The notes under the pieces are model-generated. The model did no database searches and was not told the origin of the DNA. It saw only the letters and a list, made by a program, of their open reading frames with translations. DNA of 60,631 bases, counting the filler, from Hausera hauseri (lineage: Eukaryota), in NCBI GenBank assembly GCA_046269625.1. It is 9 parts of 9 records of this genome, joined end to end, with 100 filler letters (N's around TTAATTAATTAA, not from the genome) between each part and the next. Parts side by side here need not be neighbours in the genome. Positions count along the whole stretch, not along the records: positions 54,446 to 60,631 come from JBJURY010127873.1; 8 more parts are not named here. One strand, 5' to 3'. Below are positions 1 through 60,631 of this stretch, piece by piece; within the stretch, counting starts at the first letter, position 1; each line of letters opens with the position of its first letter. The translations under genes were made by a program, and so were the position numbers.

Positions 1-1695
1 AAAAACACAGCAGTGATGACCGCATCAGAGAATGGTCAACTGGATTGTGTTCGGTTACTGATACAGGCTGATGCTGACGTGAATACCTCAAATACAGACC
101 AGGAAACAGCTTTGACATTGGCAGTTAAAAGGGGACATGTAAACTGTGTCGATTGTTTGATGGATGCTGGTGCCAATGTCAACTGGAAAAATAAAAATGG
201 CGAGACACCGTTAATGATAGCTCTTGTTGAAAGAAATATTAAATGTGTCCACGCTATTCTTAGATTTTCACCCAATGTCAATATTGTCAACAAATCAGGG
301 ATGACAGCACTGATGATCGCCTCAGCCAACAATTTGCCCGACTGTCTGAGCTCTTTGATAACGCATGGTGCTGAGATTGATTATAGAAATGAAGAAGGTG
401 AGACGGCTTTACTGTTCGCTGCTAGGGAAGGAAACCATTCGTGTTTGAAATTTTTGATAGAAGTTGGAGCCAGTGTTAATGTGTTTGACAGGTATGGACG
501 GGCTCCTATAATGTACGCGTGTCAGAAAAGAAGTTTACAGTGTGCTGCAGAGATAATCAATGCCTGGGCTGAACTGGATGTTCTCGAAAGAAAACAGAAA
601 GAAATCCCATATAGTATCACAAATTTGAATTTAGAAATAATTGGAGATACAGCTCTAATTATGGCCGTTCGTGCTTGCAACCACAATCTTGTTGATTTAA
701 TACTTACAAAAGGTGCAAAGGTAAATCTTACGAATGAGAACAAAGAAACTGCGTTGATGGTTTCTGCCAGGGAAGGCGAATATCTCTGCCTGCGCCAATT
801 ACTTAAACGAGGTGCAAATGTCGACCTACAAAACCAACACGGACAGACAGCACTGATGATTGCTTCCAGTGGAAAATGTATTCATTGTTTCACAGCTTTA
901 TGCAAAAAAACCAGCAACATAAATCAAACCGACAATAACGGCAAAACAGCTCTAATGTTTTCTTTAAGGAGTGAACATAATTTAAACTTCATACCAGTCC
1001 TAGTACAAGCTGGGGCAAATGTTAATCAACCAGATAAGGATGGTCATACGTCTCTCATGATCGCCGCTTCACAAGGACGGTTGGAATGTCTTGAACTGTT
1101 GATTCGAGCTGGTGCCAATAAGTATCAGACAAACAATGAAGGAAATATCGCTCTAATAACTGCTCCTATCAACAAACAAAAGCTGTGTCTTTCTGCTCTT
1201 CTGCAAGAATTTGTTGGTGTAGATCTTGCTAACAATCATGATTTAACAGCTGTAATGTTATGTTGTCAGTATGACAGTTTAGAATGTCTGAATTCTCCCA
1301 CTGAAAAAGGCGCCAGTATCAATATGGCTGATCATGATGGCGTCACCCCATTGATGATTGCTGCATCCAGAGGAAATACAGGTTGTTTGCGCGCTTTGAT
1401 AAGTAACGGGGCTCACCTTAATTCAGTTGATAAAGCTGGAAGAACTGCACTTTTATCAGCGTTGTCAGAATGTCAGAAAACAAGTGCTCTGACACTGATA
1501 CAAGCTGGAGCGTGTGTAAATATAAAGTCTAATGATGGGGAAACAGCTTTGATAGCAGCTGCTGGTAACCGTCTCACAACATGTCTACAGCCATTATTAC
1601 ATTATGGGGCTGAGATTAACGCTGTTGACGTTCAGGGACAGAGCTGCTCGGAATTGTTGCTCAGAATCTTTGAATATTCTACTTCAAGCAGGTAG
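1..1695 (+). CDS. Ankyrin-repeat protein (5' partial, ~15-16 repeats; 3' end probably truncated)
   Basis: Repeated G-x-T-[AP]-L-[MIL]-x-A...G...C[LV]..L[IL]..GA.VN units over 560 aa. The frame is open to the window start. One more repeat (KDDKDWTALMHAV) follows out of frame at ~1705-1748. Confidence 0.92.
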   Translation, partial: KNTAVMTASENGQLDCVRLLIQADADVNTSNTDQETALTLAVKRGHVNCVDCLMDAGANVNWKNKNGETPLMIALVERNIKCVHAILRFSPNVNIVNKSGMTALMIASANNLPDCLSSLITHGAEIDYRNEEGETALLFAAREGNHSCLKFLIEVGASVNVFDRYGRAPIMYACQKRSLQCAAEIINAWAELDVLERKQKEIPYSITNLNLEIIGDTALIMAVRACNHNLVDLILTKGAKVNLTNENKETALMVSAREGEYLCLRQLLKRGANVDLQNQHGQTALMIASSGKCIHCFTALCKKTSNINQTDNNGKTALMFSLRSEHNLNFIPVLVQAGANVNQPDKDGHTSLMIAASQGRLECLELLIRAGANKYQTNNEGNIALITAPINKQKLCLSALLQEFVGVDLANNHDLTAVMLCCQYDSLECLNSPTEKGASINMADHDGVTPLMIAASRGNTGCLRALISNGAHLNSVDKAGRTALLSALSECQKTSALTLIQAGACVNIKSNDGETALIAAAGNRLTTCLQPLLHYGAEINAVDVQGQSCSELLLRIFEYSTSSR

Positions 1696-2049
1696 CAGTG
1701 TCCACATGAAAGATGATAAAGACTGGACAGCGTTAATGCATGCGGTGAACATTTTATATACTGATTTTAATTCAATTTGAGTTTCTATATGCGACAAAAA
1801 TCGGGCTGGAAGCTATTGAGGGTACAGATATTTTAAAGACATTTGGTATGAAATTAATGAAAACCGGCGTTTGTGGATCTCAAACGAAACAGACAGCAGC
1901 GGTGGCAACCATAGGAAAACCGGAAATTTGGAGGGTCTGTAGTTCTTGCTTAAATTCTGAACGATCATACAAGAATCTTTTTAAGTTTAAAGGAACCAAC
2001 ATTGTAGCTGACCTGATTTCTTCGTTGGCGTCATCCGGTACTTTTGTGC

Positions 2050-3250
2050 TTTTTTGTGTATTTGTGCTTTTGTTGCAAATTTTACGTGATAGATGCAAAC
2101 GATGTTACTTGTTTTTAAATCGGGGGTGTAAAATTTACAACCGATGCAGCAATTCTGAGCATTGTTGCCAAATTTTCTGTGATAGAACAGATAGATGACC
2201 GCGCAAGCGAAGGCGACCGTCTTTATCATTGATGAAATACATCAGGGGAAGCAGCCCTAGAAAAACGCCGTCGAGGCAGAGTTAATTCATTTAATTTCTC
2301 ATCTATATTATTAATTGTTTTTTGCAAAATTTCGTTTTCTGTGCGTAATTACGAAATTTGTTGCTGCAGCATTACATTTTGTTGTTGGTGGTTTGTTATT
2401 AATGCCGCAGAGACAGCTAGTGCTGTGTATGAGTGCAACACTTTATAGGCTTTGTCCGCCAGTTCGGCTAACTTTTCCAGTGCCGTTGAGTCCACGACCA
2501 TAGTGAACAAAGCTCTTATTTTAAGGGGCAATGCATTTAAAAAGTAACGACGAAGTTCTGGACTATGCTCAGATGTTACGCCAAGGGTATTGAGGTGAGA
2601 CAAAAATGTGCGAAAAAACTCAGAAGGTTTTTGAAGGCCCATGGCGTTGTCATTGAAGAACCTTTGAATGATAGAGTCGATTGACGGCTCAGTGAGCTTA
2701 AGAACGGCATTATAAAGTTGAGCATATGGATCGGTGTGGTGAAGAATGTCCATGATGTTTGTAATTTTAGTTTTGATAGAAGCAGGTAAATGAAAAAACA
2801 GGCTGTTGGTTTTGGATAAGGGGTCAACGACGTTTTGTGATTGGAGCCAGAATTTATGAAGTTTTAACCATGTTTGAGTAGAATTTTGCCTATCGAAGAA
2901 GTATTCTGTGCAGAGTGAATGAGTGGGGAGTGTGTGCTGTGTCGAAGTGTTTGAAGCACTTTGGGTAAGTAAGTAATAGAGATCGGTGGTTTGGTGGGTT
3001 TGTCCGTGGTATCAATAGCGAGTGATGAATCCATGTCACCACGGATGCGGAAGTGTATGTGAAGACAGATATTGGATGACAGCGATTGCAGAGTCCCAAC
3101 GAGAGTTACCGTGAAGCCGTAATGTGTGAGATAAAAGTCAGGTGAGCGAAGGAAAGTGGAGACAAAGTTATAGATTGCTGCAGTGTTTAAATGATACTGC
3201 ATTTGTGCAAATGTGTGTGTTATTTAAGAAAAAGAATAGGAAATAAAGAG
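2050..3250 (-). pseudogene. Ty3/Gypsy family A Ubl-gag remnant (copy 1)
   Basis: Fragmented ORFs are homologous to 23087-24200 and 26079-27200 (FWLQS, YNAVLKLTEP, RRYFLNALP.IRAL, LEKLAELADK, YYH.KF...A..C..GC). They are preceded by FYLTHYG...LHIHFRIRGD-M. Confidence 0.85.
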
Positions 3251-3800
3251 AGGTCGTGTGGCCGGGGGCGTGTCGCGGGGCGGCATCGAAGAGTTCCGTC
3301 TGACCCAATGGTATAGGGTGAGCGGCCACGGCTTCAGTCTCGCCGTGACGGGCCGCAAACTGCGGGGTAGCCGAGGTCCACGCTTTTTTCGCTGTCTTTT
3401 GGAGGACTTTAACTCTTCCAAAACCGTCTTTGGATTGGTATGCAGCGATGAGTCCGGGTTGAATAAATGCGGCATTAACACCATGGACATTATGACGATG
3501 GCTGTAATAACTGTTTCCATTTAATTCGACCTGCAGATAACCGCATTTGAGTGTTTCAGTAGAACTCTCTGCAGAATGATTAAAAACACGGATGTAAAAA
3601 TGACTTGGATTGTCAAAGTATAATATCCTAAATTTGATGTACCCCTTATTCGGAAGGACAGGTTTATCAACTTTCAGTTGAAGAACATAACGTAGAGGAC
3701 ATGATGGTAAAATGCATTCACCATACACTTTTATTCGCAGACATATTTTGTCCACACTCTGACTTTGCCTTAGCGAGTTAAAAGTCGACTGCTTTGTCAT
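3168..3800 (-). pseudogene. TDRD12-like (CCCH + extended Tudor) fragment upstream of Ubl-gag
   Basis: CLRIKVYGEC....CPLRY...D...LP.KGYIKF.I....NPSHFYIR...YY...PGLIAA......F.RVKVL...KAW follows my recollection of the TDRD12 region after the helicase domain. NPSHFY[IV]R is a classic extended-Tudor N-terminal strand. Confidence 0.65.
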
Positions 3801-4273
3801 TTAACCAATCTGGTTTCTTACAGTCACATCGACTTAGAACCAAGCGTACACAGTAAACATTCTTTGGACTGAATGCATTCGGATTCAGAAAGATGTTGGA
3901 ATGACAAAGAGATGTCTTTTTGGTTTTGGATTTAGATACTGGTAAGAATGGGAGTTTAGAAAATCTGTCTCTCAGGAAATTTAATCGTCGACCGAATGTT
4001 TCTTCTGTAACATCGACGTGAAGCCATGTATGTGCGTTATATATCGATATCGCAGTTTGTCCAAGAGCTTCATCCGAAATTAAAAAAACGGGCATTTTAA
4101 ATGGTTTATACTGGGAAAATTCAGGTGAAGCAATTATAAAACAAAAGTTTTGTAAAGACCGTCTAACGGCAGCAAGTTTAAGATTCCCAAATGAGAAGAA
4201 TATGAATATTACCTTCGTGAAAAAATTCTTGTCCAACATGCAAACGTCCGAGCAGCACATGTCGAAAAAAATT

Positions 4274-4284
4274 TTCTGACACCA
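4274..4284 (-). promoter_or_regulatory. Candidate primer-binding site (tRNA-Leu type) of family A copy 1
   Basis: The minus strand reads TGGTGTCAGAA, identical to the first 11 nt of the PBS at 19924. It is correctly oriented ~1.2 kb upstream of gag. There is no clean LTR-terminal CA immediately before it. Confidence 0.5.
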
Positions 4285-4875
4285 TTTATTATGATTGAAC
4301 TGGTAGTTGATCGTCCCCGAACGAACGAACAAAAGAAGGGTTTTAGAGATCGTCTTTGTAGAATGCTTTTAAAATCCCCTAGATATCCGATCGGTATGTT
4401 GTGATGCCAATATCTCATTACGTTCTGTGTAATATCATAGGCCACTGGGAACCGACAGTTATCCTTAGATACCTCCGTGTTTGTAAATTAGGATGTGAAA
4501 ATATGTCGAATGGTACAGTTTTGAAGCTGATTTGTGAAAACCAAATTCGTACAGGAATTTTTCAATAATTATGGCCAAAAAATACAACAATTTTCTGTAT
4601 TAAATCAGACTGATGTAAAAGTGAATGTGGCGAAATACACAAAGTTCCACGAAACGACCAAAATATTCCAACTGCAGTCCAATGTTTAAGTTGGTAAAAC
4701 GTCAAAAATATGGCTCATCTAATTTCAAAAAATGCTAATATTCTTTATTTGAATAAACTCTTTTTACTCTATTTAAACAATTGTGAAAATAAAACTAAAA
4801 TCTACAATCTTGAATTTATGAACTATTGACCCATTTAACCATGATAAACCCAATGTTAAATTTCGTCGAATATCA

Positions 4876-4975
4876 NNNNNNNNNNNNNNNNNNNNNNNNN
4901 NNNNNNNNNNNNNNNNNNNTTAATTAATTAANNNNNNNNNNNNNNNNNNNNNNNNNNNNNNNNNNNNNNNNNNNN
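4876..4975. other. Artificial contig linker
   Basis: N44-TTAATTAATTAA-N44 (stops in six frames). Confidence 0.98.
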
Positions 4976-5609
4976 ACAAAATGTCAAGACATCACAAAAT
5001 TATGATAATAAATCAATCGAAATATTGAATATCGAAAGTCCAATTTACAAATAATGAAATTTTGAACTATGAAGTTTCCAGCTGAAATTTATGTGATGCA
5101 TTTATACATATGAATAGAAAAGTTAATTCTCCAGGTACACAAGAATTGTGAGCGAAAACGTTTGTTCGGAAGATGTGCTATAGAGGTTCAAAGAATTTCG
5201 TAAAAATAAGTTTTATTACCATTTTAAATCGTTGTATATACCACATATTTATAAATTCAGAGTGTGTAATAGAAAGCGACTGATCATATAGTTGTGTTGG
5301 AAAATATGGTTAATATGCAGGACACAAATATTACTAGTTGTCAAATGTTTTCAACAATCATATTAGGAATGCAAAATGATGGTTGAATGCACTCCGGATC
5401 ATCAAGAGCGTTTAAGTACGAATATATCAGTTGCATTGATTTCGTTTCAGTATTTTTATCATGTTACTCATGCTGGCTTTAATTTCAATGTTTTATGAAC
5501 CTTTGTGAATTTAAATATTCTTATAGTGGTTTCGCCTACAACAACTTTTCGTTTAATAACTTCTTCAACTTACTAGCCAGACCAAAAAAATTTTAAACTC
5601 GAAAATCGG

Positions 5610-5627
5610 GTCCTGGCGTGGTCGCCA
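5610..5627 (-). promoter_or_regulatory. LTR-retrotransposon primer-binding site (tRNA-Arg type); LTR 3' end ...GACA at 5633
   Basis: The minus strand reads ...CTAGACA-AAATT-TGGCGACCACGCCAGGAC. The 18-mer is complementary to a tRNA 3' end (T-stem CCTGG, acceptor CGTGGTC, G, CCA). A TATA-like TATATAGAAG lies on the minus strand at ~6201-6210. Confidence 0.7.
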
Positions 5628-6869
5628 AATTTTGTCTAGTCGTAGCTTGTCAAATAAATACGTAATATTCTGTTATAGTCTATTAGTTTAATTAATTTTT
5701 ATTTAACTTTTATCACTCGATAAATTCTATAGAAATCACTTTAATTCAAATGATACAAGCTCTCCACAACTCAAAGGACTATTTCAGTAACCAGAGGACA
5801 CCCCAAACAACTACCTTAATTTTCGTAAGGGCTGCACCCAAGTTACTCAGAAATGTCTCTTTTTTGTTTGATCACAAGATTTGATAACGTACCAGTAAAC
5901 GCCCAATAAATTAAATCAATCTGACAATAGTCAAAAGGGATAAAACAACTATTACTTATGAGCTCACAGTTTTCTCTTTTTCTTTTTTTGTTACTTATCA
6001 AACACTAGCAACCACTGTGGCAATCCACAAGAGAGTCCACAGTTATTTGCTTCAACAATTTAATTTTCATACAAAAGTAATTATTGAGCCCAATCTGTAA
6101 AATCAATTTGAATAAAACGACAATTAAAGCGTATATCCGAGAAAACAAAAAATAAATATACCCACGTAAATTTATCCTAATTCAACGTGTCCTCGACAGT
6201 CTTCTATATAGAAAATATTCAGTGCAATAAGTCTTTCGAGTGCAAATACAGAATCGTTACTGTGAATTATACGTCTTGCGAACCAATAAATGATGTGCGG
6301 GTATTTATATCTCACAATAAAAAATATAATTCAATCACCTCGAGATTTAATTATCTCGTTTCTTTATTGTTTGTTTCAAAAAATGCAATTATCTTGCAAT
6401 AGTAGAAGATCCTCAACTATAGCAAAATAATATATATATGATTAAATACGGTCAATTAAGTTTTTCATTACAGTACAAAGCGAAGCAGAAAATACAACTC
6501 CAATGAGGAAATTAATACGTCGTTGTTGCTTTCGTTTCCACTCATCTTCGATACGTTTTATAAAGAGAGATTGGACTATTAATTCAGCATACTCTCGTCT
6601 GCTCATTATCCTGGTTTCAGTCAGCTCACATAGATACTGAACGTCAAACACGTGTCCAATCATTATTTTATCTGTAAATTTCCAAATTTCGTGCTCAATG
6701 TACTCTTGTATTTAAGTTGTAATATGTAATATGATTGATGTGTTTATACCTGAGTAAAAGAAATCAGTTAGTGTATATCAATTTATTACATTATTGTATT
6801 TTATGTTACCATTTACTTTAATTTGTTCAAATTTAGAAATGTAATCAATATCCCATGTACTGAGTTTCT

Positions 6870-7090
6870 CGCATACATGAGGAGGCATAGCAGTGCCAAC
6901 AACAGATGGCGAAATACGACAAAGTGGACAGGGACACTTACCTGTGTCCGACGTGTAATAGTATTTCATCCCAATGTCCGTACACCAATTTTTATTAGGT
7001 GCAGAAGCATCATCTCGGACCGCTTACATGGTCGAAAAAGATGATGCTAGTGCATTGCCCCATGTATTCACGGTACTGTACAAGTAGAGT
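6870..7090 (-). pseudogene. Possible degenerate RING-finger remnant
   Basis: Broken frames give STCTV..., FRPCK... and KCPCPLCR. The position upstream of an LTR/PBS matches the other RING cassettes in the window. Confidence 0.3.
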
Positions 7091-7428
7091 GCACAACGCT
7101 GATTATTGCCATATTGCAATGGCGCAGTACTATGGCGCCACAACGCTGCACGGTAAACGGGCCTATAAATGTCTCGCTTGTTCTATAGTTGATGAAATCA
7201 ACTACGAACAATTTTATAATAAGCACAAGGACACTTGAACCAGTTCCAGAGGTCCAAAAAGGAAATATTGATGGAGGCAGCAAATGCAGTATTCGTTCAA
7301 CAAGCAGAAAACGTCAAGTATCAACAAATCTTGACGAATACCTGCAAAGCAGCAACAGAGAGCATTAGCTGCAGCAGGAGCAGTAGGAAACGCCCATTAC
7401 TGTCACGTACGACCTAAACAGATCGTAC

Positions 7429-10023
7429 GTGGACATAAAAGTAAATGTGTTATTGTTGGAGCAGGCAAAAGAATTCCATTATGTGGCCGTGACGAATTTG
7501 CACCGACTGTTGAACATGGACCATCATCAGTTTATCGAAAAGCGTATACGTTGTAAATGGTGTCCTCTATGTTTACATGGCTTCAGATCAGAAACCAAGT
7601 GGGAAAAAAATGTGACGCTGTGCAGAGAGAATGCATCAGGAACAACAATGTACGTCATGCCAGTCAAAAAGGATCTGCGATTTAGTGACTGGTCTAAAAT
7701 GGACATCCAGCATATGCGGTACATGCCGATATTAAGGCAATCCTAACACGGTACGACGTATACGATCAAAAACATGTTCCAATCGCCGTCGGGATGTTGG
7801 TTCTTCCAACAAAAGCTGTAGGTCAACCGCCGTATTACATGTTTCACGGCTGGGACTGTGTGTGTGATTTTCTGCATCAATTGGAAACAATAGTTAAATC
7901 GGAAATCGCACCGTGGTATCTCAATAGCAGCACAAAACCCCTGTTTTGGACAGATGAAGACGAAAGCCTGACGTTTGCAGTCACACAGGAATGTTATCTA
8001 TGCCGCAAAATATTACCGTTTGATGCACAAGAATGGCTCGTACCAAATCATGATTATTTTAGTGGTTTATTCCTAGGAGCATTATGCAATTCATGAAATT
8101 TGCCAAGGCGTGTGCGGCCATTCATACCAATGATTTTTCATAATATCCGAGGTTAAGATTGTCACCATATATTCAAATGGGCCATCAACGGATTTCCGCA
8201 CTGGGAACTGTCAATAATCCCAACAACAATGGAGAAGTACCTGTCCCTGTCAGCACGCATAAACCGGTTCCAGGTACGCTTCCTTGATTCATTGCAATTT
8301 CTCAATGAATCACTGATGAAGGTGGCAAATGCCTCGACGGATGTGCCAATAACGTCAGCGCAGTTCCCACATATTGCAAGCAGCAAAGACGTATTTCCAT
8401 ATGACTTTGCAACATCATATGAGCAACAGCAGAGGAATTACCGCCGCGATGGACATGCATCACAGAAATTGAATATTGGAGAGCACAAGAATATTGGACA
8501 GAACTCGGCTGTAGAAACATGTTGGAGTACATGCTCCAATATCGCAAACTGGACGCGTACTTATTGGCCGATGTGTTCTAAGCATTTGTGACGAAAGAGT
8601 TGTCTCAAGATAGGCGGGAGCCACTCAACTTTTATTCCATATCGGGAATGATTTGGACTTCAGCTCTAATATCACTTGATGGAGACATTAAGCTGCAGCA
8701 AGACCCGGAAATGTACCGGCTGCTTGATGTTGGTATTCGCGGTGGCATGACTTTTGTCAAAAAACATCAGGTCACTGCTACAGATACCACATCACTGCTG
8801 TATATTGATATTAATTACCTGTAAGACTGGGCGCTCTCGCAGCTCTTGCCGTACGGTTCATTTGAATGGGTAGTCGACAGACAAGATCTGGACGACATAA
8901 TGCTTAATTTACCACGAGCAGATATGGCAAGCTCAGTCTAACACCTGATGGAGGTCGATATCGTGGTACCAGGTGATCTGCATGACGTTTTGAACAATTT
9001 ACCAGTCGCACCATTTAACCATGTCCCCTAGGCACAAAAGTGAAGAAACTGCTCATGACGCAGGAACCGAAGCTGAATTACGTGGTCCATTGGTGCCTGC
9101 TACAGTTCTACATGTAGTTGGTTGTACACGTAACATGGCTGCATCGTGCAATCCGATTTGCTCAGACTCACATATTCAAGGTGTACATAGATGGAAATTA
9201 GGAGAAACAAATCGCAGCTTGAACAAAGTTCGAAAAGGACTACTACAAGCTGAAAAACAATTCCCTGTACGGAAAAAGCAGTGGAGAATCTAAAAAAGCG
9301 GCCCAATGTAAGCCTATGCAATAGCGAAAGGCGGTTAATAACGTACCCGAGTAAGGCGAATGTTCGGCGGTCAATGCACATTACCAATGGATTGGTTACT
9401 ATACTGTTAAACCGAGAAGGCGTGGTTCTGAATCGGCCAAGTTGCATCGGACAAGTGGTATGGAAGCTGAACAAATTGCGCATGTGCGAGCTCCAGTATC
9501 ACGACTTGGCACATTACCGGCAAATGTTCGACGGCTGTGAGATAAACATCGTTGCCGGTAACACAGACAGCTTTTTCCTTCAGCTGAAAACTTCAATTGA
9601 GATCAACTGCTCCGACAAATAATGACAGATGAATTACTGGACACGTCAAACTACCTACAGAACCATCCTCTGTACAGCAGCGTGATAACAAACAAAATCG
9701 GCTGCTTTAATGACTAAAGTGAAGGCCGGGTTAAATACATGGAATGGATATTTTTGCGCCCAAAGTGCTACAGTTTTTTGACGGACTGTAGGCCGAAAAT
9801 GCGGGCAAAGGGCATCCGGCTGAAACAGACGGAAATAAATCACGGTGATTATCGCCGTGTCTATGATGAACAAGAAGAAGAAAAAGGAAATGTTGTTGTG
9901 TCTCAAACGACCATACGATCGATTGAGTACCAGCTGTATACCATCACAAATAGAAAGGTTGCTTTGTCATGCAACGATGACAAGCGAAAGTGGGTGGGGC
10001 GAAATAAGAGTTGGGCGTATGGG
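7429..10023 (+). pseudogene. Protein-primed family B DNA polymerase of Maverick/Polinton type (with endonuclease-VII-like insert), multiply disrupted
   Basis: Motifs across frames: HYVAV.NL.RLL, CPLCL, YAD, CYLC...NHD.FSG.F.GA.CN, FHN.RG, EKYLS, RFLDSLQFL, VFPYDF, LLADVF, GIRGG, LYIDINYL, KLKNNSLYGK, NTDSFF, LRPKCYS, KGI, LS.NDDKR...AYG. Confidence 0.9.
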
Positions 10024-10123
10024 NNNNNNNNNNNNNNNNNNNNNNNNNNNNNNNNNNNNNNNNNNNNTTAATTAATTAANNNNNNNNNNNNNNNNNNNNN
10101 NNNNNNNNNNNNNNNNNNNNNNN
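10024..10123. other. Artificial contig linker
   Basis: N44-TTAATTAATTAA-N44. Confidence 0.98.
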
Positions 10124-12304
10124 CAAATGAGGACCTACAAGACAGGACAGCATCAGAAATAGGACATATACTATGCAAAGAAAATAAAACAACAGTATCA
10201 GATCTGATTTACAACAGGTACAGAGGAGGATGGGAAGACTAACAAAAATCTGGAGAAAAAATACCCCTGAGACAGAAATTAATGTAGTGGGTACATGATG
10301 GAACAATGTACGAATGGATGGATTTGATCGTCAGATATGGTGATCTATAATGATAGCCCCATGTTCTGCCAATGGAATGGAAAGGGGGTGGAGTGGTGTG
10401 ATGATCCATTAAAAACACAGGATGTATATTATTTTCTTTGGTACAGATGATGAAACAATTTGATATCACAAGTGTTCTGTGTTATTATCATTATGTTAGC
10501 CCGTGAAACAAGAACATTACTGCTCCTGTGCATATAAATCTTTACGTTCTAGGAAAATCTGCCTTTTGAGAAATATACATATCTACTCTACTTCTTGAGT
10601 TAGCAATTTCAAAAAAGTTTTTCTTTTCAGTGACTTACTCAGTTACTGGCATTTGTTTGTCTAGGAAGGATATGTTTTTTTTTTTCAGTCTGCTTTATTG
10701 CAAAATTCCACATAAGCAAACAAATGCAAGAGAAAAAAAATTAGGAGGCTGAGAAGTTTATATGTTTTTGGAGCTTTATTAGTAAGAGGACACAGAAAGT
10801 AGAATTAATCTCACCGAGGAATAATTTTTTAAAAATCACAACAGGCAACAGAAAGGAAAACTGCAGACAGTTCGGTAGTCATTTAGAGAAATGGCAAAAG
10901 AAAAACCAAAATAAAAAGGAGATACTTATAATGAACAGCAAAAAGGATAAATGATATAGTGTTCTCGTATGCCGATTATAATTCATCGATGTTGTATCTG
11001 TACATTCCCAGTATTTGATTTATTTGACATACTGAACATTTTTATGGTAATTTTTCACAGTAATCTGAGGAGTGAGTCCATTTGGCGGTTTGGTAAAGTT
11101 ACCCAGCGCCTATTCAATTTATTGGAAATTCTCATTGGATTTCTTGTTAAAGCCTTTAGGAATAGTTTTAGTCTCTATATCTTCCGCGATATTTATATCT
11201 TCGTTTAAGAAATATGAGAGGATCTATAGACCACAAAGAAATTTTGTCTTAGTAGAAGTAATATGGGATTTATAAATTATCCTCGTTAGTCCAGTTTTCC
11301 TTCCTTTCTATTGCTTACAGAGTTTTCATTACTTACGTTTTATTAGGTTATACCGTCGGAGTATAAGCTGGATTCCAATAACAATGAGGATGGTCATGGC
11401 GGTCAATAATATGAATATACATTTCTGATTTTCAGTTCCGTTCGTGATCACCATGGAAGTACTCATTAATAATTCTATGATTTGTTTTCTTTATTCCTAA
11501 TTCTTTTATTAACCTATGTTTACTGTATTTACACCACCTTTCGGTGCAGTAGAATATCAAACGTCTTTATTGGGAAATGATACAACATTATTAACTTTAT
11601 TTTGAATCACAAGCTACAGATACAAATCCTAGAATCAATATCAGTAATGTACCTGGAGATTTTCACATTAAAAGACTATCATTAAAAATTATTATAATAA
11701 TTCGTATTTAGACGTTTAATCTTCCACTACACGAATGCGTGCTTCTACAACAACCGTAAACAATCACATAATTATCGCACAATACTACGTAGATTCAAAT
11801 CATTTTCAAGAGTATTACCGAGAAATAATTGTAGTATAATTTATTATTAAGAAGTTGGTCAATCTTTACCTATACATCAACTTCGCAGGAGTTATATAAT
11901 TCTGTAAATTTTATTATATGTCAATTCATAAACAAGGGTCTGTAACTCGTAACACTATCTTTTATATGGGTTTCATTCTTGTTTGGTCATATAATTATCC
12001 TATCGACATTTACTCTTTCTCTAGAATCCAGTTCGAAATCTATGCTCATTTCTCTAGCAATACATCAGGTCAACCCGAAGCATCTGTATCAGCTACAAGA
12101 ATACTCAATAATACGAATAACGTGTCATGTCGAATATTTATACGAAACAAATGGTTTTCCATTCTACCCCTTCCAATTTTATAAAAATCATCAATTGCCT
12201 TTGCATTCAATTATTTTATTTGTAGTCTTTTCTTTTCAATGATATGGTACAATTCAACATTTACTTCTAAACTTAGATATCAGATCGTATCAACATAAGA
12301 CTCA

Positions 12305-12416
12305 ATTAGAACCTGCTATAATTCTCAATTTATATAATCAAAGATAATATATTGAAATTATATTAGAACCTGCTACAATTCTCAATTTATACAATCAAAG
12401 ATAATATATTGAAATT
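12305..12416. repeat. 57-bp direct tandem duplication
   Basis: attagaacctgcta(t/c)aattctcaatttata(t/c)aatcaaagataatatattgaaatt occurs twice. Confidence 0.9.
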
Positions 12417-13010
12417 GTAAAATGAATCAGAGATCAGTATTTATTCGCCCATTTATTTACTCATTATCATTTAAGGAGATTAAATAATTTAATTTTATAC
12501 CCGTTCTGTTAAAAAGACATAGAAGGAGATATATGTACTTGTCAACACATATTCGACCAATTCACTTTGTCTTCATCATTCTAATCTTCGATTTTGCAAT
12601 TTTCTCCATACTTGTACCAGTCCAAAATAGTATCAGCTAATGAGTGTCAGGAAATCCTCCCCAAAACCTTTTATGGATCCAAAATTGAGCGCCAATCATC
12701 GCATATCATCGTCGTCCCAAACTTGCTCCGGTAACAAATGATAATTACCAATCTCACCTTTCATTTCATATAATGAAGTTGATACCCACAACACAAATAG
12801 TGCTCCCTCACTACTGAACAATATTTATACGCAATAGTTTCATCATTTACCCATATACTTCTCGAAATTTTTATTTATAAAGTTTTATTAAACAACAAAA
12901 AAATACATATTTAAAAATAAACCAAAACACTATACTTAACCCACTTTCGATTTACCATCTCAATGCATTCATTAACAATAATATTTACCATTTCCTGATC
13001 TCATATCATT

Positions 13011-14030
13011 TGTTGTCTCGGCTGTATTCTCCATTGATCCGAATATAATATTTCCTGATTAACTAAAGGTACGTTTAGAATTCAAAGTCTTCAATTTCGG
13101 TAACGATTCTCTTAAATTCAAATCGGATTGACGTCTATAGTTGTGTCGAATAATTTCTAAATATTTCAAGTAATCGACTATAATTAATAGCCCTCAATCA
13201 CCTACCGATGGGCAAATCTTCTGGTATTCCTAACTCGAATAGAAGTTTCGTAAAAGTTTGGTTAAAAATTTTTTGTGTGTGTTTCGTGTTTAAATTGATC
13301 TGCTTATATACTATTTTTGCATCTAGAACACCCGAATTTATTAATTCAATTTTTTAATTATACCATTCGTTGGATGAATTGTTGATTCGATATTATTAAT
13401 TTAATTTTTTAATTCCATGATCATCAATTCAATAAATTTTGTTTTGTTTATTTTGTGGTTAATTCAATTTTTCAATTAACTTGGTTTTTTCGTAATCAAC
13501 TTGATTTTGTGGGTCAGTGACCATTCTGTTCGGGTTGGAAATTATTAATTCAATTGTCCAATTACCAACTTCCTGATTCCGTTGGTCGTATTTCTATTGT
13601 GTATCCAGGACTACTAATTCGACTAATTATCCGAATTTATCAACTAATTTAATTTTCTAATTATCTAATTTAACTTTCTCTATTTGTCTAATTCGATGTA
13701 CGATTTACCAATTTAACTTTCTCTATTTGTCTAATTCGATGTACGAAGTGGGTCAGTATATCAATATGGGTAACAATATACTAATAAAGCAAGGAATAAA
13801 AAGTGTACCCATCAATGGGTTTTCATGAGATAAGACAGAAGATATGTTATTTATTTACCATATACCATACTCAATATAATGTCATCACAAGTCATAATCG
13901 CAATATCATTGTTTATCAGATCGTCCTCAAATCAGGTCTATAACATCATGTTATCATGCTCAACGATAGTGTTCCTTCGATATGTCGTCGGGATGTGGGA
14001 CTGGGCTTGTTGGTATATTAGCCCTCAACA
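13011..14030 (-). mobile_element. Candidate LTR (minus strand), distal boundary uncertain
   Basis: It starts TGTTG at 14030 directly after a polypurine tract, with a possible matching end CAACA at 13011. It contains TAGTATATAAG (13303-13313), the same 11-mer as in the family B LTR, and an internal duplication at ~13667-13746. Confidence 0.5.
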
Positions 14031-14548
14031 TTTCTCCCCCCTTCGAAAAGGATTCGGTCCTCCGGATCACTCTGAGTACTGGCATCGATGAAACTGAGGT
14101 TTCTGGGTCTGATTGTCATCGTTGCATCGTTTATCGGATTCATCCAATGGCATAATCTTTGGGTTCGGCTGTCGTAGGTGTAGGAGAAGTGGTAGTATAC
14201 TGATGGTTGTCGGCAGTAAGGGCAAGAGATGCCGTTTTGAAAAGTCATCTGTAAAGCGTCTTCTGGATTGATTGATTTGAGAGATTGTGATCGGAGTTTA
14301 TTGAAACAGGTTGCGCATAATTTGTGATTACATTGAAATTGGACCACCGTTATTCTTTCGGTAAGACATATAGTACATTCATAGGTGGGAAGTTGGTCGT
14401 AGTAGTAAGATTGTAGTGTTGCCCATAAATCAGGAGGGGCTAGATCAGATATAAGATCAATTGGACATTTACTGAAGACAGGAAACCAATCTTCTTGTAA
14501 AGATATTGGTAATGGTGGGCTATAAGAAATAGCTGGTGTGGGTATTAT
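14018..14548 (-). CDS. C3HC4 RING-finger protein (5' partial), 3' cargo of an LTR element
   Basis: The frame is open to the contig edge and reads ECTICLTERITVVQFQCNHKLCATCFNKL...CPYCR. The ORF ends across the PPT/LTR start. Confidence 0.8.
   Translation of the reverse strand: MIPTPAISYSPPLPISLQEDWFPVFSKCPIDLISDLAPPDLWATLQSYYYDQLPTYECTICLTERITVVQFQCNHKLCATCFNKLRSQSLKSINPEDALQMTFQNGISCPYCRQPSVYYHFSYTYDSRTQRLCHWMNPINDATMTIRPRNLSFIDASTQSDPEDRILFEGGRNVEG
14031..14044 (-). promoter_or_regulatory. Polypurine tract
   Basis: The minus strand reads GAAGGGGGGAGAAA immediately followed by TGTTG. Confidence 0.65.
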
Positions 14549-14648
14549 NNNNNNNNNNNNNNNNNNNNNNNNNNNNNNNNNNNNNNNNNNNNTTAATTAA
14601 TTAANNNNNNNNNNNNNNNNNNNNNNNNNNNNNNNNNNNNNNNNNNNN
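14549..14648. other. Artificial contig linker
   Basis: N44-TTAATTAATTAA-N44. Confidence 0.98.
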
Positions 14649-15533
14649 CATTGGAAAATGTGAAGAATGTTTACGTCGGAAAATCCCAACAGAAAAGACA
14701 AAAGAAAAGTTTATTCCTATTAAGAATGATAATTTTCTGGACTAATTGGTAATGTATATTTCGTATGTCGGAGACAAAGATAGCATGTATCCATATATGT
14801 TGGTTATTATTAATCAGTTTTCAAAGCAGAAGGAAGAAAGATTACCGAGTGCATGCTAGTGAAATGGATTTACAGATTTGGAAAACCGAAGTCAATCTTA
14901 ACCGACAACGGTAAGTGTTTTTCGAGAAGGAAATTTGGAGAATTTTGCAAGGAATACGGAATTAAGCAAATGTTCAGCAGTACGTTTCAACATCAATCTA
15001 ATGGATTGGCAGAAAGGGTTATCCGAACAGTTCGAGCTATGTTGTTAACAAGTGCGGCAGGAACGTTGGGTAGAGCATGGTGGAAGTCACTATCGATAAT
15101 TGAATTTTCGATAAATACCACGGTAAAAAGCTCAACGGGACACTCACTGTTTTAAATTGTTTTTAAACGAGAAATCAACTTGCACGCAGCTGGAGGAGTC
15201 ACAAGACAGATCCATAATGGTAAAGTGACACAAAGTATTACACGACATATTACAGAAGCAGCTAACCGAATGGAAAATTTCGAGGGGGAGAAGAGAGTGA
15301 AACGAAATTCTGAAATTGGACAGAAAGTGATTGTGAAAGTAGACCCTCAGAAAAGAAGAAGAGATCCTTATCAGTTCGAAGGACCGTGTCAAATCATTCG
15401 ACAAATTCCGCCACATCAGTGGGAGCTGAAACACATGGAAGATGGTAGAATGATTCAAAGAAGATTGGAATGGTTGAAAAGAGTGAAGAAGGATCATAAA
15501 GGAGAGGGGAAAGTAATGGAGCAGAAAAAATAA
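14649..15533 (+). pseudogene. Ty3/Gypsy integrase remnant (third family)
   Basis: CEEC, WIYRFGKPKSILTDNG, HQSNGLAERVIRT, FSINTT..SSTG.S and FEGPC. A purine tract AAAGGAGAGGGGAAA lies at ~15498-15512. Confidence 0.85.
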
Positions 15534-15859
15534 ATAATAAGCAAATTACTATTTATTTTAATTTGTTTAAATATTGTATAAAAAAGAAAAAACTTTTAAA
15601 ACTCTTAGTCTTCAATTTGAATTATGTGCGACGAGAAACCAAGTGAGATTCAGGATTTCGATCCGCCGACTTTGCCGATAAAAGTTTTCTTTACTACACG
15701 GAGGCCGATATTGAAAAGGTATTCGAATAAACAGATTTTTTACATAATCATAACTTATTTTATATATTATTAAAATATGATATTGACGCCGAATCGAAAT
15801 TGGATGTTGACAACTATGATTTTGTCGGCACCGTAAAAGCACTGGATAAAATTACTGCC

Positions 15860-18800
15860 TCAAATGCAATCTTTAACACGACCATATTGCATCAAATACC
15901 TCTTAATCTTTAACCACCAAGTAAGTTCCAAATTTGAACTGTGAATGATAAAACTATCTCGCCTTCACATGGTATTTCACAATTACCTAAATGTCTGCAA
16001 CAGTACGTTAATATGTCATGTACTCGCGTATTTCAAAAATATGGGTCTTTGACACCAACAAGTAGCACTTTTCATCACATCGTAACACAACACCAAAGAC
16101 CTATTCACCAAATATGCGTCCATCAAATACTGCATTAAATACATCTTGATCTTAAACCATGTCAATCAAATATACGTCAATTATCGCCGCGCCAAAGACA
16201 GGCCGTTGATGCCGAATTCCTAGATCTTGAACGCTCTGGCATAGTACGCCGATCAAGTCGCCATGGTCTTCGCCTTTACATGTTGTTCAAAAAAGACAGA
16301 TCGTTTCGACCATGTGGTGACTATCTGAAGCTAAACTTGTTGACCATAATGGACGCGTACCCCTTACCATTGATAAAAGACATATTACATTTTTTCAACT
16401 CCACCACAATCTATTCTACTATTGACTTAGCCAAGGCTTATCACCAAATCCCAATGGCACTAGACGATATAGAAAAATCCGCCGTTACTGCACCCTTCGG
16501 CCTTTAAGAATATTTATATATGCCTTTTGGCCCAAGGAATGCCGCACAACCTTTTGAGCGTCACATAGATGCAATTCATTCTGATCTTCCTTATGCCCAT
16601 TCTTACATTGATGACATTCTAGTTGTCTCTTCATCCAGAAAACAGCATGAATATCATACGCAATCCATCTTTTACCGTTTATATCAACACAACCTCCAGT
16701 TAAACTTTACAAAATGGCATTTCTTTCAACGACGCATAAATTTCCTAGGGCACGTTATCTCTCCTAAAGGGCATCCTCCTCAGCCTGACCGAGTCGAAGC
16801 CCTCAAAAAAGTTCAATTACCGCCAACAATCACTGAAATGAGGAGCTTCCTCGGCACATTACATTTCGTCCACAAGTATGTTCCATATTGCTCAGAACTA
16901 ACCGCACCTTATGCTCACCTAAGTGTTGGAAAAAAGCATCAACCAATACTGTGGACGCTGGAACTGCTAGAGAAGTTTGATAAGTTACGAGAAGGCCTAA
17001 AAACAGTCGAAATATTAGCATACCCTCAGCCAAACGCCGAGCTTGTTCTTACTACAGGCGCCTCTACTATCGCCGTAAGCGCTGTACTGCACCAAATTTT
17101 TTCACGCAAACCAACACCTCCTGACACCAGATACTCCAGGTTCGACCGAGAAGTACTGGCGATAGTTCTCGCTTTAAAACACTTCGCATTTGCTCACTGC
17201 TCGCGTTTCACTATACGAACCGATCATAAATCCATCATAAATATCGTGGCGATGAAACAACCATCTACTCGGCAAGAACGACAGATATCGTACTTGTCGA
17301 CGTTTAATTTCGAAATTAATCATATCAATGGCGTTATCAACTTAGTCGCAGACTTTTTGTCTAGATCAGTTAGCTCAATTAATTTTAAACCCATTTTCAC
17401 TCAAAATCAACTTCAGGAAAACCAGCCACCTCAAGACATTCTTAAATCTTTCAAATCGTGGAACATCATTGACGGTGTGGCCTTAGACACGTCCAAACCA
17501 GGACAGTCTAAAATAATCATAGCACCTGCTTTGCAAAAACAGGCATTTAACAGTGTGCTTTCTCTACACCACCTTGGTGTTAAGGCCACTTTTCGCTTAC
17601 TTCATCGACAGGTAGTTTGGCCGTCAATGAGTTCTGATGTGCAAGCGTGGGTTAAAGAGTGAGTGGCTTGCCAGAAATTTAAAACCACCAAGCACTTAAA
17701 GCCACCATTATATCATTTCCCTTGCACATCGCGTTTCGAGTCCGTTTATATAGATCTTGTCGGTCCTCTTCTTCCAGACAATGGCCATCAATTCATCTTG
17801 ACCATGATGGACCGTTCATCTAGATGGCCAGAAGCCGTCCTGCTGCGAAGCACAAACACGTTCACGACAGCCAAAGTTTTCATCCGCACTTAGATCAGCA
17901 GTTTTGGATCGCCTAGATTTATCATTTCGGACCAAAGTCCCCAATTCGAATCCAACCTATTGAAATCACTCGATAATCGATTGGGGATTAGCCATATACA
18001 CACAACGCCTTATCATCCCAAATTGAATGGTCTTATTGAGATTTCACAAAACACTGAAAACGTCGCTAAAAATTCTAGCTGAATCCAACGGTAGTTGGAC
18101 AGCTCTTCTTCCGTTGGTTCTGCTTAGCTGGGACAACACACCATCCACTTCTACAGGATGCTCACCTACCGAAGCCTAATTTGGAGCGCCTGCACGTTCT
18201 TTGCTTCAGCTAATCGCCCTAGAGGAAACGCCTACAGATGAAACAATCCGAGCAGCATGGGACCATTTCGTCGCAGTCAGAAAAGACTCGTTCTATAGAA
18301 TACTACGCAACGATAAATTGTATTTACCCGACAGTTTATATTCTGCAAAGTTTGTTTGGCTAAGGAATCAGACGCCATGTGGTTTCCAACTGCAGTATTT
18401 AGAACCCTATAAGCTAATCCAACTACATTCTTACAATGCTGTCATTTTTAAAGACGGAAAGGAACTGGCAGTCCATATAAATAATGTAAAACCTGCCTTT
18501 TCACGATTACTTAAAGTCTGCAACAGTACGTTATTACGTCATATAAATAACGTAAAACCTGCCTTTTCACAATCACCTAAAAGTGTGCAACAGTACGTTA
18601 ATACGAGTTCGTCTCGATACTTATACAACCGAAACTTCTACATCTCCTTCTGTTTCTACTTCTGCCACCACTTTCACTTCATCTTTTTCTCCTGTTCGTG
18701 TTTCTGTTTCCGCATCTATTACACCTTCTACTCCTATTCCCATTCATATTCCAGTTTTACCTTCCATTCCTTCACCTGTTACCAATTCTCCTTCCAACTT

Positions 18801-19039
18801 TTTATCTTTTGGAACTTTCTTCGACAATTTCAATTATTCTCCTTCAGTTACTTCTTTTCCTTTTTCTGTTTTATCTCCGCAGGACACTACATTCAGCATC
18901 ACAAAATGTAACATCGTTTCTCCACAATCTTTTCAGCAAACAGAGACAAAAGCAAAAACATATCGCAAAACTGTCACTTTCAGCAAGTAAAGTAAACATC
19001 GAAGGTATACAACGCCTGCTTCATACTAAAACTGAATAG
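15860..19039 (+). pseudogene. Family A pol (RT, RNase H, integrase, S/T/P-rich tail)
   Basis: FRPCGDY..LN, DAYPLP, IDLAKAYHQIP, MPFG..NAAQ, YIDD, RTDHK, N.VADFLSR, H...H/C..C, IDLVGPL, SD/Q.PQF and YHP..NG. It has many stops and frameshifts and is closely related to 27229-30916. Confidence 0.93.
18474..18605. repeat. 66-bp tandem duplication containing a copy of 15975-16013
   Basis: catataaataa.gtaaaacctgccttttcac.at.ac.taaa.t.tgcaacagtacgtta.tacg occurs twice. Confidence 0.85.
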
Positions 19040-19115
19040 ACAAATAACACTGTTTATTTTCGTGGTTTTCCGTTCACTTTACCTTTATTGTTTTGAACTC
19101 AGCCTAGGAGGATGA

Positions 19116-19921
19116 TGTGATGCCCACCGTTCATTCTTCCCTTTGGTACATTTTGACCGGGCACAGCCGGGTACATGATTTCGTCCCGATGGCACCGTTT
19201 GTCCGGGACAAGTTTACGTCTCTTGGGGACTGTGTTAATTGGCTGTTTTAATAGAAATGCCGTCTCATGGTTATATATTACAATATGACAAAATTACCTT
19301 CAGAAATTTATTAACGTCTAAAGAATTGTATTTGAAAAATTCTCACAACGACAAAACGGAAGCATAATATTGGAATTTATTGTTGGGATTTATTCATCAG
19401 CCAATATTTTAGTGTTCATCATACTACCAATGTATATCGCATTTTATTTGATAATTTTGTTCTTGTGGTATGTTTCCGAAATTCTTTGTGTCGGGTACTT
19501 ATGAAATGTTTTGGTGACCAATATTTTTTATTAGTTTTACACGATTCGTTTGTGTTTTGGACAATTACCGGGAGTTTTAGAGCAATTACTGAATTCTGCC
19601 GATCTAATATTGGTTTTGTTTTAATATTCGCACTTAGCAAGGTTGGCAGAATTTCAAAACTAAATTTTAAAAATATTGATTGCTTTAATGTTACATCAGT
19701 TTAATAATAATAAAAGTATTTTGTAGTTATTATGAGAACTGTTGAATAAAAATTATAATCATTCGGAATTAATAAATCCTCTTATGATTATGATCATCTT
19801 GGTGGGCTATATATCGTTTTCGGGAGTCGATTGATGCACCCAAAAATCACGGGTATAAATACTATTGTATACAATCTTAATTTTTATCAGTAGTATCATG
19901 AACAAGTACTGAATTACAACA
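19116..19921 (+). mobile_element. Family A LTR (~806 bp)
   Basis: It has TGT...ACA ends, is preceded by purine-rich AGGAGGATGA just after pol, and is followed after 2 nt by a PBS. TATA-like (19854) and AATAAA motifs lie inside. Confidence 0.7.
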
Positions 19922-19923
19922 AT

Positions 19924-19936
19924 TGGTGTCAGAAGT
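19924..19936 (+). promoter_or_regulatory. Primer-binding site, tRNA-Leu type
   Basis: TGGTGTCAGAAGT is complementary to the metazoan tRNA-Leu(CAA) 3' end ...ACTTCTGACA-CCA. Confidence 0.8.
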
Positions 19937-19965
19937 ACCAGGCCAGATACAGTTGCGATCGTGTA

Positions 19966-22560
19966 GTGAAGCTAGACTCGACCATTTTAATCGTTTTAGT
20001 CAACTGGAATTCGTGCAAAGCAAATCGGGTAAGTTCGGTAATTGTTTCTGGAACAGTCGGTGATTGCTTTTTGCACTTTACTTATGGTATTTCTATGTTT
20101 TACGAATTGTATGAAGTTGCTGTCGATTCAATTTTTGAACTGAATCATATGAAACATTTGGATGAGGTTTTCATCAAGCGCAGTTTAACGATTGTAAGGT
20201 TTTGTCAATTTTTTTCTATCGTTATGAAAGAACATGTAATATATTATGGGCCGAATTTGGAAACCGTGAAATGGTAGTTTTATGGAGGTCTCGATATGTC
20301 CTGGCGAATGGCTCTGAAATTTGATGGAGACTGTCAGTTTTTTAATTTGTCAAATTCAAAACTTTTTATCAATATCGAATGGCTTTACATGACTGATCCG
20401 TACAATCATTTTTCTTTTCGTCCTACAGCACCAAATCATATTAAATCCTATAAGCTTAAAAGTACTGGTGTACCAATTAATGAAGTGCCAGCATGTACGT
20501 TTTGTACGAATATTCTGCAATTTTTCGAAAGATTTCATAACACCATGCGAAACGTTATTAGTCCTATTCACCGGGGTCGCTATTTTCCGTATTTTAAGAC
20601 AAAGAAAGCATTTCTGGGTCATCGTAATAAAAATATTACTGTGAAAATAAATCTAACTCAATTGTACTTCATTACCAAATATAATATCAAATTATTTGAC
20701 CTAAATGTCAGATGGAAAAGTGTCATCCATCTAAGAAGCGTACTGTAATTTACCAATACGTTAGTAGATGTGATAAATTACAACAGTCCGAAATATTGCC
20801 TGATGATTCTGTCGACAATTCCTAACAAAGTATTTCGACGGCGAGATTTGTCCATTTTGATACATCCGTCGTACGACAGATATTTCTCCTTTTTCGGCCA
20901 CAGTCGCAATTCGGTTATCACATTCAAATCGACCCAGTTTCAAAATCCGAATCAGCCGAAACTTAGAACGTTCACTGCTAGCGCCCCTAAGGCGGGTTTG
21001 TTGCATGTATGAATACTTTCGATGGTTGCCAACGATACCATTCTACAGAGAGTCTATTGTTCTGAAACGATCCTAAGCCAGGTGAAAAGTGACCAAAGCA
21101 GTTCCCTAGCAGCTTATGATTATGTTAATCGTCAATAAAAAGTCATCACCATAAATGAAAAATAACACTTTTGAGCATCATTTACATTGATGAGTGTCAA
21201 CAGTTCAAATTCTGTTTAATTTGCGATCACGTTGTTCTGCAAGTTTATTTTGGCAAACACAAACCTGTGAGGGTAGCTATGTCAGGTATGCTACAAACAT
21301 TTACTTGCTCTTTTATTTCGAGAGTTGCCAACCGTATTACTCGTTTAAACGCCTACAATCAGTTCAACGCTCCACACGCCTGTTTTATTCTGGTAAGGAT
21401 TACATTATACGAACTTCATAAAATATTTTCTAGTAAATTTATAGGTCATACAGTAAAAAAGTCTATCAGTAAATTCCACGCCGTTTTACTTCATACCAAA
21501 AATCAAATCTATACTTTGTTACGAAGTCAGTTGGTACTAGAACACATTTTGTTCTTCGTTGACCGACCAATATATTACTGTAACTCGACGACGTATCTGG
21601 ACAGAATCCATTTCTTACTTTCGAACATTATATGCAAATGTTTCTTTGGTGATTAAACAAGTGTATATCATTTCGAGTACATGTTTTTTGAATGAGATTT
21701 TATCGAATAAAATACAGGATATTTCCTCTTTTATGTGCCGGTTGTTCTTTTGGTCTCTAGTAAACACATTTTTAAATTTTGTTTCTAATATTTGGCCAAT
21801 CGATGAATCTGGATTAACTGTTATTAATGGACATTTTTCAACTGACGAGATTCCGTGCACGAAGGTACGTTGTTCTATGACACCAGAATTTTACCTAGAG
21901 TTTTTGATAAGTACATCCAATAAATCGATTTCGTTATTCGATACGTATTCTGAACAAAAAGGTTGTCGTGAATTTCTCATTACGTATCATGAACGTCTTG
22001 ACGATAGGTTAATCGTCATCCCTATTGAATTATTTGTATTGAACGAGTATACATTCGGTGAAAGAAGCATGTTAATTAATTCACGACATAAATATTGGAC
22101 ATCATTAATTGATAAACTTTACAATTTTCTTGATGAATATGGATTGAGTCACATGTATTCTTCCGTTCCGAGGATTATAATGCTTGACCCCGATTGTTGC
22201 TACAATTTTGTTGAACTCATCTACACAATAATCCAATTTACTACTTCGTCCGACGTTTCTTCCTACTGATTCCAATGAAACTCAATCTCAGACGAAATAG
22301 GTTTCTAACTGTCCTACCTTCGGTACAATTCTCTAACTTAAATCCTGTTGAACTTGATGTCAATGTTTGTCGGAAGTTTAACAAAAAAATTTGCGATGTT
22401 TATATCCGGAATTGATCTGCATCAACGACAATAAATTTAACAATCATTTTTTGGGCGAATTAAATTTCATATTCCTGGAAGCCAATATACGTATTGGAAC
22501 TGTAGCCCAAAGTCGCTGGGAGGAAAATCTGGCAATGTAATGATGTTGAAACGCTCTTTC
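19966..22560 (+). pseudogene. Unidentified coding region between PBS and Ubl-gag (5' cargo of family A copy 2)
   Basis: Chain of same-strand ORF pieces (103, 150, 80, 161, 236 aa), several in one frame separated by single stops. No family recognised. Confidence 0.45.
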
Positions 22561-22574
22561 TTAATTCTCAACAA

Positions 22575-22782
22575 TGGAAATTGATTATTGAAGAAAAATA
22601 CTTAAATTTTCAGGACATATCTTGGCACACCACCGAGTCTTTCCTGAACCAATTTATAATGAATGCCGACGAAGAGTCTATACTTTAATATATCGATTCC
22701 ACCACGGAAATTAATGTCGTCTATGCGATTAGTTTCTGATGAAGGTTGTTTTGTCACGGTGATTCGGCTTCTTCGTGGTGGG
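22575..22782 (+). pseudogene. Possible additional ubiquitin-like domain ending RLLRGG
   Basis: ...MPTKSLYFNISIPPRKL...EGCFVTVIRLLRGG, ~95 nt upstream of the Gag-proximal Ubl. Confidence 0.45.
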
Positions 22783-22875
22783 ACTACGACTCCGGTTGCC
22801 CGCCCGGCGGCCATGGGGCGCGGGGCGACGTCCGCTAGGGTGCCGCACTACCCATCTGGCTACCTACTACCGCCA

Positions 22876-24515
22876 TTTTCCATTTTCTGTTTTTTAAATA
22901 ATAAATTGGTACATATCGTATACTTAACAAAACATAAACCTTACACACTTACATGACCACATTCGCACAATAACTCATCTCCGATTTTTATATAACTCAT
23001 AATGGCTTTATTCTTGCTAGTCTCCAAGACACTACCTTTTCTCTTTTTTTCCTCTGCCTTACATCAACACCAGAATCCGTGGTGGCATGCTATTTTTACC
23101 AACCAGCGACACCATAGATAAGGCCATTAAAAAATCTAAATCCGTAGTCTATTATCCAAAATCAACCAACAAAACCTCTTCAACTGATCCTATCTTTTTA
23201 CATAAAACCACTCCTACTACACCCTCACATTGTACCGAATATATTATCGACCACGAAAATTCTAGCAAGACATGTATTAACTTCCACCAGTTCTGGCTAC
23301 AATCCAACGGCATCACTGATTCGCTAATCATAGCTCATAACCTACTTTGTCTCTTACCGACTGCATTAAAAACGTCCATTCATGACTTGCTAGACATCTT
23401 CCAGCAACCTAATCAATACACACATCTTTATAATGCCGTTTAAAGCTTACCGAACCATCTATGGACTATATAATTCATCGGTTCTTCAACGAAAATGCTA
23501 TGGGACAGTAAAAACCGTCCGATTTCCTTAGAACTTCGCTCGCTCAACTTCAAACACTTGGCGTAACTAAACAACATAATGCCGATCTTTTGCAAGGCTA
23601 CTTTTTGAACGCATTGCCCATACAAATTAGAGCCTTACTTACCGTTGTCGAAGAATCGACGACTCTTGATAAATTGGCCGAACTGGCAGACAAAAGATAC
23701 GAAGTTTTGCATGTACACACTAAACCAGTCATTTCCGCAGCTGCTACTACCAACAACACTACATTAGAACAGCAATTAATTCAACTAGAGCCAAAAATGC
23801 GACCTTACAAACAACAATAATTAATATCAACAATAAACTTAACGAGATTTCGTTGACTCGACGAGGCAGTTTTGTTTTTAACTGTACTCGTTCCCTGTCT
23901 AGGGTCCCATCACATTTGTCTGTACGATCACTGATTTGCTATTATCATTGTAGATTTGATAATAAGCACAAAAATGTATCGTTGGACGCAAATTTTACAC
24001 CCAGAAGTACCATACTAACAACATTGTTTGCATATACCATGCAAAATTTAAACATAATGCACACAAATGAATCTCAGGTTGCACTTTTAACAACAACACA
24101 CAGTATTCAAACGATGGACGTACTAACTTCACTTCTAACAACCGTTCAGGTTCTCCTCTTTCAAAAAACTAACTCCGCCCGCAAAGTTTACGGCGACCAC
24201 TGGCGACGGCCATTCTTTGCATTCTGATAGCCGAAAATTTTCTTTTGCTGTATTTACGTTAAGAGCTTCTACCATCACACTGCCATATCAACACATAAAC
24301 TTTCTTATCGACACAGGTGCAGAGATATCGTTATTACCGCTCATCTTTCCAGTCCAAAACGTACAATGTAAAACAAAATCTCTTTCTATACCTTCCGGAC
24401 AGTTGTTACACGTTTCGGGACCTCTAGATTTTCTTTCACTTTGCCAAACTTTCCTTCAAAGTTTCACTGGAAATTTACCGTTGCAAATGTCCAGACAGCC
24501 ATTCTAGGGTCGATT
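22876..24515 (+). pseudogene. Family A Ubl-gag-protease (copy 2)
   Basis: SIFCFLNNKLVHIV...FYITHNGFIL...RIRGG-M(23087), followed by the gag core, two CHCC-type motifs and protease FLIDTGAEISLLP. Confidence 0.88.
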
Positions 24516-24806
24516 GGTAGTGTGCTAGGCGACGGTGCCGTTAGGTACCGTTGCTAAGCACATTTTTGCACATGTCACAAATCGATAGCTGCACATTGCA
24601 CAGTTGCTCAAATCGATCGGGACAGTGCTAATCAATAGTTCACATCAAGGTGCATTTTGATATACACTGTGCAGGTGCGCAGCACATGTGCAAATGTGCA
24701 AAAATCAATAATATCGGTTTGCCGATATTTCCAATATTGATGATTATCACATGGCACCGGGTGCAATCGATTGAAAATACGGTGCACTATGTGAATTTGC
24801 AATTAG
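24516..24806. other. Unrelated non-coding insertion interrupting the protease (TGCACA/GTGCA-rich)
   Basis: Homology to the copy-3 protease stops after AILG.D. The following sequence has many TGCAC/ATCGAT motifs. Confidence 0.5.
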
Positions 24807-24906
24807 NNNNNNNNNNNNNNNNNNNNNNNNNNNNNNNNNNNNNNNNNNNNTTAATTAATTAANNNNNNNNNNNNNNNNNNNNNNNNNNNNNNNNNNNNNN
24901 NNNNNN
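24807..24906. other. Artificial contig linker
   Basis: N44-TTAATTAATTAA-N44. Confidence 0.98.
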
Positions 24907-25862
24907 ATTTGATACATAATCTCGATTCTCCGCCCTAAAACAAGTAATTTCACTTTAAATTCTACAGAAGTCCTTGGACCTTTTGAAAATGAACAGCAAT
25001 ATCCGGTATACTATTTTTTGGATAGACTTTCAACATCCATAATTTCCCAATCCTATACATCAACTAGATTTTACCAGTTTACTTGCGATCTGTACATATT
25101 CGATCAGATGATAACTTCTAAAAGGAACATGTCTGTTTTTGTTAAAGGACTTTACTACCTTCTTCAGGAGTTTTTCCGACAAACTGTGTATAATATTCCT
25201 TGTTATGTTGAAGGAAAGTTAGCTCTGCCTGAACCGAACTTTATTAGCTCTGATGACTTACTTGCAATTCTAATGGACTTACCCTTTTACAAAATGCGTC
25301 GATATAATATTATAGTCTGTTTTACAAATCCTGACCTATACAAACTGGGTCAGAAACGTAAAATGAGAATAGTTTTTTCGGTACCGAAAACCGACGACAT
25401 ATCCATAATTGAAAGAAATAAAATATTTAACAAAACTGTTACATTTGGGCATTACAAAGTAGAATGCCACATACAAAAAGTGACCATAGGTAATGTTACA
25501 TTCCGCAGAGAACCTATACAACAATGACCAAAACAATCATATTAATACCAAATACTTCCATATTATGCGACACCCGCAGTTCTTACTTATTACTGGAGTC
25601 CATGAAGTGTTCTATTGAACCGGAATATTTAATAAACAACAGCAACGACACGACGTATAAGAGACGTTTTCGACTAGGACAATATCCGCGAAATCTTAAC
25701 TCCAATATTCTGAAAGAATTTCAAAGAATTATTTCGGGCTTCGTTCCAGACGGAATACCAAGCTCCATTTATCGATCATATCCTTTAAAGGAAATAGCAA
25801 TTCTCTTGGTTTCTAATGAACAAGTGGAGATACCACACTGCCCATCTTGCTGTTCATCCCCA
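24907..25862 (+). pseudogene. Unidentified coding region upstream of Ubl-gag (5' cargo of family A copy 3)
   Basis: ORFs 25018-25527 and 25524-25922. The latter is in frame with the Ubl. There is no visible similarity to the cargo of copies 1 or 2. Confidence 0.5.
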
Positions 25863-27200
25863 TCATTTTGTCCACTTTTTTCTAATAACAAATTAATACA
25901 TACCGCACATATGACACAGTGAAACGACAGAACACAATTTTATGACCTAATTCATAAAACCACCGCCTTCAATGACTTCTATTTGACACACAACGGATTC
26001 ATTTTAACGGACCTCCCACACATCAAGTTTTCACAACACTTTAACTTTATTCACATCTACTTTAGAATCCGTGGAGGTATGATTTCTTCACCAACCAGTG
26101 ACATCACAGATAAGGTGATTACAAAACCCAAATACATTGCCTACTGTCCTAAATCACACCATCTAACTTTTTCAGCCGATACTAGTTTTCTCACAAAACC
26201 CCTACAATGACACCTTCACATTGCTCCGAATACTTTACAGTCAATGAAAATTCTAGTAAGACGGCTCCACTTCCATCAACTTTGGCTACAATCCAACGGC
26301 ATTACCGATTCGTTAACCAAAGCCCATAATCTACTCTACCTCCTACCAAACTCCATAAAGACCTCAATCCATAACTTATTGGATATCTTTCAACATTCTC
26401 ACCCTTATACGCAGTTGTTCAACGCCGTATTAAAACTAACAGAACCACCGATGGACTCGATAATACAACGATTATATAATGAAAAAGCAATGGGGACACA
26501 AAAGCCTAGTGATTTCTTACGCACCTCGTTGGCCCACTTACCTACCCTGGGTGTCACCAAGGAACACAATCCGGATCTACTCCGCCGATATTTTCTTAAT
26601 GTTTTACGTATTCAAATTAGGGCTTTACTTACTGTTGTTGAGGATTCTACAGCTTTAGATAAACTAGCTGAATTGGTCCATAAAGCACACAAAGTTTTAC
26701 AAATACAAACACAACTCATCATAGCAGCCGCAATCACGACCGACGACAGCCAACGACATATATCTATCGAACACCAATTAAACCAGTTACGCGCCTAAAA
26801 TGCTGCACTACAACATACAATCAATAACATCAATGATAAGCTGAATGACCTTTCCTCACATCGATGGAATGCTTCCTCACCTCACGAACACGTTCTATGT
26901 CGAGAAATCGAACACTGTCACCAACGCGATCATTTATATGTTATTATCATAACAAATTTAATAATAAAGCAAATAAATGCTGTTTGGGCCGTAGATATTA
27001 TTCCTCGCATCTACACTCAGATAACATTGTTTGCATCTATCATGCAAAATTTGGATCAAATGCTCGGAATTGTATTTCAGGCTGCCACTATAAAACTAAC
27101 CATAACTACACCACTGATAGACGTTCCAGTTTCTCTAACATTAACCGTCCCAACTCACAATCAAAAAAACTGATTTCGCCGCCAGTATTCACGGCAAATT
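25863..27200 (+). pseudogene. Family A Ubl-gag (copy 3)
   Basis: SFCPLFSNNKLIH...FYLTHNGFILTD...FIHIYFRIRGG-M(26079), then the gag core and twin CYYH.KF...A..C / CIYH.KFG..A..C..GC motifs (CsRn1/Boudicca-type CHCC). Confidence 0.9.
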
Positions 27201-27228
27201 CTGGCAAAGGCAACTTATCTAATTCTTC

Positions 27229-30200
27229 TTGCTGCCACACTTTTTTGCAGTCTTTACACTAAAAGCTGCTATCTCCACTTCTAACATTCAATCCATAGAC
27301 TTTCTCATTGATAGCGGTGCAGCGATCTCATTACTGCCACTTTCCTTTCCAATTCAACATTCTTCACTTAAAACAAAATCGTTATGCACTGCCTCCGGCC
27401 AACCCCTTCATATTGCCGGAACTTGCAAATTATCTTTTACTCTCCCAAAATTTTCCTCACCATTTCATTGGACGTTTACAGTCGCAAACGTCCAGACGGC
27501 AATACTTGGCTCCGATTTCCTGTCGTAATATAACTTGCTAGTTGATTGTAACCAATGATGTCTGAAATCAAATACACCTAAAGACTATAGTACAGAAATA
27601 GGCAGACCCACCCCGACGACAGCACATCCAACAGTAAGTAGGCAATCAATCTTAAAACAGTCAACATCACTTCCTATTTCTCGTAACTATCACGTTTTAC
27701 CTCGTAGGCTGTCAAAGAACAATGCCCATAGTCAGTCACAGCTCAGTGTAGACGCTCACGATCTTGTATCTTCAGTAAAATCATTTAACACTAACTCTTA
27801 CTCGAGTAAGATCTCAGACACGACCATCCTACATCAAATTCCATTCGATACCCCACCAACAATAAACCAACATTCACCAAGTACTGCCAGCAACCTCGGT
27901 TCATTGTTACTTCCAATATTCCAACAACTACCAGTACGTTTACAACAATTCATCAATACTTATTGTCTTCGTATACTTCAGAAAGATCGAAATCTCACCT
28001 CTGTAAACGGCATTTACCACAATATAATTACACGACACCAAAGACCAATTCGACAAAAGGTCCGTCCATTGTAACCGCATCTCAGCCAGGCAGTAGAGGC
28101 GGAATTTTTTGAACTCGAATAATCAGGTATTGTCCGTAGATCTAAATACCAGTGGTCGTCGCCTATCCACGTTATCCAAATAAGATGGATTTTTCCGACC
28201 ATCTGGCGATTACCGCCAGCTTAATACTTTAACCATAATGGATGCATATCCACTACCATTAATCAGAGACATATTACATCGGCTTAATACTACTACAGTT
28301 TATTCAACAATTGATTTAGCCAAAGCTTACCACCAAATTCCTGTAGAACCGGAAGACATCGAGAAAACTGCATTTACCACACCTTTCAGTTTTTATAAGT
28401 ATTTGTACATGCCTTTCGGACGACGGAATGCTGCGCAGACTTTTCGTCAACACGCTGACTCAATCCTTTCAGACTTCCCTTTTGCGCACTCATATATTGA
28501 CAATATCTTGGTTGCTTCTTCTTTTGTTAAATTACACGAGGAACACTTACGATCTATCTTTAAACGACTTAATCAGTTCAATCTACAGATCGATTTTGCA
28601 AAGTGTAACTTCTTCCAAAAACTCGTTAATTTTCTTCGACATATTATCTCATCATATGGCCATTCACCTCAACCTGATCACGTTTAGATTTTTGAAAACG
28701 TCTAACTACCTAGAACAACCACAGAAATGCGTAGTTTTCTTAGTACCTTGCATTTTGTCCATAAATATATCCCATATTGTTTAGAACTCACGGCACCTTT
28801 TGCACACTTAAGCGTAGGAAAAAAACACCAGAAAATCCAGTGGACACAACAACTGGTTAACAAGTTTGATAGGCTACGCGAAGGACTAAAGACTGTTGAA
28901 ATACTAACATTTCCTAAGCCTGACACTGAACTAATTTTGACCACAGATGCATCAAACATCGAAGTAGGCGCCGTACTACACCAATTGTATAAAGGCGAAA
29001 ATCAGCCCTTAGAATTCTTTTCCCGAAAATTAACGCCGCCTGACACTAGATATTCAACTTTCGATCGGGAACTGCGGTCAATCGTTCTTGCTTTGAAACA
29101 TTTTCCCCATTTACTTACAGCTCGTTATTTTAGTGTACAGACTGATCACAAACCGTTGATTAATATAATGACAACGAAACACCTTTCAACTCGACAAGAA
29201 CGACAAATTTCATATTTGTCCAAATTTAACTTCGACATTAAACACATTGACGGTGTTGACAATATAGTTGCAGACTTCTTATCTAGATCAGTCGGTTCAA
29301 TCAATTTTTCACCAAGTTTTACTCAGACAAAACTTCAAGAAAATCAGTCATCTCAAGACATTCTCAAGTCATTCAAGTCGGACCACGTCGTTGACGGCGT
29401 GGCCTTAGATACTTCCAAACCAGGACAATCCAAAATAATTCTTGCCCCATTTTTACAGAAAAAAGTATTTGATAGTGTACATTCATTACATCATTCTGGT
29501 GCCAAGGCAACTTTTCGCTTACTTAAACGTCAAGTAGTTTGGCCGTCGATGCGCTCCGATGTGCAAGCATGGGTTAAAGAGTGCGTGGCTTGTCAGAAAT
29601 ATAAAACTATAAAACATTTAAAACAACCATTATACCACTTCCCCTGCACATCACGTTTCGAAACAGTACATATTGATATCGTCGGTCCCTCCCAATAGAG
29701 AACGGCCACTAATTTATTCTGACCATGATGGACCGTTCCTCGCCATGGCCGGGAGCCATCCCGATGCGCAATATAAACACAGACACAATAGCCGATACTT
29801 TCATTCGTACGTGAATTAGGAGGTTCGGGTCCCCTCGTTATATAATTTCAGACCAAGGTCCTCAATTTGAATCAAATCTGTTTAAATCCCTAGTCAACCG
29901 ATTGGGAATAAGCCACATTCATACAACATCTTATCATCCCCAATCGAATGGCCTTCTCGAATGTTTCCACCGAACATTGAAAACATCACTTAGAATCCTT
30001 GCACAGTCCAACACCAATTGGACTACTCTTCTTCCATTCGTTCTGCTTGGCTGGCGGAACACTCCGTCTACTTCCACAGGATGCTCACTAACGGAAGCTT
30101 TATTCAGAACCCCTGTATGGTCATTGTTTGAACTAACCGCTCTTGAAGGGACTTCTACAGATAAAAGGATACGAGCAGCACAGGATCACTTCGTTACAAT

Positions 30201-30916
30201 CAGCAAGGATTCGTTCTGCAGGCTCTTACATAATGACAAATCTTATATACCAGAAGACTTATACTCGGAAAAGTTTGTATGGTTAAAAAATCAGATATCG
30301 TGCGGTTTCCAGCCACAGTACTTAGGACCCTATAAATTAGTGCAGATGCATTCGCACAACGCTATTATCCTCAAAGACGGAAAAGAAGTTGTAAAGCGTA
30401 TTACTAATTTAAAACCCGCCCTTTACGTGGACGATACCTCACCAATCGAAACATCAATCTCTTTCCCCACCCCTGTACCTACCTCTACCCCGACTTCAAT
30501 TTCCCAGTCTACCACACATCATTCCGCTTTTCCCGTTTCTGTGCCTACATGCTCACCTACCAATTCCATTCCTGTCCCAATTTCTCCATTTTCCTCTGCT
30601 CCTACTTTTATCACTACGTTTGCTCCACACACTATTCTATACCTTCGTCTATTTCTACTTCCTCTCTCAACCTATCACCTTCCGAAACTATCGCAGAAAA
30701 CCGAAATAATTCACCTACAATCACCTCTTTTCCCTCTTCTCTATTACCCTCCTCAAACACAACACCCAATCATACTAAACCTGATGTTTCTTTTGCCAAA
30801 CCCCGCCAGCAGTCAGACACTAAAGTAAAGGTACATAATAAATCAGTTACATTCAGTACCTATAGTAGACAATTAAATAACAAAAAATTACAACGTCTTG
30901 TACGCACAAAAACTTA
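27229..30916 (+). pseudogene. Family A pol (PR, RT, RNase H, integrase, S/T/P tail)
   Basis: FLIDSGA, DAYPLP, IDLAKAYHQIP, YIDN (mutated YIDD), TDAS, TDHKPL, H...H..C..C, HIDIVGP, YHPQSNG and GPY, in Gypsy order PR-RT-RH-IN. Confidence 0.95.
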
Positions 30917-31016
30917 NNNNNNNNNNNNNNNNNNNNNNNNNNNNNNNNNNNNNNNNNNNNTTAATTAATTAANNNNNNNNNNNNNNNNNNNNNNNNNNNN
31001 NNNNNNNNNNNNNNNN
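30917..31016. other. Artificial contig linker
   Basis: N44-TTAATTAATTAA-N44. Confidence 0.98.
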
Positions 31017-31259
31017 AATATCGAATAAATTATATTTTGTCTTTGCTTCTTGTTTTATTTTGTTAACCCCTCTGATGGGTGCTCTATTGTTTTATTTCTG
31101 AACAATGTACACACGTTGTTAGACAAATGATGGGTGATCGAGTGAGGGATTGATTTAATCATTAAAATTAATATTAAAATGGATTTAAGATTCAAGCAAA
31201 TACATTGTGTACAGAAACATTTTGAGTAAATACATTGTATTCAGAAACATGGAGTGTAA

Positions 31260-31435
31260 ATACATTACTCTGAAAGTATTACATTAGTTAAAATGGAATT
31301 TCTCTGAAAGTATTACATTGGTTAAAATGGAATTTCTCTGAAAGTATTACATTAGTTAGAATGGAAAAAATATACCATACATTACTCTGAAAGTGTTGCA
31401 TTGGTTAAAATGGTACTCTGAAAGTATTACATTTG
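31260..31435. repeat. Imperfect ~33-bp tandem array (5 copies)
   Basis: ctctgaaagtattacatt(a/g)gttaaaatgg repeated. Confidence 0.85.
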
Positions 31436-31540
31436 ATTTCTCTTAAAATGGATTACATAGTACACCGGGGTAACTGTACACACTAACGCAATCAATATTA
31501 AAGTCGTTGAGATAAAAAGATTATTTCGAATTATTTGATT

Positions 31541-31725
31541 TTGAAAATGCAATGGTGTCGTACTTTCTATTTTAGTTAGGTTAATGCATCAAAATACGCA
31601 AATTGATCTATGAAATATGCAATGGTGTCGTACCTTCTATTTTTGGAATAGTAAGGATTCGGATTGTTTGATTTATGAAATTGATTTATGAAAATGCAAT
31701 GATGTCGTACCTTCTATTTTTGGAA
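31541..31725. repeat. Three spaced copies of a ~30-bp motif upstream of a TATA box
   Basis: tgcaatg(g/a)tgtcgtac(c/t)ttctatttt occurs three times, with GGTATATAAAG at ~31735-31745. Confidence 0.8.
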
Positions 31726-34297
31726 CAATAAACAGGTATATAAAGATAAACGAATAACGTATAAGAACACACGTAAAAGAAAGCGAAAATATAAAACATA
31801 GAGAATTTTTGAAGAAATTAATCTCTGGTGAGAATTGTACGTATTACATTTAGATACCATAATCTGAACTATAGAATCGTTACAATTCTTACAAACTCAT
31901 ATTTGGACGTCATCTACATTGTTGCAATCCTCCGACTTCATATTTGATCGAAAAGAAATGAATCCTAATTTACCGACAAATGATACGACGTTAAATAGAA
32001 TGACAGATGATGCACCTTCCATAGTCGCTTCGGGAGATACTCCAACCCCTAATATATTAACAAATGACGGAGTGCAAAGGAATGTAATTCGAGCATATAA
32101 CGATAATGATGAGTCTAGATTCGGATCAATAAACGGTAAAACATTTGGATTTGCATATTATTAATTAATGAACCCTCATTCGTCGCTCGTTGTATTGATA
32201 TTTTGTAATATTTGTTTTTATAATAAAAATTTGGAAATCTAAAATATAATGGGTATTATGTATGAGATGCGGATAAATAAAATTAAGGGTACAGTATAGA
32301 GTGAAATAATTTACGGAACATTGAGATGCGCCGGAAGGTGGTTCGAAAGGAATTAATAGGGTGGATAATCACTCATGATATAAAAGATGAATAAAAGGAC
32401 TATTACAACAGTTGCAGGTAATATGATATGTTCAATGATTGGAGAAAGACAAAGCGAGTAATAGTAATGTTTTGATTCTTACGGATTTTCTTTATAAATA
32501 ATGATTTTGAAGGGATATGAAGTCAATATAATATAAACAACAAGCACTGTTATTTTTTGATATACGATATATTGAAGTCATATTGGACAGATATTTAATG
32601 TGTCGTCCTAGAGATCTCGAGGCGAAGCATAAAAGGGAACGTTATGGTCAAATGACTAAACTTATTGACAAATTATACTTGGGAAGAAATAGTTATCCCT
32701 TGGAATCAACTACGTATGAAATTATCTCATTTGAATATAAGTAGGTTGGTTGAGTACGAGTGAATCATTAAATTTATGTATGAAATATAGAGGGGCTGAA
32801 ACATTTCTACTGTTTGTAACGATCCCAGAGAGTATAGAATTGTGAAAACCTTATACCTGTCGATGACGGTCGGAAGTATACAGATGGCGGAAGAACCATT
32901 ATACGATAGAATGTACAAAACAATAAAAGATAGAATTCGAGAGATGAGGGGGATTATTTGTATGGTATTGTCAGATCATTCCGATGAACCTCATGTTGTA
33001 TTTACTCAATAGGAACGATGATCCTGAATTGATTGGGCCTTTGTGCGTTTTGAATGTTGAATATTTATAAAGAGGCAAGTATGGTTGCAGGAAGTGAGTT
33101 GATGGAGTGATGATTATATTGACTAATTTTGTCTTCAGAGGGATAGGGCTTGCAACTGAATATTGTTACTGTAAGTATCACGAGCCACCTTTGAGTTGAT
33201 TTTCTTGTTTGTTATTTTTGTATTCATGACCATTGCGTATATAGACTGTAGGTTCCAATATTATTCAGATGGGGTTGTCATGATAAGGCATGTATAAGGT
33301 TATTTGATAATATACATAGGTGACAGTAATAATCATTGAATACTATTACCGAGCGAGACAGCAAAATGTGTGTTCTAGAAATGTTTGAAATCGATAGTAA
33401 GGCACTTACGGATCCAACTTTAAATGTTATGTGTAAAGTATTAAGATTAGTAATTTATAGAGAGAAATGGATGATAGGATGTGTAAAGTATTGATAAATA
33501 TCTTGTTTAATGTCGACTTAGTTCGTTGCCAGTTGTTACGATTTCGAATAACGAATTGATTCACTGGAACTGAAGAGAAAACGGCAGACGGGTATCGATG
33601 ATTCCATCATGGCCCATAACCCTAGGCCCAAAGGATTAGCGGCCACAGATATTATTCCACTTTCCTGTTTGTAAATATATTCCGATAATGTCGGTGTCTT
33701 GTCAATGGAATCTGTTTTTGGAATTATGCTTATGAGAATTAGTGTAATTTATTGGAGTAAATTCATGCCGATAGCTTGAAAGATGTCATACTAACATTAC
33801 GATTATTTTATTAATCCTTCGCGTAGAAATTAGTTCTCCTCCGCCCATATTTGGTAACTAAGGATACACCTGACAGAATGATAATTACTATTGCACAGTA
33901 TAGGGATAGAATGATGGTAGTTGTAAAATTTTGGAGTCGGTATATAGTAATACAAAGTTAATAAGTAAATTTCAACAAAAACGGAACGCCGAGATTTTTA
34001 TAAAAATTCCGTTAATTCTGACACAAAAATGTTGGAGTGTGTGTTTTGAAATTGAACAATTATTAAGTTGATGCATTTAATATGAAGACCCATGTAGAAG
34101 TAGAATATGTAGCAATAATATTAATTTTGTAATTTTGATATTTTTTCACATATTGTAAATAAATTCCTAACTAAAAATTATACTTAAAAAATTTTTAAAT
34201 TATCAAACCTAAAATAAATACCAATAACTTCCAAATATACGTAACTTTAAAATCATATAGTTTAAAATTTATATATAACAACATACAATTATAATTC

Positions 34298-35522
34298 ATG
34301 TTGAAAACAATATCTAATGTAATCTACTTCCAATTTGCTTTGATACGTCGCAGATATGCATTGGGCCCGTGTAGTCTTCTATCATATGTAAAGGCGCAGG
34401 TATTTTATATACCGAACCGCCCTCGGACTCCCCCTTCAGGTATTCGTTTAAGAACCTTTATATGTTGCCCCAAATGGAGAAGTACTCAAACAAATATATA
34501 ATCTTATCTTAACCTAATCTACGAAGAAGCAACAGTCCCAAATCTTGTATTTTTACACTGGTTATATACGTCATCTATTGTCGGTAAAACAAAAGTTTAA
34601 CATTGGCATTTATTCCATTAACAATTGGTTGTACAGTCAAGATAGATTGGATGATTTCAGTTTACTGGCGTTGAATGTGTCCGATCAAATGCAGTCCCGT
34701 TATGCCAACACGGTTTTGCTGGTTTTGCATTTGGTTTATGAAAGCGAAAAGATTAATTTCTTATTGAATAATTATCTGAAAACGTTGGCAAAACCCAGTT
34801 ATTCATTGGCGTATGCGTTGCAGGAGGAAAAGTACGTAGAATATTACATTGGAGATCAACCCGATGTTTGGATGAAATTTAGTTGTTTACCAGAGATTTC
34901 TCATTTGGTTGGTGACAAGTATGATTTTTCATGGTGCAAAGAACCTCCAAATTGGGCTGTGTAGTTTTTGGGGATTATTATTAAAAAACTAGAGGTAGGT
35001 TTAAACTGTCCGATAGTAGACGGATTGAATGAAAGTTTATTAACGTTGATGAACGTTTGGCTGGTCATATTTCGGCATTCGGTTCTGCTGAGTAATGGTG
35101 TTCAAGAAGTGAATTTCCATTTTTATCGGTATCATCTCGACTAAAAGGGCTTACCGAACCGAACTGAAATCCCCTTATTTCTCGATATTATTTCGTCTAC
35201 TAATAAGGAATTCTTGCAAATGATAATATTAACGAGCGATATACACGTTATTTGGGGGAGATAAACTGTCAAAATGATGATTTCGATCGTAAAAAAAACA
35301 TGTTTATCAATTATTTTGCGAATACTATGTCATCCGAGCAATCACGGTACAACGAGTACTATTCCGCCATCTCTGTACAATTTATTTGGCCGGGATTATC
35401 TGGAAAAGCAAAGAAATCTCATCTTGCCCCTGTTGAAGAGCAAGAGTTTGAGATCAGACTTATCAATTTTTAACGAACTGTATTCGTTTGATAAAACGAG
35501 GAAGAACTGCCTTTTGTACTAG
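34298..35522 (+). pseudogene. Unidentified degraded coding region
   Basis: Series of co-oriented ORF fragments (67, 139, 73 aa) with protein-like composition. No family recognised. Confidence 0.3.
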
Positions 35523-35617
35523 AGTAGCACTGTCAAACCCCATAAACAATCTCCGTCAGATCTAATCGGTTGAGCATAAACAGTTCGATTGATGATTACC
35601 ATCTTTATGCCATTTGT

Positions 35618-35717
35618 NNNNNNNNNNNNNNNNNNNNNNNNNNNNNNNNNNNNNNNNNNNNTTAATTAATTAANNNNNNNNNNNNNNNNNNNNNNNNNNN
35701 NNNNNNNNNNNNNNNNN
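35618..35717. other. Artificial contig linker
   Basis: N44-TTAATTAATTAA-N44. Confidence 0.98.
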
Positions 35718-38246
35718 AGCGTTGAATACTCTTATGATGAAGGATTCTTTTCCTCTATCATCTGTAAAAGAAGCTTTAGATAGACTCTCAGGAGCACAAT
35801 GGTTTACTACTCTGGACTTACAATCCGGATATTGGCAAGTAGAAATTGAGGATGAAGATCGCTATAAAACCGCGTTTAAAATGCATAATGGCGTATACGA
35901 ATTCAACGTTATGCCATTTGGAATTACCACTGGCTCAGCCATATTTACCAGAATGATGAATAAAATGTTAATGGGACTTGAACATGCATTTGAGTACTTA
36001 GATGACGTAAGGATTGCATCAAAAGACGAAAAGGAGCATCTGAAGGATATTGAAGACACTCTCATGAGATTAGAACAAGCCGGGTTAAAGCTAAACCAAA
36101 CGCCGTATAGATAAAGCTAAAACGCCGCATCCTATCTTGGTTATTAAGTTGGCGAAGAAAAATCCAAGCCCGATATATCATTACTGAATAAAATTTCGGA
36201 CTATATGAAACCGCACAACCAAAAAGAACTGAGACATTGGTTAGGTTTATGCGGATATTATGCTACCTATGTACCAGATAACTCAAAAATCAACGCACCA
36301 TTATACAAATTATTAAAAAATGGAATAAAATGGAAATGGACCGATATTAAGCAAAAGGCATTTGATGAAATGAAGAAAATATTAACTAGCAAACCAGTAC
36401 TGAGATATCCTGACTTTAATTTACCGTTTATGATTAAAACCGATGCAAGTAAAGAAGGTATCGTATACGAATTAACACAAAAGTGCGAAGACGAAGAATT
36501 AGAACATCCAATCGCTTATGGAGGACTCTCCCTGAAGAAAGCAGAGAAAATTTACTCGGTGACAGAGTTAAAAACGTTAGCAGTAAAAGANNNNNNNNNN
36601 TAAGGCATTTTAACGTTTACGTATATGGAGAGAAGATAATAATTGTTACCGACTATAAGGTAGTTACAACTTTAAAGGGACGAGCAAACAACCCTACGTG
36701 TAGATTGAATAGATGGATTGAAGAGATCTCAAGATACAATATCGAATTCCAATATAAACCTGGTGCAAAACACGTAAATGCAAATGCATTATCCAGATTG
36801 AAGACAAAGACAAGTACAATTATGACAATGAGGAAAAATCAGCTTAAAGTATTAATTGACAGACAACGAGCTTTAGCATCAGACGGAGCAATTAAGCTTT
36901 CATATGAACAGAAGAAAAATCGAGTCATCCAAAAAATCATCGAGTATGTCGAAACGGATGTAATGCCAAAAAAACACCAGTTAAGGAAACATTTACAACG
37001 ACATTGACATAAATATTGTGTCTCCGGGAACAAGGACAGTGAAAAATTTTTGTATTATGAACGAAAAGAAAGAAAGTTAGTAGTCATACCGAAAATTCTA
37101 CGAACCGAAATATTAATGGCCGAACACGATTCGTATTTAGCAGGACACATGTCCTGAAAGAAAACGTTAGAGAGAGCGTTAAACAAATATTATTGGCCTA
37201 GTATATATATCGATGTGAAAAATTGGGTCAGCACTTGCGAAGTATAAGCTACTAAGTAGAGGAAAATGCGAAATTATGTAGCAGAATTGAAACCTATAGC
37301 TGTACCGGACAGACCAATGCAGGCCATGTCAATGGATATCGTAGGACCACTGCCCACGATGCACAAAAATAACAAGTATATACTAACATGCGTCGATCGT
37401 TTAACTCACTTTGTAGAATTAATAGCGTCATACGATCAGAAAGCAGAAACATCAGCTGAAGCTGTGGCGAGAAAAATTATCTGCAGATACGGTCCGTCCG
37501 ATCAGATATTAACTGATCGAGGAAGGAATTTCACCAGCGAACTGTTCGACAAAATTACGAAAATATTCTAAATCGAGAGGTTAACTACAACACCTTACCA
37601 ACCCCAGTGTAACGGAATGGTTGAGCGCATGAATGCTACTGTAATGCGAATATTGTCAACCGTAGTCGCAAAGGATCAGAAGGATTGGGATAAATATCTA
37701 GAAGGCACACAATTCTCCATTAATACAACACCACATTCCGCGACAGGTTTTACACCTTTCTTCATGATGTACGGACGAGAAGCAGCATTACCTACGGACT
37801 TAGGAATGATTCTGTATGAAGCAAACATTGAAGAGCTAGAACCAAATTTTGTAGAAGTTATACAAGTCAGATTAGAAAAGTGTTGGGAAGTAGCGAAGAT
37901 ACTATCTTTAGAATATCAAGAAGGATTTAAGAAACAATACGACAAAAAGGCGAAACCACATGATTTAAGGAACGGAGATTGGGTCTATGTTCACTATCCC
38001 GTAGCTAAGAAAGGCACATCGTTAAAGTTCACACGTACCGGAAGGGGACCGTACGAAGTTATCAAAGTAACACCCACCACCGTTTATATTAGTAAAAATG
38101 GAATGGAAGAAGTCGTGTCAATACAACGAGTGGTGAAGACAAAAATAAGACCAGAAAAACGATATCAATTACGTAGTAAGGATACAAAAACGAACCCGAA
38201 AACAAAAGGTAGGAAGGCCAAAACTTCGTCTATAGTTACCAGACCC
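35718..38246 (+). pseudogene. Family B Ty3/Gypsy pol (RT, RNase H, integrase)
   Basis: LDLQSGYWQ, MPFG, YLDD, TDAS, YSVTEL, H...GH/C..., MDIVGPLP, LTDRG.NF, YQPQCNG.VER.N, NTTPH..TG.TPF and GPY. It has stops and frameshifts, and a 10-N gap at 36591-36600. Confidence 0.95.
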
Positions 38247-39602
38247 ATGTATTACTTACAGATAGTCTTAGCACTATCACTGATAGCCTCATTTTTTCCG
38301 AAAGCCAATGCTCAAGGAGGGTTACTACAACAATTAAGCAAATGGATGAAGAATGAATTGATAAAAATAAAAAGAAACGATTTAAACACTTTGGCTCGTT
38401 TTAAGGTCCAAAGTATAGACCTACGACGAGACTATGTGCTATTTAAGACGGACGGAGCCGTGAAAAAATCAGTAAAATACCAAGTAGTTCTATGGAACGC
38501 AAATAAACGAGTAATGACTCATTGCGATTTTCCGTATGGAGAACAAGAACAATGTTGTGTCGTAAATTATGGAGATACTTATACCTTCACTATACTGATG
38601 TACTACAAAGATGATAAGCGCACACAAAGAGCAATAAGACCACAAGTAAAACTAGTCATACCAGCTAAAGAACGGGCTAACATAACAAAACTCGACGACA
38701 GTACAATCGACGGACCGCATCAAATGGGTATTAAATGAAAATATAATCAATATTTCAGCCAATAAGAACAACAAATGTATCCAAATAGACACAAAAGGAA
38801 GATTGCCAAGTAAACAAGAGATTTCAGTCCACTTTACCAAATTGAAAGAATCAAGTCCAACGCCTGAATATTGTAGTGTAAAAATCACGGATCTTAGGAT
38901 TTGTTGTAAAATTGCAGCAGATCATGAATATAGGATTCATTTCGACCTCTACAGAACTCAAACAAATAAATCGAGTATATATTTAGGAAGATATTATACA
39001 GACAGTAGAATTTGGAAAATTTTGGTTGAAACGACGACAACAGGATGAACTGTTATAAGTAAGCACTACTGTTAGGCTTATTACGGCAAAAAAGATGAAC
39101 AAGAAGAAATTACCTGAAATTCCTCTAAAATGCAGAGCACAACAGCGCAAAATTATATTTTCAGTAGAAGAAAAGCTCGACTATAGCGTCGAAATAAATT
39201 GCCGTACGATGCACAATAGTATAAAAACAACTTTATGGAAAGGCTTATATCAGACTGAATGTAACTCATTAACACCCAAGACAGAATGCATAATCCAAAT
39301 GCATGCAAAAGATGCTCAGAGTCAGACACTCACAACACAGACCCTAGGAGAAATACAAATAGCACCACGTGCAGACAAAAACACAAGACAAGAAATCACT
39401 AGAGATAAAAACTACAAAATCCGAAGGATTGACCACGTTATCCATAGTAATGATCGTAAGTCTGTCAACGCTTGTGTTTATAATATGCGTCGCGATATTT
39501 CGATTAGTTGCCGTAAATTGTCATACTAAGCGTACTAAAGTTACAGAACGGGAATTAAGAGTATGGGAACCCCAAGAATACGTCTATGATAAAATAACTT
39601 GA
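38247..39602 (+). pseudogene. Type I membrane protein with FN3-like beta domains, in frame behind integrase
   Basis: Signal peptide MYYLQIVLALSLIASFFPKANA, FN3-like signatures YGDTYTFTI and SLTPKTECIIQMHA, TM LSIVMIVSLSTLVFIICVAIF, and a tail ending YVYDKIT. Confidence 0.6.
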
Positions 39603-39716
39603 CAATTACAGATCGGGTTATTCTATCATCAAACAAAGGATTGGTTTTGGTTTAAAACTATACTTTGTTGTAAGATTAACTCTTACTGTCTGTTGTTTAG
39701 ATTGATAAATATCCAG

Positions 39717-40826
39717 ATGGATTCCGGGAGCAGCCCACGTATTATTGACAATCAAGCCCAGAAATCGAATTCAGGAAGCAGCCGACATAGTATCGACGAT
39801 AAAGCTCAGAAATTGAATTCAAAAAGCAGACGACGTAGTATCGACGATTTTCTGCAGAACTGTGCAACGGTACTAATCTCTCAATCTAAATCGATTTTCC
39901 GACAAATCAATAACGAGCTACACGGGAAACAATTTGCAGAATATAGAAGAACAAATGAGATCTCAAATAACTTAAAAGGAAGTACTGAGGAGAACCGGAC
40001 AGTACGATTATACGCAATGAGAGAGGATAAGGATTTGCGAGCGTACGCATTAAAACAACTTGTTCAATATTAACCAGTATATCACCAGAATATATTTATT
40101 CACTTAGCGGAAGGAGAAATCTATTACAGACTAAATGATCAAAGTTGGGACTCTGCGCAAGGACGCCAGCACAGATATTGTACTTTCTTAATCAATAGCG
40201 GAGATTTTCACCATTACAATTGTGAATTAGAATTTTGAGTCGCCGCACTGCCAGTCAAACTTATGATAGAAGTATGTTATGAAGACGCACCATTTATCCA
40301 GTTACCACCATTACGATTTCATCAAAGGCCAACTGATAAGGATCAAGACGACCACCTACACTACTTCAGATTAGTCCAAGGTAGAAATGCCAGGATAATT
40401 ACTGTAAATTACGGAGAAGCAAACGATGGAAATAACGTCCCAATCGGAGCATCTGTACGAGAGACAGGAGGAACAGAAATCTACACAGAATTAATCAGTC
40501 CCAGGAAGAGAGTACGAGAAACTTATCTAGAAGTTACTGGAATCAAAAAGGAGCAATTAGTTAACGGGAGAGACATCGAATTAGTTTGCGAAGAATTACT
40601 CCAATGCTTATATGGAAGTATACTTGTTGGATATCAAATAGAAAAGATCATGGAAAAGTTGAAATTGCCCTATACCCACGTGAGTGGGGTTAGAGAAATC
40701 GAGACCCACCCAGTAGTGATACAGCAGATGGAACAAACAGTTAGCAAGAGGAATGGTTATTTACCACCGACAGTAGAAGGCCTATTTAAGCTAATGTTGG
40801 ATGCTATGAGTGCAGAACACGTTTGA
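39717..40826 (+). pseudogene. Accessory ORF with REXO4/ISG20-like DEDDh exonuclease fold
   Basis: ARIITVN...IYTELISP..RV..TYLEVTGI..EQL.NG.....V.EEL...L.GSILVGY...REIET parallels ARVSIVN...YD.YV.P...V.DYRT.VSGI...L......V..EV..LL.GKILVGH...RDT. The N-terminus has a 48-bp repeat (S.R.IDD.AQK). Confidence 0.6.
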
Positions 40827-40929
40827 ATTAGCAGACTCTTGACAGCGAGCCAACGTTCCTAATATCTAAAAGATATATTCCGGATTTAAATGGGAACAGG
40901 AATGGAGTCCCGATAACCCTAGACAAAAT

Positions 40930-41946
40930 TTGCGAAGCACGACAAACCCCGAAGGATTAAATTCCAAACACAGAAGGCATTTTAGGCCTTATTCCCCCGT
41001 CAGAACAGTTGAATCAACAACAAGGGACAGTTACCGAGTTACAATCCAGAAAACGGAACCGAAACAAATCACCACGACAAACAATTACCCCAGCACCAGC
41101 CAAAGCCCAAATTCAGAGCCGGCCAAGCAAAGATCCAAGGATCAAGAAGAATTCAAGGTACCGAAGAAACCCGAAAGAAACCGAAAAGGCAAAGAAGTTA
41201 CATTTACCACGGGAAAAAGGAAACTATCGCTATACGAATACTTATTCAAAAAGAAGAATAAGGAAGAAGATAACCGAAAGGTAGTTGCAAAACCTAAAAA
41301 GCATGAAAAGACAGAAACCCAAAACGAAATAATAAAAAAGGAATCTCCGAACACCGAAACCCCTAATAAACGAAAAGAAAAGCACTCCGAAGAAATAAAA
41401 AGAAAGACTAAAACTCAAACCCAAAGGAGGAAATCAGACAACGATATCGCTATCACAGAAGTGAACGTCTTGAAAAAGAAAAGATCAGAAGAAAATGTGC
41501 ATTTCTCCACAAACAAAGAATTTCCCAGACTACTCGTAACGGCCGAATATTGTAGCCATCAGAAAATAAAGGAAGCAATGTTTTATGTGAAGAACGCTGG
41601 AATATAAGAAATACCAGATAGAGCATACGCTTGGGAAAACCTCAGCATAGGAAATTATTTAGCCCCAATTTTTAGGTCCAAAAGGACTGGAAAGCTGTCC
41701 GTTCCTGTGAACAACCAAATTAAACTAATGTTTAAAGGGCAATATCAAGCTTACCAAAAGGAAGGTGAGATTCCCGACTTAGATAAAAAAAACATTATGA
41801 ACTGGACATTAGTCCCAGTAAATTATGATCCTAAAGACTTCAATCAACCCCCAACAAAAAGAACTATACGGTTACCTATATTCCGATCAAGATGGACTAA
41901 TATTCGAACGAATCCAGATTGTACCCTAGGTCGACTTAGACGATGA
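40930..41946 (+). pseudogene. Lys/Glu-rich low-complexity accessory region
   Basis: 225-aa ORF plus continuation, highly basic with NLS-like clusters. Confidence 0.5.
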
Positions 41947-42262
41947 TGAAAATACGAACGAGAACGAAGACACTTGCTCAGTATGTAACGAAAATATCTG
42001 GCAAGGGTACGTTAAATTGGACAATCAAGCGTGTAGACACAGATACTGTAGCACGTATTTAGAGATATGGACGTTGAATAACGGGAAAACGGCATGTCAA
42101 GTATGCCGAGCAGAGGCTGATGGATTGAAATATTTCTCGAACGATGAGTGTAACAGATCTGTTCCTATCCAAAGTCAGTCCAGTACTAGCTATACAATAG
42201 AGGCGGAGCCAGTTGACGACAGTAGTCTCCGGAGTAGACTGAAACTGCTGCACCGACAATAA
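41945..42262 (+). pseudogene. C3HC4 RING finger (one Cys mutated to Tyr)
   Basis: CSVC-x15-CRHRYCST(Y)..W......CQVCR starting at 41975. Confidence 0.8.
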
Positions 42263-42319
42263 ATCGACGCCACCTCTCCTGACGCAATCAGCACATGCGA
42301 GGTGTCGTTCAAGGAGAAA

Positions 42320-43141
42320 TGTTACAGAATGTATATATGATACGATAATAATTATTAGGCGAACTGTGACATAGTAGTGTTATTTTACAATATTAATATT
42401 TATGTTATTAGTTAATCGGAATTTTATATGATTTGTACATAATTATCGGAATTAGGAATCGAAGGAATGCACAGATAAATGCACAAACAATTGCTTGTAA
42501 TTCATAAATAATTAGAAAAACGGAAATTAATCAATGGATAATCTAATAAAAATGACGTAATCGTCCAACTAGTTTAGTATATAAGGCGATGGATTTTGCA
42601 GTTAAACAGTCGTTGTTGACTTTTGAACAGTCGAACTTGTAATCAATTCGAACTTGAAGTTGCGAACGATTTGAAATCGAGAACAGTTGAACTAACAGAA
42701 CTTGACAAAGATCAGAACTTGCGAAATTTACAGAACAGTCGAAGTTGAAGACAGTGGAAGTCGAAAACAGACTGAAGTTGAAAACAAAATCCGAAAACAG
42801 ATTGATTGATTTTAATTCGATACCGAGGTATCAGGAAAAAGTAATTGTTGTTATTGTAAAATATATTGTTGTTTATAAAATCTTCTCTATAGTTATTCTT
42901 TGCCCCTCAAGGGTGATTTGACTACACTAAGGCATAAATTTTAGTGTAAAATTACATAGATAAGAGAGATTTATTTCAAACTACGCACAGGACAGCACGC
43001 AGTACCCGCATAAAATTATAAAAGTCTATAAGGCACATCCTGATTTACCGAGAACGGTAAACCGCACCTGCGAAATTTTAAACTTCTAATAAACTATTGT
43101 TAGATAGTGGGAGACGTTAGGGCCCATCCCAAAATCTAACA
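42320..43141 (+). mobile_element. Family B LTR (822 bp)
   Basis: Inverted ends TGTTA...TAACA, PPT AAGGAGAAA at 42311-42319, TAGTATATAAG at 42575-42585, AATAAA at 43088, internal aacagtcgaa repeats, and a PBS 2 nt downstream. Confidence 0.9.
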
Positions 43142-43143
43142 TT

Positions 43144-43161
43144 TGGCGACCCTAGAAGGAC
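43144..43161 (+). promoter_or_regulatory. Primer-binding site, tRNA-Arg type
   Basis: TGGCGACCCTAGAAGGAC shares TGGCGACC...AGGAC with the PBS at 5610-5627. Confidence 0.8.
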
Positions 43162-43280
43162 AGTTTGTGCCTCGCTATTACTTCAGCTCAGAGTTAATTA
43201 AAGCAACACCCCGCGATCAGCGCATCATACCAATTAATTGAATCGAATAGGTTATATAAAATTTGGGATAAGACCCGATA

Positions 43281-44747
43281 TTGAATAAAAGGGAATTTAG
43301 AAACGCAAATATTGACAGACGTAATCGATCGGAACATTTAAACCTAAACGGTAAGGAAAATTTAAACATAAGACGAACCCGTAGTAAAGTACGAACGAAT
43401 TCAGACGATAGGCGTACATTATCCGAGTCACGAGAAAATTTAACCAGGTTATTAGACCAAGATCAAGAAGTAAATTTTAAAGTTCCGCCTAAAGTAACCG
43501 ACCGACGTAAAATAGAAAATAGAATAGACGTAAATACGAATAATATGACAGCTGATACGACTAGACAGAAATTAGACATTTTCACGTATGAATCATTGAA
43601 TTTACCAGCATACGACGGCGATCCAGGACTGAATGAATTTTTAAGAAATTATAAGCTTCACGCTGAAGGCATAGGGTTAGAACCTCAGCAGATGATTAGA
43701 CGATTATCGCTTTACTTAAAGAATTTGGCCGCAGATGCCTACGCCGAGTTGACGGACGAAGTAAAAAGAGATTGATCATCATCAATAAGTCCATTAAATA
43801 GGAAATTATTATCGACGGTAACTCCACAACAAAAGTTAATGGCATTTCAAAATAGGATGCAATAAAAGCGCGAATCGGTCACCCAGTTTGCGTTTGCTTT
43901 AAAAAAGTTAGCAAATAGTTATATTAGTACTCTAAGAATTTCAAATATGGCTAAGGCAAAATATGACGCCGAACGTACAGCCGCAGAAAAGGCAGTTCCG
44001 TCAGATTTGGATGTAATAATGACAACACAATTAATTAATGGTATTTGGTCAAGAGACTTGGTAAAACAATTAATCTTAGCAAGGCCAGAAAACTTCGAGA
44101 AAACATTTCAAATGGCACAAGACCTAGACAGATATGCTAGGCAAAATGAAAGACAATACAGAGACGTTGAACGAAATGAGCGCAATGAGCGCACCGATAG
44201 AAATAGAAACAGTGGACGATTCCACGAACATAGTCAAAATCGAAATTTCGATAATAGGACGGATAGGAATCCACGTTATGGAAATAAAAGCTTTGACAAT
44301 AATCGGAATTTAAACAGTATGAACGCGGCAAAGCCGAACTACAACTCGAACAAAGATGGTTATGAGGGCAATAAAAAAAGTTTCAAAAATAAAGATGGAA
44401 AGAGATACAATGATTTTAGAAACAATGAAAACAGATATGACCGAAGTAGTCGGATAGAATCTGTAAATCAAAGTTATTCTATGAACGACAGTCGCTCAAA
44501 AACTCATATAAATGAGGACGGTCGACAACGGATTGGGAGAAACGGAAATTTAATATGTTATACATGTGGCAAGGAAGGTCACATAGCTAGATCATGTTCA
44601 AATCCGCGAAGTGTTTCATTTATCGAACCGACGAAAGCAAGTATGATTAAGACACAAAAACATTTAGAGTCAAAATATGGTCCCAAAGGCGACATAGACG
44701 CAATTTTGGATATTCAAAACTCACGTCGATATTTGAAAAGCCAATGA
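43281..44747 (+). pseudogene. Family B gag with CCHC zinc knuckle
   Basis: LPAYDGD...NEFLRNY...L.LYLK..A...Y capsid-like segment, R.Q...ESV..FA..L, an N/R/D-rich linker and CYTCGKEGHIARSC. It has internal stops. Confidence 0.88.
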
Positions 44748-44879
44748 GAAACAAACAATCCGCAAATCCTGAAGGATTGGAAAGAATACGAAGATAACAT
44801 ATGGATATTAGACGTATATTATAGACTAGTTGAACCTCGGACAAAATATGAGTACTTAATAGCGCCAGACAATAGTAAT

Positions 44880-46716
44880 ATGGTTCGCAAGAAAAACGTG
44901 CCTGAAAAATCTGCAGAAATAAAAGAAGTGACCGAAGTTGGAGTAGCGACGACATCGTTTAATGTAGACTTGGACGCAGAACCTGAAAACCTGACAGAAG
45001 GACATCAAGATGTGGCTGACGAAACCGAAAGTGAATATATAGCCCCATTAGTCCTTAAAATAACGAAAAATAGAGGTCGTAGTCCATTACTTAAAAGGAA
45101 GTCAAAGGTTCGATCAAGATCTCCAATAAAAAGAGAATGCAGAAATAACTCAAGTCCGAGATGCAGACACAGACGACATTCCGAGCTTAGACACTCCAGA
45201 TGTGGAGCTTACTTAGTTACGGATGTTCCAAGCACGAGCGTAACAATAGGAGACGCGGACAGCGAGATAAACGAGATATGTCCACTGTCCTAGAGCGAAG
45301 GCAGAATTGATGGCACGGAACAAATCAAAAAGCTAGATGGAAAATTATGGAGGATTAGAAAATCCTGGAAAAATGCAGAGAATTTGAAAGAAATTAGAAT
45401 GGCACCAACAGATACGGAGACAATACGTCACAATCTGGAAGAATTAAGACGTATAAAAACTCAAGTATATGTGTCAGGAAAAGAACAGCAATTTGCCGAA
45501 AGAATGTATAAAGAATTCAAACAATACCTTGAGGAGGATCTTAACAAAGAGAAAGAACCAGAACAAAAGTATGAAATTGTGGAGAAGTCAACTGATGAAT
45601 GGAATACACAACTAGATTTGTGGATAAAAAGCGGAGTCGATTTCATAGAAACGTGGAACAATCAAGAAATAGAAATCAGAAGCAAGGTGACAACTGTCCA
45701 AGAAATACTTAAGATATTAGAGATGGATCCAAAGCAGAAGCGCACAAAACGGAATTTAGAGAAGCTAATGGTAGAAATAGAAAGTTTAGTAATCTATCAC
45801 CTCAAAAATAAACCAACATATGAATTGGATGAAAATGAATTGTCAATACTAGGCATAGAACCGGTAGACATTCCTCTCATAATGGAAATGTGTAAGATCG
45901 CGTTCAGCGCACCAAAAGAATATGCGAATATAGGAATTCGCATAGCCTCGCAAGACAAAAGGCGCTCCAAAATCTAGAGATGTAGAAATAAAATAACAGA
46001 TGCGGAAAACCAAGAAGTGCAAAGCATAACGTTATAGTGCGTTTTAGAAATGGACGATTACAAGAAGGAGATTAACTACGTTAAAGGAGTAATTGATTAT
46101 ATCAAAGGCCCAGATGATAAATTAAAGGACGCCTACGAACGATTAGAGAATGTAATAAACGCGAAACTAATGATAGATAACCAACTCCAAGAATGAATCG
46201 AACTATTAGACAGATTGGTGGATCTAACGCAATATCATCTAAGAAAATATTCAGAACGTAAACCCATATTAAAACAACAGCTAAAGGAAATACTTCGTAA
46301 CCTTGATGTGTACAAAATAGAGGCAAAACTTCGAGTTGAATTTAATGCGTTATCGAGACTAAGAATTATGAGTAACTATCCGGAAATGAAACTCACAGAA
46401 GAATTGTATACCATGATTGAAGAAATGGAATTATCAGCAAAACAAAAAAGGATCTCCTCCTTATCGATCAGACTACAAGGTGTCCACCTAGAAGGTGTAC
46501 GACATTTGATAACAAGGCCCATAGATGAAATATCAATATGTGATCTATCGACGTTGGATATTTGTCCATATCATCGGAAAGCGTTAGAAGAAGTACTAAA
46601 TCAACTACATCGTCCTTCCGAGTGGGCATCGGATACCGACCAGAATGGTCACGCTGAATTAATAAAAATAACCAAAGATCATCGCCTCACACCAGACAAA
46701 GCTAAATTTGTAAAGA
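44880..46716 (+). pseudogene. Unidentified accessory ORFs after gag (RS-rich and coiled-coil-like)
   Basis: ORF pieces of 137, 197 and ~167 aa on the gag strand. No protease motif occurs within 2 kb of gag. Confidence 0.5.
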
Positions 46717-46816
46717 NNNNNNNNNNNNNNNNNNNNNNNNNNNNNNNNNNNNNNNNNNNNTTAATTAATTAANNNNNNNNNNNNNNNNNNNNNNNNNNNN
46801 NNNNNNNNNNNNNNNN
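46717..46816. other. Artificial contig linker
   Basis: N44-TTAATTAATTAA-N44. Confidence 0.98.
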
Positions 46817-47081
46817 GTGTAGACGATCGAAAATCTAGGTTAGCATTCGGGCCCTCCGATCTTTCCCTTGCCCACGCCATAACCCGGCGCCGAGTGGCCT
46901 CCTGACTTGCTAAAGTCTCCTTTGTCAGGCCCATGGGTATATCTTCTCCTTGAGCCCATGTAGGAGTCTGGTTGGGAACCTGCCATGTTTCTTCTATGAA
47001 GCTGGTATCCTGCTCGCCCGCGACGTCTTCCCCCGGGAGTTCTCGGGCCGCGAGCTCATCCCGCCCATCATAGTGCTCCAT
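46817..47081 (-). CDS. Maverick hypothetical protein, divergent from the capsid gene (3' partial)
   Basis: ATG at 47081, MEHYDG...EQDTSFIEETW..., open to the contig edge, 42 bp from the capsid ATG. Confidence 0.5.
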
Positions 47082-47123
47082 TGTATTAGAGCGATAGATT
47101 TGTGTCTCTAACTGCCGAAGACT

Positions 47124-48410
47124 ATGTCTAACTCCACCTACGGACGTAAGCTCAATCCCTACAGACGTCTCCGCGAACCATATGGGATCAAAGCCGTGCG
47201 GCAGTCTGTCGTCATCACGAATAATCCGAGCACGATAGACCAAAATCAGCAGCTCTTAGTTCGCTTCCCCAACCTCGGCGACCATGACTTAATCATTCCA
47301 AGCACCACGCGGTTGGCCTTCACGATTACGCTCGACTCCACCGATGAAAACAGGACTGTCGTACAGAATCTAGGGCGCGCTATTGTGAAAAAGATGACGG
47401 TCCGCATCAGCGGAAATGAGGTCTTGTCTCTCGATGACTCAGACGTCTACCACTGCTACGGTGATCTCTGGAAGACGGCCCAGGAGCGAAGGAATGCTCA
47501 GTACCAGGGCATCGACACCTCTGCCGCCAGGAATGTCACAAAGCTGCGAATCGGAGCCGACGATGCCACCGCCGGGACGGAAGACGAGGCGATCGCGAAA
47601 GCCTACGGCAACAGATTCCACATACCTCTAGACTTCGAGCTGCTTGAGAGCCACATGCCGTTCTACCAGAGTGCACTCGGGGACAGGCTTGAATACGAGC
47701 TGACGTTCAATGACTACAGCCGCGTAATCCAGGCAAAGAGTGAAGCCACTTATAAAATCGACAACATATCGTTGGAGTACGAAACGGTCACCCTTCCAGA
47801 ACTAGCCAACCTAATCCGCAGCCAATACGCAGGACGCCTCGTGATCTACTACGACCGTGTTCTTCGCCACCGTAAGATCCCCAAAGACAAAAGTGATACC
47901 CTGTGGAACATTAATCTCAACGTTCCAGCTAGGAGCATGAAGGGCATACTAATGCTCTTCGAGGACCCCTCTAAGCCCTATGCACGCGATACAGAAGCCT
48001 TTTATAACCCCCAGATCGAGAAGGTTGAGGTTACAATCGAGGGTTTGCCCAATCAACTCTACAGCAAAGGCATGCACGCGTATCAGGCTTGGGACGAGAC
48101 ACGAAAATTCTTCGCCGCCGGTAGCAAACGACATCCCGAGGTAGCGGCAGTCGCAAAAGAGCTCCAACTGGCTAACGTTTCATTAGGAGAGTTTCTGACC
48201 ACAAAGCACGCTCTGTGGCTCGATCTCAGAACGACCGACGACGACCAGCTCCACGGCACCGGGCGAGGGGTTGAAAATGCTTCCGAAGGTATTACGATTC
48301 AGATTAGCAAGGCCGCTCAAGGAGCCGGTGCATTGAACCTTTATCTATTTGTCGTTATGGATGCGCAGCTTAATATCGAGAATGGTAGATACCACTCCGC
48401 AATATTCTAA
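47124..48410 (+). CDS. Putative double-jelly-roll major capsid protein
   Basis: Uninterrupted 428-aa beta-rich ORF (TNNPSTIDQNQQLLVRFP, LAFTITL, LEYELTFN, NISLEYE, LWLDLR) next to the packaging ATPase. Size and context fit a Maverick MCP. Confidence 0.8.
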   Translation: MSNSTYGRKLNPYRRLREPYGIKAVRQSVVITNNPSTIDQNQQLLVRFPNLGDHDLIIPSTTRLAFTITLDSTDENRTVVQNLGRAIVKKMTVRISGNEVLSLDDSDVYHCYGDLWKTAQERRNAQYQGIDTSAARNVTKLRIGADDATAGTEDEAIAKAYGNRFHIPLDFELLESHMPFYQSALGDRLEYELTFNDYSRVIQAKSEATYKIDNISLEYETVTLPELANLIRSQYAGRLVIYYDRVLRHRKIPKDKSDTLWNINLNVPARSMKGILMLFEDPSKPYARDTEAFYNPQIEKVEVTIEGLPNQLYSKGMHAYQAWDETRKFFAAGSKRHPEVAAVAKELQLANVSLGEFLTTKHALWLDLRTTDDDQLHGTGRGVENASEGITIQISKAAQGAGALNLYLFVVMDAQLNIENGRYHSAIF

Positions 48411-49035
48411 AAATTGCTCTCTGTTTCCGAAGGACCCTCACTCAGCAATTATTATTGGACAGACAGGCTGCGGCAAAACGGAATTTATACTCGATCTCCT
48501 CGAGGGTCCCTACAGGAACGTGTTTTGCTTTATCGTGATTCTGTGTCCGACCGTACGCTACAACAAAGCCTATCGCAGCCGCCCGTGGGTTTGGAGTGAT
48601 CATAGAATTTTCGTGCTCAACCCCGGGGAACATCTACACGAATGGCTCAGATTGTTATACAAATCGTTCAAGGGCAAGTCTACATTGTACATCATCGACG
48701 ACATGGCCGCCTCGAAGGCTCTAACCAAGAAAAAGGACATGCTTTCAGAGCTAGCGTTCTCCGGCCGCCACGCACTGCAGAGTGTATGGGTGCTGACCCA
48801 AAAATACAACTCGGTCCTTACCGACCTCCGTGAGCAAACCCGATGGATAGCTCTCTTTCACTGCAAGGACCGAGATAGCTTTGCTGAATGTCTTCAGGAG
48901 AACGATGTAATTCCCACTAAAGAGGAGAGAGCCAAAGTGCGAGAACTTTTGGCAGCAACTAAACACGCTAAGGTTGTGCTAAAGACCGACCAACCCTGTG
49001 CTTATAAAGTGCTAATGGCTGGTGAGTGTTGCTGA
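48382..49035 (+). CDS. A32/FtsK-family DNA packaging ATPase
   Basis: Walker A GQTGCGKT, Walker B LYIIDD, arginine finger GRH and SVWVLTQ. The ATG overlaps the capsid gene end. Confidence 0.92.
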   Translation: MVDTTPQYSKNCSLFPKDPHSAIIIGQTGCGKTEFILDLLEGPYRNVFCFIVILCPTVRYNKAYRSRPWVWSDHRIFVLNPGEHLHEWLRLLYKSFKGKSTLYIIDDMAASKALTKKKDMLSELAFSGRHALQSVWVLTQKYNSVLTDLREQTRWIALFHCKDRDSFAECLQENDVIPTKEERAKVRELLAATKHAKVVLKTDQPCAYKVLMAGECC

Positions 49036-49460
49036 ACGCTGCTCAACACATGCTCAAACGTTGTTTAACATTGTTAGCTCAATCATTTTAAACGCATAAG
49101 AGTAAAAAAAAACCGGAAGGTCGGCACTGTGTATGTGGGGAGCGGCAAGGAGCCTGAACCATATTTGTACATTAGAGGTCGTGTAGTCGTACTTATTTAA
49201 TTAAACATTCTGCTCTACACGGCTTAACAGAAGCCCAACAAGTGTGTGTTGCTGTATAAAGTTAACGACAAAACCTAAGCCCACAGCATGCTCTACTGGG
49301 CCTTGCTGGGTACTGCCCTGGGCAGCACGACAGTAGCGTCCACCCTAACTATTTGTCTACTAGGGTGGGTTGTCTGGAACATTTGCAGATTTAGAGCCAT
49401 GGCGCTACGGTTGTATATGGATATCGACGAGCTTGTCAAAACCCTCGACGAAACTCCCCA

Positions 49461-49961
49461 ATGCCCGCGGGATGTGATAGTCTTCCTTCCGGAGGTACCA
49501 CCGCCACCAGCGAAGACAAGCGAGAACGCCTTGCGGCGATAGTCGCAGGAGGGCTGGGGGATCGTTTTCTTGGACAGGGCCTCTCGCTCGACCAGGTATA
49601 TAAAATGTCTGCTCGTGAAGTCGAAAAGCTATATGCACGCTATGAGATACATTTGGGAGCCTCCAGGGCTAAAGACGCAGGGCATTCTGTCATACGGATG
49701 TTAAGTGACATTGCAGCTCACATACGATCACAGATCGATCCTATTGCCTTAGCAGCGGACCTCGAAGCCAACCCTAACATTGCTCACGATCTGTGTATCT
49801 ACGGGGGAGGTTTCTATAACAGATTTGGCCTGCTGTTAACACCACTATCAACCTTGTTAATCATATTTAAACACTGCCGTTTTGGTGAAATGACAGAAGA
49901 TGGAGACACCGACGAAAATGAAAAACCCGGCGAAGGTTGCAGCGGGCCGACGGTCGGCTGA
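49461..49961 (+). CDS. Maverick hypothetical protein
   Basis: Open 166-aa ORF (DKRERLA...EVEKLYARYE...DLEANP...) with a hydrophobic C-terminal segment, inside the element. Confidence 0.6.
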   Translation: MPAGCDSLPSGGTTATSEDKRERLAAIVAGGLGDRFLGQGLSLDQVYKMSAREVEKLYARYEIHLGASRAKDAGHSVIRMLSDIAAHIRSQIDPIALAADLEANPNIAHDLCIYGGGFYNRFGLLLTPLSTLLIIFKHCRFGEMTEDGDTDENEKPGEGCSGPTVG

Positions 49962-50313
49962 GAGTAGAAAGGCTATTGCAGCAGAGCGGGAACAACGGCA
50001 GGTAGCTCTTGAGGAGAGGCTGGCCCAGTTGGAAGAGTATAAACAGCGCATACTCGATGCTGCGCCCCCGGGTGGGGAAGTTCCGGTAATTTCTTCAGTT
50101 ACTGAGAATAATTCTGGCGAGAAAAAATTCGACCTGACCCCCTGGATTATTGGAGGCGTGGGGCTTGCCGCCATTGTATATGGGTTGTATGGACAGGCGT
50201 CTGTTGCAAAGCCTGTTGCAAAGCGACGGGACGCTGCCCCTTCGTCAGACAGGACATCGGTTGCAGCTTTGCAGCCCCAATTGAACAGACGTGATCCGTT
50301 CTACATGGAATAG
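49900..50313 (+). CDS. Maverick small membrane protein
   Basis: KNPAKVAAG motif, coiled coil, and TM WIIGGVGLAAIVYGLY. Confidence 0.6.
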   Translation: METPTKMKNPAKVAAGRRSAESRKAIAAEREQRQVALEERLAQLEEYKQRILDAAPPGGEVPVISSVTENNSGEKKFDLTPWIIGGVGLAAIVYGLYGQASVAKPVAKRRDAAPSSDRTSVAALQPQLNRRDPFYME

Positions 50314-50694
50314 GGACGACATGTATCCGTCCCTATTAGCGTATATAACTGCAGACGCCCTTAACGGCCTACCTAGCGGTTGTCTGTACGTGGGCTATAG
50401 TGTTATAACCGATAGAGCTCTCAGAGCATGGAACGGAGCGCACAAATGTTGCCCGTTGTCACCTAATTATCAGCTTGTTAAAGACTTGTTCGATATCGGG
50501 CTGGCTGTATTAACGGTGAAGGCCGTGCGTGCCTACTCACGGCGGAGGGCTGAGACGATGTTTGAAGCGCCGGCTGAAGCCGAGACGATGTTTGAAGCGT
50601 CGGCTGAAGCCGAGACGATGGCTGAAAATAAAGCGTCCCAGCTCCGGTGGCGTCTCACTAATTGAAGCTTTACCCAGAATACCAATTCTCTACA

Positions 50695-50937
50695 ATGTCT
50701 AGCCCAAGCATTGACGGAAAGGCTATCCTTAATACAGCCTATCACGGTGCAGTAGTGATGGGATTGGCTCTGGGTGTTGCAAAGCTTACAAAGACTTTAT
50801 TCAAGGGGGCTACTACTCCAAAGCTAGACCTTGATAGTTACGATATTGGAATGATGACGCTGGACGTTTCCATTGCTCTTGCTCTCAGGGATGTGCTCGT
50901 ACGACAGGGCATAATCCCAGACAACATTATGAAGTAA
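50695..50937 (+). CDS. Maverick small hydrophobic protein
   Basis: MSSPSIDGKAILN..YHGAVVMGLALG...QGIIPDNIMK, with the stop overlapping the next ORF. Confidence 0.6.
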   Translation: MSSPSIDGKAILNTAYHGAVVMGLALGVAKLTKTLFKGATTPKLDLDSYDIGMMTLDVSIALALRDVLVRQGIIPDNIMK

Positions 50938-51380
50938 TGCGAGAGCGTATTATATGGATCATGGCAGGAATCGCTTTGATGGTCGGTGGGGCTATTGTCA
51001 ATGCCGTCGCTTTCTCAGGAAGCAACTACCTATTTTCTAAATTGGGTAAGGAGGACGCCCATGCTGAGCAAATACAACACGATGAAGCCTTTAAACAGCT
51101 GCAAGCTGCACAGGCTGCATGGTCGAAAAATAGAACTGAGCGACTAGATTGGCTGAACGACGAACTGCGCAGACAGCAGCATGCCGAACGCACGTTCTAG
51201 GATGCTGACGCAGCTATGCAAGAATATTACGAAGTTACTGGCCGCAAAGTAGACCCCCTCGGGCCAGAGGCCCAACTGAGTGACTATTATACGCCCTCCG
51301 AAGCGCAAAAGGATCGCGAGATCACCGTCATCGTGCTCGGCATGGCGGCTGTAGGGCTCGTTGTTTATAAGTTATTTTGA
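50937..51380 (+). pseudogene. Maverick membrane protein with one premature stop (TAG 51198-51200)
   Basis: MAGIALMVGGAIVNAVAFSGSNYLFS... The frame continues past the TAG to a TM segment and TGA at 51380. Confidence 0.6.
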
Positions 51381-52004
51381 CAGAGGGTCTATGGCCTATA
51401 CACTATGAATGCCTTCTACGCGCTCGCCTATGCCAGCGTCTTCACAGGCTATGCAGGCGTCTCCATTGTGACAGAAAGTCTACTTCGGCTTTGCGGCGGA
51501 CGAGGAGGTCTGCCGCGCGCAGTTCTGCTAAGACCGTAGTGGACATGGGAATACTAGGCGGCATGCTATATAAGTTGTTGAGCAAGCAGCCGCCATGCCG
51601 TGCCCGCACACGTGTTACCGAGGACTCTGACACCGAGGGCTCTGACACCGAGGGCTCTGACACCGAGGTCTCTGCCGAAGACGTCCCACTGAAGAAAAAA
51701 AATACCTAGCAAACGTGGCGGAATAACATTTTTCCAGCCTATATAGCACGATGGGTCTACCCGAAGAATTGTACTGTGCGATGCTAGTGGTGGGCTATGC
51801 TGCCCGACGTCACAAAATCCCCGAATTAGGAGATAATTCAATCCATTCAGCTCATAAGTGCCTTCCTATCTGGCGCAGTGACGAACGGACCCTGGTCACC
51901 TTTGCTAGAGGGGTGCTGTGCACAAAGGTTCCTTTGCGGGCGACGACTGGCCAGCTTCCCGAACCCGTGGCATCGGCATGTTGGAGACTAATCGCACATC
52001 GCAG

Positions 52005-52950
52005 ATGAAACCGAAATTAGCTAGCCTCGCACATATCTACTATAGACCCCCGGGGTACTGGAAGGGGCTTGCTGCCATCCAGAAGCTTGCTGCCATCCAG
52101 AAGCTCGCTGCGGCAGCCAACTTATCCGAAGACGTTGCTCGACAGTGGCTCAAGAAGCAATCGCTCTGGCAGATATATCTTCCATCTCCCCGACACCTAC
52201 CAAGGCCGATGTTCGATATATCAGAGCCTAACGAAGTACACCAGGCTGACCTGCTTTTTCTGTCGCATGATCGGGTTGGCCGGTGCGTGTATAAATATGC
52301 GCTGACCGTGGTGGATGTGGCATCTCGCTACAAAGAGGCGGACCCCTAAGAACGGACCCTTAAGGCGGACCCCTGGCCACAAAGCGCAGCCGGAGGTTGC
52401 AGATGCCCTAGCGCGCGTCTTCAAGTGGGGGCCTCTAACGTGGCCTAGGTTGCTCATGGTGGACCCATGGCATGAGTTCATGGGCGGGGTCTCGCAACTG
52501 CTGGCGAAGCATTCCATGTATGTACGGCGCGGTCAAGACGGCAACCATCGCCAGGAAGGCACCGCGAAGCGTTGGAATTACACTCTTGCTGACCGATTGT
52601 TTAGCCATCAATATGCTCAAGAATGCTCCCTGCCGTAGTTGCAGCTTTAAACAGTAAGGTGACTTGGATGAACGGTACGAAAACATCAAAGCTATAAATA
52701 TGACAGCCCTGCTCTCCCCTGTGGTCACCATGTGGGTCTCGAGGAGCCCATGGTCCCGTCTAACGCTAGGGTCCAGTACCTGTATGCGAGCTCAACCAGT
52801 GGGCACAAACTTGAAGGTGGCCGCCGGCGACCCACTGATTCTGCATGGAGCTTATCAGTACACTCTATTAACCACGTATTGAAGAGCCCGTGGTACACTA
52901 TCTCTCTGATGATGCCCCCAAGCCTGGGTTCATTCGCGAAGAGCTCCTCG
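52005..52950 (+). pseudogene. Maverick rve-type (c-)integrase, frameshifted
   Basis: IYY.P.GY, W.....WQIY, HQADLLF, YALTVVDVASRY, L.VDP..EF.G, H...G..(E>K)RWN.TL and RR.TD..WS. Confidence 0.88.
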
Positions 52951-52959
52951 TGCTGCCTT

Positions 52960-54150
52960 TGGTATAGAGGTTTAGCGAAGTTCTCGATTCCGTCTGGTAA
53001 GACACGATTTTCTCGTAGTAGGCACTAAGGCCGAGCGTTTCTTGATGGTAGGTTGCCGTCTGGCCGCTGTGCATACGGAACCCTCGGTTTTCAGCTCGGT
53101 CTACGCTTTTTTCTGGGGCAGCCTTGCAACGTCCCCGTTATCAGGCTGTTGTGTCGTACCGAAATCCTCTTGCTCCTGTGCCTATTTTGCTTATCATCAT
53201 CCATGAAATAACACTTGCTGTAGAGTGCAATAGCCCGATGCCTTCAAACTCGAGCTTGAACAGGCCTGGGGTTTGGTTGCTCCAGGTATCCCAGGCCAGC
53301 CAGTCTTTTGGCAAACTCCTCTTGCAGCTCGGGTTTGACTACAGCCTCTAGCCTAGTGGCACTCCGCGCGATGTAGAGACTATCAGTGTCCATTTAGGAG
53401 TTCGAAGTCTTGCCGAGCTACGTTCAAGGAAATCATAATAGACCTCGAGAGTACGAAGTTTGGCGAGCTGATAGATTACGATGCCTACCTGAAAGGGCCT
53501 GTATATGGTTTACCCGAGGCTTACGACTGGAGACTTTGTAGGCATCACTGATTTCTGAAAGGTCTTCAAACCAGGCTGAACGCAGCGCCCGGTCCACAGT
53601 TTTTTTCGTCGTGGGTGTGCCGCTCCACGACTTCGATCATTTTGCCATAGCAGCTGTTTCCGAGCAGACCTCTGCAAGGAGAGCCTTCTCTTTGTCTGCA
53701 TCGCCCAGACGACGCTCAGTGGTGACCTCCTCGACGAACCAACTCTGATGATAGTGTAGACTGCTTGGAGCTCTAGAATATGTTTGAAATACGAGCACAG
53801 CAGTGGGTATACAGCAGAACGTGGTCTGCCTCAAGCACCTCCAGCAGCTTCTTTGTGCCATCGCGGTTCCAGCCTGTCTGTTTCAGGTAAAGAAGCATCT
53901 CTGGCAGCAAAGCCTCGATAGGGACTTCCCTGTTCATAAATATCGGAGGCATCTCCTCGAACTTGGCCCATAACCCTTTCGGCACACTGAGTGTGCACTT
54001 TATGAAGCTGAAGAGCTGGCCATTGAGGACCTCCCGGATCACCCGGGTCATGGCAGCCTCTGTATTCCGGATTTCATTCACCTGATCTTTGGCCACTGGC
54101 ATGTCCTGAAGCATCGTACTGGGATAGAGAGCGTTTGCATCGTAGCCTAG
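52960..54150 (-). pseudogene. Maverick protein-primed PolB, polymerase domain only, heavily disrupted
   Basis: GYDANALYPSTM, EMPPIF, FVEEVT.ERR.GD, SCYGK, YQLAKLR, MDTDSLY, TPGLFKLEFEG, SKCYF, NRGFR and LSAYY.K. Confidence 0.9.
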
Positions 54151-54345
54151 TAGTAGTATAGTAGGGGATAACAGTTTGTATTTCCGGCGACGCAGCTGGT
54201 CTTTTATATAGCGGATAAGGAATAAACCTAGGGTGCATAGGAAAAAACCTCAGGTGCAAGGGATGCACCCGGGCGATGCAGGCTGGCTGAGCGGGCGGGG
54301 TCATGCGGTCGAGTCAACAGGTTGGCACTAGGAATTTAGGTCAAG

Positions 54346-54445
54346 NNNNNNNNNNNNNNNNNNNNNNNNNNNNNNNNNNNNNNNNNNNNTTAATTAATTA
54401 ANNNNNNNNNNNNNNNNNNNNNNNNNNNNNNNNNNNNNNNNNNNN
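54346..54445. other. Artificial contig linker
   Basis: N44-TTAATTAATTAA-N44. Confidence 0.98.
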
Positions 54446-57291
54446 TAGTTCGCTTGTAAAGTTTCTTCCTCTATCAATCAATATTTGATCAGGCGGTCCG
54501 TATCTGCAGATGATTTTCCTTACTACTGCATCTGCTAGTATTTTCGCTTTCTGATCAATTAATGCGATTAAATCCACAGTGTGTTAAACGGTCTACGCAT
54601 GTCAAAATATATTTGTTATTTTTATGAGTCGTAGGTAAAGGTCCTACTGTATCCATAGATATGGCCTGCATAGGTCTATCGGTTCCAATTCTGCTACGTA
54701 GTTTCTCACCTTTCTTTGTTTCATTGTACAGATTTCACAAGCGTCCACCCAATTTTTCACGTCGATATAAACACTTGACCAGTAGTACTTATTCAATATC
54801 CTTTGTAATGTTTTCTTCCATAACATATGTCCGGCCAAATGTGAATCATGTTCGGCCATTAACACTTTTGTTTGTAATCCTTTTGGAATAACTACCAATT
54901 TCCGTCCCTTTCTTTTGTAATATGGAATATTATCCAAATTTGATGCATAATATTTGTGTCCGTGTCTCTGTAAGTGTTTCTTTAGTTGACGCCCTTTTGG
55001 TATCTCGTCTTGCTCTACAAATTTAACTATTTGTTGTATGACTTGTTCTGCAGAAATTCTAATCATTTTATTTAGTGTCAGGGTCTGTTGTCGCTCGACC
55101 AATTCTTCGAGCTGAGCTTTCTTCATGGTTGTAATCGTACTTGTCTTTGTTTTAAGTCTTGATAGAGCATCTGCGTCTACATGTTTACTTCCGGATTTAT
55201 ATTGAAATTTGATATTGTACCGTGAAATTTCTTCAATCCATCGATTCAGTCTACACGTCGGGTTATTAGCCCGTCCCTTTAGCGAGTAACAGCTTTATGA
55301 TCGGTAACGATAATAATTTTCTGTCCGTAGACATAGACATTAAAATGTCTCAAGGCTTCTTTCACGGCTAGTGTCTCTAATTCAGTGACTGAATAGTTTT
55401 TCTCAGCTTTCTTAAGCGATCGTCCTCCGTAGGCAATTGGATGTTCTAATTCTTCGTCTTCTCGTTTCTGAGCTAATTCATAACCAATTCCTTCCTTACT
55501 TGCGTCTGTTTTAATTATAAATGATAAATTGAAATCCGGGTATCTTAACACTGGTTCACTCGTTAAAATTTTCTTCATTTCGTCGAATTCTTTCTGTTCA
55601 ACATCGTTCCATTTCCATTTGATGCCTTTTTTCAATAGTCGATATAACGACGCATTTATTTTCCAGTTGTCTTGTACGTATGTGGCATAATATCCGCATA
55701 GACCTAACCAATGTCTTAACTCTTTTTGATTTTGGGGTTCCATACAATCCGATATTTTGTTTAATAAGGATTTGTCTGGCATCGATCCTCCTTCTCCAAC
55801 TATATGTCCAATGTACGATACGGCATTTTGTGTCCATTTACATTTCTTGTATTTCAATTTCAATCCGGCTTGTTCCAATCGCATAAGAGTATCCTCAATG
55901 TCCTTTAGATGTTTGCCTTCTGTTTTTGATGCTATCGTTACATCGTCTAAATATGCGAATGCGTGATCTAGTCCCATTAACATCTTATTCATCATTCTGG
56001 TGAATATGGCTAGACCGGTTGCTATGCCAAACGGCATGACGTTAAATTCACTAACTCAATCGTGCGTTTTAAATTCTGTTTTATAACGATCATCTTCTTC
56101 AATTTCTATCTGCCAATATCCTGACTGTAAATCCAACGTGGTAAACCATTTTCCTCCTGATAATCTATCTAGGGCTTCTTTTACTGATGGTAGCGGAAAT
56201 GAGTTCTTCATCATAAGTGTTTAGGTCTCGGTAATCTATACAGAATCGATGCTTAGTGGTGCCCTTTTTCTTAACCATGAGTATTGGTGAGTATCAATAT
56301 CGATATTTTGGTCGTATTATGTCGGCCTTTAACATGCGTTCTACTTCTTTTGTTATTTCGAGCCTTAACGAATGCGGTAATGGGTATCATTTAGGCATTA
56401 TTTGTTCTTTCAAGTCAATTTCATCGTTGGAGCCAGGTTTCTTCTCTAGTGGAATCGTTAATCTTAGTGCTTTTGCCCTGCTTATATCTTCTTCATTTTG
56501 GGTAATGATGACTTATATTTGCATAGTATTTCGTAAAATTGACAATACGCTTCCGGCCAAAACTTAGTTTTAACATAAGGTGGAAATTCAGAATATTTAT
56601 ATGGTTTTTCTTCGATTGTTATAGCTGACACCTTATAAGTATGTCCCAATGTAGTGTTGGCGTACAGCTTTGCGGGAGTTGATGCATTGTTTACTAATCT
56701 GATAGGTACCCTTCCTGTCGTTACTCTTGCCAAAATGTTACTAAGTTTGATATTTGGATTAACGTCATCTTGTGGTTCAGAATATACTGGTTGGTCATCT
56801 TCTTCGCGGATTTGAGTATAAATTATCATTTCGGTTTTGGGCGGAATATTTTCGTTGATGGGGATCCATACTTCTATCTGCTTCCTTTCTTTCATTGTTT
56901 TAATCCCTTTCACTGGCCCAAGTTCAAGTAGTTTTCCAGTCTGTAAATTTATTGCAATATTAGGTAATTTTTTCATTATATCACATCCTAATACTACGTC
57001 GTCTGTAAGCTGGCCCATTATGGTGACGTCGTGTCGAAGGATTTGTCCCATTAATTGGACTAGAGGACTCCATTTAAACTTTAGTTTGGATTCTTGGCCA
57101 AAGGCTCCTATGCTACATGGGTCTGATGATGATGTTGGCTGTAATTGTTTTCGTAGTGTCGGCGGTATCGATTCTAATTTGATAAACGACATCTCTGATC
57201 CGGTGTCGATTAAGGCATAAACTTCCCAATCCTCTATGGTGACGTTTGTGAAGGGTGTTCCTTCCATAACTGACCCATAACAACTCGACAC
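54446..57291 (-). pseudogene. Family B pol, second copy (PR, RT, RNase H, integrase N-part)
   Basis: ALIDTGSEMSFI, VVLGCD, LDLQSGYWQ, YLDD, TDAS, TDHK and H...GH/CEIC. The peptides are near-identical to 35718-37560. Confidence 0.95.
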
Positions 57292-57846
57292 GTCTTTTGG
57301 TCGTTAAATCGAAGAAATCTTATGTCAGTTTATCGTTATCCCTGGTGATGAAATAATATTTTCAGTCAGTTGTTTCAGTTCTTCGTTAGGGTATAAGTCG
57401 TTAACTGCCATGTTATTCGTATTGTTTCTAATTAATGGTTCTTTTACTATTGGATTTTGGAACGATTTTACTCCTTGTGTTCCCCAGACTGTTGATCTTG
57501 TTTCTATATTGCGGGCTATCCTCGGTGAGTACAGTATCCCATGGTCATCTTTCGCTCGTCCTTGGTAGTGATCTGCATTTTCTTTAATACTCCGTATTGT
57601 TTTGTTCCTTCATAAGGATCTTTATAGGTGAAGGGTTTTCCTTCAAAATGCCGATTTATATGACCTCATAGATGTTTTATCACAGTCCTCGTATATCGGA
57701 GCCGTTGGCTGCATGATAGGTAATGTTGCTGTAATTACTGAATACATTCTATGTCTATTTTGTCCAAGGATTGCTTCTCCTCCCTTAGGCTCGTCATCAT
57801 CGGAATTATCTCTTCGTGTCATTGGTTTCTTGGTCTTGTGTTTTAA

Positions 57847-59730
57847 TCAAAATATAGGTCTTGCTCGTCGTTCATAATTATAGTAGCCGAAATGGCGTTC
57901 AACATCATTTTTCCATCGATTTTCTTCATAGGCCTTAAGCACTTTGCCGAAGGGTGTGATAACTGCAGTTAAGATTTTACAGGAAAATCCTGTTAGCGTG
58001 AATATTTCGTACCCGTTTATAACCGCTTGCATTACCTCCTTAACTAGTTGTACTATAAAATAGATTGCTAGGAATCCATATGCAGCTTGTCCAAAAATTA
58101 AAAATCTTCCCCATATTTTGTAGAGTATTTCTGTGGTTAATCGCTGGTAATGGTTCNNNNNNNNNNACTGATGCCATAGCTCGGTTTGATTTGTATGTTC
58201 GCTGTCGTGGAAAAGCGAGAAATTGTCGAAAAGCTTCGATCTCTTTTGGTCTGTAAATGCCTTTTTGATATTTATCCTTGAATTTGTCATCGGTAATTCC
58301 TTTTGCTAAATTAGTTCTAGTTAGTTTTTTAGGAATAATAGTGACATCTCCATTGGGTAAGCTACCCCAATCCGTTTCGCTATGCCTAAGCATTGGTTCA
58401 CCCAAACTTGCCTTACAATCTTTTAGAATAGTTGGTTGTGTCGCATTATCGAGCAACAATCTGGTAATAGGCATAACTAAGCGCGGAGTATTTTGATAGA
58501 TCACAGGAAGTTCTTGTATGCATCGTTTTTTCTCGATATTAATTGGTACATCTCTTTTCTCGCATTCATTAATTAATAGAACTTCACCAGTAACTCAACC
58601 AAAAATTCCTTCTTTCATGAGAATGATCGGTGAGGCTAATTCTGGGTTTGCATAAATGAGGGCTAATTTTGTCCTCATGATTTCTGTATCTAATTTTCAG
58701 TCATTAGTTATCATTTTGTTGTATAGTTCGGCTACTCCGACCTGTCCTTTATAATAGAAATAATCGTCTCAATTTTTCAGATAATCCTCGATTCTAATGG
58801 CTTGTGTTTCTAGGTTGTATGTTTTCGCGTTTATCTCCGTTCCTGCAACGAAGAACGCTTCGTAATTAGTAGTGAACATTACTACTTCGCAACGTGAAAT
58901 CATTTCCTTTTTTATGAATTTCAATATATGTTGATCAGAGATTAATATTGTAGGTGTGTGATGCTCTGATACGTCTTCACGTGCTCTTGAACTGATGTCG
59001 GATTTATCTACGTATCGTTTTCCGGTAGTTTCATTAAATTTCAATTCTTTAATCTCAATAAAATTAGAAGCCTTTCCGGTGGGTGGTTCCGATATGACGA
59101 CAGAGCTTCTGAAGGCACAAGTTCCGTCTTGCATGTGACATTTTTGATTTTCAGTATATAACTTAGTAACGATATGGAACATTACTTTTTGAACTCGCAT
59201 TTCCGATGCGTAAAAGTCTACTACCACTACGTTTGCTTTAGTCCTTTGCCGGTATCGTATTCCGTTCCACTACAGTGCCCGTTATGCACATCCAGCCTTC
59301 CGGCTACTATCTTATACGCTCTGATTATTTTTCCAGGCTGAATTTTTAATTCCATACTATCCCATTTCAGTCTTCCGGTTTCTCGGCTTGCTTGCAATGT
59401 TGTCTCTCCAAATTCATTGGAATTGGAGGGGTTGTTGGTTTAATTATCGAGGAGTGTCCGTGCATTAGTCCACAATAAAAAATGCTACGACATCGTCTCA
59501 GCATACATTCCATGCCATCCAGGGATATCAACTCTTGTTGTTGGTATAGCATAATGCTCTTCTTTTTTGTTTCCAGTTTATGTGGTCTGGCATCTTCACA
59601 TGATTATAAGTCTATCAGTGAATATTTCTTTCCCAGATTAAATCTATCACAATCGTAGACGGTAACAGCACCCATTTGTTTTATTAACATGATTATGGTG
59701 AGCAAACTGATTAACCAATTAGATTCGTTC
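57847..59730 (-). pseudogene. env: chuvirus-type (class III-like) glycoprotein upstream of protease
   Basis: Signal peptide then VYDC...YSL..C...LYQ...C...R...YCG..H..S, G.C.G, NPELA...GEV..I.EC...RC.QELPV.Y.N.....P.TRLL, GIY...E....R.FL, and WGRFLIFG....GFLAIY.I..L.K......I.GY......G.S.KIL.A. It has frameshifts and a 10-N gap at 58157-58166. Confidence 0.82.
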
Positions 59731-59861
59731 TTCCGGTTGTTGTTATCCGTTGTCGTCAAGTTGCGTATGACGTCTTCGAGTCTATTGTTATTTCTCTTGC
59801 CTTCTTCATTGTCAAACAATTTTGGCCAATTTACTTCACACGGAAGTTTTCTAGACGCTTT

Positions 59862-60631
59862 TCATGCCAAACTCGTGGCTCGATTTAGTTCATTTTCTCG
59901 ATTAGGATTTGTCTTAATTGCCAAGTACAATAATATTTTTCTAAGCTCTTCTATCGTATTCTCCACCATGATTTTCTCGACTATTGCGTCGTCAGTTAGG
60001 CTATTTTTTGAAAGTTTAAAACGCGAAATTTTCATTGTTCGGGCTGCGTTAAATACTGCCTTTTCTTTCTCGTCTAATGTATCTCCGCGGAGACTCGAAT
60101 AATTAAAAATATGTATTAAATTTTTCATTAACTCGCTTAATTCTTCATTATCTGTAATGAGAGTAGGAATCGACATTTGTCTCAATTCTCTAATCAGTTC
60201 TCCATTATAGTCAATTTCTTCTCGGGGTTTCCTAGGCCTGCCGACTGGGCGTTTTGGTCTCGGAGTCTTGGCTGGCATTTCACTTAGCGGTACTAGATTC
60301 TTGTCGTATTGTTTCTTGTCCTCATCCGTCTGTAAATATTGGAAGTACATCACTGCATCTCGTACTCCCATGACTTGTCCTACACAATGGTCCGTTTTAG
60401 CTTTACGCGTGGCTTCTTCCTTTGTCTGTTCATTGGCTATTATTACTACAATCCGATCTATTTCGCCCGGTACGATTCCGACGTCTATTAGTTTTTCTAA
60501 ATCGTCGAGTATTTTTCCTCTAAAGTAAAATCTGTAATTTAGCTCATTTGTTCCGCCATTGTTTAGTAACCATTCTCTTACGTCCTTAACGTAGGAATGA
60601 GTAGTTAACTCACATTCTTTTTCGTCCACCC
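59862..60631 (-). CDS. Accessory protein with ubiquitin-like domain and AT-hook (5' partial)
   Basis: VKDVREWL...YRFYFRGKILDD..KL.DVGI..G...IVV resembles the Ubl core without a di-Gly. KRPVGRPRK is an AT-hook. Confidence 0.65.
   Translation of the reverse strand, partial: VDEKECELTTHSYVKDVREWLLNNGGTNELNYRFYFRGKILDDLEKLIDVGIVPGEIDRIVVIIANEQTKEEATRKAKTDHCVGQVMGVRDAVMYFQYLQTDEDKKQYDKNLVPLSEMPAKTPRPKRPVGRPRKPREEIDYNGELIRELRQMSIPTLITDNEELSELMKNLIHIFNYSSLRGDTLDEKEKAVFNAARTMKISRFKLSKNSLTDDAIVEKIMVENTIEELRKILLYLAIKTNPNRENELNRATSLA

What the first reader, a model, noticed from the sequence alone, without database searches (positions are those of the whole stretch)
3372..3752. LTR retrotransposon apparently carrying a piece of the piRNA-pathway gene TDRD12
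Seen: a CCCH-like + extended-Tudor peptide lies on the element strand between a candidate PBS (4274-4284) and the Ubl-Gag, and its ORF runs directly into the start of the Ubl. Established: TDRD12 and the Yb/BoYb/SoYb family are needed for piRNA-mediated transposon silencing, and Tudor domains bind PIWI proteins. Inference: the element captured an intron-less fragment of its own silencing machinery. It could act as a dominant-negative decoy, or cause piRNAs to target the host TDRD12 mRNA. The TDRD12 match is from remembered sequence pattern only.
Basis: partly seen in the sequence, partly recalled or inferred. Interest (0 to 1): 0.85.

Follow-up and report, generated by a model that had tools for sequence, protein, structure and literature searches.

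The report
Dead retrotransposon carrying TDRD12-like gene fragment
The Tudor-like peptide is real: it is the remnant of a TDRD12-like (helicase + Tudor) host-type gene piece carried between the primer-binding site and gag of a decayed Ty3/gypsy-type LTR retrotransposon family present in dozens to hundreds of copies. Nothing shows that the piece still works or ever acted against silencing.

Summary
Confirmed. Window 3372-3752 (minus strand) encodes a CCCH-like motif plus the N-terminal ~60% of an extended Tudor domain. It is part of a repeat: 46 matches listed, 598 first-look candidates, 77-91% identity. Longer copies add a DEAD-box helicase upstream and zinc knuckles, protease, RT, RNase H and integrase downstream, so this is a Ty3/gypsy-type LTR retrotransposon. 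The window has a 5' LTR (about 4779-4287) and a PBS-like site (4284-4273).

A search of 1.84 billion proteins with a sister copy found ten weak hits. Five of the six long hits sit in clusters annotated TDRD12, and each alignment spans helicase C-terminus, CCCH-like motif and Tudor start. A copy with the complete domain passes Pfam's TUDOR threshold.

Some copies also carry, fused in frame, a PP2A scaffold (PR65) fragment.

The window copy lacks most of the helicase, the Tudor C-half and the PP2A piece, and is truncated at 2061. Copies decay as expected without selection. The TDRD12-like part shows little or no coding constraint, unlike gag, and deletion forms predominate.

No separate host TDRD12 gene was found. 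Capture is supported; a decoy or piRNA role is not. Precedent exists: Drosophila telomeric elements captured nxf2, piwi and aub.

The parts
4287..4779 (-). 5' LTR of the window's element (about 490 bp; begins TGTTTAAAT..., ends ...CATAATA)
   Evidence: Alignment of 11 copies. Four copies (L045, L043, L052, L051) share the unit but have unrelated sequence beyond its 3' end; only L045 also shows an unrelated 5' flank. About a dozen copies exist in the genome. No element with both LTRs was recovered.
4273..4284 (-). Primer-binding-site-like sequence TGGTGTCAGAAA, 2 nt after the LTR end
   Evidence: Position and conservation in L041, L011, L002 and L009. Many more copies share sequence from here downstream. 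Complementarity to a tRNA of this genome was not tested.
4130..4272 (-). Conserved leader, shared with copies that carry the full helicase (window 4234-4130 = L032 480-583)
4100..4130 (-). Deletion junction: about 1.4 kb of helicase (L032 583-1977) is missing in the window's subfamily
   Evidence: The subfamily is shared with L002, L009, L011 and L037.
3801..4100 (-). C-terminal remnant of the TDRD12-like helicase domain (frame of ORF 3778-4332). It is shifted out of frame from the Tudor ORF near 3790.
   Evidence: Aligned to TDRD12 helicase-C. L036 has both parts in one 345-aa ORF.
3372..3752 (-). The finding: CCCH-like motif plus the N-terminal ~60% of an extended Tudor domain
   Evidence: A low-confidence fold model of the complete domain best matches eTudor structures.
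3381..3385 (-). Deletion junction: about 530 bp (Tudor C-half plus a PP2A-A/PR65 HEAT fragment) present in long-form copies is missing here
   Evidence: PP2A-A identity E=1e-36.
3250..3380 (-). G+C-rich tail of the subfamily-specific block, ending the ORF at 3168
   Evidence: continuous with the PP2A piece in L058. The second gag copy in L034 has a different upstream reading from about here (read off the ORF translations; nucleotide match ends at window 3063).
2864..3202 (-).
   Evidence: No Pfam or PDB hit. Mild coding-constraint signal: 0.47-0.52 in frame against 0.69-0.81 off frame.
2349..2753 (-). gag-like ORF
   Evidence: Coding constraint among copies: 0.41-0.45 in frame against 0.72-1.15 off frame. 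916 first-look candidates in the genome. No Pfam family.
2061..2348 (-). Cys/His knuckle region of gag. The element is truncated at 2061, where other copies continue into PR-RT-RH-IN.

Best explanation
Window 2061-4779 (minus strand) is one dead, rearranged copy of a Ty3/gypsy-type LTR retrotransposon family.

An ancestor of one subfamily acquired an uninterrupted, sense-oriented block of cellular coding sequence between its leader and gag. The block held a TDRD12-like segment (pre-helicase region, DEAD-box helicase, CCCH-like motif, extended Tudor up to the DYGS strand). In most long copies this is fused in frame to HEAT repeats about 11-14 of the PP2A scaffold subunit.

The likeliest route is the standard one for retroelements: reverse-transcriptase template switching onto co-packaged cellular mRNA. 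This step is inferred, not shown.

The block then travelled as a passenger upstream ORF. Internal-deletion derivatives amplified at least as well as the full form. After insertion the copies decayed as expected without selection.

The window copy retains only the helicase C-terminal stub and the first ~60% of the Tudor domain. It is frameshifted between the two, lacks pol, and cannot make a TDRD12-like protein. Any present effect could only be at the RNA level.
For: Repeat family:
- 46 matches listed, 598 candidates, 77-91% identity.
- 20 fetched copies are collinear across the 3385 junction and at least 8 carry the extra ~530 bp.

LTR-retrotransposon identity:
- Pfam RVT_1 1e-15, RT_RNaseH_2 7e-27, weaker sub-threshold matches to rve (24.5 bits, cut-off 32.6) and gag-asp_proteas (19.0 bits, cut-off 28.2) on L034/L036, in the order PR-RT-RH-IN.
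- The LTR 3' boundary is shared by copies with unrelated sequence beyond it, and the PBS-like site lies 2 nt after it.

TDRD12 affinity:
- phmmer of L036:5009-5794:- against 1.84e9 proteins gave 10 hits.
- Five of the six long hits sit in clusters annotated TDRD12 (Anabrus, Tachypleus, Ostrinia and, through a cluster member, Manduca; one unannotated Logan protein has the DEAD+Tudor+CS architecture), and the sixth (Nezara) is annotated only as RNA helicase. E values run from 1.5e-5 to 5e-4, and one alignment spans residues 10-226.
- The best hit of horseshoe-crab TDRD12 in this genome is a copy of the element, E=3.5e-25.
- Pfam DEAD hits on the upstream ORFs.
- TUDOR above threshold on the complete copy.
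- Atlas nearest cluster is Tudor/zf-CCCH, score 0.92.

PP2A piece: E=1.2e-36 to PR65 residues about 393-515.

Passenger or decay:
- pN/pS for Tudor is 0.60-0.61 in frame against 0.67-0.85 off frame. For helicase-C it is 0.73-0.76 against 0.58-0.66. For gag it is 0.41-0.45 against 0.72-1.15.
- Only 8 of 31 copies keep the 123-codon Tudor stretch free of stops and frameshifts, and the copies I translated are broken at different places.
- The tree is star-like with terminal branches of about 0.04-0.06.
Against: - No element with two LTRs was recovered, and no target-site duplication was seen.
- No intact host TDRD12 gene was found, so the donor is unknown. Horizontal arrival of an already chimeric element cannot be excluded.
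- The PP2A piece is only 51% identical to the host PP2A-A exon.
- Because the copies I translated break at different places, the founder probably had one long open frame (about 900 codons, with an in-frame TDRD12-PP2A fusion). That is more than a pure passenger needs.
- The Tudor stretch shows a faint in-frame signal in the 11-copy set (0.60 against 0.74-0.85).
- TDRD12 similarity is low (26-29% identity, E about 1e-5).
Confidence: 0.7

Rival explanations
1. Anti-silencing cargo. The captured TDRD12-like block was, or is, kept because it helps the element. It could act as a truncated helicase-Tudor protein that titrates PIWI partners. Or, as in TART-nxf2, it could be a source of piRNAs that hit the host TDRD12 transcript.
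For: The cargo is a piRNA-pathway-type gene. Repeated capture of nxf2, piwi and aub by Drosophila telomeric retrotransposons is documented, with piRNA evidence (PMC13534243). The founder ORF was probably long and open, with an in-frame fusion. There is a faint in-frame constraint signal on the Tudor stretch.
Against: Deletion forms lacking the Tudor C-half or the helicase are the commoner copies. There is no constraint on the helicase-C part and far less than on gag overall. No host TDRD12 with high nucleotide identity was found. The only copy found outside the gypsy-element context (L075) is 84% identical, frameshifted and itself repeated. No RNA run is available.
Confidence: 0.15
2. The block is not a capture in this host. 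The chimeric element arrived by horizontal transfer, or the block is an old element-encoded accessory ORF whose likeness to TDRD12 reflects distant common ancestry.
For: The TE-borne PP2A piece is about as far from the host PP2A-A (51%) as from the human protein (about 56% by my count from the alignment). No host TDRD12 was found. There are no close relatives among 1.84e9 protein representatives; the best identity is 31%.
Against: The TE piece and the host PP2A-A share derived residues against human (AIIEL, TTLC, RMICL), read. Two unrelated cellular genes fused in one ORF is typical of capture, not of an ancestral element gene. The assembly is too fragmented to show absence of a host gene.
Confidence: 0.1
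3. Host exon or assembly artefact: a single host Tudor exon next to an inserted element, or a chimeric contig.
For: The assembly is very fragmented (909,086 contigs). The window's element is joined at 2061 to other short repeats and an ankyrin gene.
Against: The same Tudor-to-gag and leader-to-helicase-stub junctions recur in many independent contigs. There are no splice-site-bounded exon copies.
Confidence: 0.03

Closest known systems
Capture of piRNA-pathway gene fragments (nxf2, piwi, aub) by Drosophila telomeric non-LTR retrotransposons (TART and relatives; Ellison et al. 2020 as cited in PMC13534243)
   Same: A retrotransposon carries a piece of a transposon-silencing gene in many copies.
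   Different: Those are LINE-like elements with 140-235 bp fragments at 76-95% nucleotide identity to a known host gene, and with piRNA evidence. Here it is a Ty3/gypsy-type LTR element with about 1.7 kb of TDRD12-like coding sequence plus a PP2A piece read as one upstream ORF. No identified host donor, no RNA data, and the cargo is often deleted.
Gene capture by LTR retrotransposons in plants (rice and sorghum survey PMC3726574, title and abstract seen; maize Bs1, from my own knowledge)
   Same: Cellular gene fragments with no interruption in the reading frame sit between the LTRs, chimeric ORFs form, and they amplify with the element.
   Different: This cargo looks like an animal-type gene (best named matches are arthropod TDRD12), though the host was not identified. 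The cargo sits in the leader upstream of gag of an element that still had a full pol.
Additional ORFs captured by bdelloid rotifer LTR retrotransposons (PMC5408684; title and abstract seen)
   Same: An extra ORF besides gag and pol in animal LTR elements.
   Different: The paper's details were not read, so no closer comparison is made here.
TDRD12 / Yb-BoYb-SoYb family (DEAD-box helicase flanked by Tudor domains, C-terminal CS domain)
   Same: The order helicase, CCCH-like motif, extended Tudor. The helicase motifs read as degenerate (SRKGKT for motif I, LDDAE for motif II; read directly from the ORFs, not compared with a reference). The named best hits.
   Different: Only a fragment. No N-terminal Tudor and no CS domain. 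The Tudor is cut at its DYGS strand and fused to PP2A-A. Only 26-29% identity.
Acute transforming retroviruses (oncogene capture; my own knowledge)
   Same: Capture of spliced cellular coding sequence by a retroelement, giving fusion ORFs and defective derivatives.
   Different: No evidence here of selection for the cargo's activity.

Membership tests
Ty3/gypsy-type LTR retrotransposon | pol with protease, RT, RNase H and integrase in that order | tested here: met
   On sister copies L034 and L036: RVT_1 and RT_RNaseH/RT_RNaseH_2 above the Pfam cut-offs, gag-asp_proteas and rve below them, in that order. The window copy itself is truncated before pol.
Ty3/gypsy-type LTR retrotransposon | Long terminal repeats flanking the element | tested here: inconclusive
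   A ~490-bp unit upstream of the PBS also occurs on its own: four copies have unrelated sequence beyond its 3' end, one of them (L045) also at the 5' end. No contig holds both LTRs of one element, and no TSD was seen.
Ty3/gypsy-type LTR retrotransposon | tRNA primer-binding site next to the 5' LTR | tested here: inconclusive
   TGGTGTCAGAAA lies 2 nt after the LTR end and is conserved in five copies. The matching tRNA was not sought. Its likeness to a tRNA-Leu 3' end is from memory.
Ty3/gypsy-type LTR retrotransposon | gag with Cys/His knuckle | tested here: inconclusive
   Read directly: the gag-like ORF is followed by CYYH...C and CIYH...C motifs. No Pfam gag family matched. Coding constraint is present.
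TDRD12 / Yb family | DEAD-box helicase core | tested here: met
   Pfam DEAD 1e-5 to 1.5e-6 on sister copies; one of the three ORFs reaches the 26-bit cut-off (28.5 bits), the others score 25.5 and 24.6. Tachypleus TDRD12 residues 72-366 match C411922 at E=3.5e-25. In the window only the C-terminal stub remains.
TDRD12 / Yb family | CCCH-like motif and extended Tudor directly after the helicase | tested here: met
   Collinear alignments to TDRD12 of Tachypleus and Anabrus. Nearly invariant C, G, C, C columns.
TDRD12 / Yb family | Named best hits in an unbiased search are TDRD12 | tested here: met
   though E is only 1e-5 to 5e-4 at 26-29% identity.
TDRD12 / Yb family | N-terminal Tudor and C-terminal CS domain (full-length architecture) | tested here: not met
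   Neither is present in any copy examined. It is a fragment, not a TDRD12 gene.
Extended Tudor domain (Pfam PF00567) | Score above Pfam's gathering threshold | tested here: met
   The complete copy L075 scores 27.4 bits against a 23-bit cut-off. The window's truncated copy scores 17.3 bits, below the cut-off.
Extended Tudor domain (Pfam PF00567) | eTudor fold | tested here: inconclusive
   The AF2 model has mean pLDDT 53. The top Foldseek hits are eTudor domains of Krimper, TDRD2, TDRD1 and Papi, but TM is only 0.25-0.29.
Extended Tudor domain (Pfam PF00567) | Aromatic cage for methyl-arginine binding | not tested
   Not examined. The window copy lacks the C-terminal half of the domain in any case.
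PP2A scaffold subunit A (PR65) | HEAT repeats matching PR65 | tested here: met
   Sister copies only: E=1.2e-36 to PR65 residues about 393-515. Absent from the window (deleted at 3381-3385).
TE anti-silencing by captured piRNA-pathway gene (TART-nxf2 type) | Captured piece nearly identical in nucleotides to an expressed host gene | tested here: not met
   No host TDRD12 was found. The nearest sequence found outside the gypsy-element context, L075, is 84% identical, frameshifted and itself part of a repeat.
TE anti-silencing by captured piRNA-pathway gene (TART-nxf2 type) | piRNAs from the captured piece that target the host gene | not testable with these tools
   No RNA run holds the sequence.

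The most novel reading that the evidence does not exclude
The founder element encoded a roughly 900-codon upstream ORF. It would have fused a TDRD12-like helicase-Tudor fragment to PP2A scaffold HEAT repeats and acted as a retrotransposon-encoded inhibitor of the host piRNA pathway, whether as a protein decoy or as a piRNA trigger. If so, this would be the first such case I know of for an LTR element and for TDRD12.
Probability: 0.12. Interest if true: 0.85.

Novelty: new member of a known kind. Interest (0 to 1): 0.5.

Why it matters
Retrotransposons that pick up pieces of the machinery that silences them are known so far mainly from Drosophila telomeric LINE-like elements. A Ty3/gypsy-type family carrying a large TDRD12-like helicase-Tudor block would extend this to another element class, another pathway gene and probably another animal lineage. 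It would also offer a natural series of deletion variants for testing whether such cargo helps the element. As it stands, the evidence shows capture and decay, not function. For annotation, these copies should not be called Tudor, helicase or PP2A genes.

Tried and rejected
- PDB sequence search with the window ORF: no hit.
- Ankyrin ORF homology search, run to learn the organism: only generic ~30% ankyrin hits, uninformative.
- 'Ubl' reading of ORF 2864-3202: no Pfam or PDB support.
- LTR pair search within the 9-10 kb contigs: none. The only direct repeat in L034 is two gag regions 7.3 kb apart, which are two elements.
- L075 (C40666) as the host parent exon: rejected as shown. It is frameshifted. 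Both its flanks are repeats, and an upstream ORF matches Peptidase_C48. It does not fall outside the TE copies in the tree.
- L072 as host TDRD12: it reads as an ordinary DEAD-box helicase, DDX5-like by its motifs (my reading of the ORF; no family search was run).
- Host TDRD12 search with two arthropod TDRD12 proteins: apart from generic Tudor-domain loci matching the conserved C-terminal Tudor of the query, every match checked was a copy of the element or a generic DEAD-box helicase.
- Reads: one DNA run of short contigs only. It gives no joints and no RNA, and its depth is not a copy number.
- Fold model: low confidence, so it is used only as weak support.
- Closed or exhausted tools: the search of earlier findings and the look-up of encoding contigs were closed.
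All searches used natural copies.

Full report
**The sequence.** The piece (1-4875) has a 560-aa ankyrin-repeat ORF on the + strand (13-1695). On the minus strand it has a series of ORFs, including 3778-4332, 3168-3800, 2864-3202 and 2349-2753. The finding's peptide is residues 17-143 of ORF 3168-3800. Pfam gives a sub-threshold TUDOR match: residues 51-136, profile 3-76 of 121, E=0.005, 17.3 bits against a 23-bit cut-off. PDB sequences give nothing.

**It is a repeat.** The 633-bp ORF has 46 listed matches (598 first-look candidates) in the window's own 868-Mb, 909,086-contig assembly, at 77-91% identity.
- Aligning 29 fetched copies to the window shows that homology runs from window 4100 to 2061 in most copies.
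- Twenty copies are collinear across position 3385.
- At least eight have about 530 extra bases exactly at 3381-3385.
- A few copies (L002, L009, L011, L037) also share the window's sequence upstream of 4100.

**What the longer copies show.**
- Upstream of the Tudor part, L031, L032 and L033 carry ORFs with Pfam DEAD matches (1e-5 to 1.5e-6, one above the cut-off) and readable helicase motifs.
- The extra 530 bases complete the Tudor domain up to its DYGS strand. They then continue in frame into a sequence that matches the PP2A scaffold subunit PR65, residues about 393-515, at E=1.2e-36.
- Downstream of the gag-like ORF, the 9-10 kb contigs L034, L035 and L036 continue into Cys/His knuckles, an aspartic protease, RVT_1, RT_RNaseH/RT_RNaseH_2 and an integrase core. 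All of these are broken into several ORFs.
- The family is therefore a Ty3/gypsy-type LTR retrotransposon. The window copy stops at 2061, just after the knuckles.

**LTR and PBS.** Window 4779-4287 behaves as a separate unit. About a dozen copies exist. Four (L045, L043, L052, L051) have unrelated sequence beyond its 3' end, one of them (L045) also beyond its 5' end, and all end within a few bases of the same 3' position. In copies that continue into the element, AA then TGGTGTCAGAAA (window 4284-4273) follows. Sequence from about 4296 downstream is shared by many more copies. Window 4234-4130 corresponds to L032 480-583, whereas window 4100 corresponds to L032 1977. So the window's subfamily has lost about 1.4 kb of helicase. 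I did not recover an element with both LTRs or a target-site duplication.

**Is it TDRD12-like?** I used a natural sister ORF that reads helicase C-terminus, linker and Tudor start in one frame (L036:5009-5794:-, 262 aa). HMMER compared it with 1.84 billion representative proteins.
- Ten proteins reached E<=1e-3.
- Five of the six long ones sit in clusters annotated 'putative ATP-dependent RNA helicase TDRD12' (Anabrus, Tachypleus, Ostrinia and, through a cluster member, Manduca; one unannotated Logan protein has the same architecture). The sixth, from Nezara, is annotated only as RNA helicase.
- Two of the six (P0007, P0008) show DEAD + Tudor + CS; the others show DEAD with or without Tudor.
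- Each aligns in one stretch to query residues about 10-226.
- BLASTP shows the collinear features: the helicase-C motif, a C-x6-G-x-C-x4-C-x2-RH motif, 'D-K-P-x-LP', and the first Tudor strands.
- These columns are nearly invariant in the joint alignment.
- Conversely, the best match of Tachypleus TDRD12 in this genome is a copy of the element (E=3.5e-25, residues 72-366).
- A copy with the whole Tudor domain (L075) passes Pfam's TUDOR threshold at 27.4 bits.
- Its nearest ESM-Atlas cluster is 'Tudor domain-containing protein' with zf-CCCH in 14% of members, score 0.92.
- An AlphaFold model of that domain is poor (pLDDT 53). Its top PDB matches are nevertheless almost all extended Tudor domains of piRNA-pathway proteins, at low TM. 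I count this as weak support only.

Identity to TDRD12 is only 26-29%. There is no N-terminal Tudor and no CS domain. It is a fragment of a TDRD12-like gene, not a TDRD12 gene.

**Donor genes.**
- Two arthropod TDRD12 queries hit only copies of the element in their TDRD12-specific regions. Otherwise they hit generic DEAD-box helicases (for example L072, which reads as DDX5-like) or generic Tudor genes.
- The host PP2A-A gene is represented by L064, a single 247-codon open stretch, E=1e-99 to PR65. It is only 51% identical to the TE-borne piece, which is about 56% identical to human PR65 by my count.
- The TE piece shares some derived residues with the host gene and some ancestral ones with human. 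So the capture is old, or came from a paralogue or another genome.
- L075 (C40666) holds the TDRD12-like segment from mid-helicase to beyond the Tudor domain, without PP2A.
- L075 is frameshifted. It is preceded by a Peptidase_C48-like ORF (Ulp1-type cysteine protease). Both its flanks are repeats, and C902036 repeats the arrangement.
- In a tree L075 is a weakly supported, long-branched sister of the long-form clade, not an outgroup.
- It is therefore not shown to be the parent gene.

**State of the copies.**
- Pairwise Nei-Gojobori ratios, with the two wrong frames as controls:

| Region | In frame | Off frame |
|---|---|---|
| Tudor | 0.60-0.61 | 0.67-0.85 |
| Helicase-C stub | 0.73-0.76 | 0.58-0.66 |
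| gag | 0.41-0.45 | 0.72-1.15 |
| ORF 2864-3202 | 0.47-0.52 | 0.69-0.81 |

- Seventeen of 31 copies have no stop in the 123 Tudor codons. Only 8 of 31 have neither a stop nor a frameshift. This is about what roughly 5% divergence per copy would give without selection.
- The copies I translated break at different places. Single ORFs of 313-367 aa survive in different copies. So the founder probably had one long open frame through helicase, Tudor and PP2A. I did not reconstruct it.
- Deletion derivatives are the majority.

**Interpretation.**
- *Shown:* an LTR-retrotransposon family carries a TDRD12-like block (in long-form copies also a PP2A-A-like piece) between leader and gag, on the element's strand, in many copies.
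- *Shown:* the window copy is a doubly deleted, frameshifted, 3'-truncated relic.
- *Inferred:* acquisition by template switching onto cellular mRNA, and passenger status.
- *Not supported:* that the block is or was a decoy, or a piRNA trigger against the host TDRD12. There is no donor gene, no RNA data, weak or absent constraint, and frequent loss of the cargo.

**Comparison with what is known.** The idea has a clear precedent. Drosophila telomeric retrotransposons repeatedly captured nxf2, piwi and aub fragments that yield piRNAs against the host genes (PMC13534243). Gene capture by LTR retrotransposons is well known in plants (PMC3726574), and extra ORFs are known in rotifer LTR elements (PMC5408684). 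I found no paper linking TDRD12 to capture by an LTR element.

Noticed in passing
window 13-1695 (+): A 560-aa ankyrin-repeat ORF that probably runs off the contig start, with 10-12 repeats (Pfam Ank_2, 3e-113). It has paralogues at about 72% nucleotide identity elsewhere in the genome (C304634, C57109). It is not part of the retrotransposon.
   Followed up: partly
window 1796-1937 and 1938-2041: Two adjacent short, very high-copy repeats (about 140 bp at 83-88% and about 104 bp at 92-96% identity; 682 first-look candidates). They sit exactly where the retrotransposon copy is truncated at 2061.
   Followed up: partly
L031/L032/L033/L030/L058 (e.g. L027:1891-2298:+): Long-form copies carry an in-frame fragment of the PP2A scaffold subunit PR65 (HEAT repeats about 11-14) fused to the cut Tudor domain. 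This is a second captured cellular gene in the same element.
   Followed up: yes
L075 (G000:C40666) 1-3885; also C902036: A different repeated arrangement: a Peptidase_C48 (Ulp1-like) ORF, then the TDRD12-like segment from mid-helicase with a complete Tudor domain and no PP2A, then another abundant repeat. It could be the source, an older form or a rearrangement; this is unresolved.
   Followed up: partly
window 2864-3202 (-) and equivalents (L034:8272-8835:-): A conserved ORF just upstream of gag that ends in an ...H-F-R-I-R-G-G-like motif, recalling the ubiquitin C-terminus. It shows mild coding constraint but has no Pfam or PDB match. Its nature is unknown.
   Followed up: partly
L064 (G000:C170388) 1-921 (-): The presumed host PP2A-A gene reads residues about 302-547 of PR65 in one uninterrupted stretch. 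A DDX5-like helicase (L072) likewise has a 336-codon open stretch. Exons in this genome seem long.
   Followed up: no
L034 (G000:C254402) 3-1145 and 7343-8458: Two gag regions of the family lie 7.3 kb apart in the same orientation (82% identity). The second has a different sequence upstream of the '...LNN' point, so it may be a relative without the TDRD12-like block.
   Followed up: partly
window about 4551 (LTR): The window, L009 and L042 lack an ~80-bp segment of the LTR that is present in L045, L046, L041, L011 and L002. L046, L011 and L009 also share sequence upstream of the LTR start.
   Followed up: no

Follow-up and report, generated by a model that had tools for sequence, protein, structure and literature searches.

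The element on the final contig (54446-60631) of the 60,631-nt stretch analysed here (the window, a series of short contigs separated by N linkers) is very probably a decayed copy of a repeated Ty3/Gypsy family. Its herpesvirus gB-type envelope glycoprotein (G, or env) follows a ubiquitin-like (Ubl) domain and precedes the protease, and likely formed part of a single Burro-like Gag-Ubl-Env-PR-RT-RH-IN polyprotein. The env-before-pol layout has already been published, for Burro among others, and the focal element is therefore likely a member of a known group rather than a new kind of virus. With this headline claim already in print, the focal copy alone adds little. What is useful is comparative. 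The domain succession of Burro (Gag, Ubl, a weak Bcl-2, Env and Pol within a single ORF) recurs in relatives from public assemblies, of which L001 and L002 also carry a post-pol exonuclease ORF matching that of a sibling copy found elsewhere in the window.

The glycoprotein frame runs on the minus strand from about 59714 to 57928. Three pieces of it, scanned separately, match the Pfam family PF24664 (Monjiviricetes_fusion) with E values of 6.1e-12 (model positions 5-116), 6.9e-22 (246-498) and 3.7e-14 (530-601); they are collinear with the model and each exceeds its curated cut-off of 27 bits. The broken chuvirus-type G that had been read from the sequence alone at 57847..59730 is thus real. 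The frame carries four in-frame stops, counted over the four pieces used, and shifts three times (2>1>0>1), with one of the changes spanning a 10-N gap at 58157-58166. As it stands, the focal copy is unable to make its protein. Intact ORFs, which are lacking in this copy given its stops and frame changes, serve in PMC13524379 as a filter for intact elements and are not a lineage trait.

The ectodomain is gB-like and of class III, with hydrophobic segments on both sides. The first of these, at 59658..59714 (minus strand; Kyte-Doolittle 19-mer 1.96, from 59714), stands directly ahead of the ectodomain and is likely an internal signal or membrane anchor; a comparable hydrophobic segment precedes the D-C motif in the aligned relatives. 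The second, near 58018-58074 on the same strand (1.75, from 58074), bears out the C-terminal membrane region described earlier. A fold model of the middle 366 residues, built from an 81-row alignment with stops read as X, reached a pLDDT of 86.6. In Foldseek searches with this model, herpesvirus gB filled the top 10 PDB rows (E about 5e-03 to 9e-03, probability 0.98-1.00) and the leading rows in the viral library BFVD were chu-like virus glycoproteins (E 2.3e-14). Together with PF24664, these rows provide the class III and chuvirus match that the sequence-only reading had called for, and they identify 57928..59714 as a broken, chuvirus-like class III envelope glycoprotein with the predicted fold of herpesvirus gB and chuvirus G. 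At the sequence level, the middle piece had no match in the PDB, a scan of viral contigs gave no match, and a word-based search among longer proteins returned nothing for the middle piece, whereas a full HMMER search with G matched 204 proteins at E 0.001 or better.

The sequence-only reading had treated env as an ORF of its own. The flanks argue for a different organization, with shared frames, few stops and relatives that align across 57847. On the protease side, one frame carries the G tail, the spacer and the protease; over 208 codons it is interrupted by 6 stops, compared with 14 and 21 for the two alternative frames. Relatives align into this region from both sides: P0003 (to 57700), P0007 (to 57784) and P0008 (to 57787) continue past 57847, while P0004 (from 57411) and P0156 (from 57384) align from the spacer into the protease. 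Position 57847 is probably not the natural end of G, and the env tail and linker at 57304..57927 (minus strand) likely once coded for part of the polyprotein and have since decayed.

On the other side of env, 59715-60629 contains a single stop in 305 codons in the frame in which G starts, compared with 30 and 32 in the other frames. The Ubl domain (60426..60629, minus strand) lies at its far end, where the window cuts off the 5' part of the domain; it reads in frame with the start of env. The Pfam ubiquitin match there is weak (E 0.0066, under the curated cut-off); residues 1-70 were modelled mostly at pLDDT 61-84, and the best VIA-align rows were ubiquitin folds (Z 8.2, rmsd 2.0, 61 aligned). 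The complete 420-aa upstream model averages a pLDDT of 41.8 and is of low quality outside the Ubl, so the fold search covers the Ubl only. A weak ubiquitin family match also precedes env in the relatives L003 and P0107, and the Ubi2/SUMO-like domain upstream of env that characterizes Burro is present in the focal element. Between the Ubl and env, a linker at 59715..60425 (minus strand), delimited by stop counts and by its alignment to P0107 (residues 504-902, 25%), contains a basic RPVGRPRK motif, which we take to be AT-hook-like, and a helical region. The helical part occupies the place of a Bcl-2-like domain in relatives, where Pfam gives weak Bcl-2 matches (P0009, E 0.00096; L003, 0.025; P0107, 0.055). 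A Bcl-2-like domain was not found in the focal linker with a profile built from seven relatives, which missed the region; the PDB profile search for Bcl-2 gave nothing relevant, and Atlas searches gave nothing for the Bcl-2-like part of P0107 and, elsewhere, only low-score ubiquitin-like leads.

No Gag was detected in the focal contig up to the window's end at 60631, and the Gag of this copy likely lies beyond it; the link between Gag and the focal env comes from the relatives and the sibling contig. We infer from the frame and stop counts that the env of the focal element was flanked in frame by Gag and Pol, an arrangement observed directly in relatives, and on sequence grounds env was likely encoded as part of a single Gag-Ubl-Env-Pol polyprotein and not by a gene of its own. 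The gag-env-pol order proposed earlier hence stands in part: env is upstream of pol, but the focal contig has no Gag, and the order itself was already published.

The pol domains are those of a Ty3/Gypsy (Metaviridae) element, with Pfam matches in the order RVP, RVT_1, RT_RNaseH and Integrase_H2C2, i.e., PR-RT-RH-IN. The aspartic protease, together with a pre-RT region common to the relatives, occupies 56482..57303 (minus strand; RVP E 1.5e-05). Its frame starts at 57303, 544 bp from 57847, confirming the spacing of ~550 bp and the pol type that had been read from the sequence, and LIDTG is found at 57213. Next, at 54446..56481 (minus strand), come a broken RT, whose YLDD is at 55953, RNase H and the integrase, of which the zinc finger and the beginning of the core remain before the end of the contig cuts it off; these domains were identified by Pfam and by tblastn with relatives. 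The best matches for PR, RT-RH and integrase are in each case env-pol polyproteins. Between PR and RT there was no Pfam or PDB match for a dUTPase-like domain; a region conserved among the only three sequences compared is present there. In seven of the relatives (P0003, P0004, P0007, P0008, P0013, P0017 and P0156), apparently at least two aspartic-protease-like stretches lie between env and RT.

The element is repeated. Aligned to the focal stretch at 80% or more, 21,909 contigs from run X1 and 1,786 from run X2, most of them less than 95% alike, covered 30 of 30 bins in each run, although the depth in these runs is no copy number and one of them may be the source of the window. Env bins are covered by diverged contigs just as pol bins are, and thousands of such contigs in two runs attest to a multicopy family. 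The check proposed earlier, for the same env-pol junction in multiple copies, gave piecewise bridges: the G tail is connected to the spacer by one listed piece, 296 bases long and with 58 differences, and the protease side to the spacer by a contig that links 57267 with 57445. Among the contig pieces listed none spans the whole focal stretch. With the same order in relatives and diverged contigs over all bins, env before pol is a heritable layout and not a stray endogenous viral element (EVE).

A sibling copy of the same lineage lies on another contig of the window. Its RT-RH-IN region (35718..38200, plus strand) matches the focal one at the nucleotide level at 71-78% in four arms; the two pols are 75% identical in protein and pair with a support of 100 in the tree. 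Three more parts of this copy help to fill in what the focal contig lacks. An RNase T-type exonuclease-like accessory ORF after pol (40239..40826, plus strand; RNase_T E 0.0059) matches the post-pol ORFs of L001 (E 7.3e-09) and L002 (7.2e-08), and is the only one of the sibling accessory ORFs to match relatives. A likely LTR of 822 bp (42320..43151, plus strand), read from the sequence as TGTTA...TAACA after a purine tract, has behind it, at 43144, a TGG site resembling a primer-binding site; only one LTR copy is present in the window. Finally, the sibling Gag (43272..46716, plus strand), with a capsid-like region, a CCHC knuckle (zf-CCHC E 2.1e-06) and a long same-frame continuation to the contig end, has 7 stops in its frame and matches the N-termini of P0107, P0012, L001 and L003, all of which have env further on. 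The order of the sibling parts (pol, accessory ORFs, LTR, Gag) points to an assembly that runs through a single LTR or a tandem pair. From the summed parts of the two contigs, the length of the family can be put roughly at 16 kb or above.

Several other observations were made on the sibling contig. About 4 kb of accessory ORFs follow the integrase (38200-42262), including a hydrophobic segment and then beta-rich ORFs with no Pfam match. The last of the accessory ORFs, at 41930..42262 (plus strand), is RING-finger-like (zf-C3HC4 E 0.0018, under the cut-off) and had no match in the relatives. At 44748-46716, the Gag frame continues as a long coiled-coil-like stretch with no match in the relatives tested. 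Exonuclease ORFs are reportedly known on LTR elements of rotifers.

The best identity of the focal G to any of its relatives is 31%. L001 is a single ORF of 3703 aa with the order CCHC-G-PR-RT-RH-IN, L002 a single ORF of 3426 aa with G-PR-RT-RH-IN, and in L003 a CCHC-Ubl region is followed by G in frame across one stop. In 7 of the 11 top homologues, protease and/or RT follow G in the same protein; among the 18 G homologues scanned, pol came after G in 10 and before it in 1, and at the threshold used the other 7 had G alone. A CCHC knuckle precedes G in P0013 and P0107, the latter, which aligns over 60530-59385, having the order CCHC, ubiquitin (weak), Bcl-2 (weak) and G. L001, L002 and L003, the three loci from a metagenome scan, all agree, two with Env then protease and the third with Gag then Env; a first metagenome scan had given no loci, and a scan of genome contigs with P0005 gave none. 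P0005, an env-pol polyprotein, is filed at NCBI under a Flavobacteriaceae metagenome bin and is likely animal DNA in a bacterial bin. In P0016, an exonuclease-like stretch recognized by eye at about residues 130-300 lies inside the polyprotein just ahead of env and not after pol. P0156 (4844 aa) has ankyrin and C2H2 matches and recalls Burro in its size and ankyrin repeats.

Two published descriptions come closest to these features. In the planarian element Burro, according to PMC6431247, one ORF encodes Gag..Ubi2/SUMO-like..BCL-2..Env..PR..dUTPase-like..RT; its env, which has matches to mononegavirus fusion proteins, was presented in 2019 as the first to be joined in frame to gag on one side and to pol on the other. 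The focal element resembles Burro/GYPSM1, as described there, in env before pol, in an env similar to mononegavirus fusion proteins, in a Ubl upstream of env and in accessory ORFs. It differs in that Bcl-2 and dUTPase-like domains were not detected in the focal copy and that no MATH, BIR or ankyrin domain occurs in the part seen, and in size, Burro being given as >30 kb against the rough 16 kb or more of the focal family with its 822-bp sibling LTR (PMC6431247). Since these two domains were not found, Gag is on another contig and Burro was compared by its description, the claim made here is that the element works like Burro and is likely kin to it, not that it is Burro.

The second description, in the part of PMC13524379 consulted, is of elements in which a gB-type env resembling Chuviridae G adjoins a Gypsy pol, with GAG-ENV-POL order in Nematoda, Bryozoa and Platyhelminthes; its table has 221 ENV_HSV entries, and two Schmidtea families have 45 and 215 copies. 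The focal element has the features examined for such a gB-type env-before-pol Gypsy, sharing with these HSV/gB-type GAG-ENV-POL errantiviruses the Ty3/Gypsy pol, the gB-type env, its place upstream of pol and the multicopy state (PMC13524379). By eye, the start of the focal ectodomain is closer to the Schmidtea C1a rows (FYCG, HSS, TGxLK, NGxCxG) than to the Bryozoa C2b rows shown there. Unlike those elements, the focal copy is broken, and its Ubl module and the exonuclease ORF have no description in the part of that source consulted. The Drosophila errantiviruses gypsy and ZAM likewise combine a Gypsy pol with a fusogen, but their env is F-type and a separate ORF after pol (PMC13524379).

Phylogenetic analysis bears on how env came to be there. 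In a 29-row RT-RH-IN tree, for which 20 of the 59 other full-length matches were used, the focal pol is sister to six env-pol polyproteins; its branch is long (1.29) and the SH-aLRT of 91 stays below the star level. An RT-RH-only tree of 77 rows, from 126 matches plus three rows of the window, leaves it unplaced and not with the env-pol group. The long branch and this lack of placement would fit a separate GAG-ENV-POL Gypsy lineage that acquired env through recombination with a Burro-like relative, such that the env module is shared, pol ancestry is not and env may be its own ORF, as would the undetected Bcl-2 and dUTPase-like domains and the statement in PMC13524379 that GAG-ENV-POL elements are not monophyletic in pol. 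We regard this explanation as improbable, given that the PR, RT-RH and integrase all have env-pol polyproteins as their best matches and that the sibling exonuclease and Gag match the same env-pol relatives.

For the glycoprotein itself, an unrooted tree of 91 rows (90 of the 152 matches, those long enough, plus the focal G) places the focal G inside a 15-row clade of long polyproteins with an SH-aLRT of 99. It is not nested among the chuvirus-side rows and stands apart from both the named Chuviridae G, P0079, and P0075, in which a DUF5641 is followed by a G that falls on the chuvirus side; we take the DUF5641 to be a BEL/Pao link. AU tests on 30 of the 91 rows, with the pairs chosen after the first tree had been seen, rejected a clade of the focal G with P0075 (p 1.7e-06), supporting the earlier proposal that this lineage is apart from the BEL/Pao-linked G sampled, and a clade with P0079 (p 7.4e-24). 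The trees have no root and the direction of env transfer is therefore not readable from them.

The sequence-only reading had gone further, proposing an independent capture of a jingchuvirus G by the focal Gypsy lineage that founded a new enveloped group. A chu-like virus G is indeed first in the structure search and the Pfam family is named for Monjiviricetes, yet this scenario is now very unlikely: the focal G lies in a retroelement clade, its grouping with the Chuviridae G is rejected by the post hoc test just described on the unrooted tree, and both Gypsy elements with the same glycoprotein in GAG-ENV-POL order and Burro were already published (PMC13524379 and PMC6431247), the former arguing for an ancient env-pol association. 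Although no clear Gypsy capture of G is described for arthropods in the part of PMC10084718 consulted, where Gypsy fragments often flank Jingchuvirales G EVEs without capture, a chance chuvirus EVE beside, or copied by, a Gypsy element at one place is the most improbable explanation of all, with G and pol in one ORF in the relatives, env bins covered by diverged contigs like the pol bins, and the 296-base bridge and the 57267-57445 joining contig.

Two known systems were also considered and set aside. The focal G shares PF24664, the cysteine pattern and the class III fold with Jingchuvirales (Chuviridae) G, but at about 15-25% identity, in a separate clade and embedded in a retroelement polyprotein; a Jingchuvirales EVE, with G nested among chuvirus G and no fixed link to pol, is contradicted by the trees and by the relatives' G-pol ORFs. 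Anakin, a mosquito BEL/Pao element, is likewise an LTR retrotransposon with the same glycoprotein family; membership would imply a BEL/Pao pol and a G in the Anakin clade, whereas the focal pol is Gypsy, of another superfamily, and the clade with the DUF5641-linked G (P0075 as stand-in) was rejected.

On the preferred reading of a Burro-like polyprotein, and drawing on established retroelement and class III fusogen biology together with the domains, order, decay and relatives observed here, an intact ancestor would produce one long protein from LTR-driven RNA. The hydrophobic segments before and after the ectodomain would let only the ectodomain enter the ER lumen while Gag and Pol stayed cytosolic, and signal peptidase and the element's own protease would free the parts. 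Trimeric Env could then mediate fusion of particles with neighbouring (germline or stem) cells, where Pol would copy and integrate the RNA, while the Ubl, Bcl-2-like and exonuclease parts may act on host death and defence pathways.

Only tentatively, as a possibility we hold to be rather unlikely, Burro might be one branch of a wide and old clade of enveloped Gypsy viruses whose fixed kit is a Gag-Ubl-Bcl-2-like-Env-Pol polyprotein plus a post-pol exonuclease ORF, with an env lineage apart from chuvirus G and maybe sister or ancestral to it; the focal element would be a divergent member from a host group unrecorded for the clade. If these elements do form one clade across phyla, they could serve to study how a Gag-Pol polyprotein gives rise to a membrane protein and in which direction class III fusogens have moved between retroelements and negative-strand RNA viruses.

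No tRNA genes were found over the 60,631 nt of the window, whose remaining contigs hold other features. A second Gypsy family, which lacks env, is represented by decayed copies with about 75% similarity at 16139-18911, 26211-30828, 23021-24507 and 2349-3011, and ORFs without assignment lie upstream of such copies at 19894-22269 and 24913-25922. The contig at 46817-54345 (GC about 50%) is Polinton/adintovirus-like, with an intact 432-codon major-capsid-like ORF at 47112-48410 (Capsid_N E 0.0084), and an A32 packaging ATPase at 48337-49035 (E 2.9e-13); further pieces, which by eye resemble an integrase and a polymerase, are broken. Broken protein-primed-polymerase-like pieces, also recognized by eye, at 7387-10071 are perhaps a second Polinton fragment. 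At the start of the window, 1-1695 is an uninterrupted 564-codon ankyrin-repeat ORF whose homologues, 25-34% identical, are of mixed origin.
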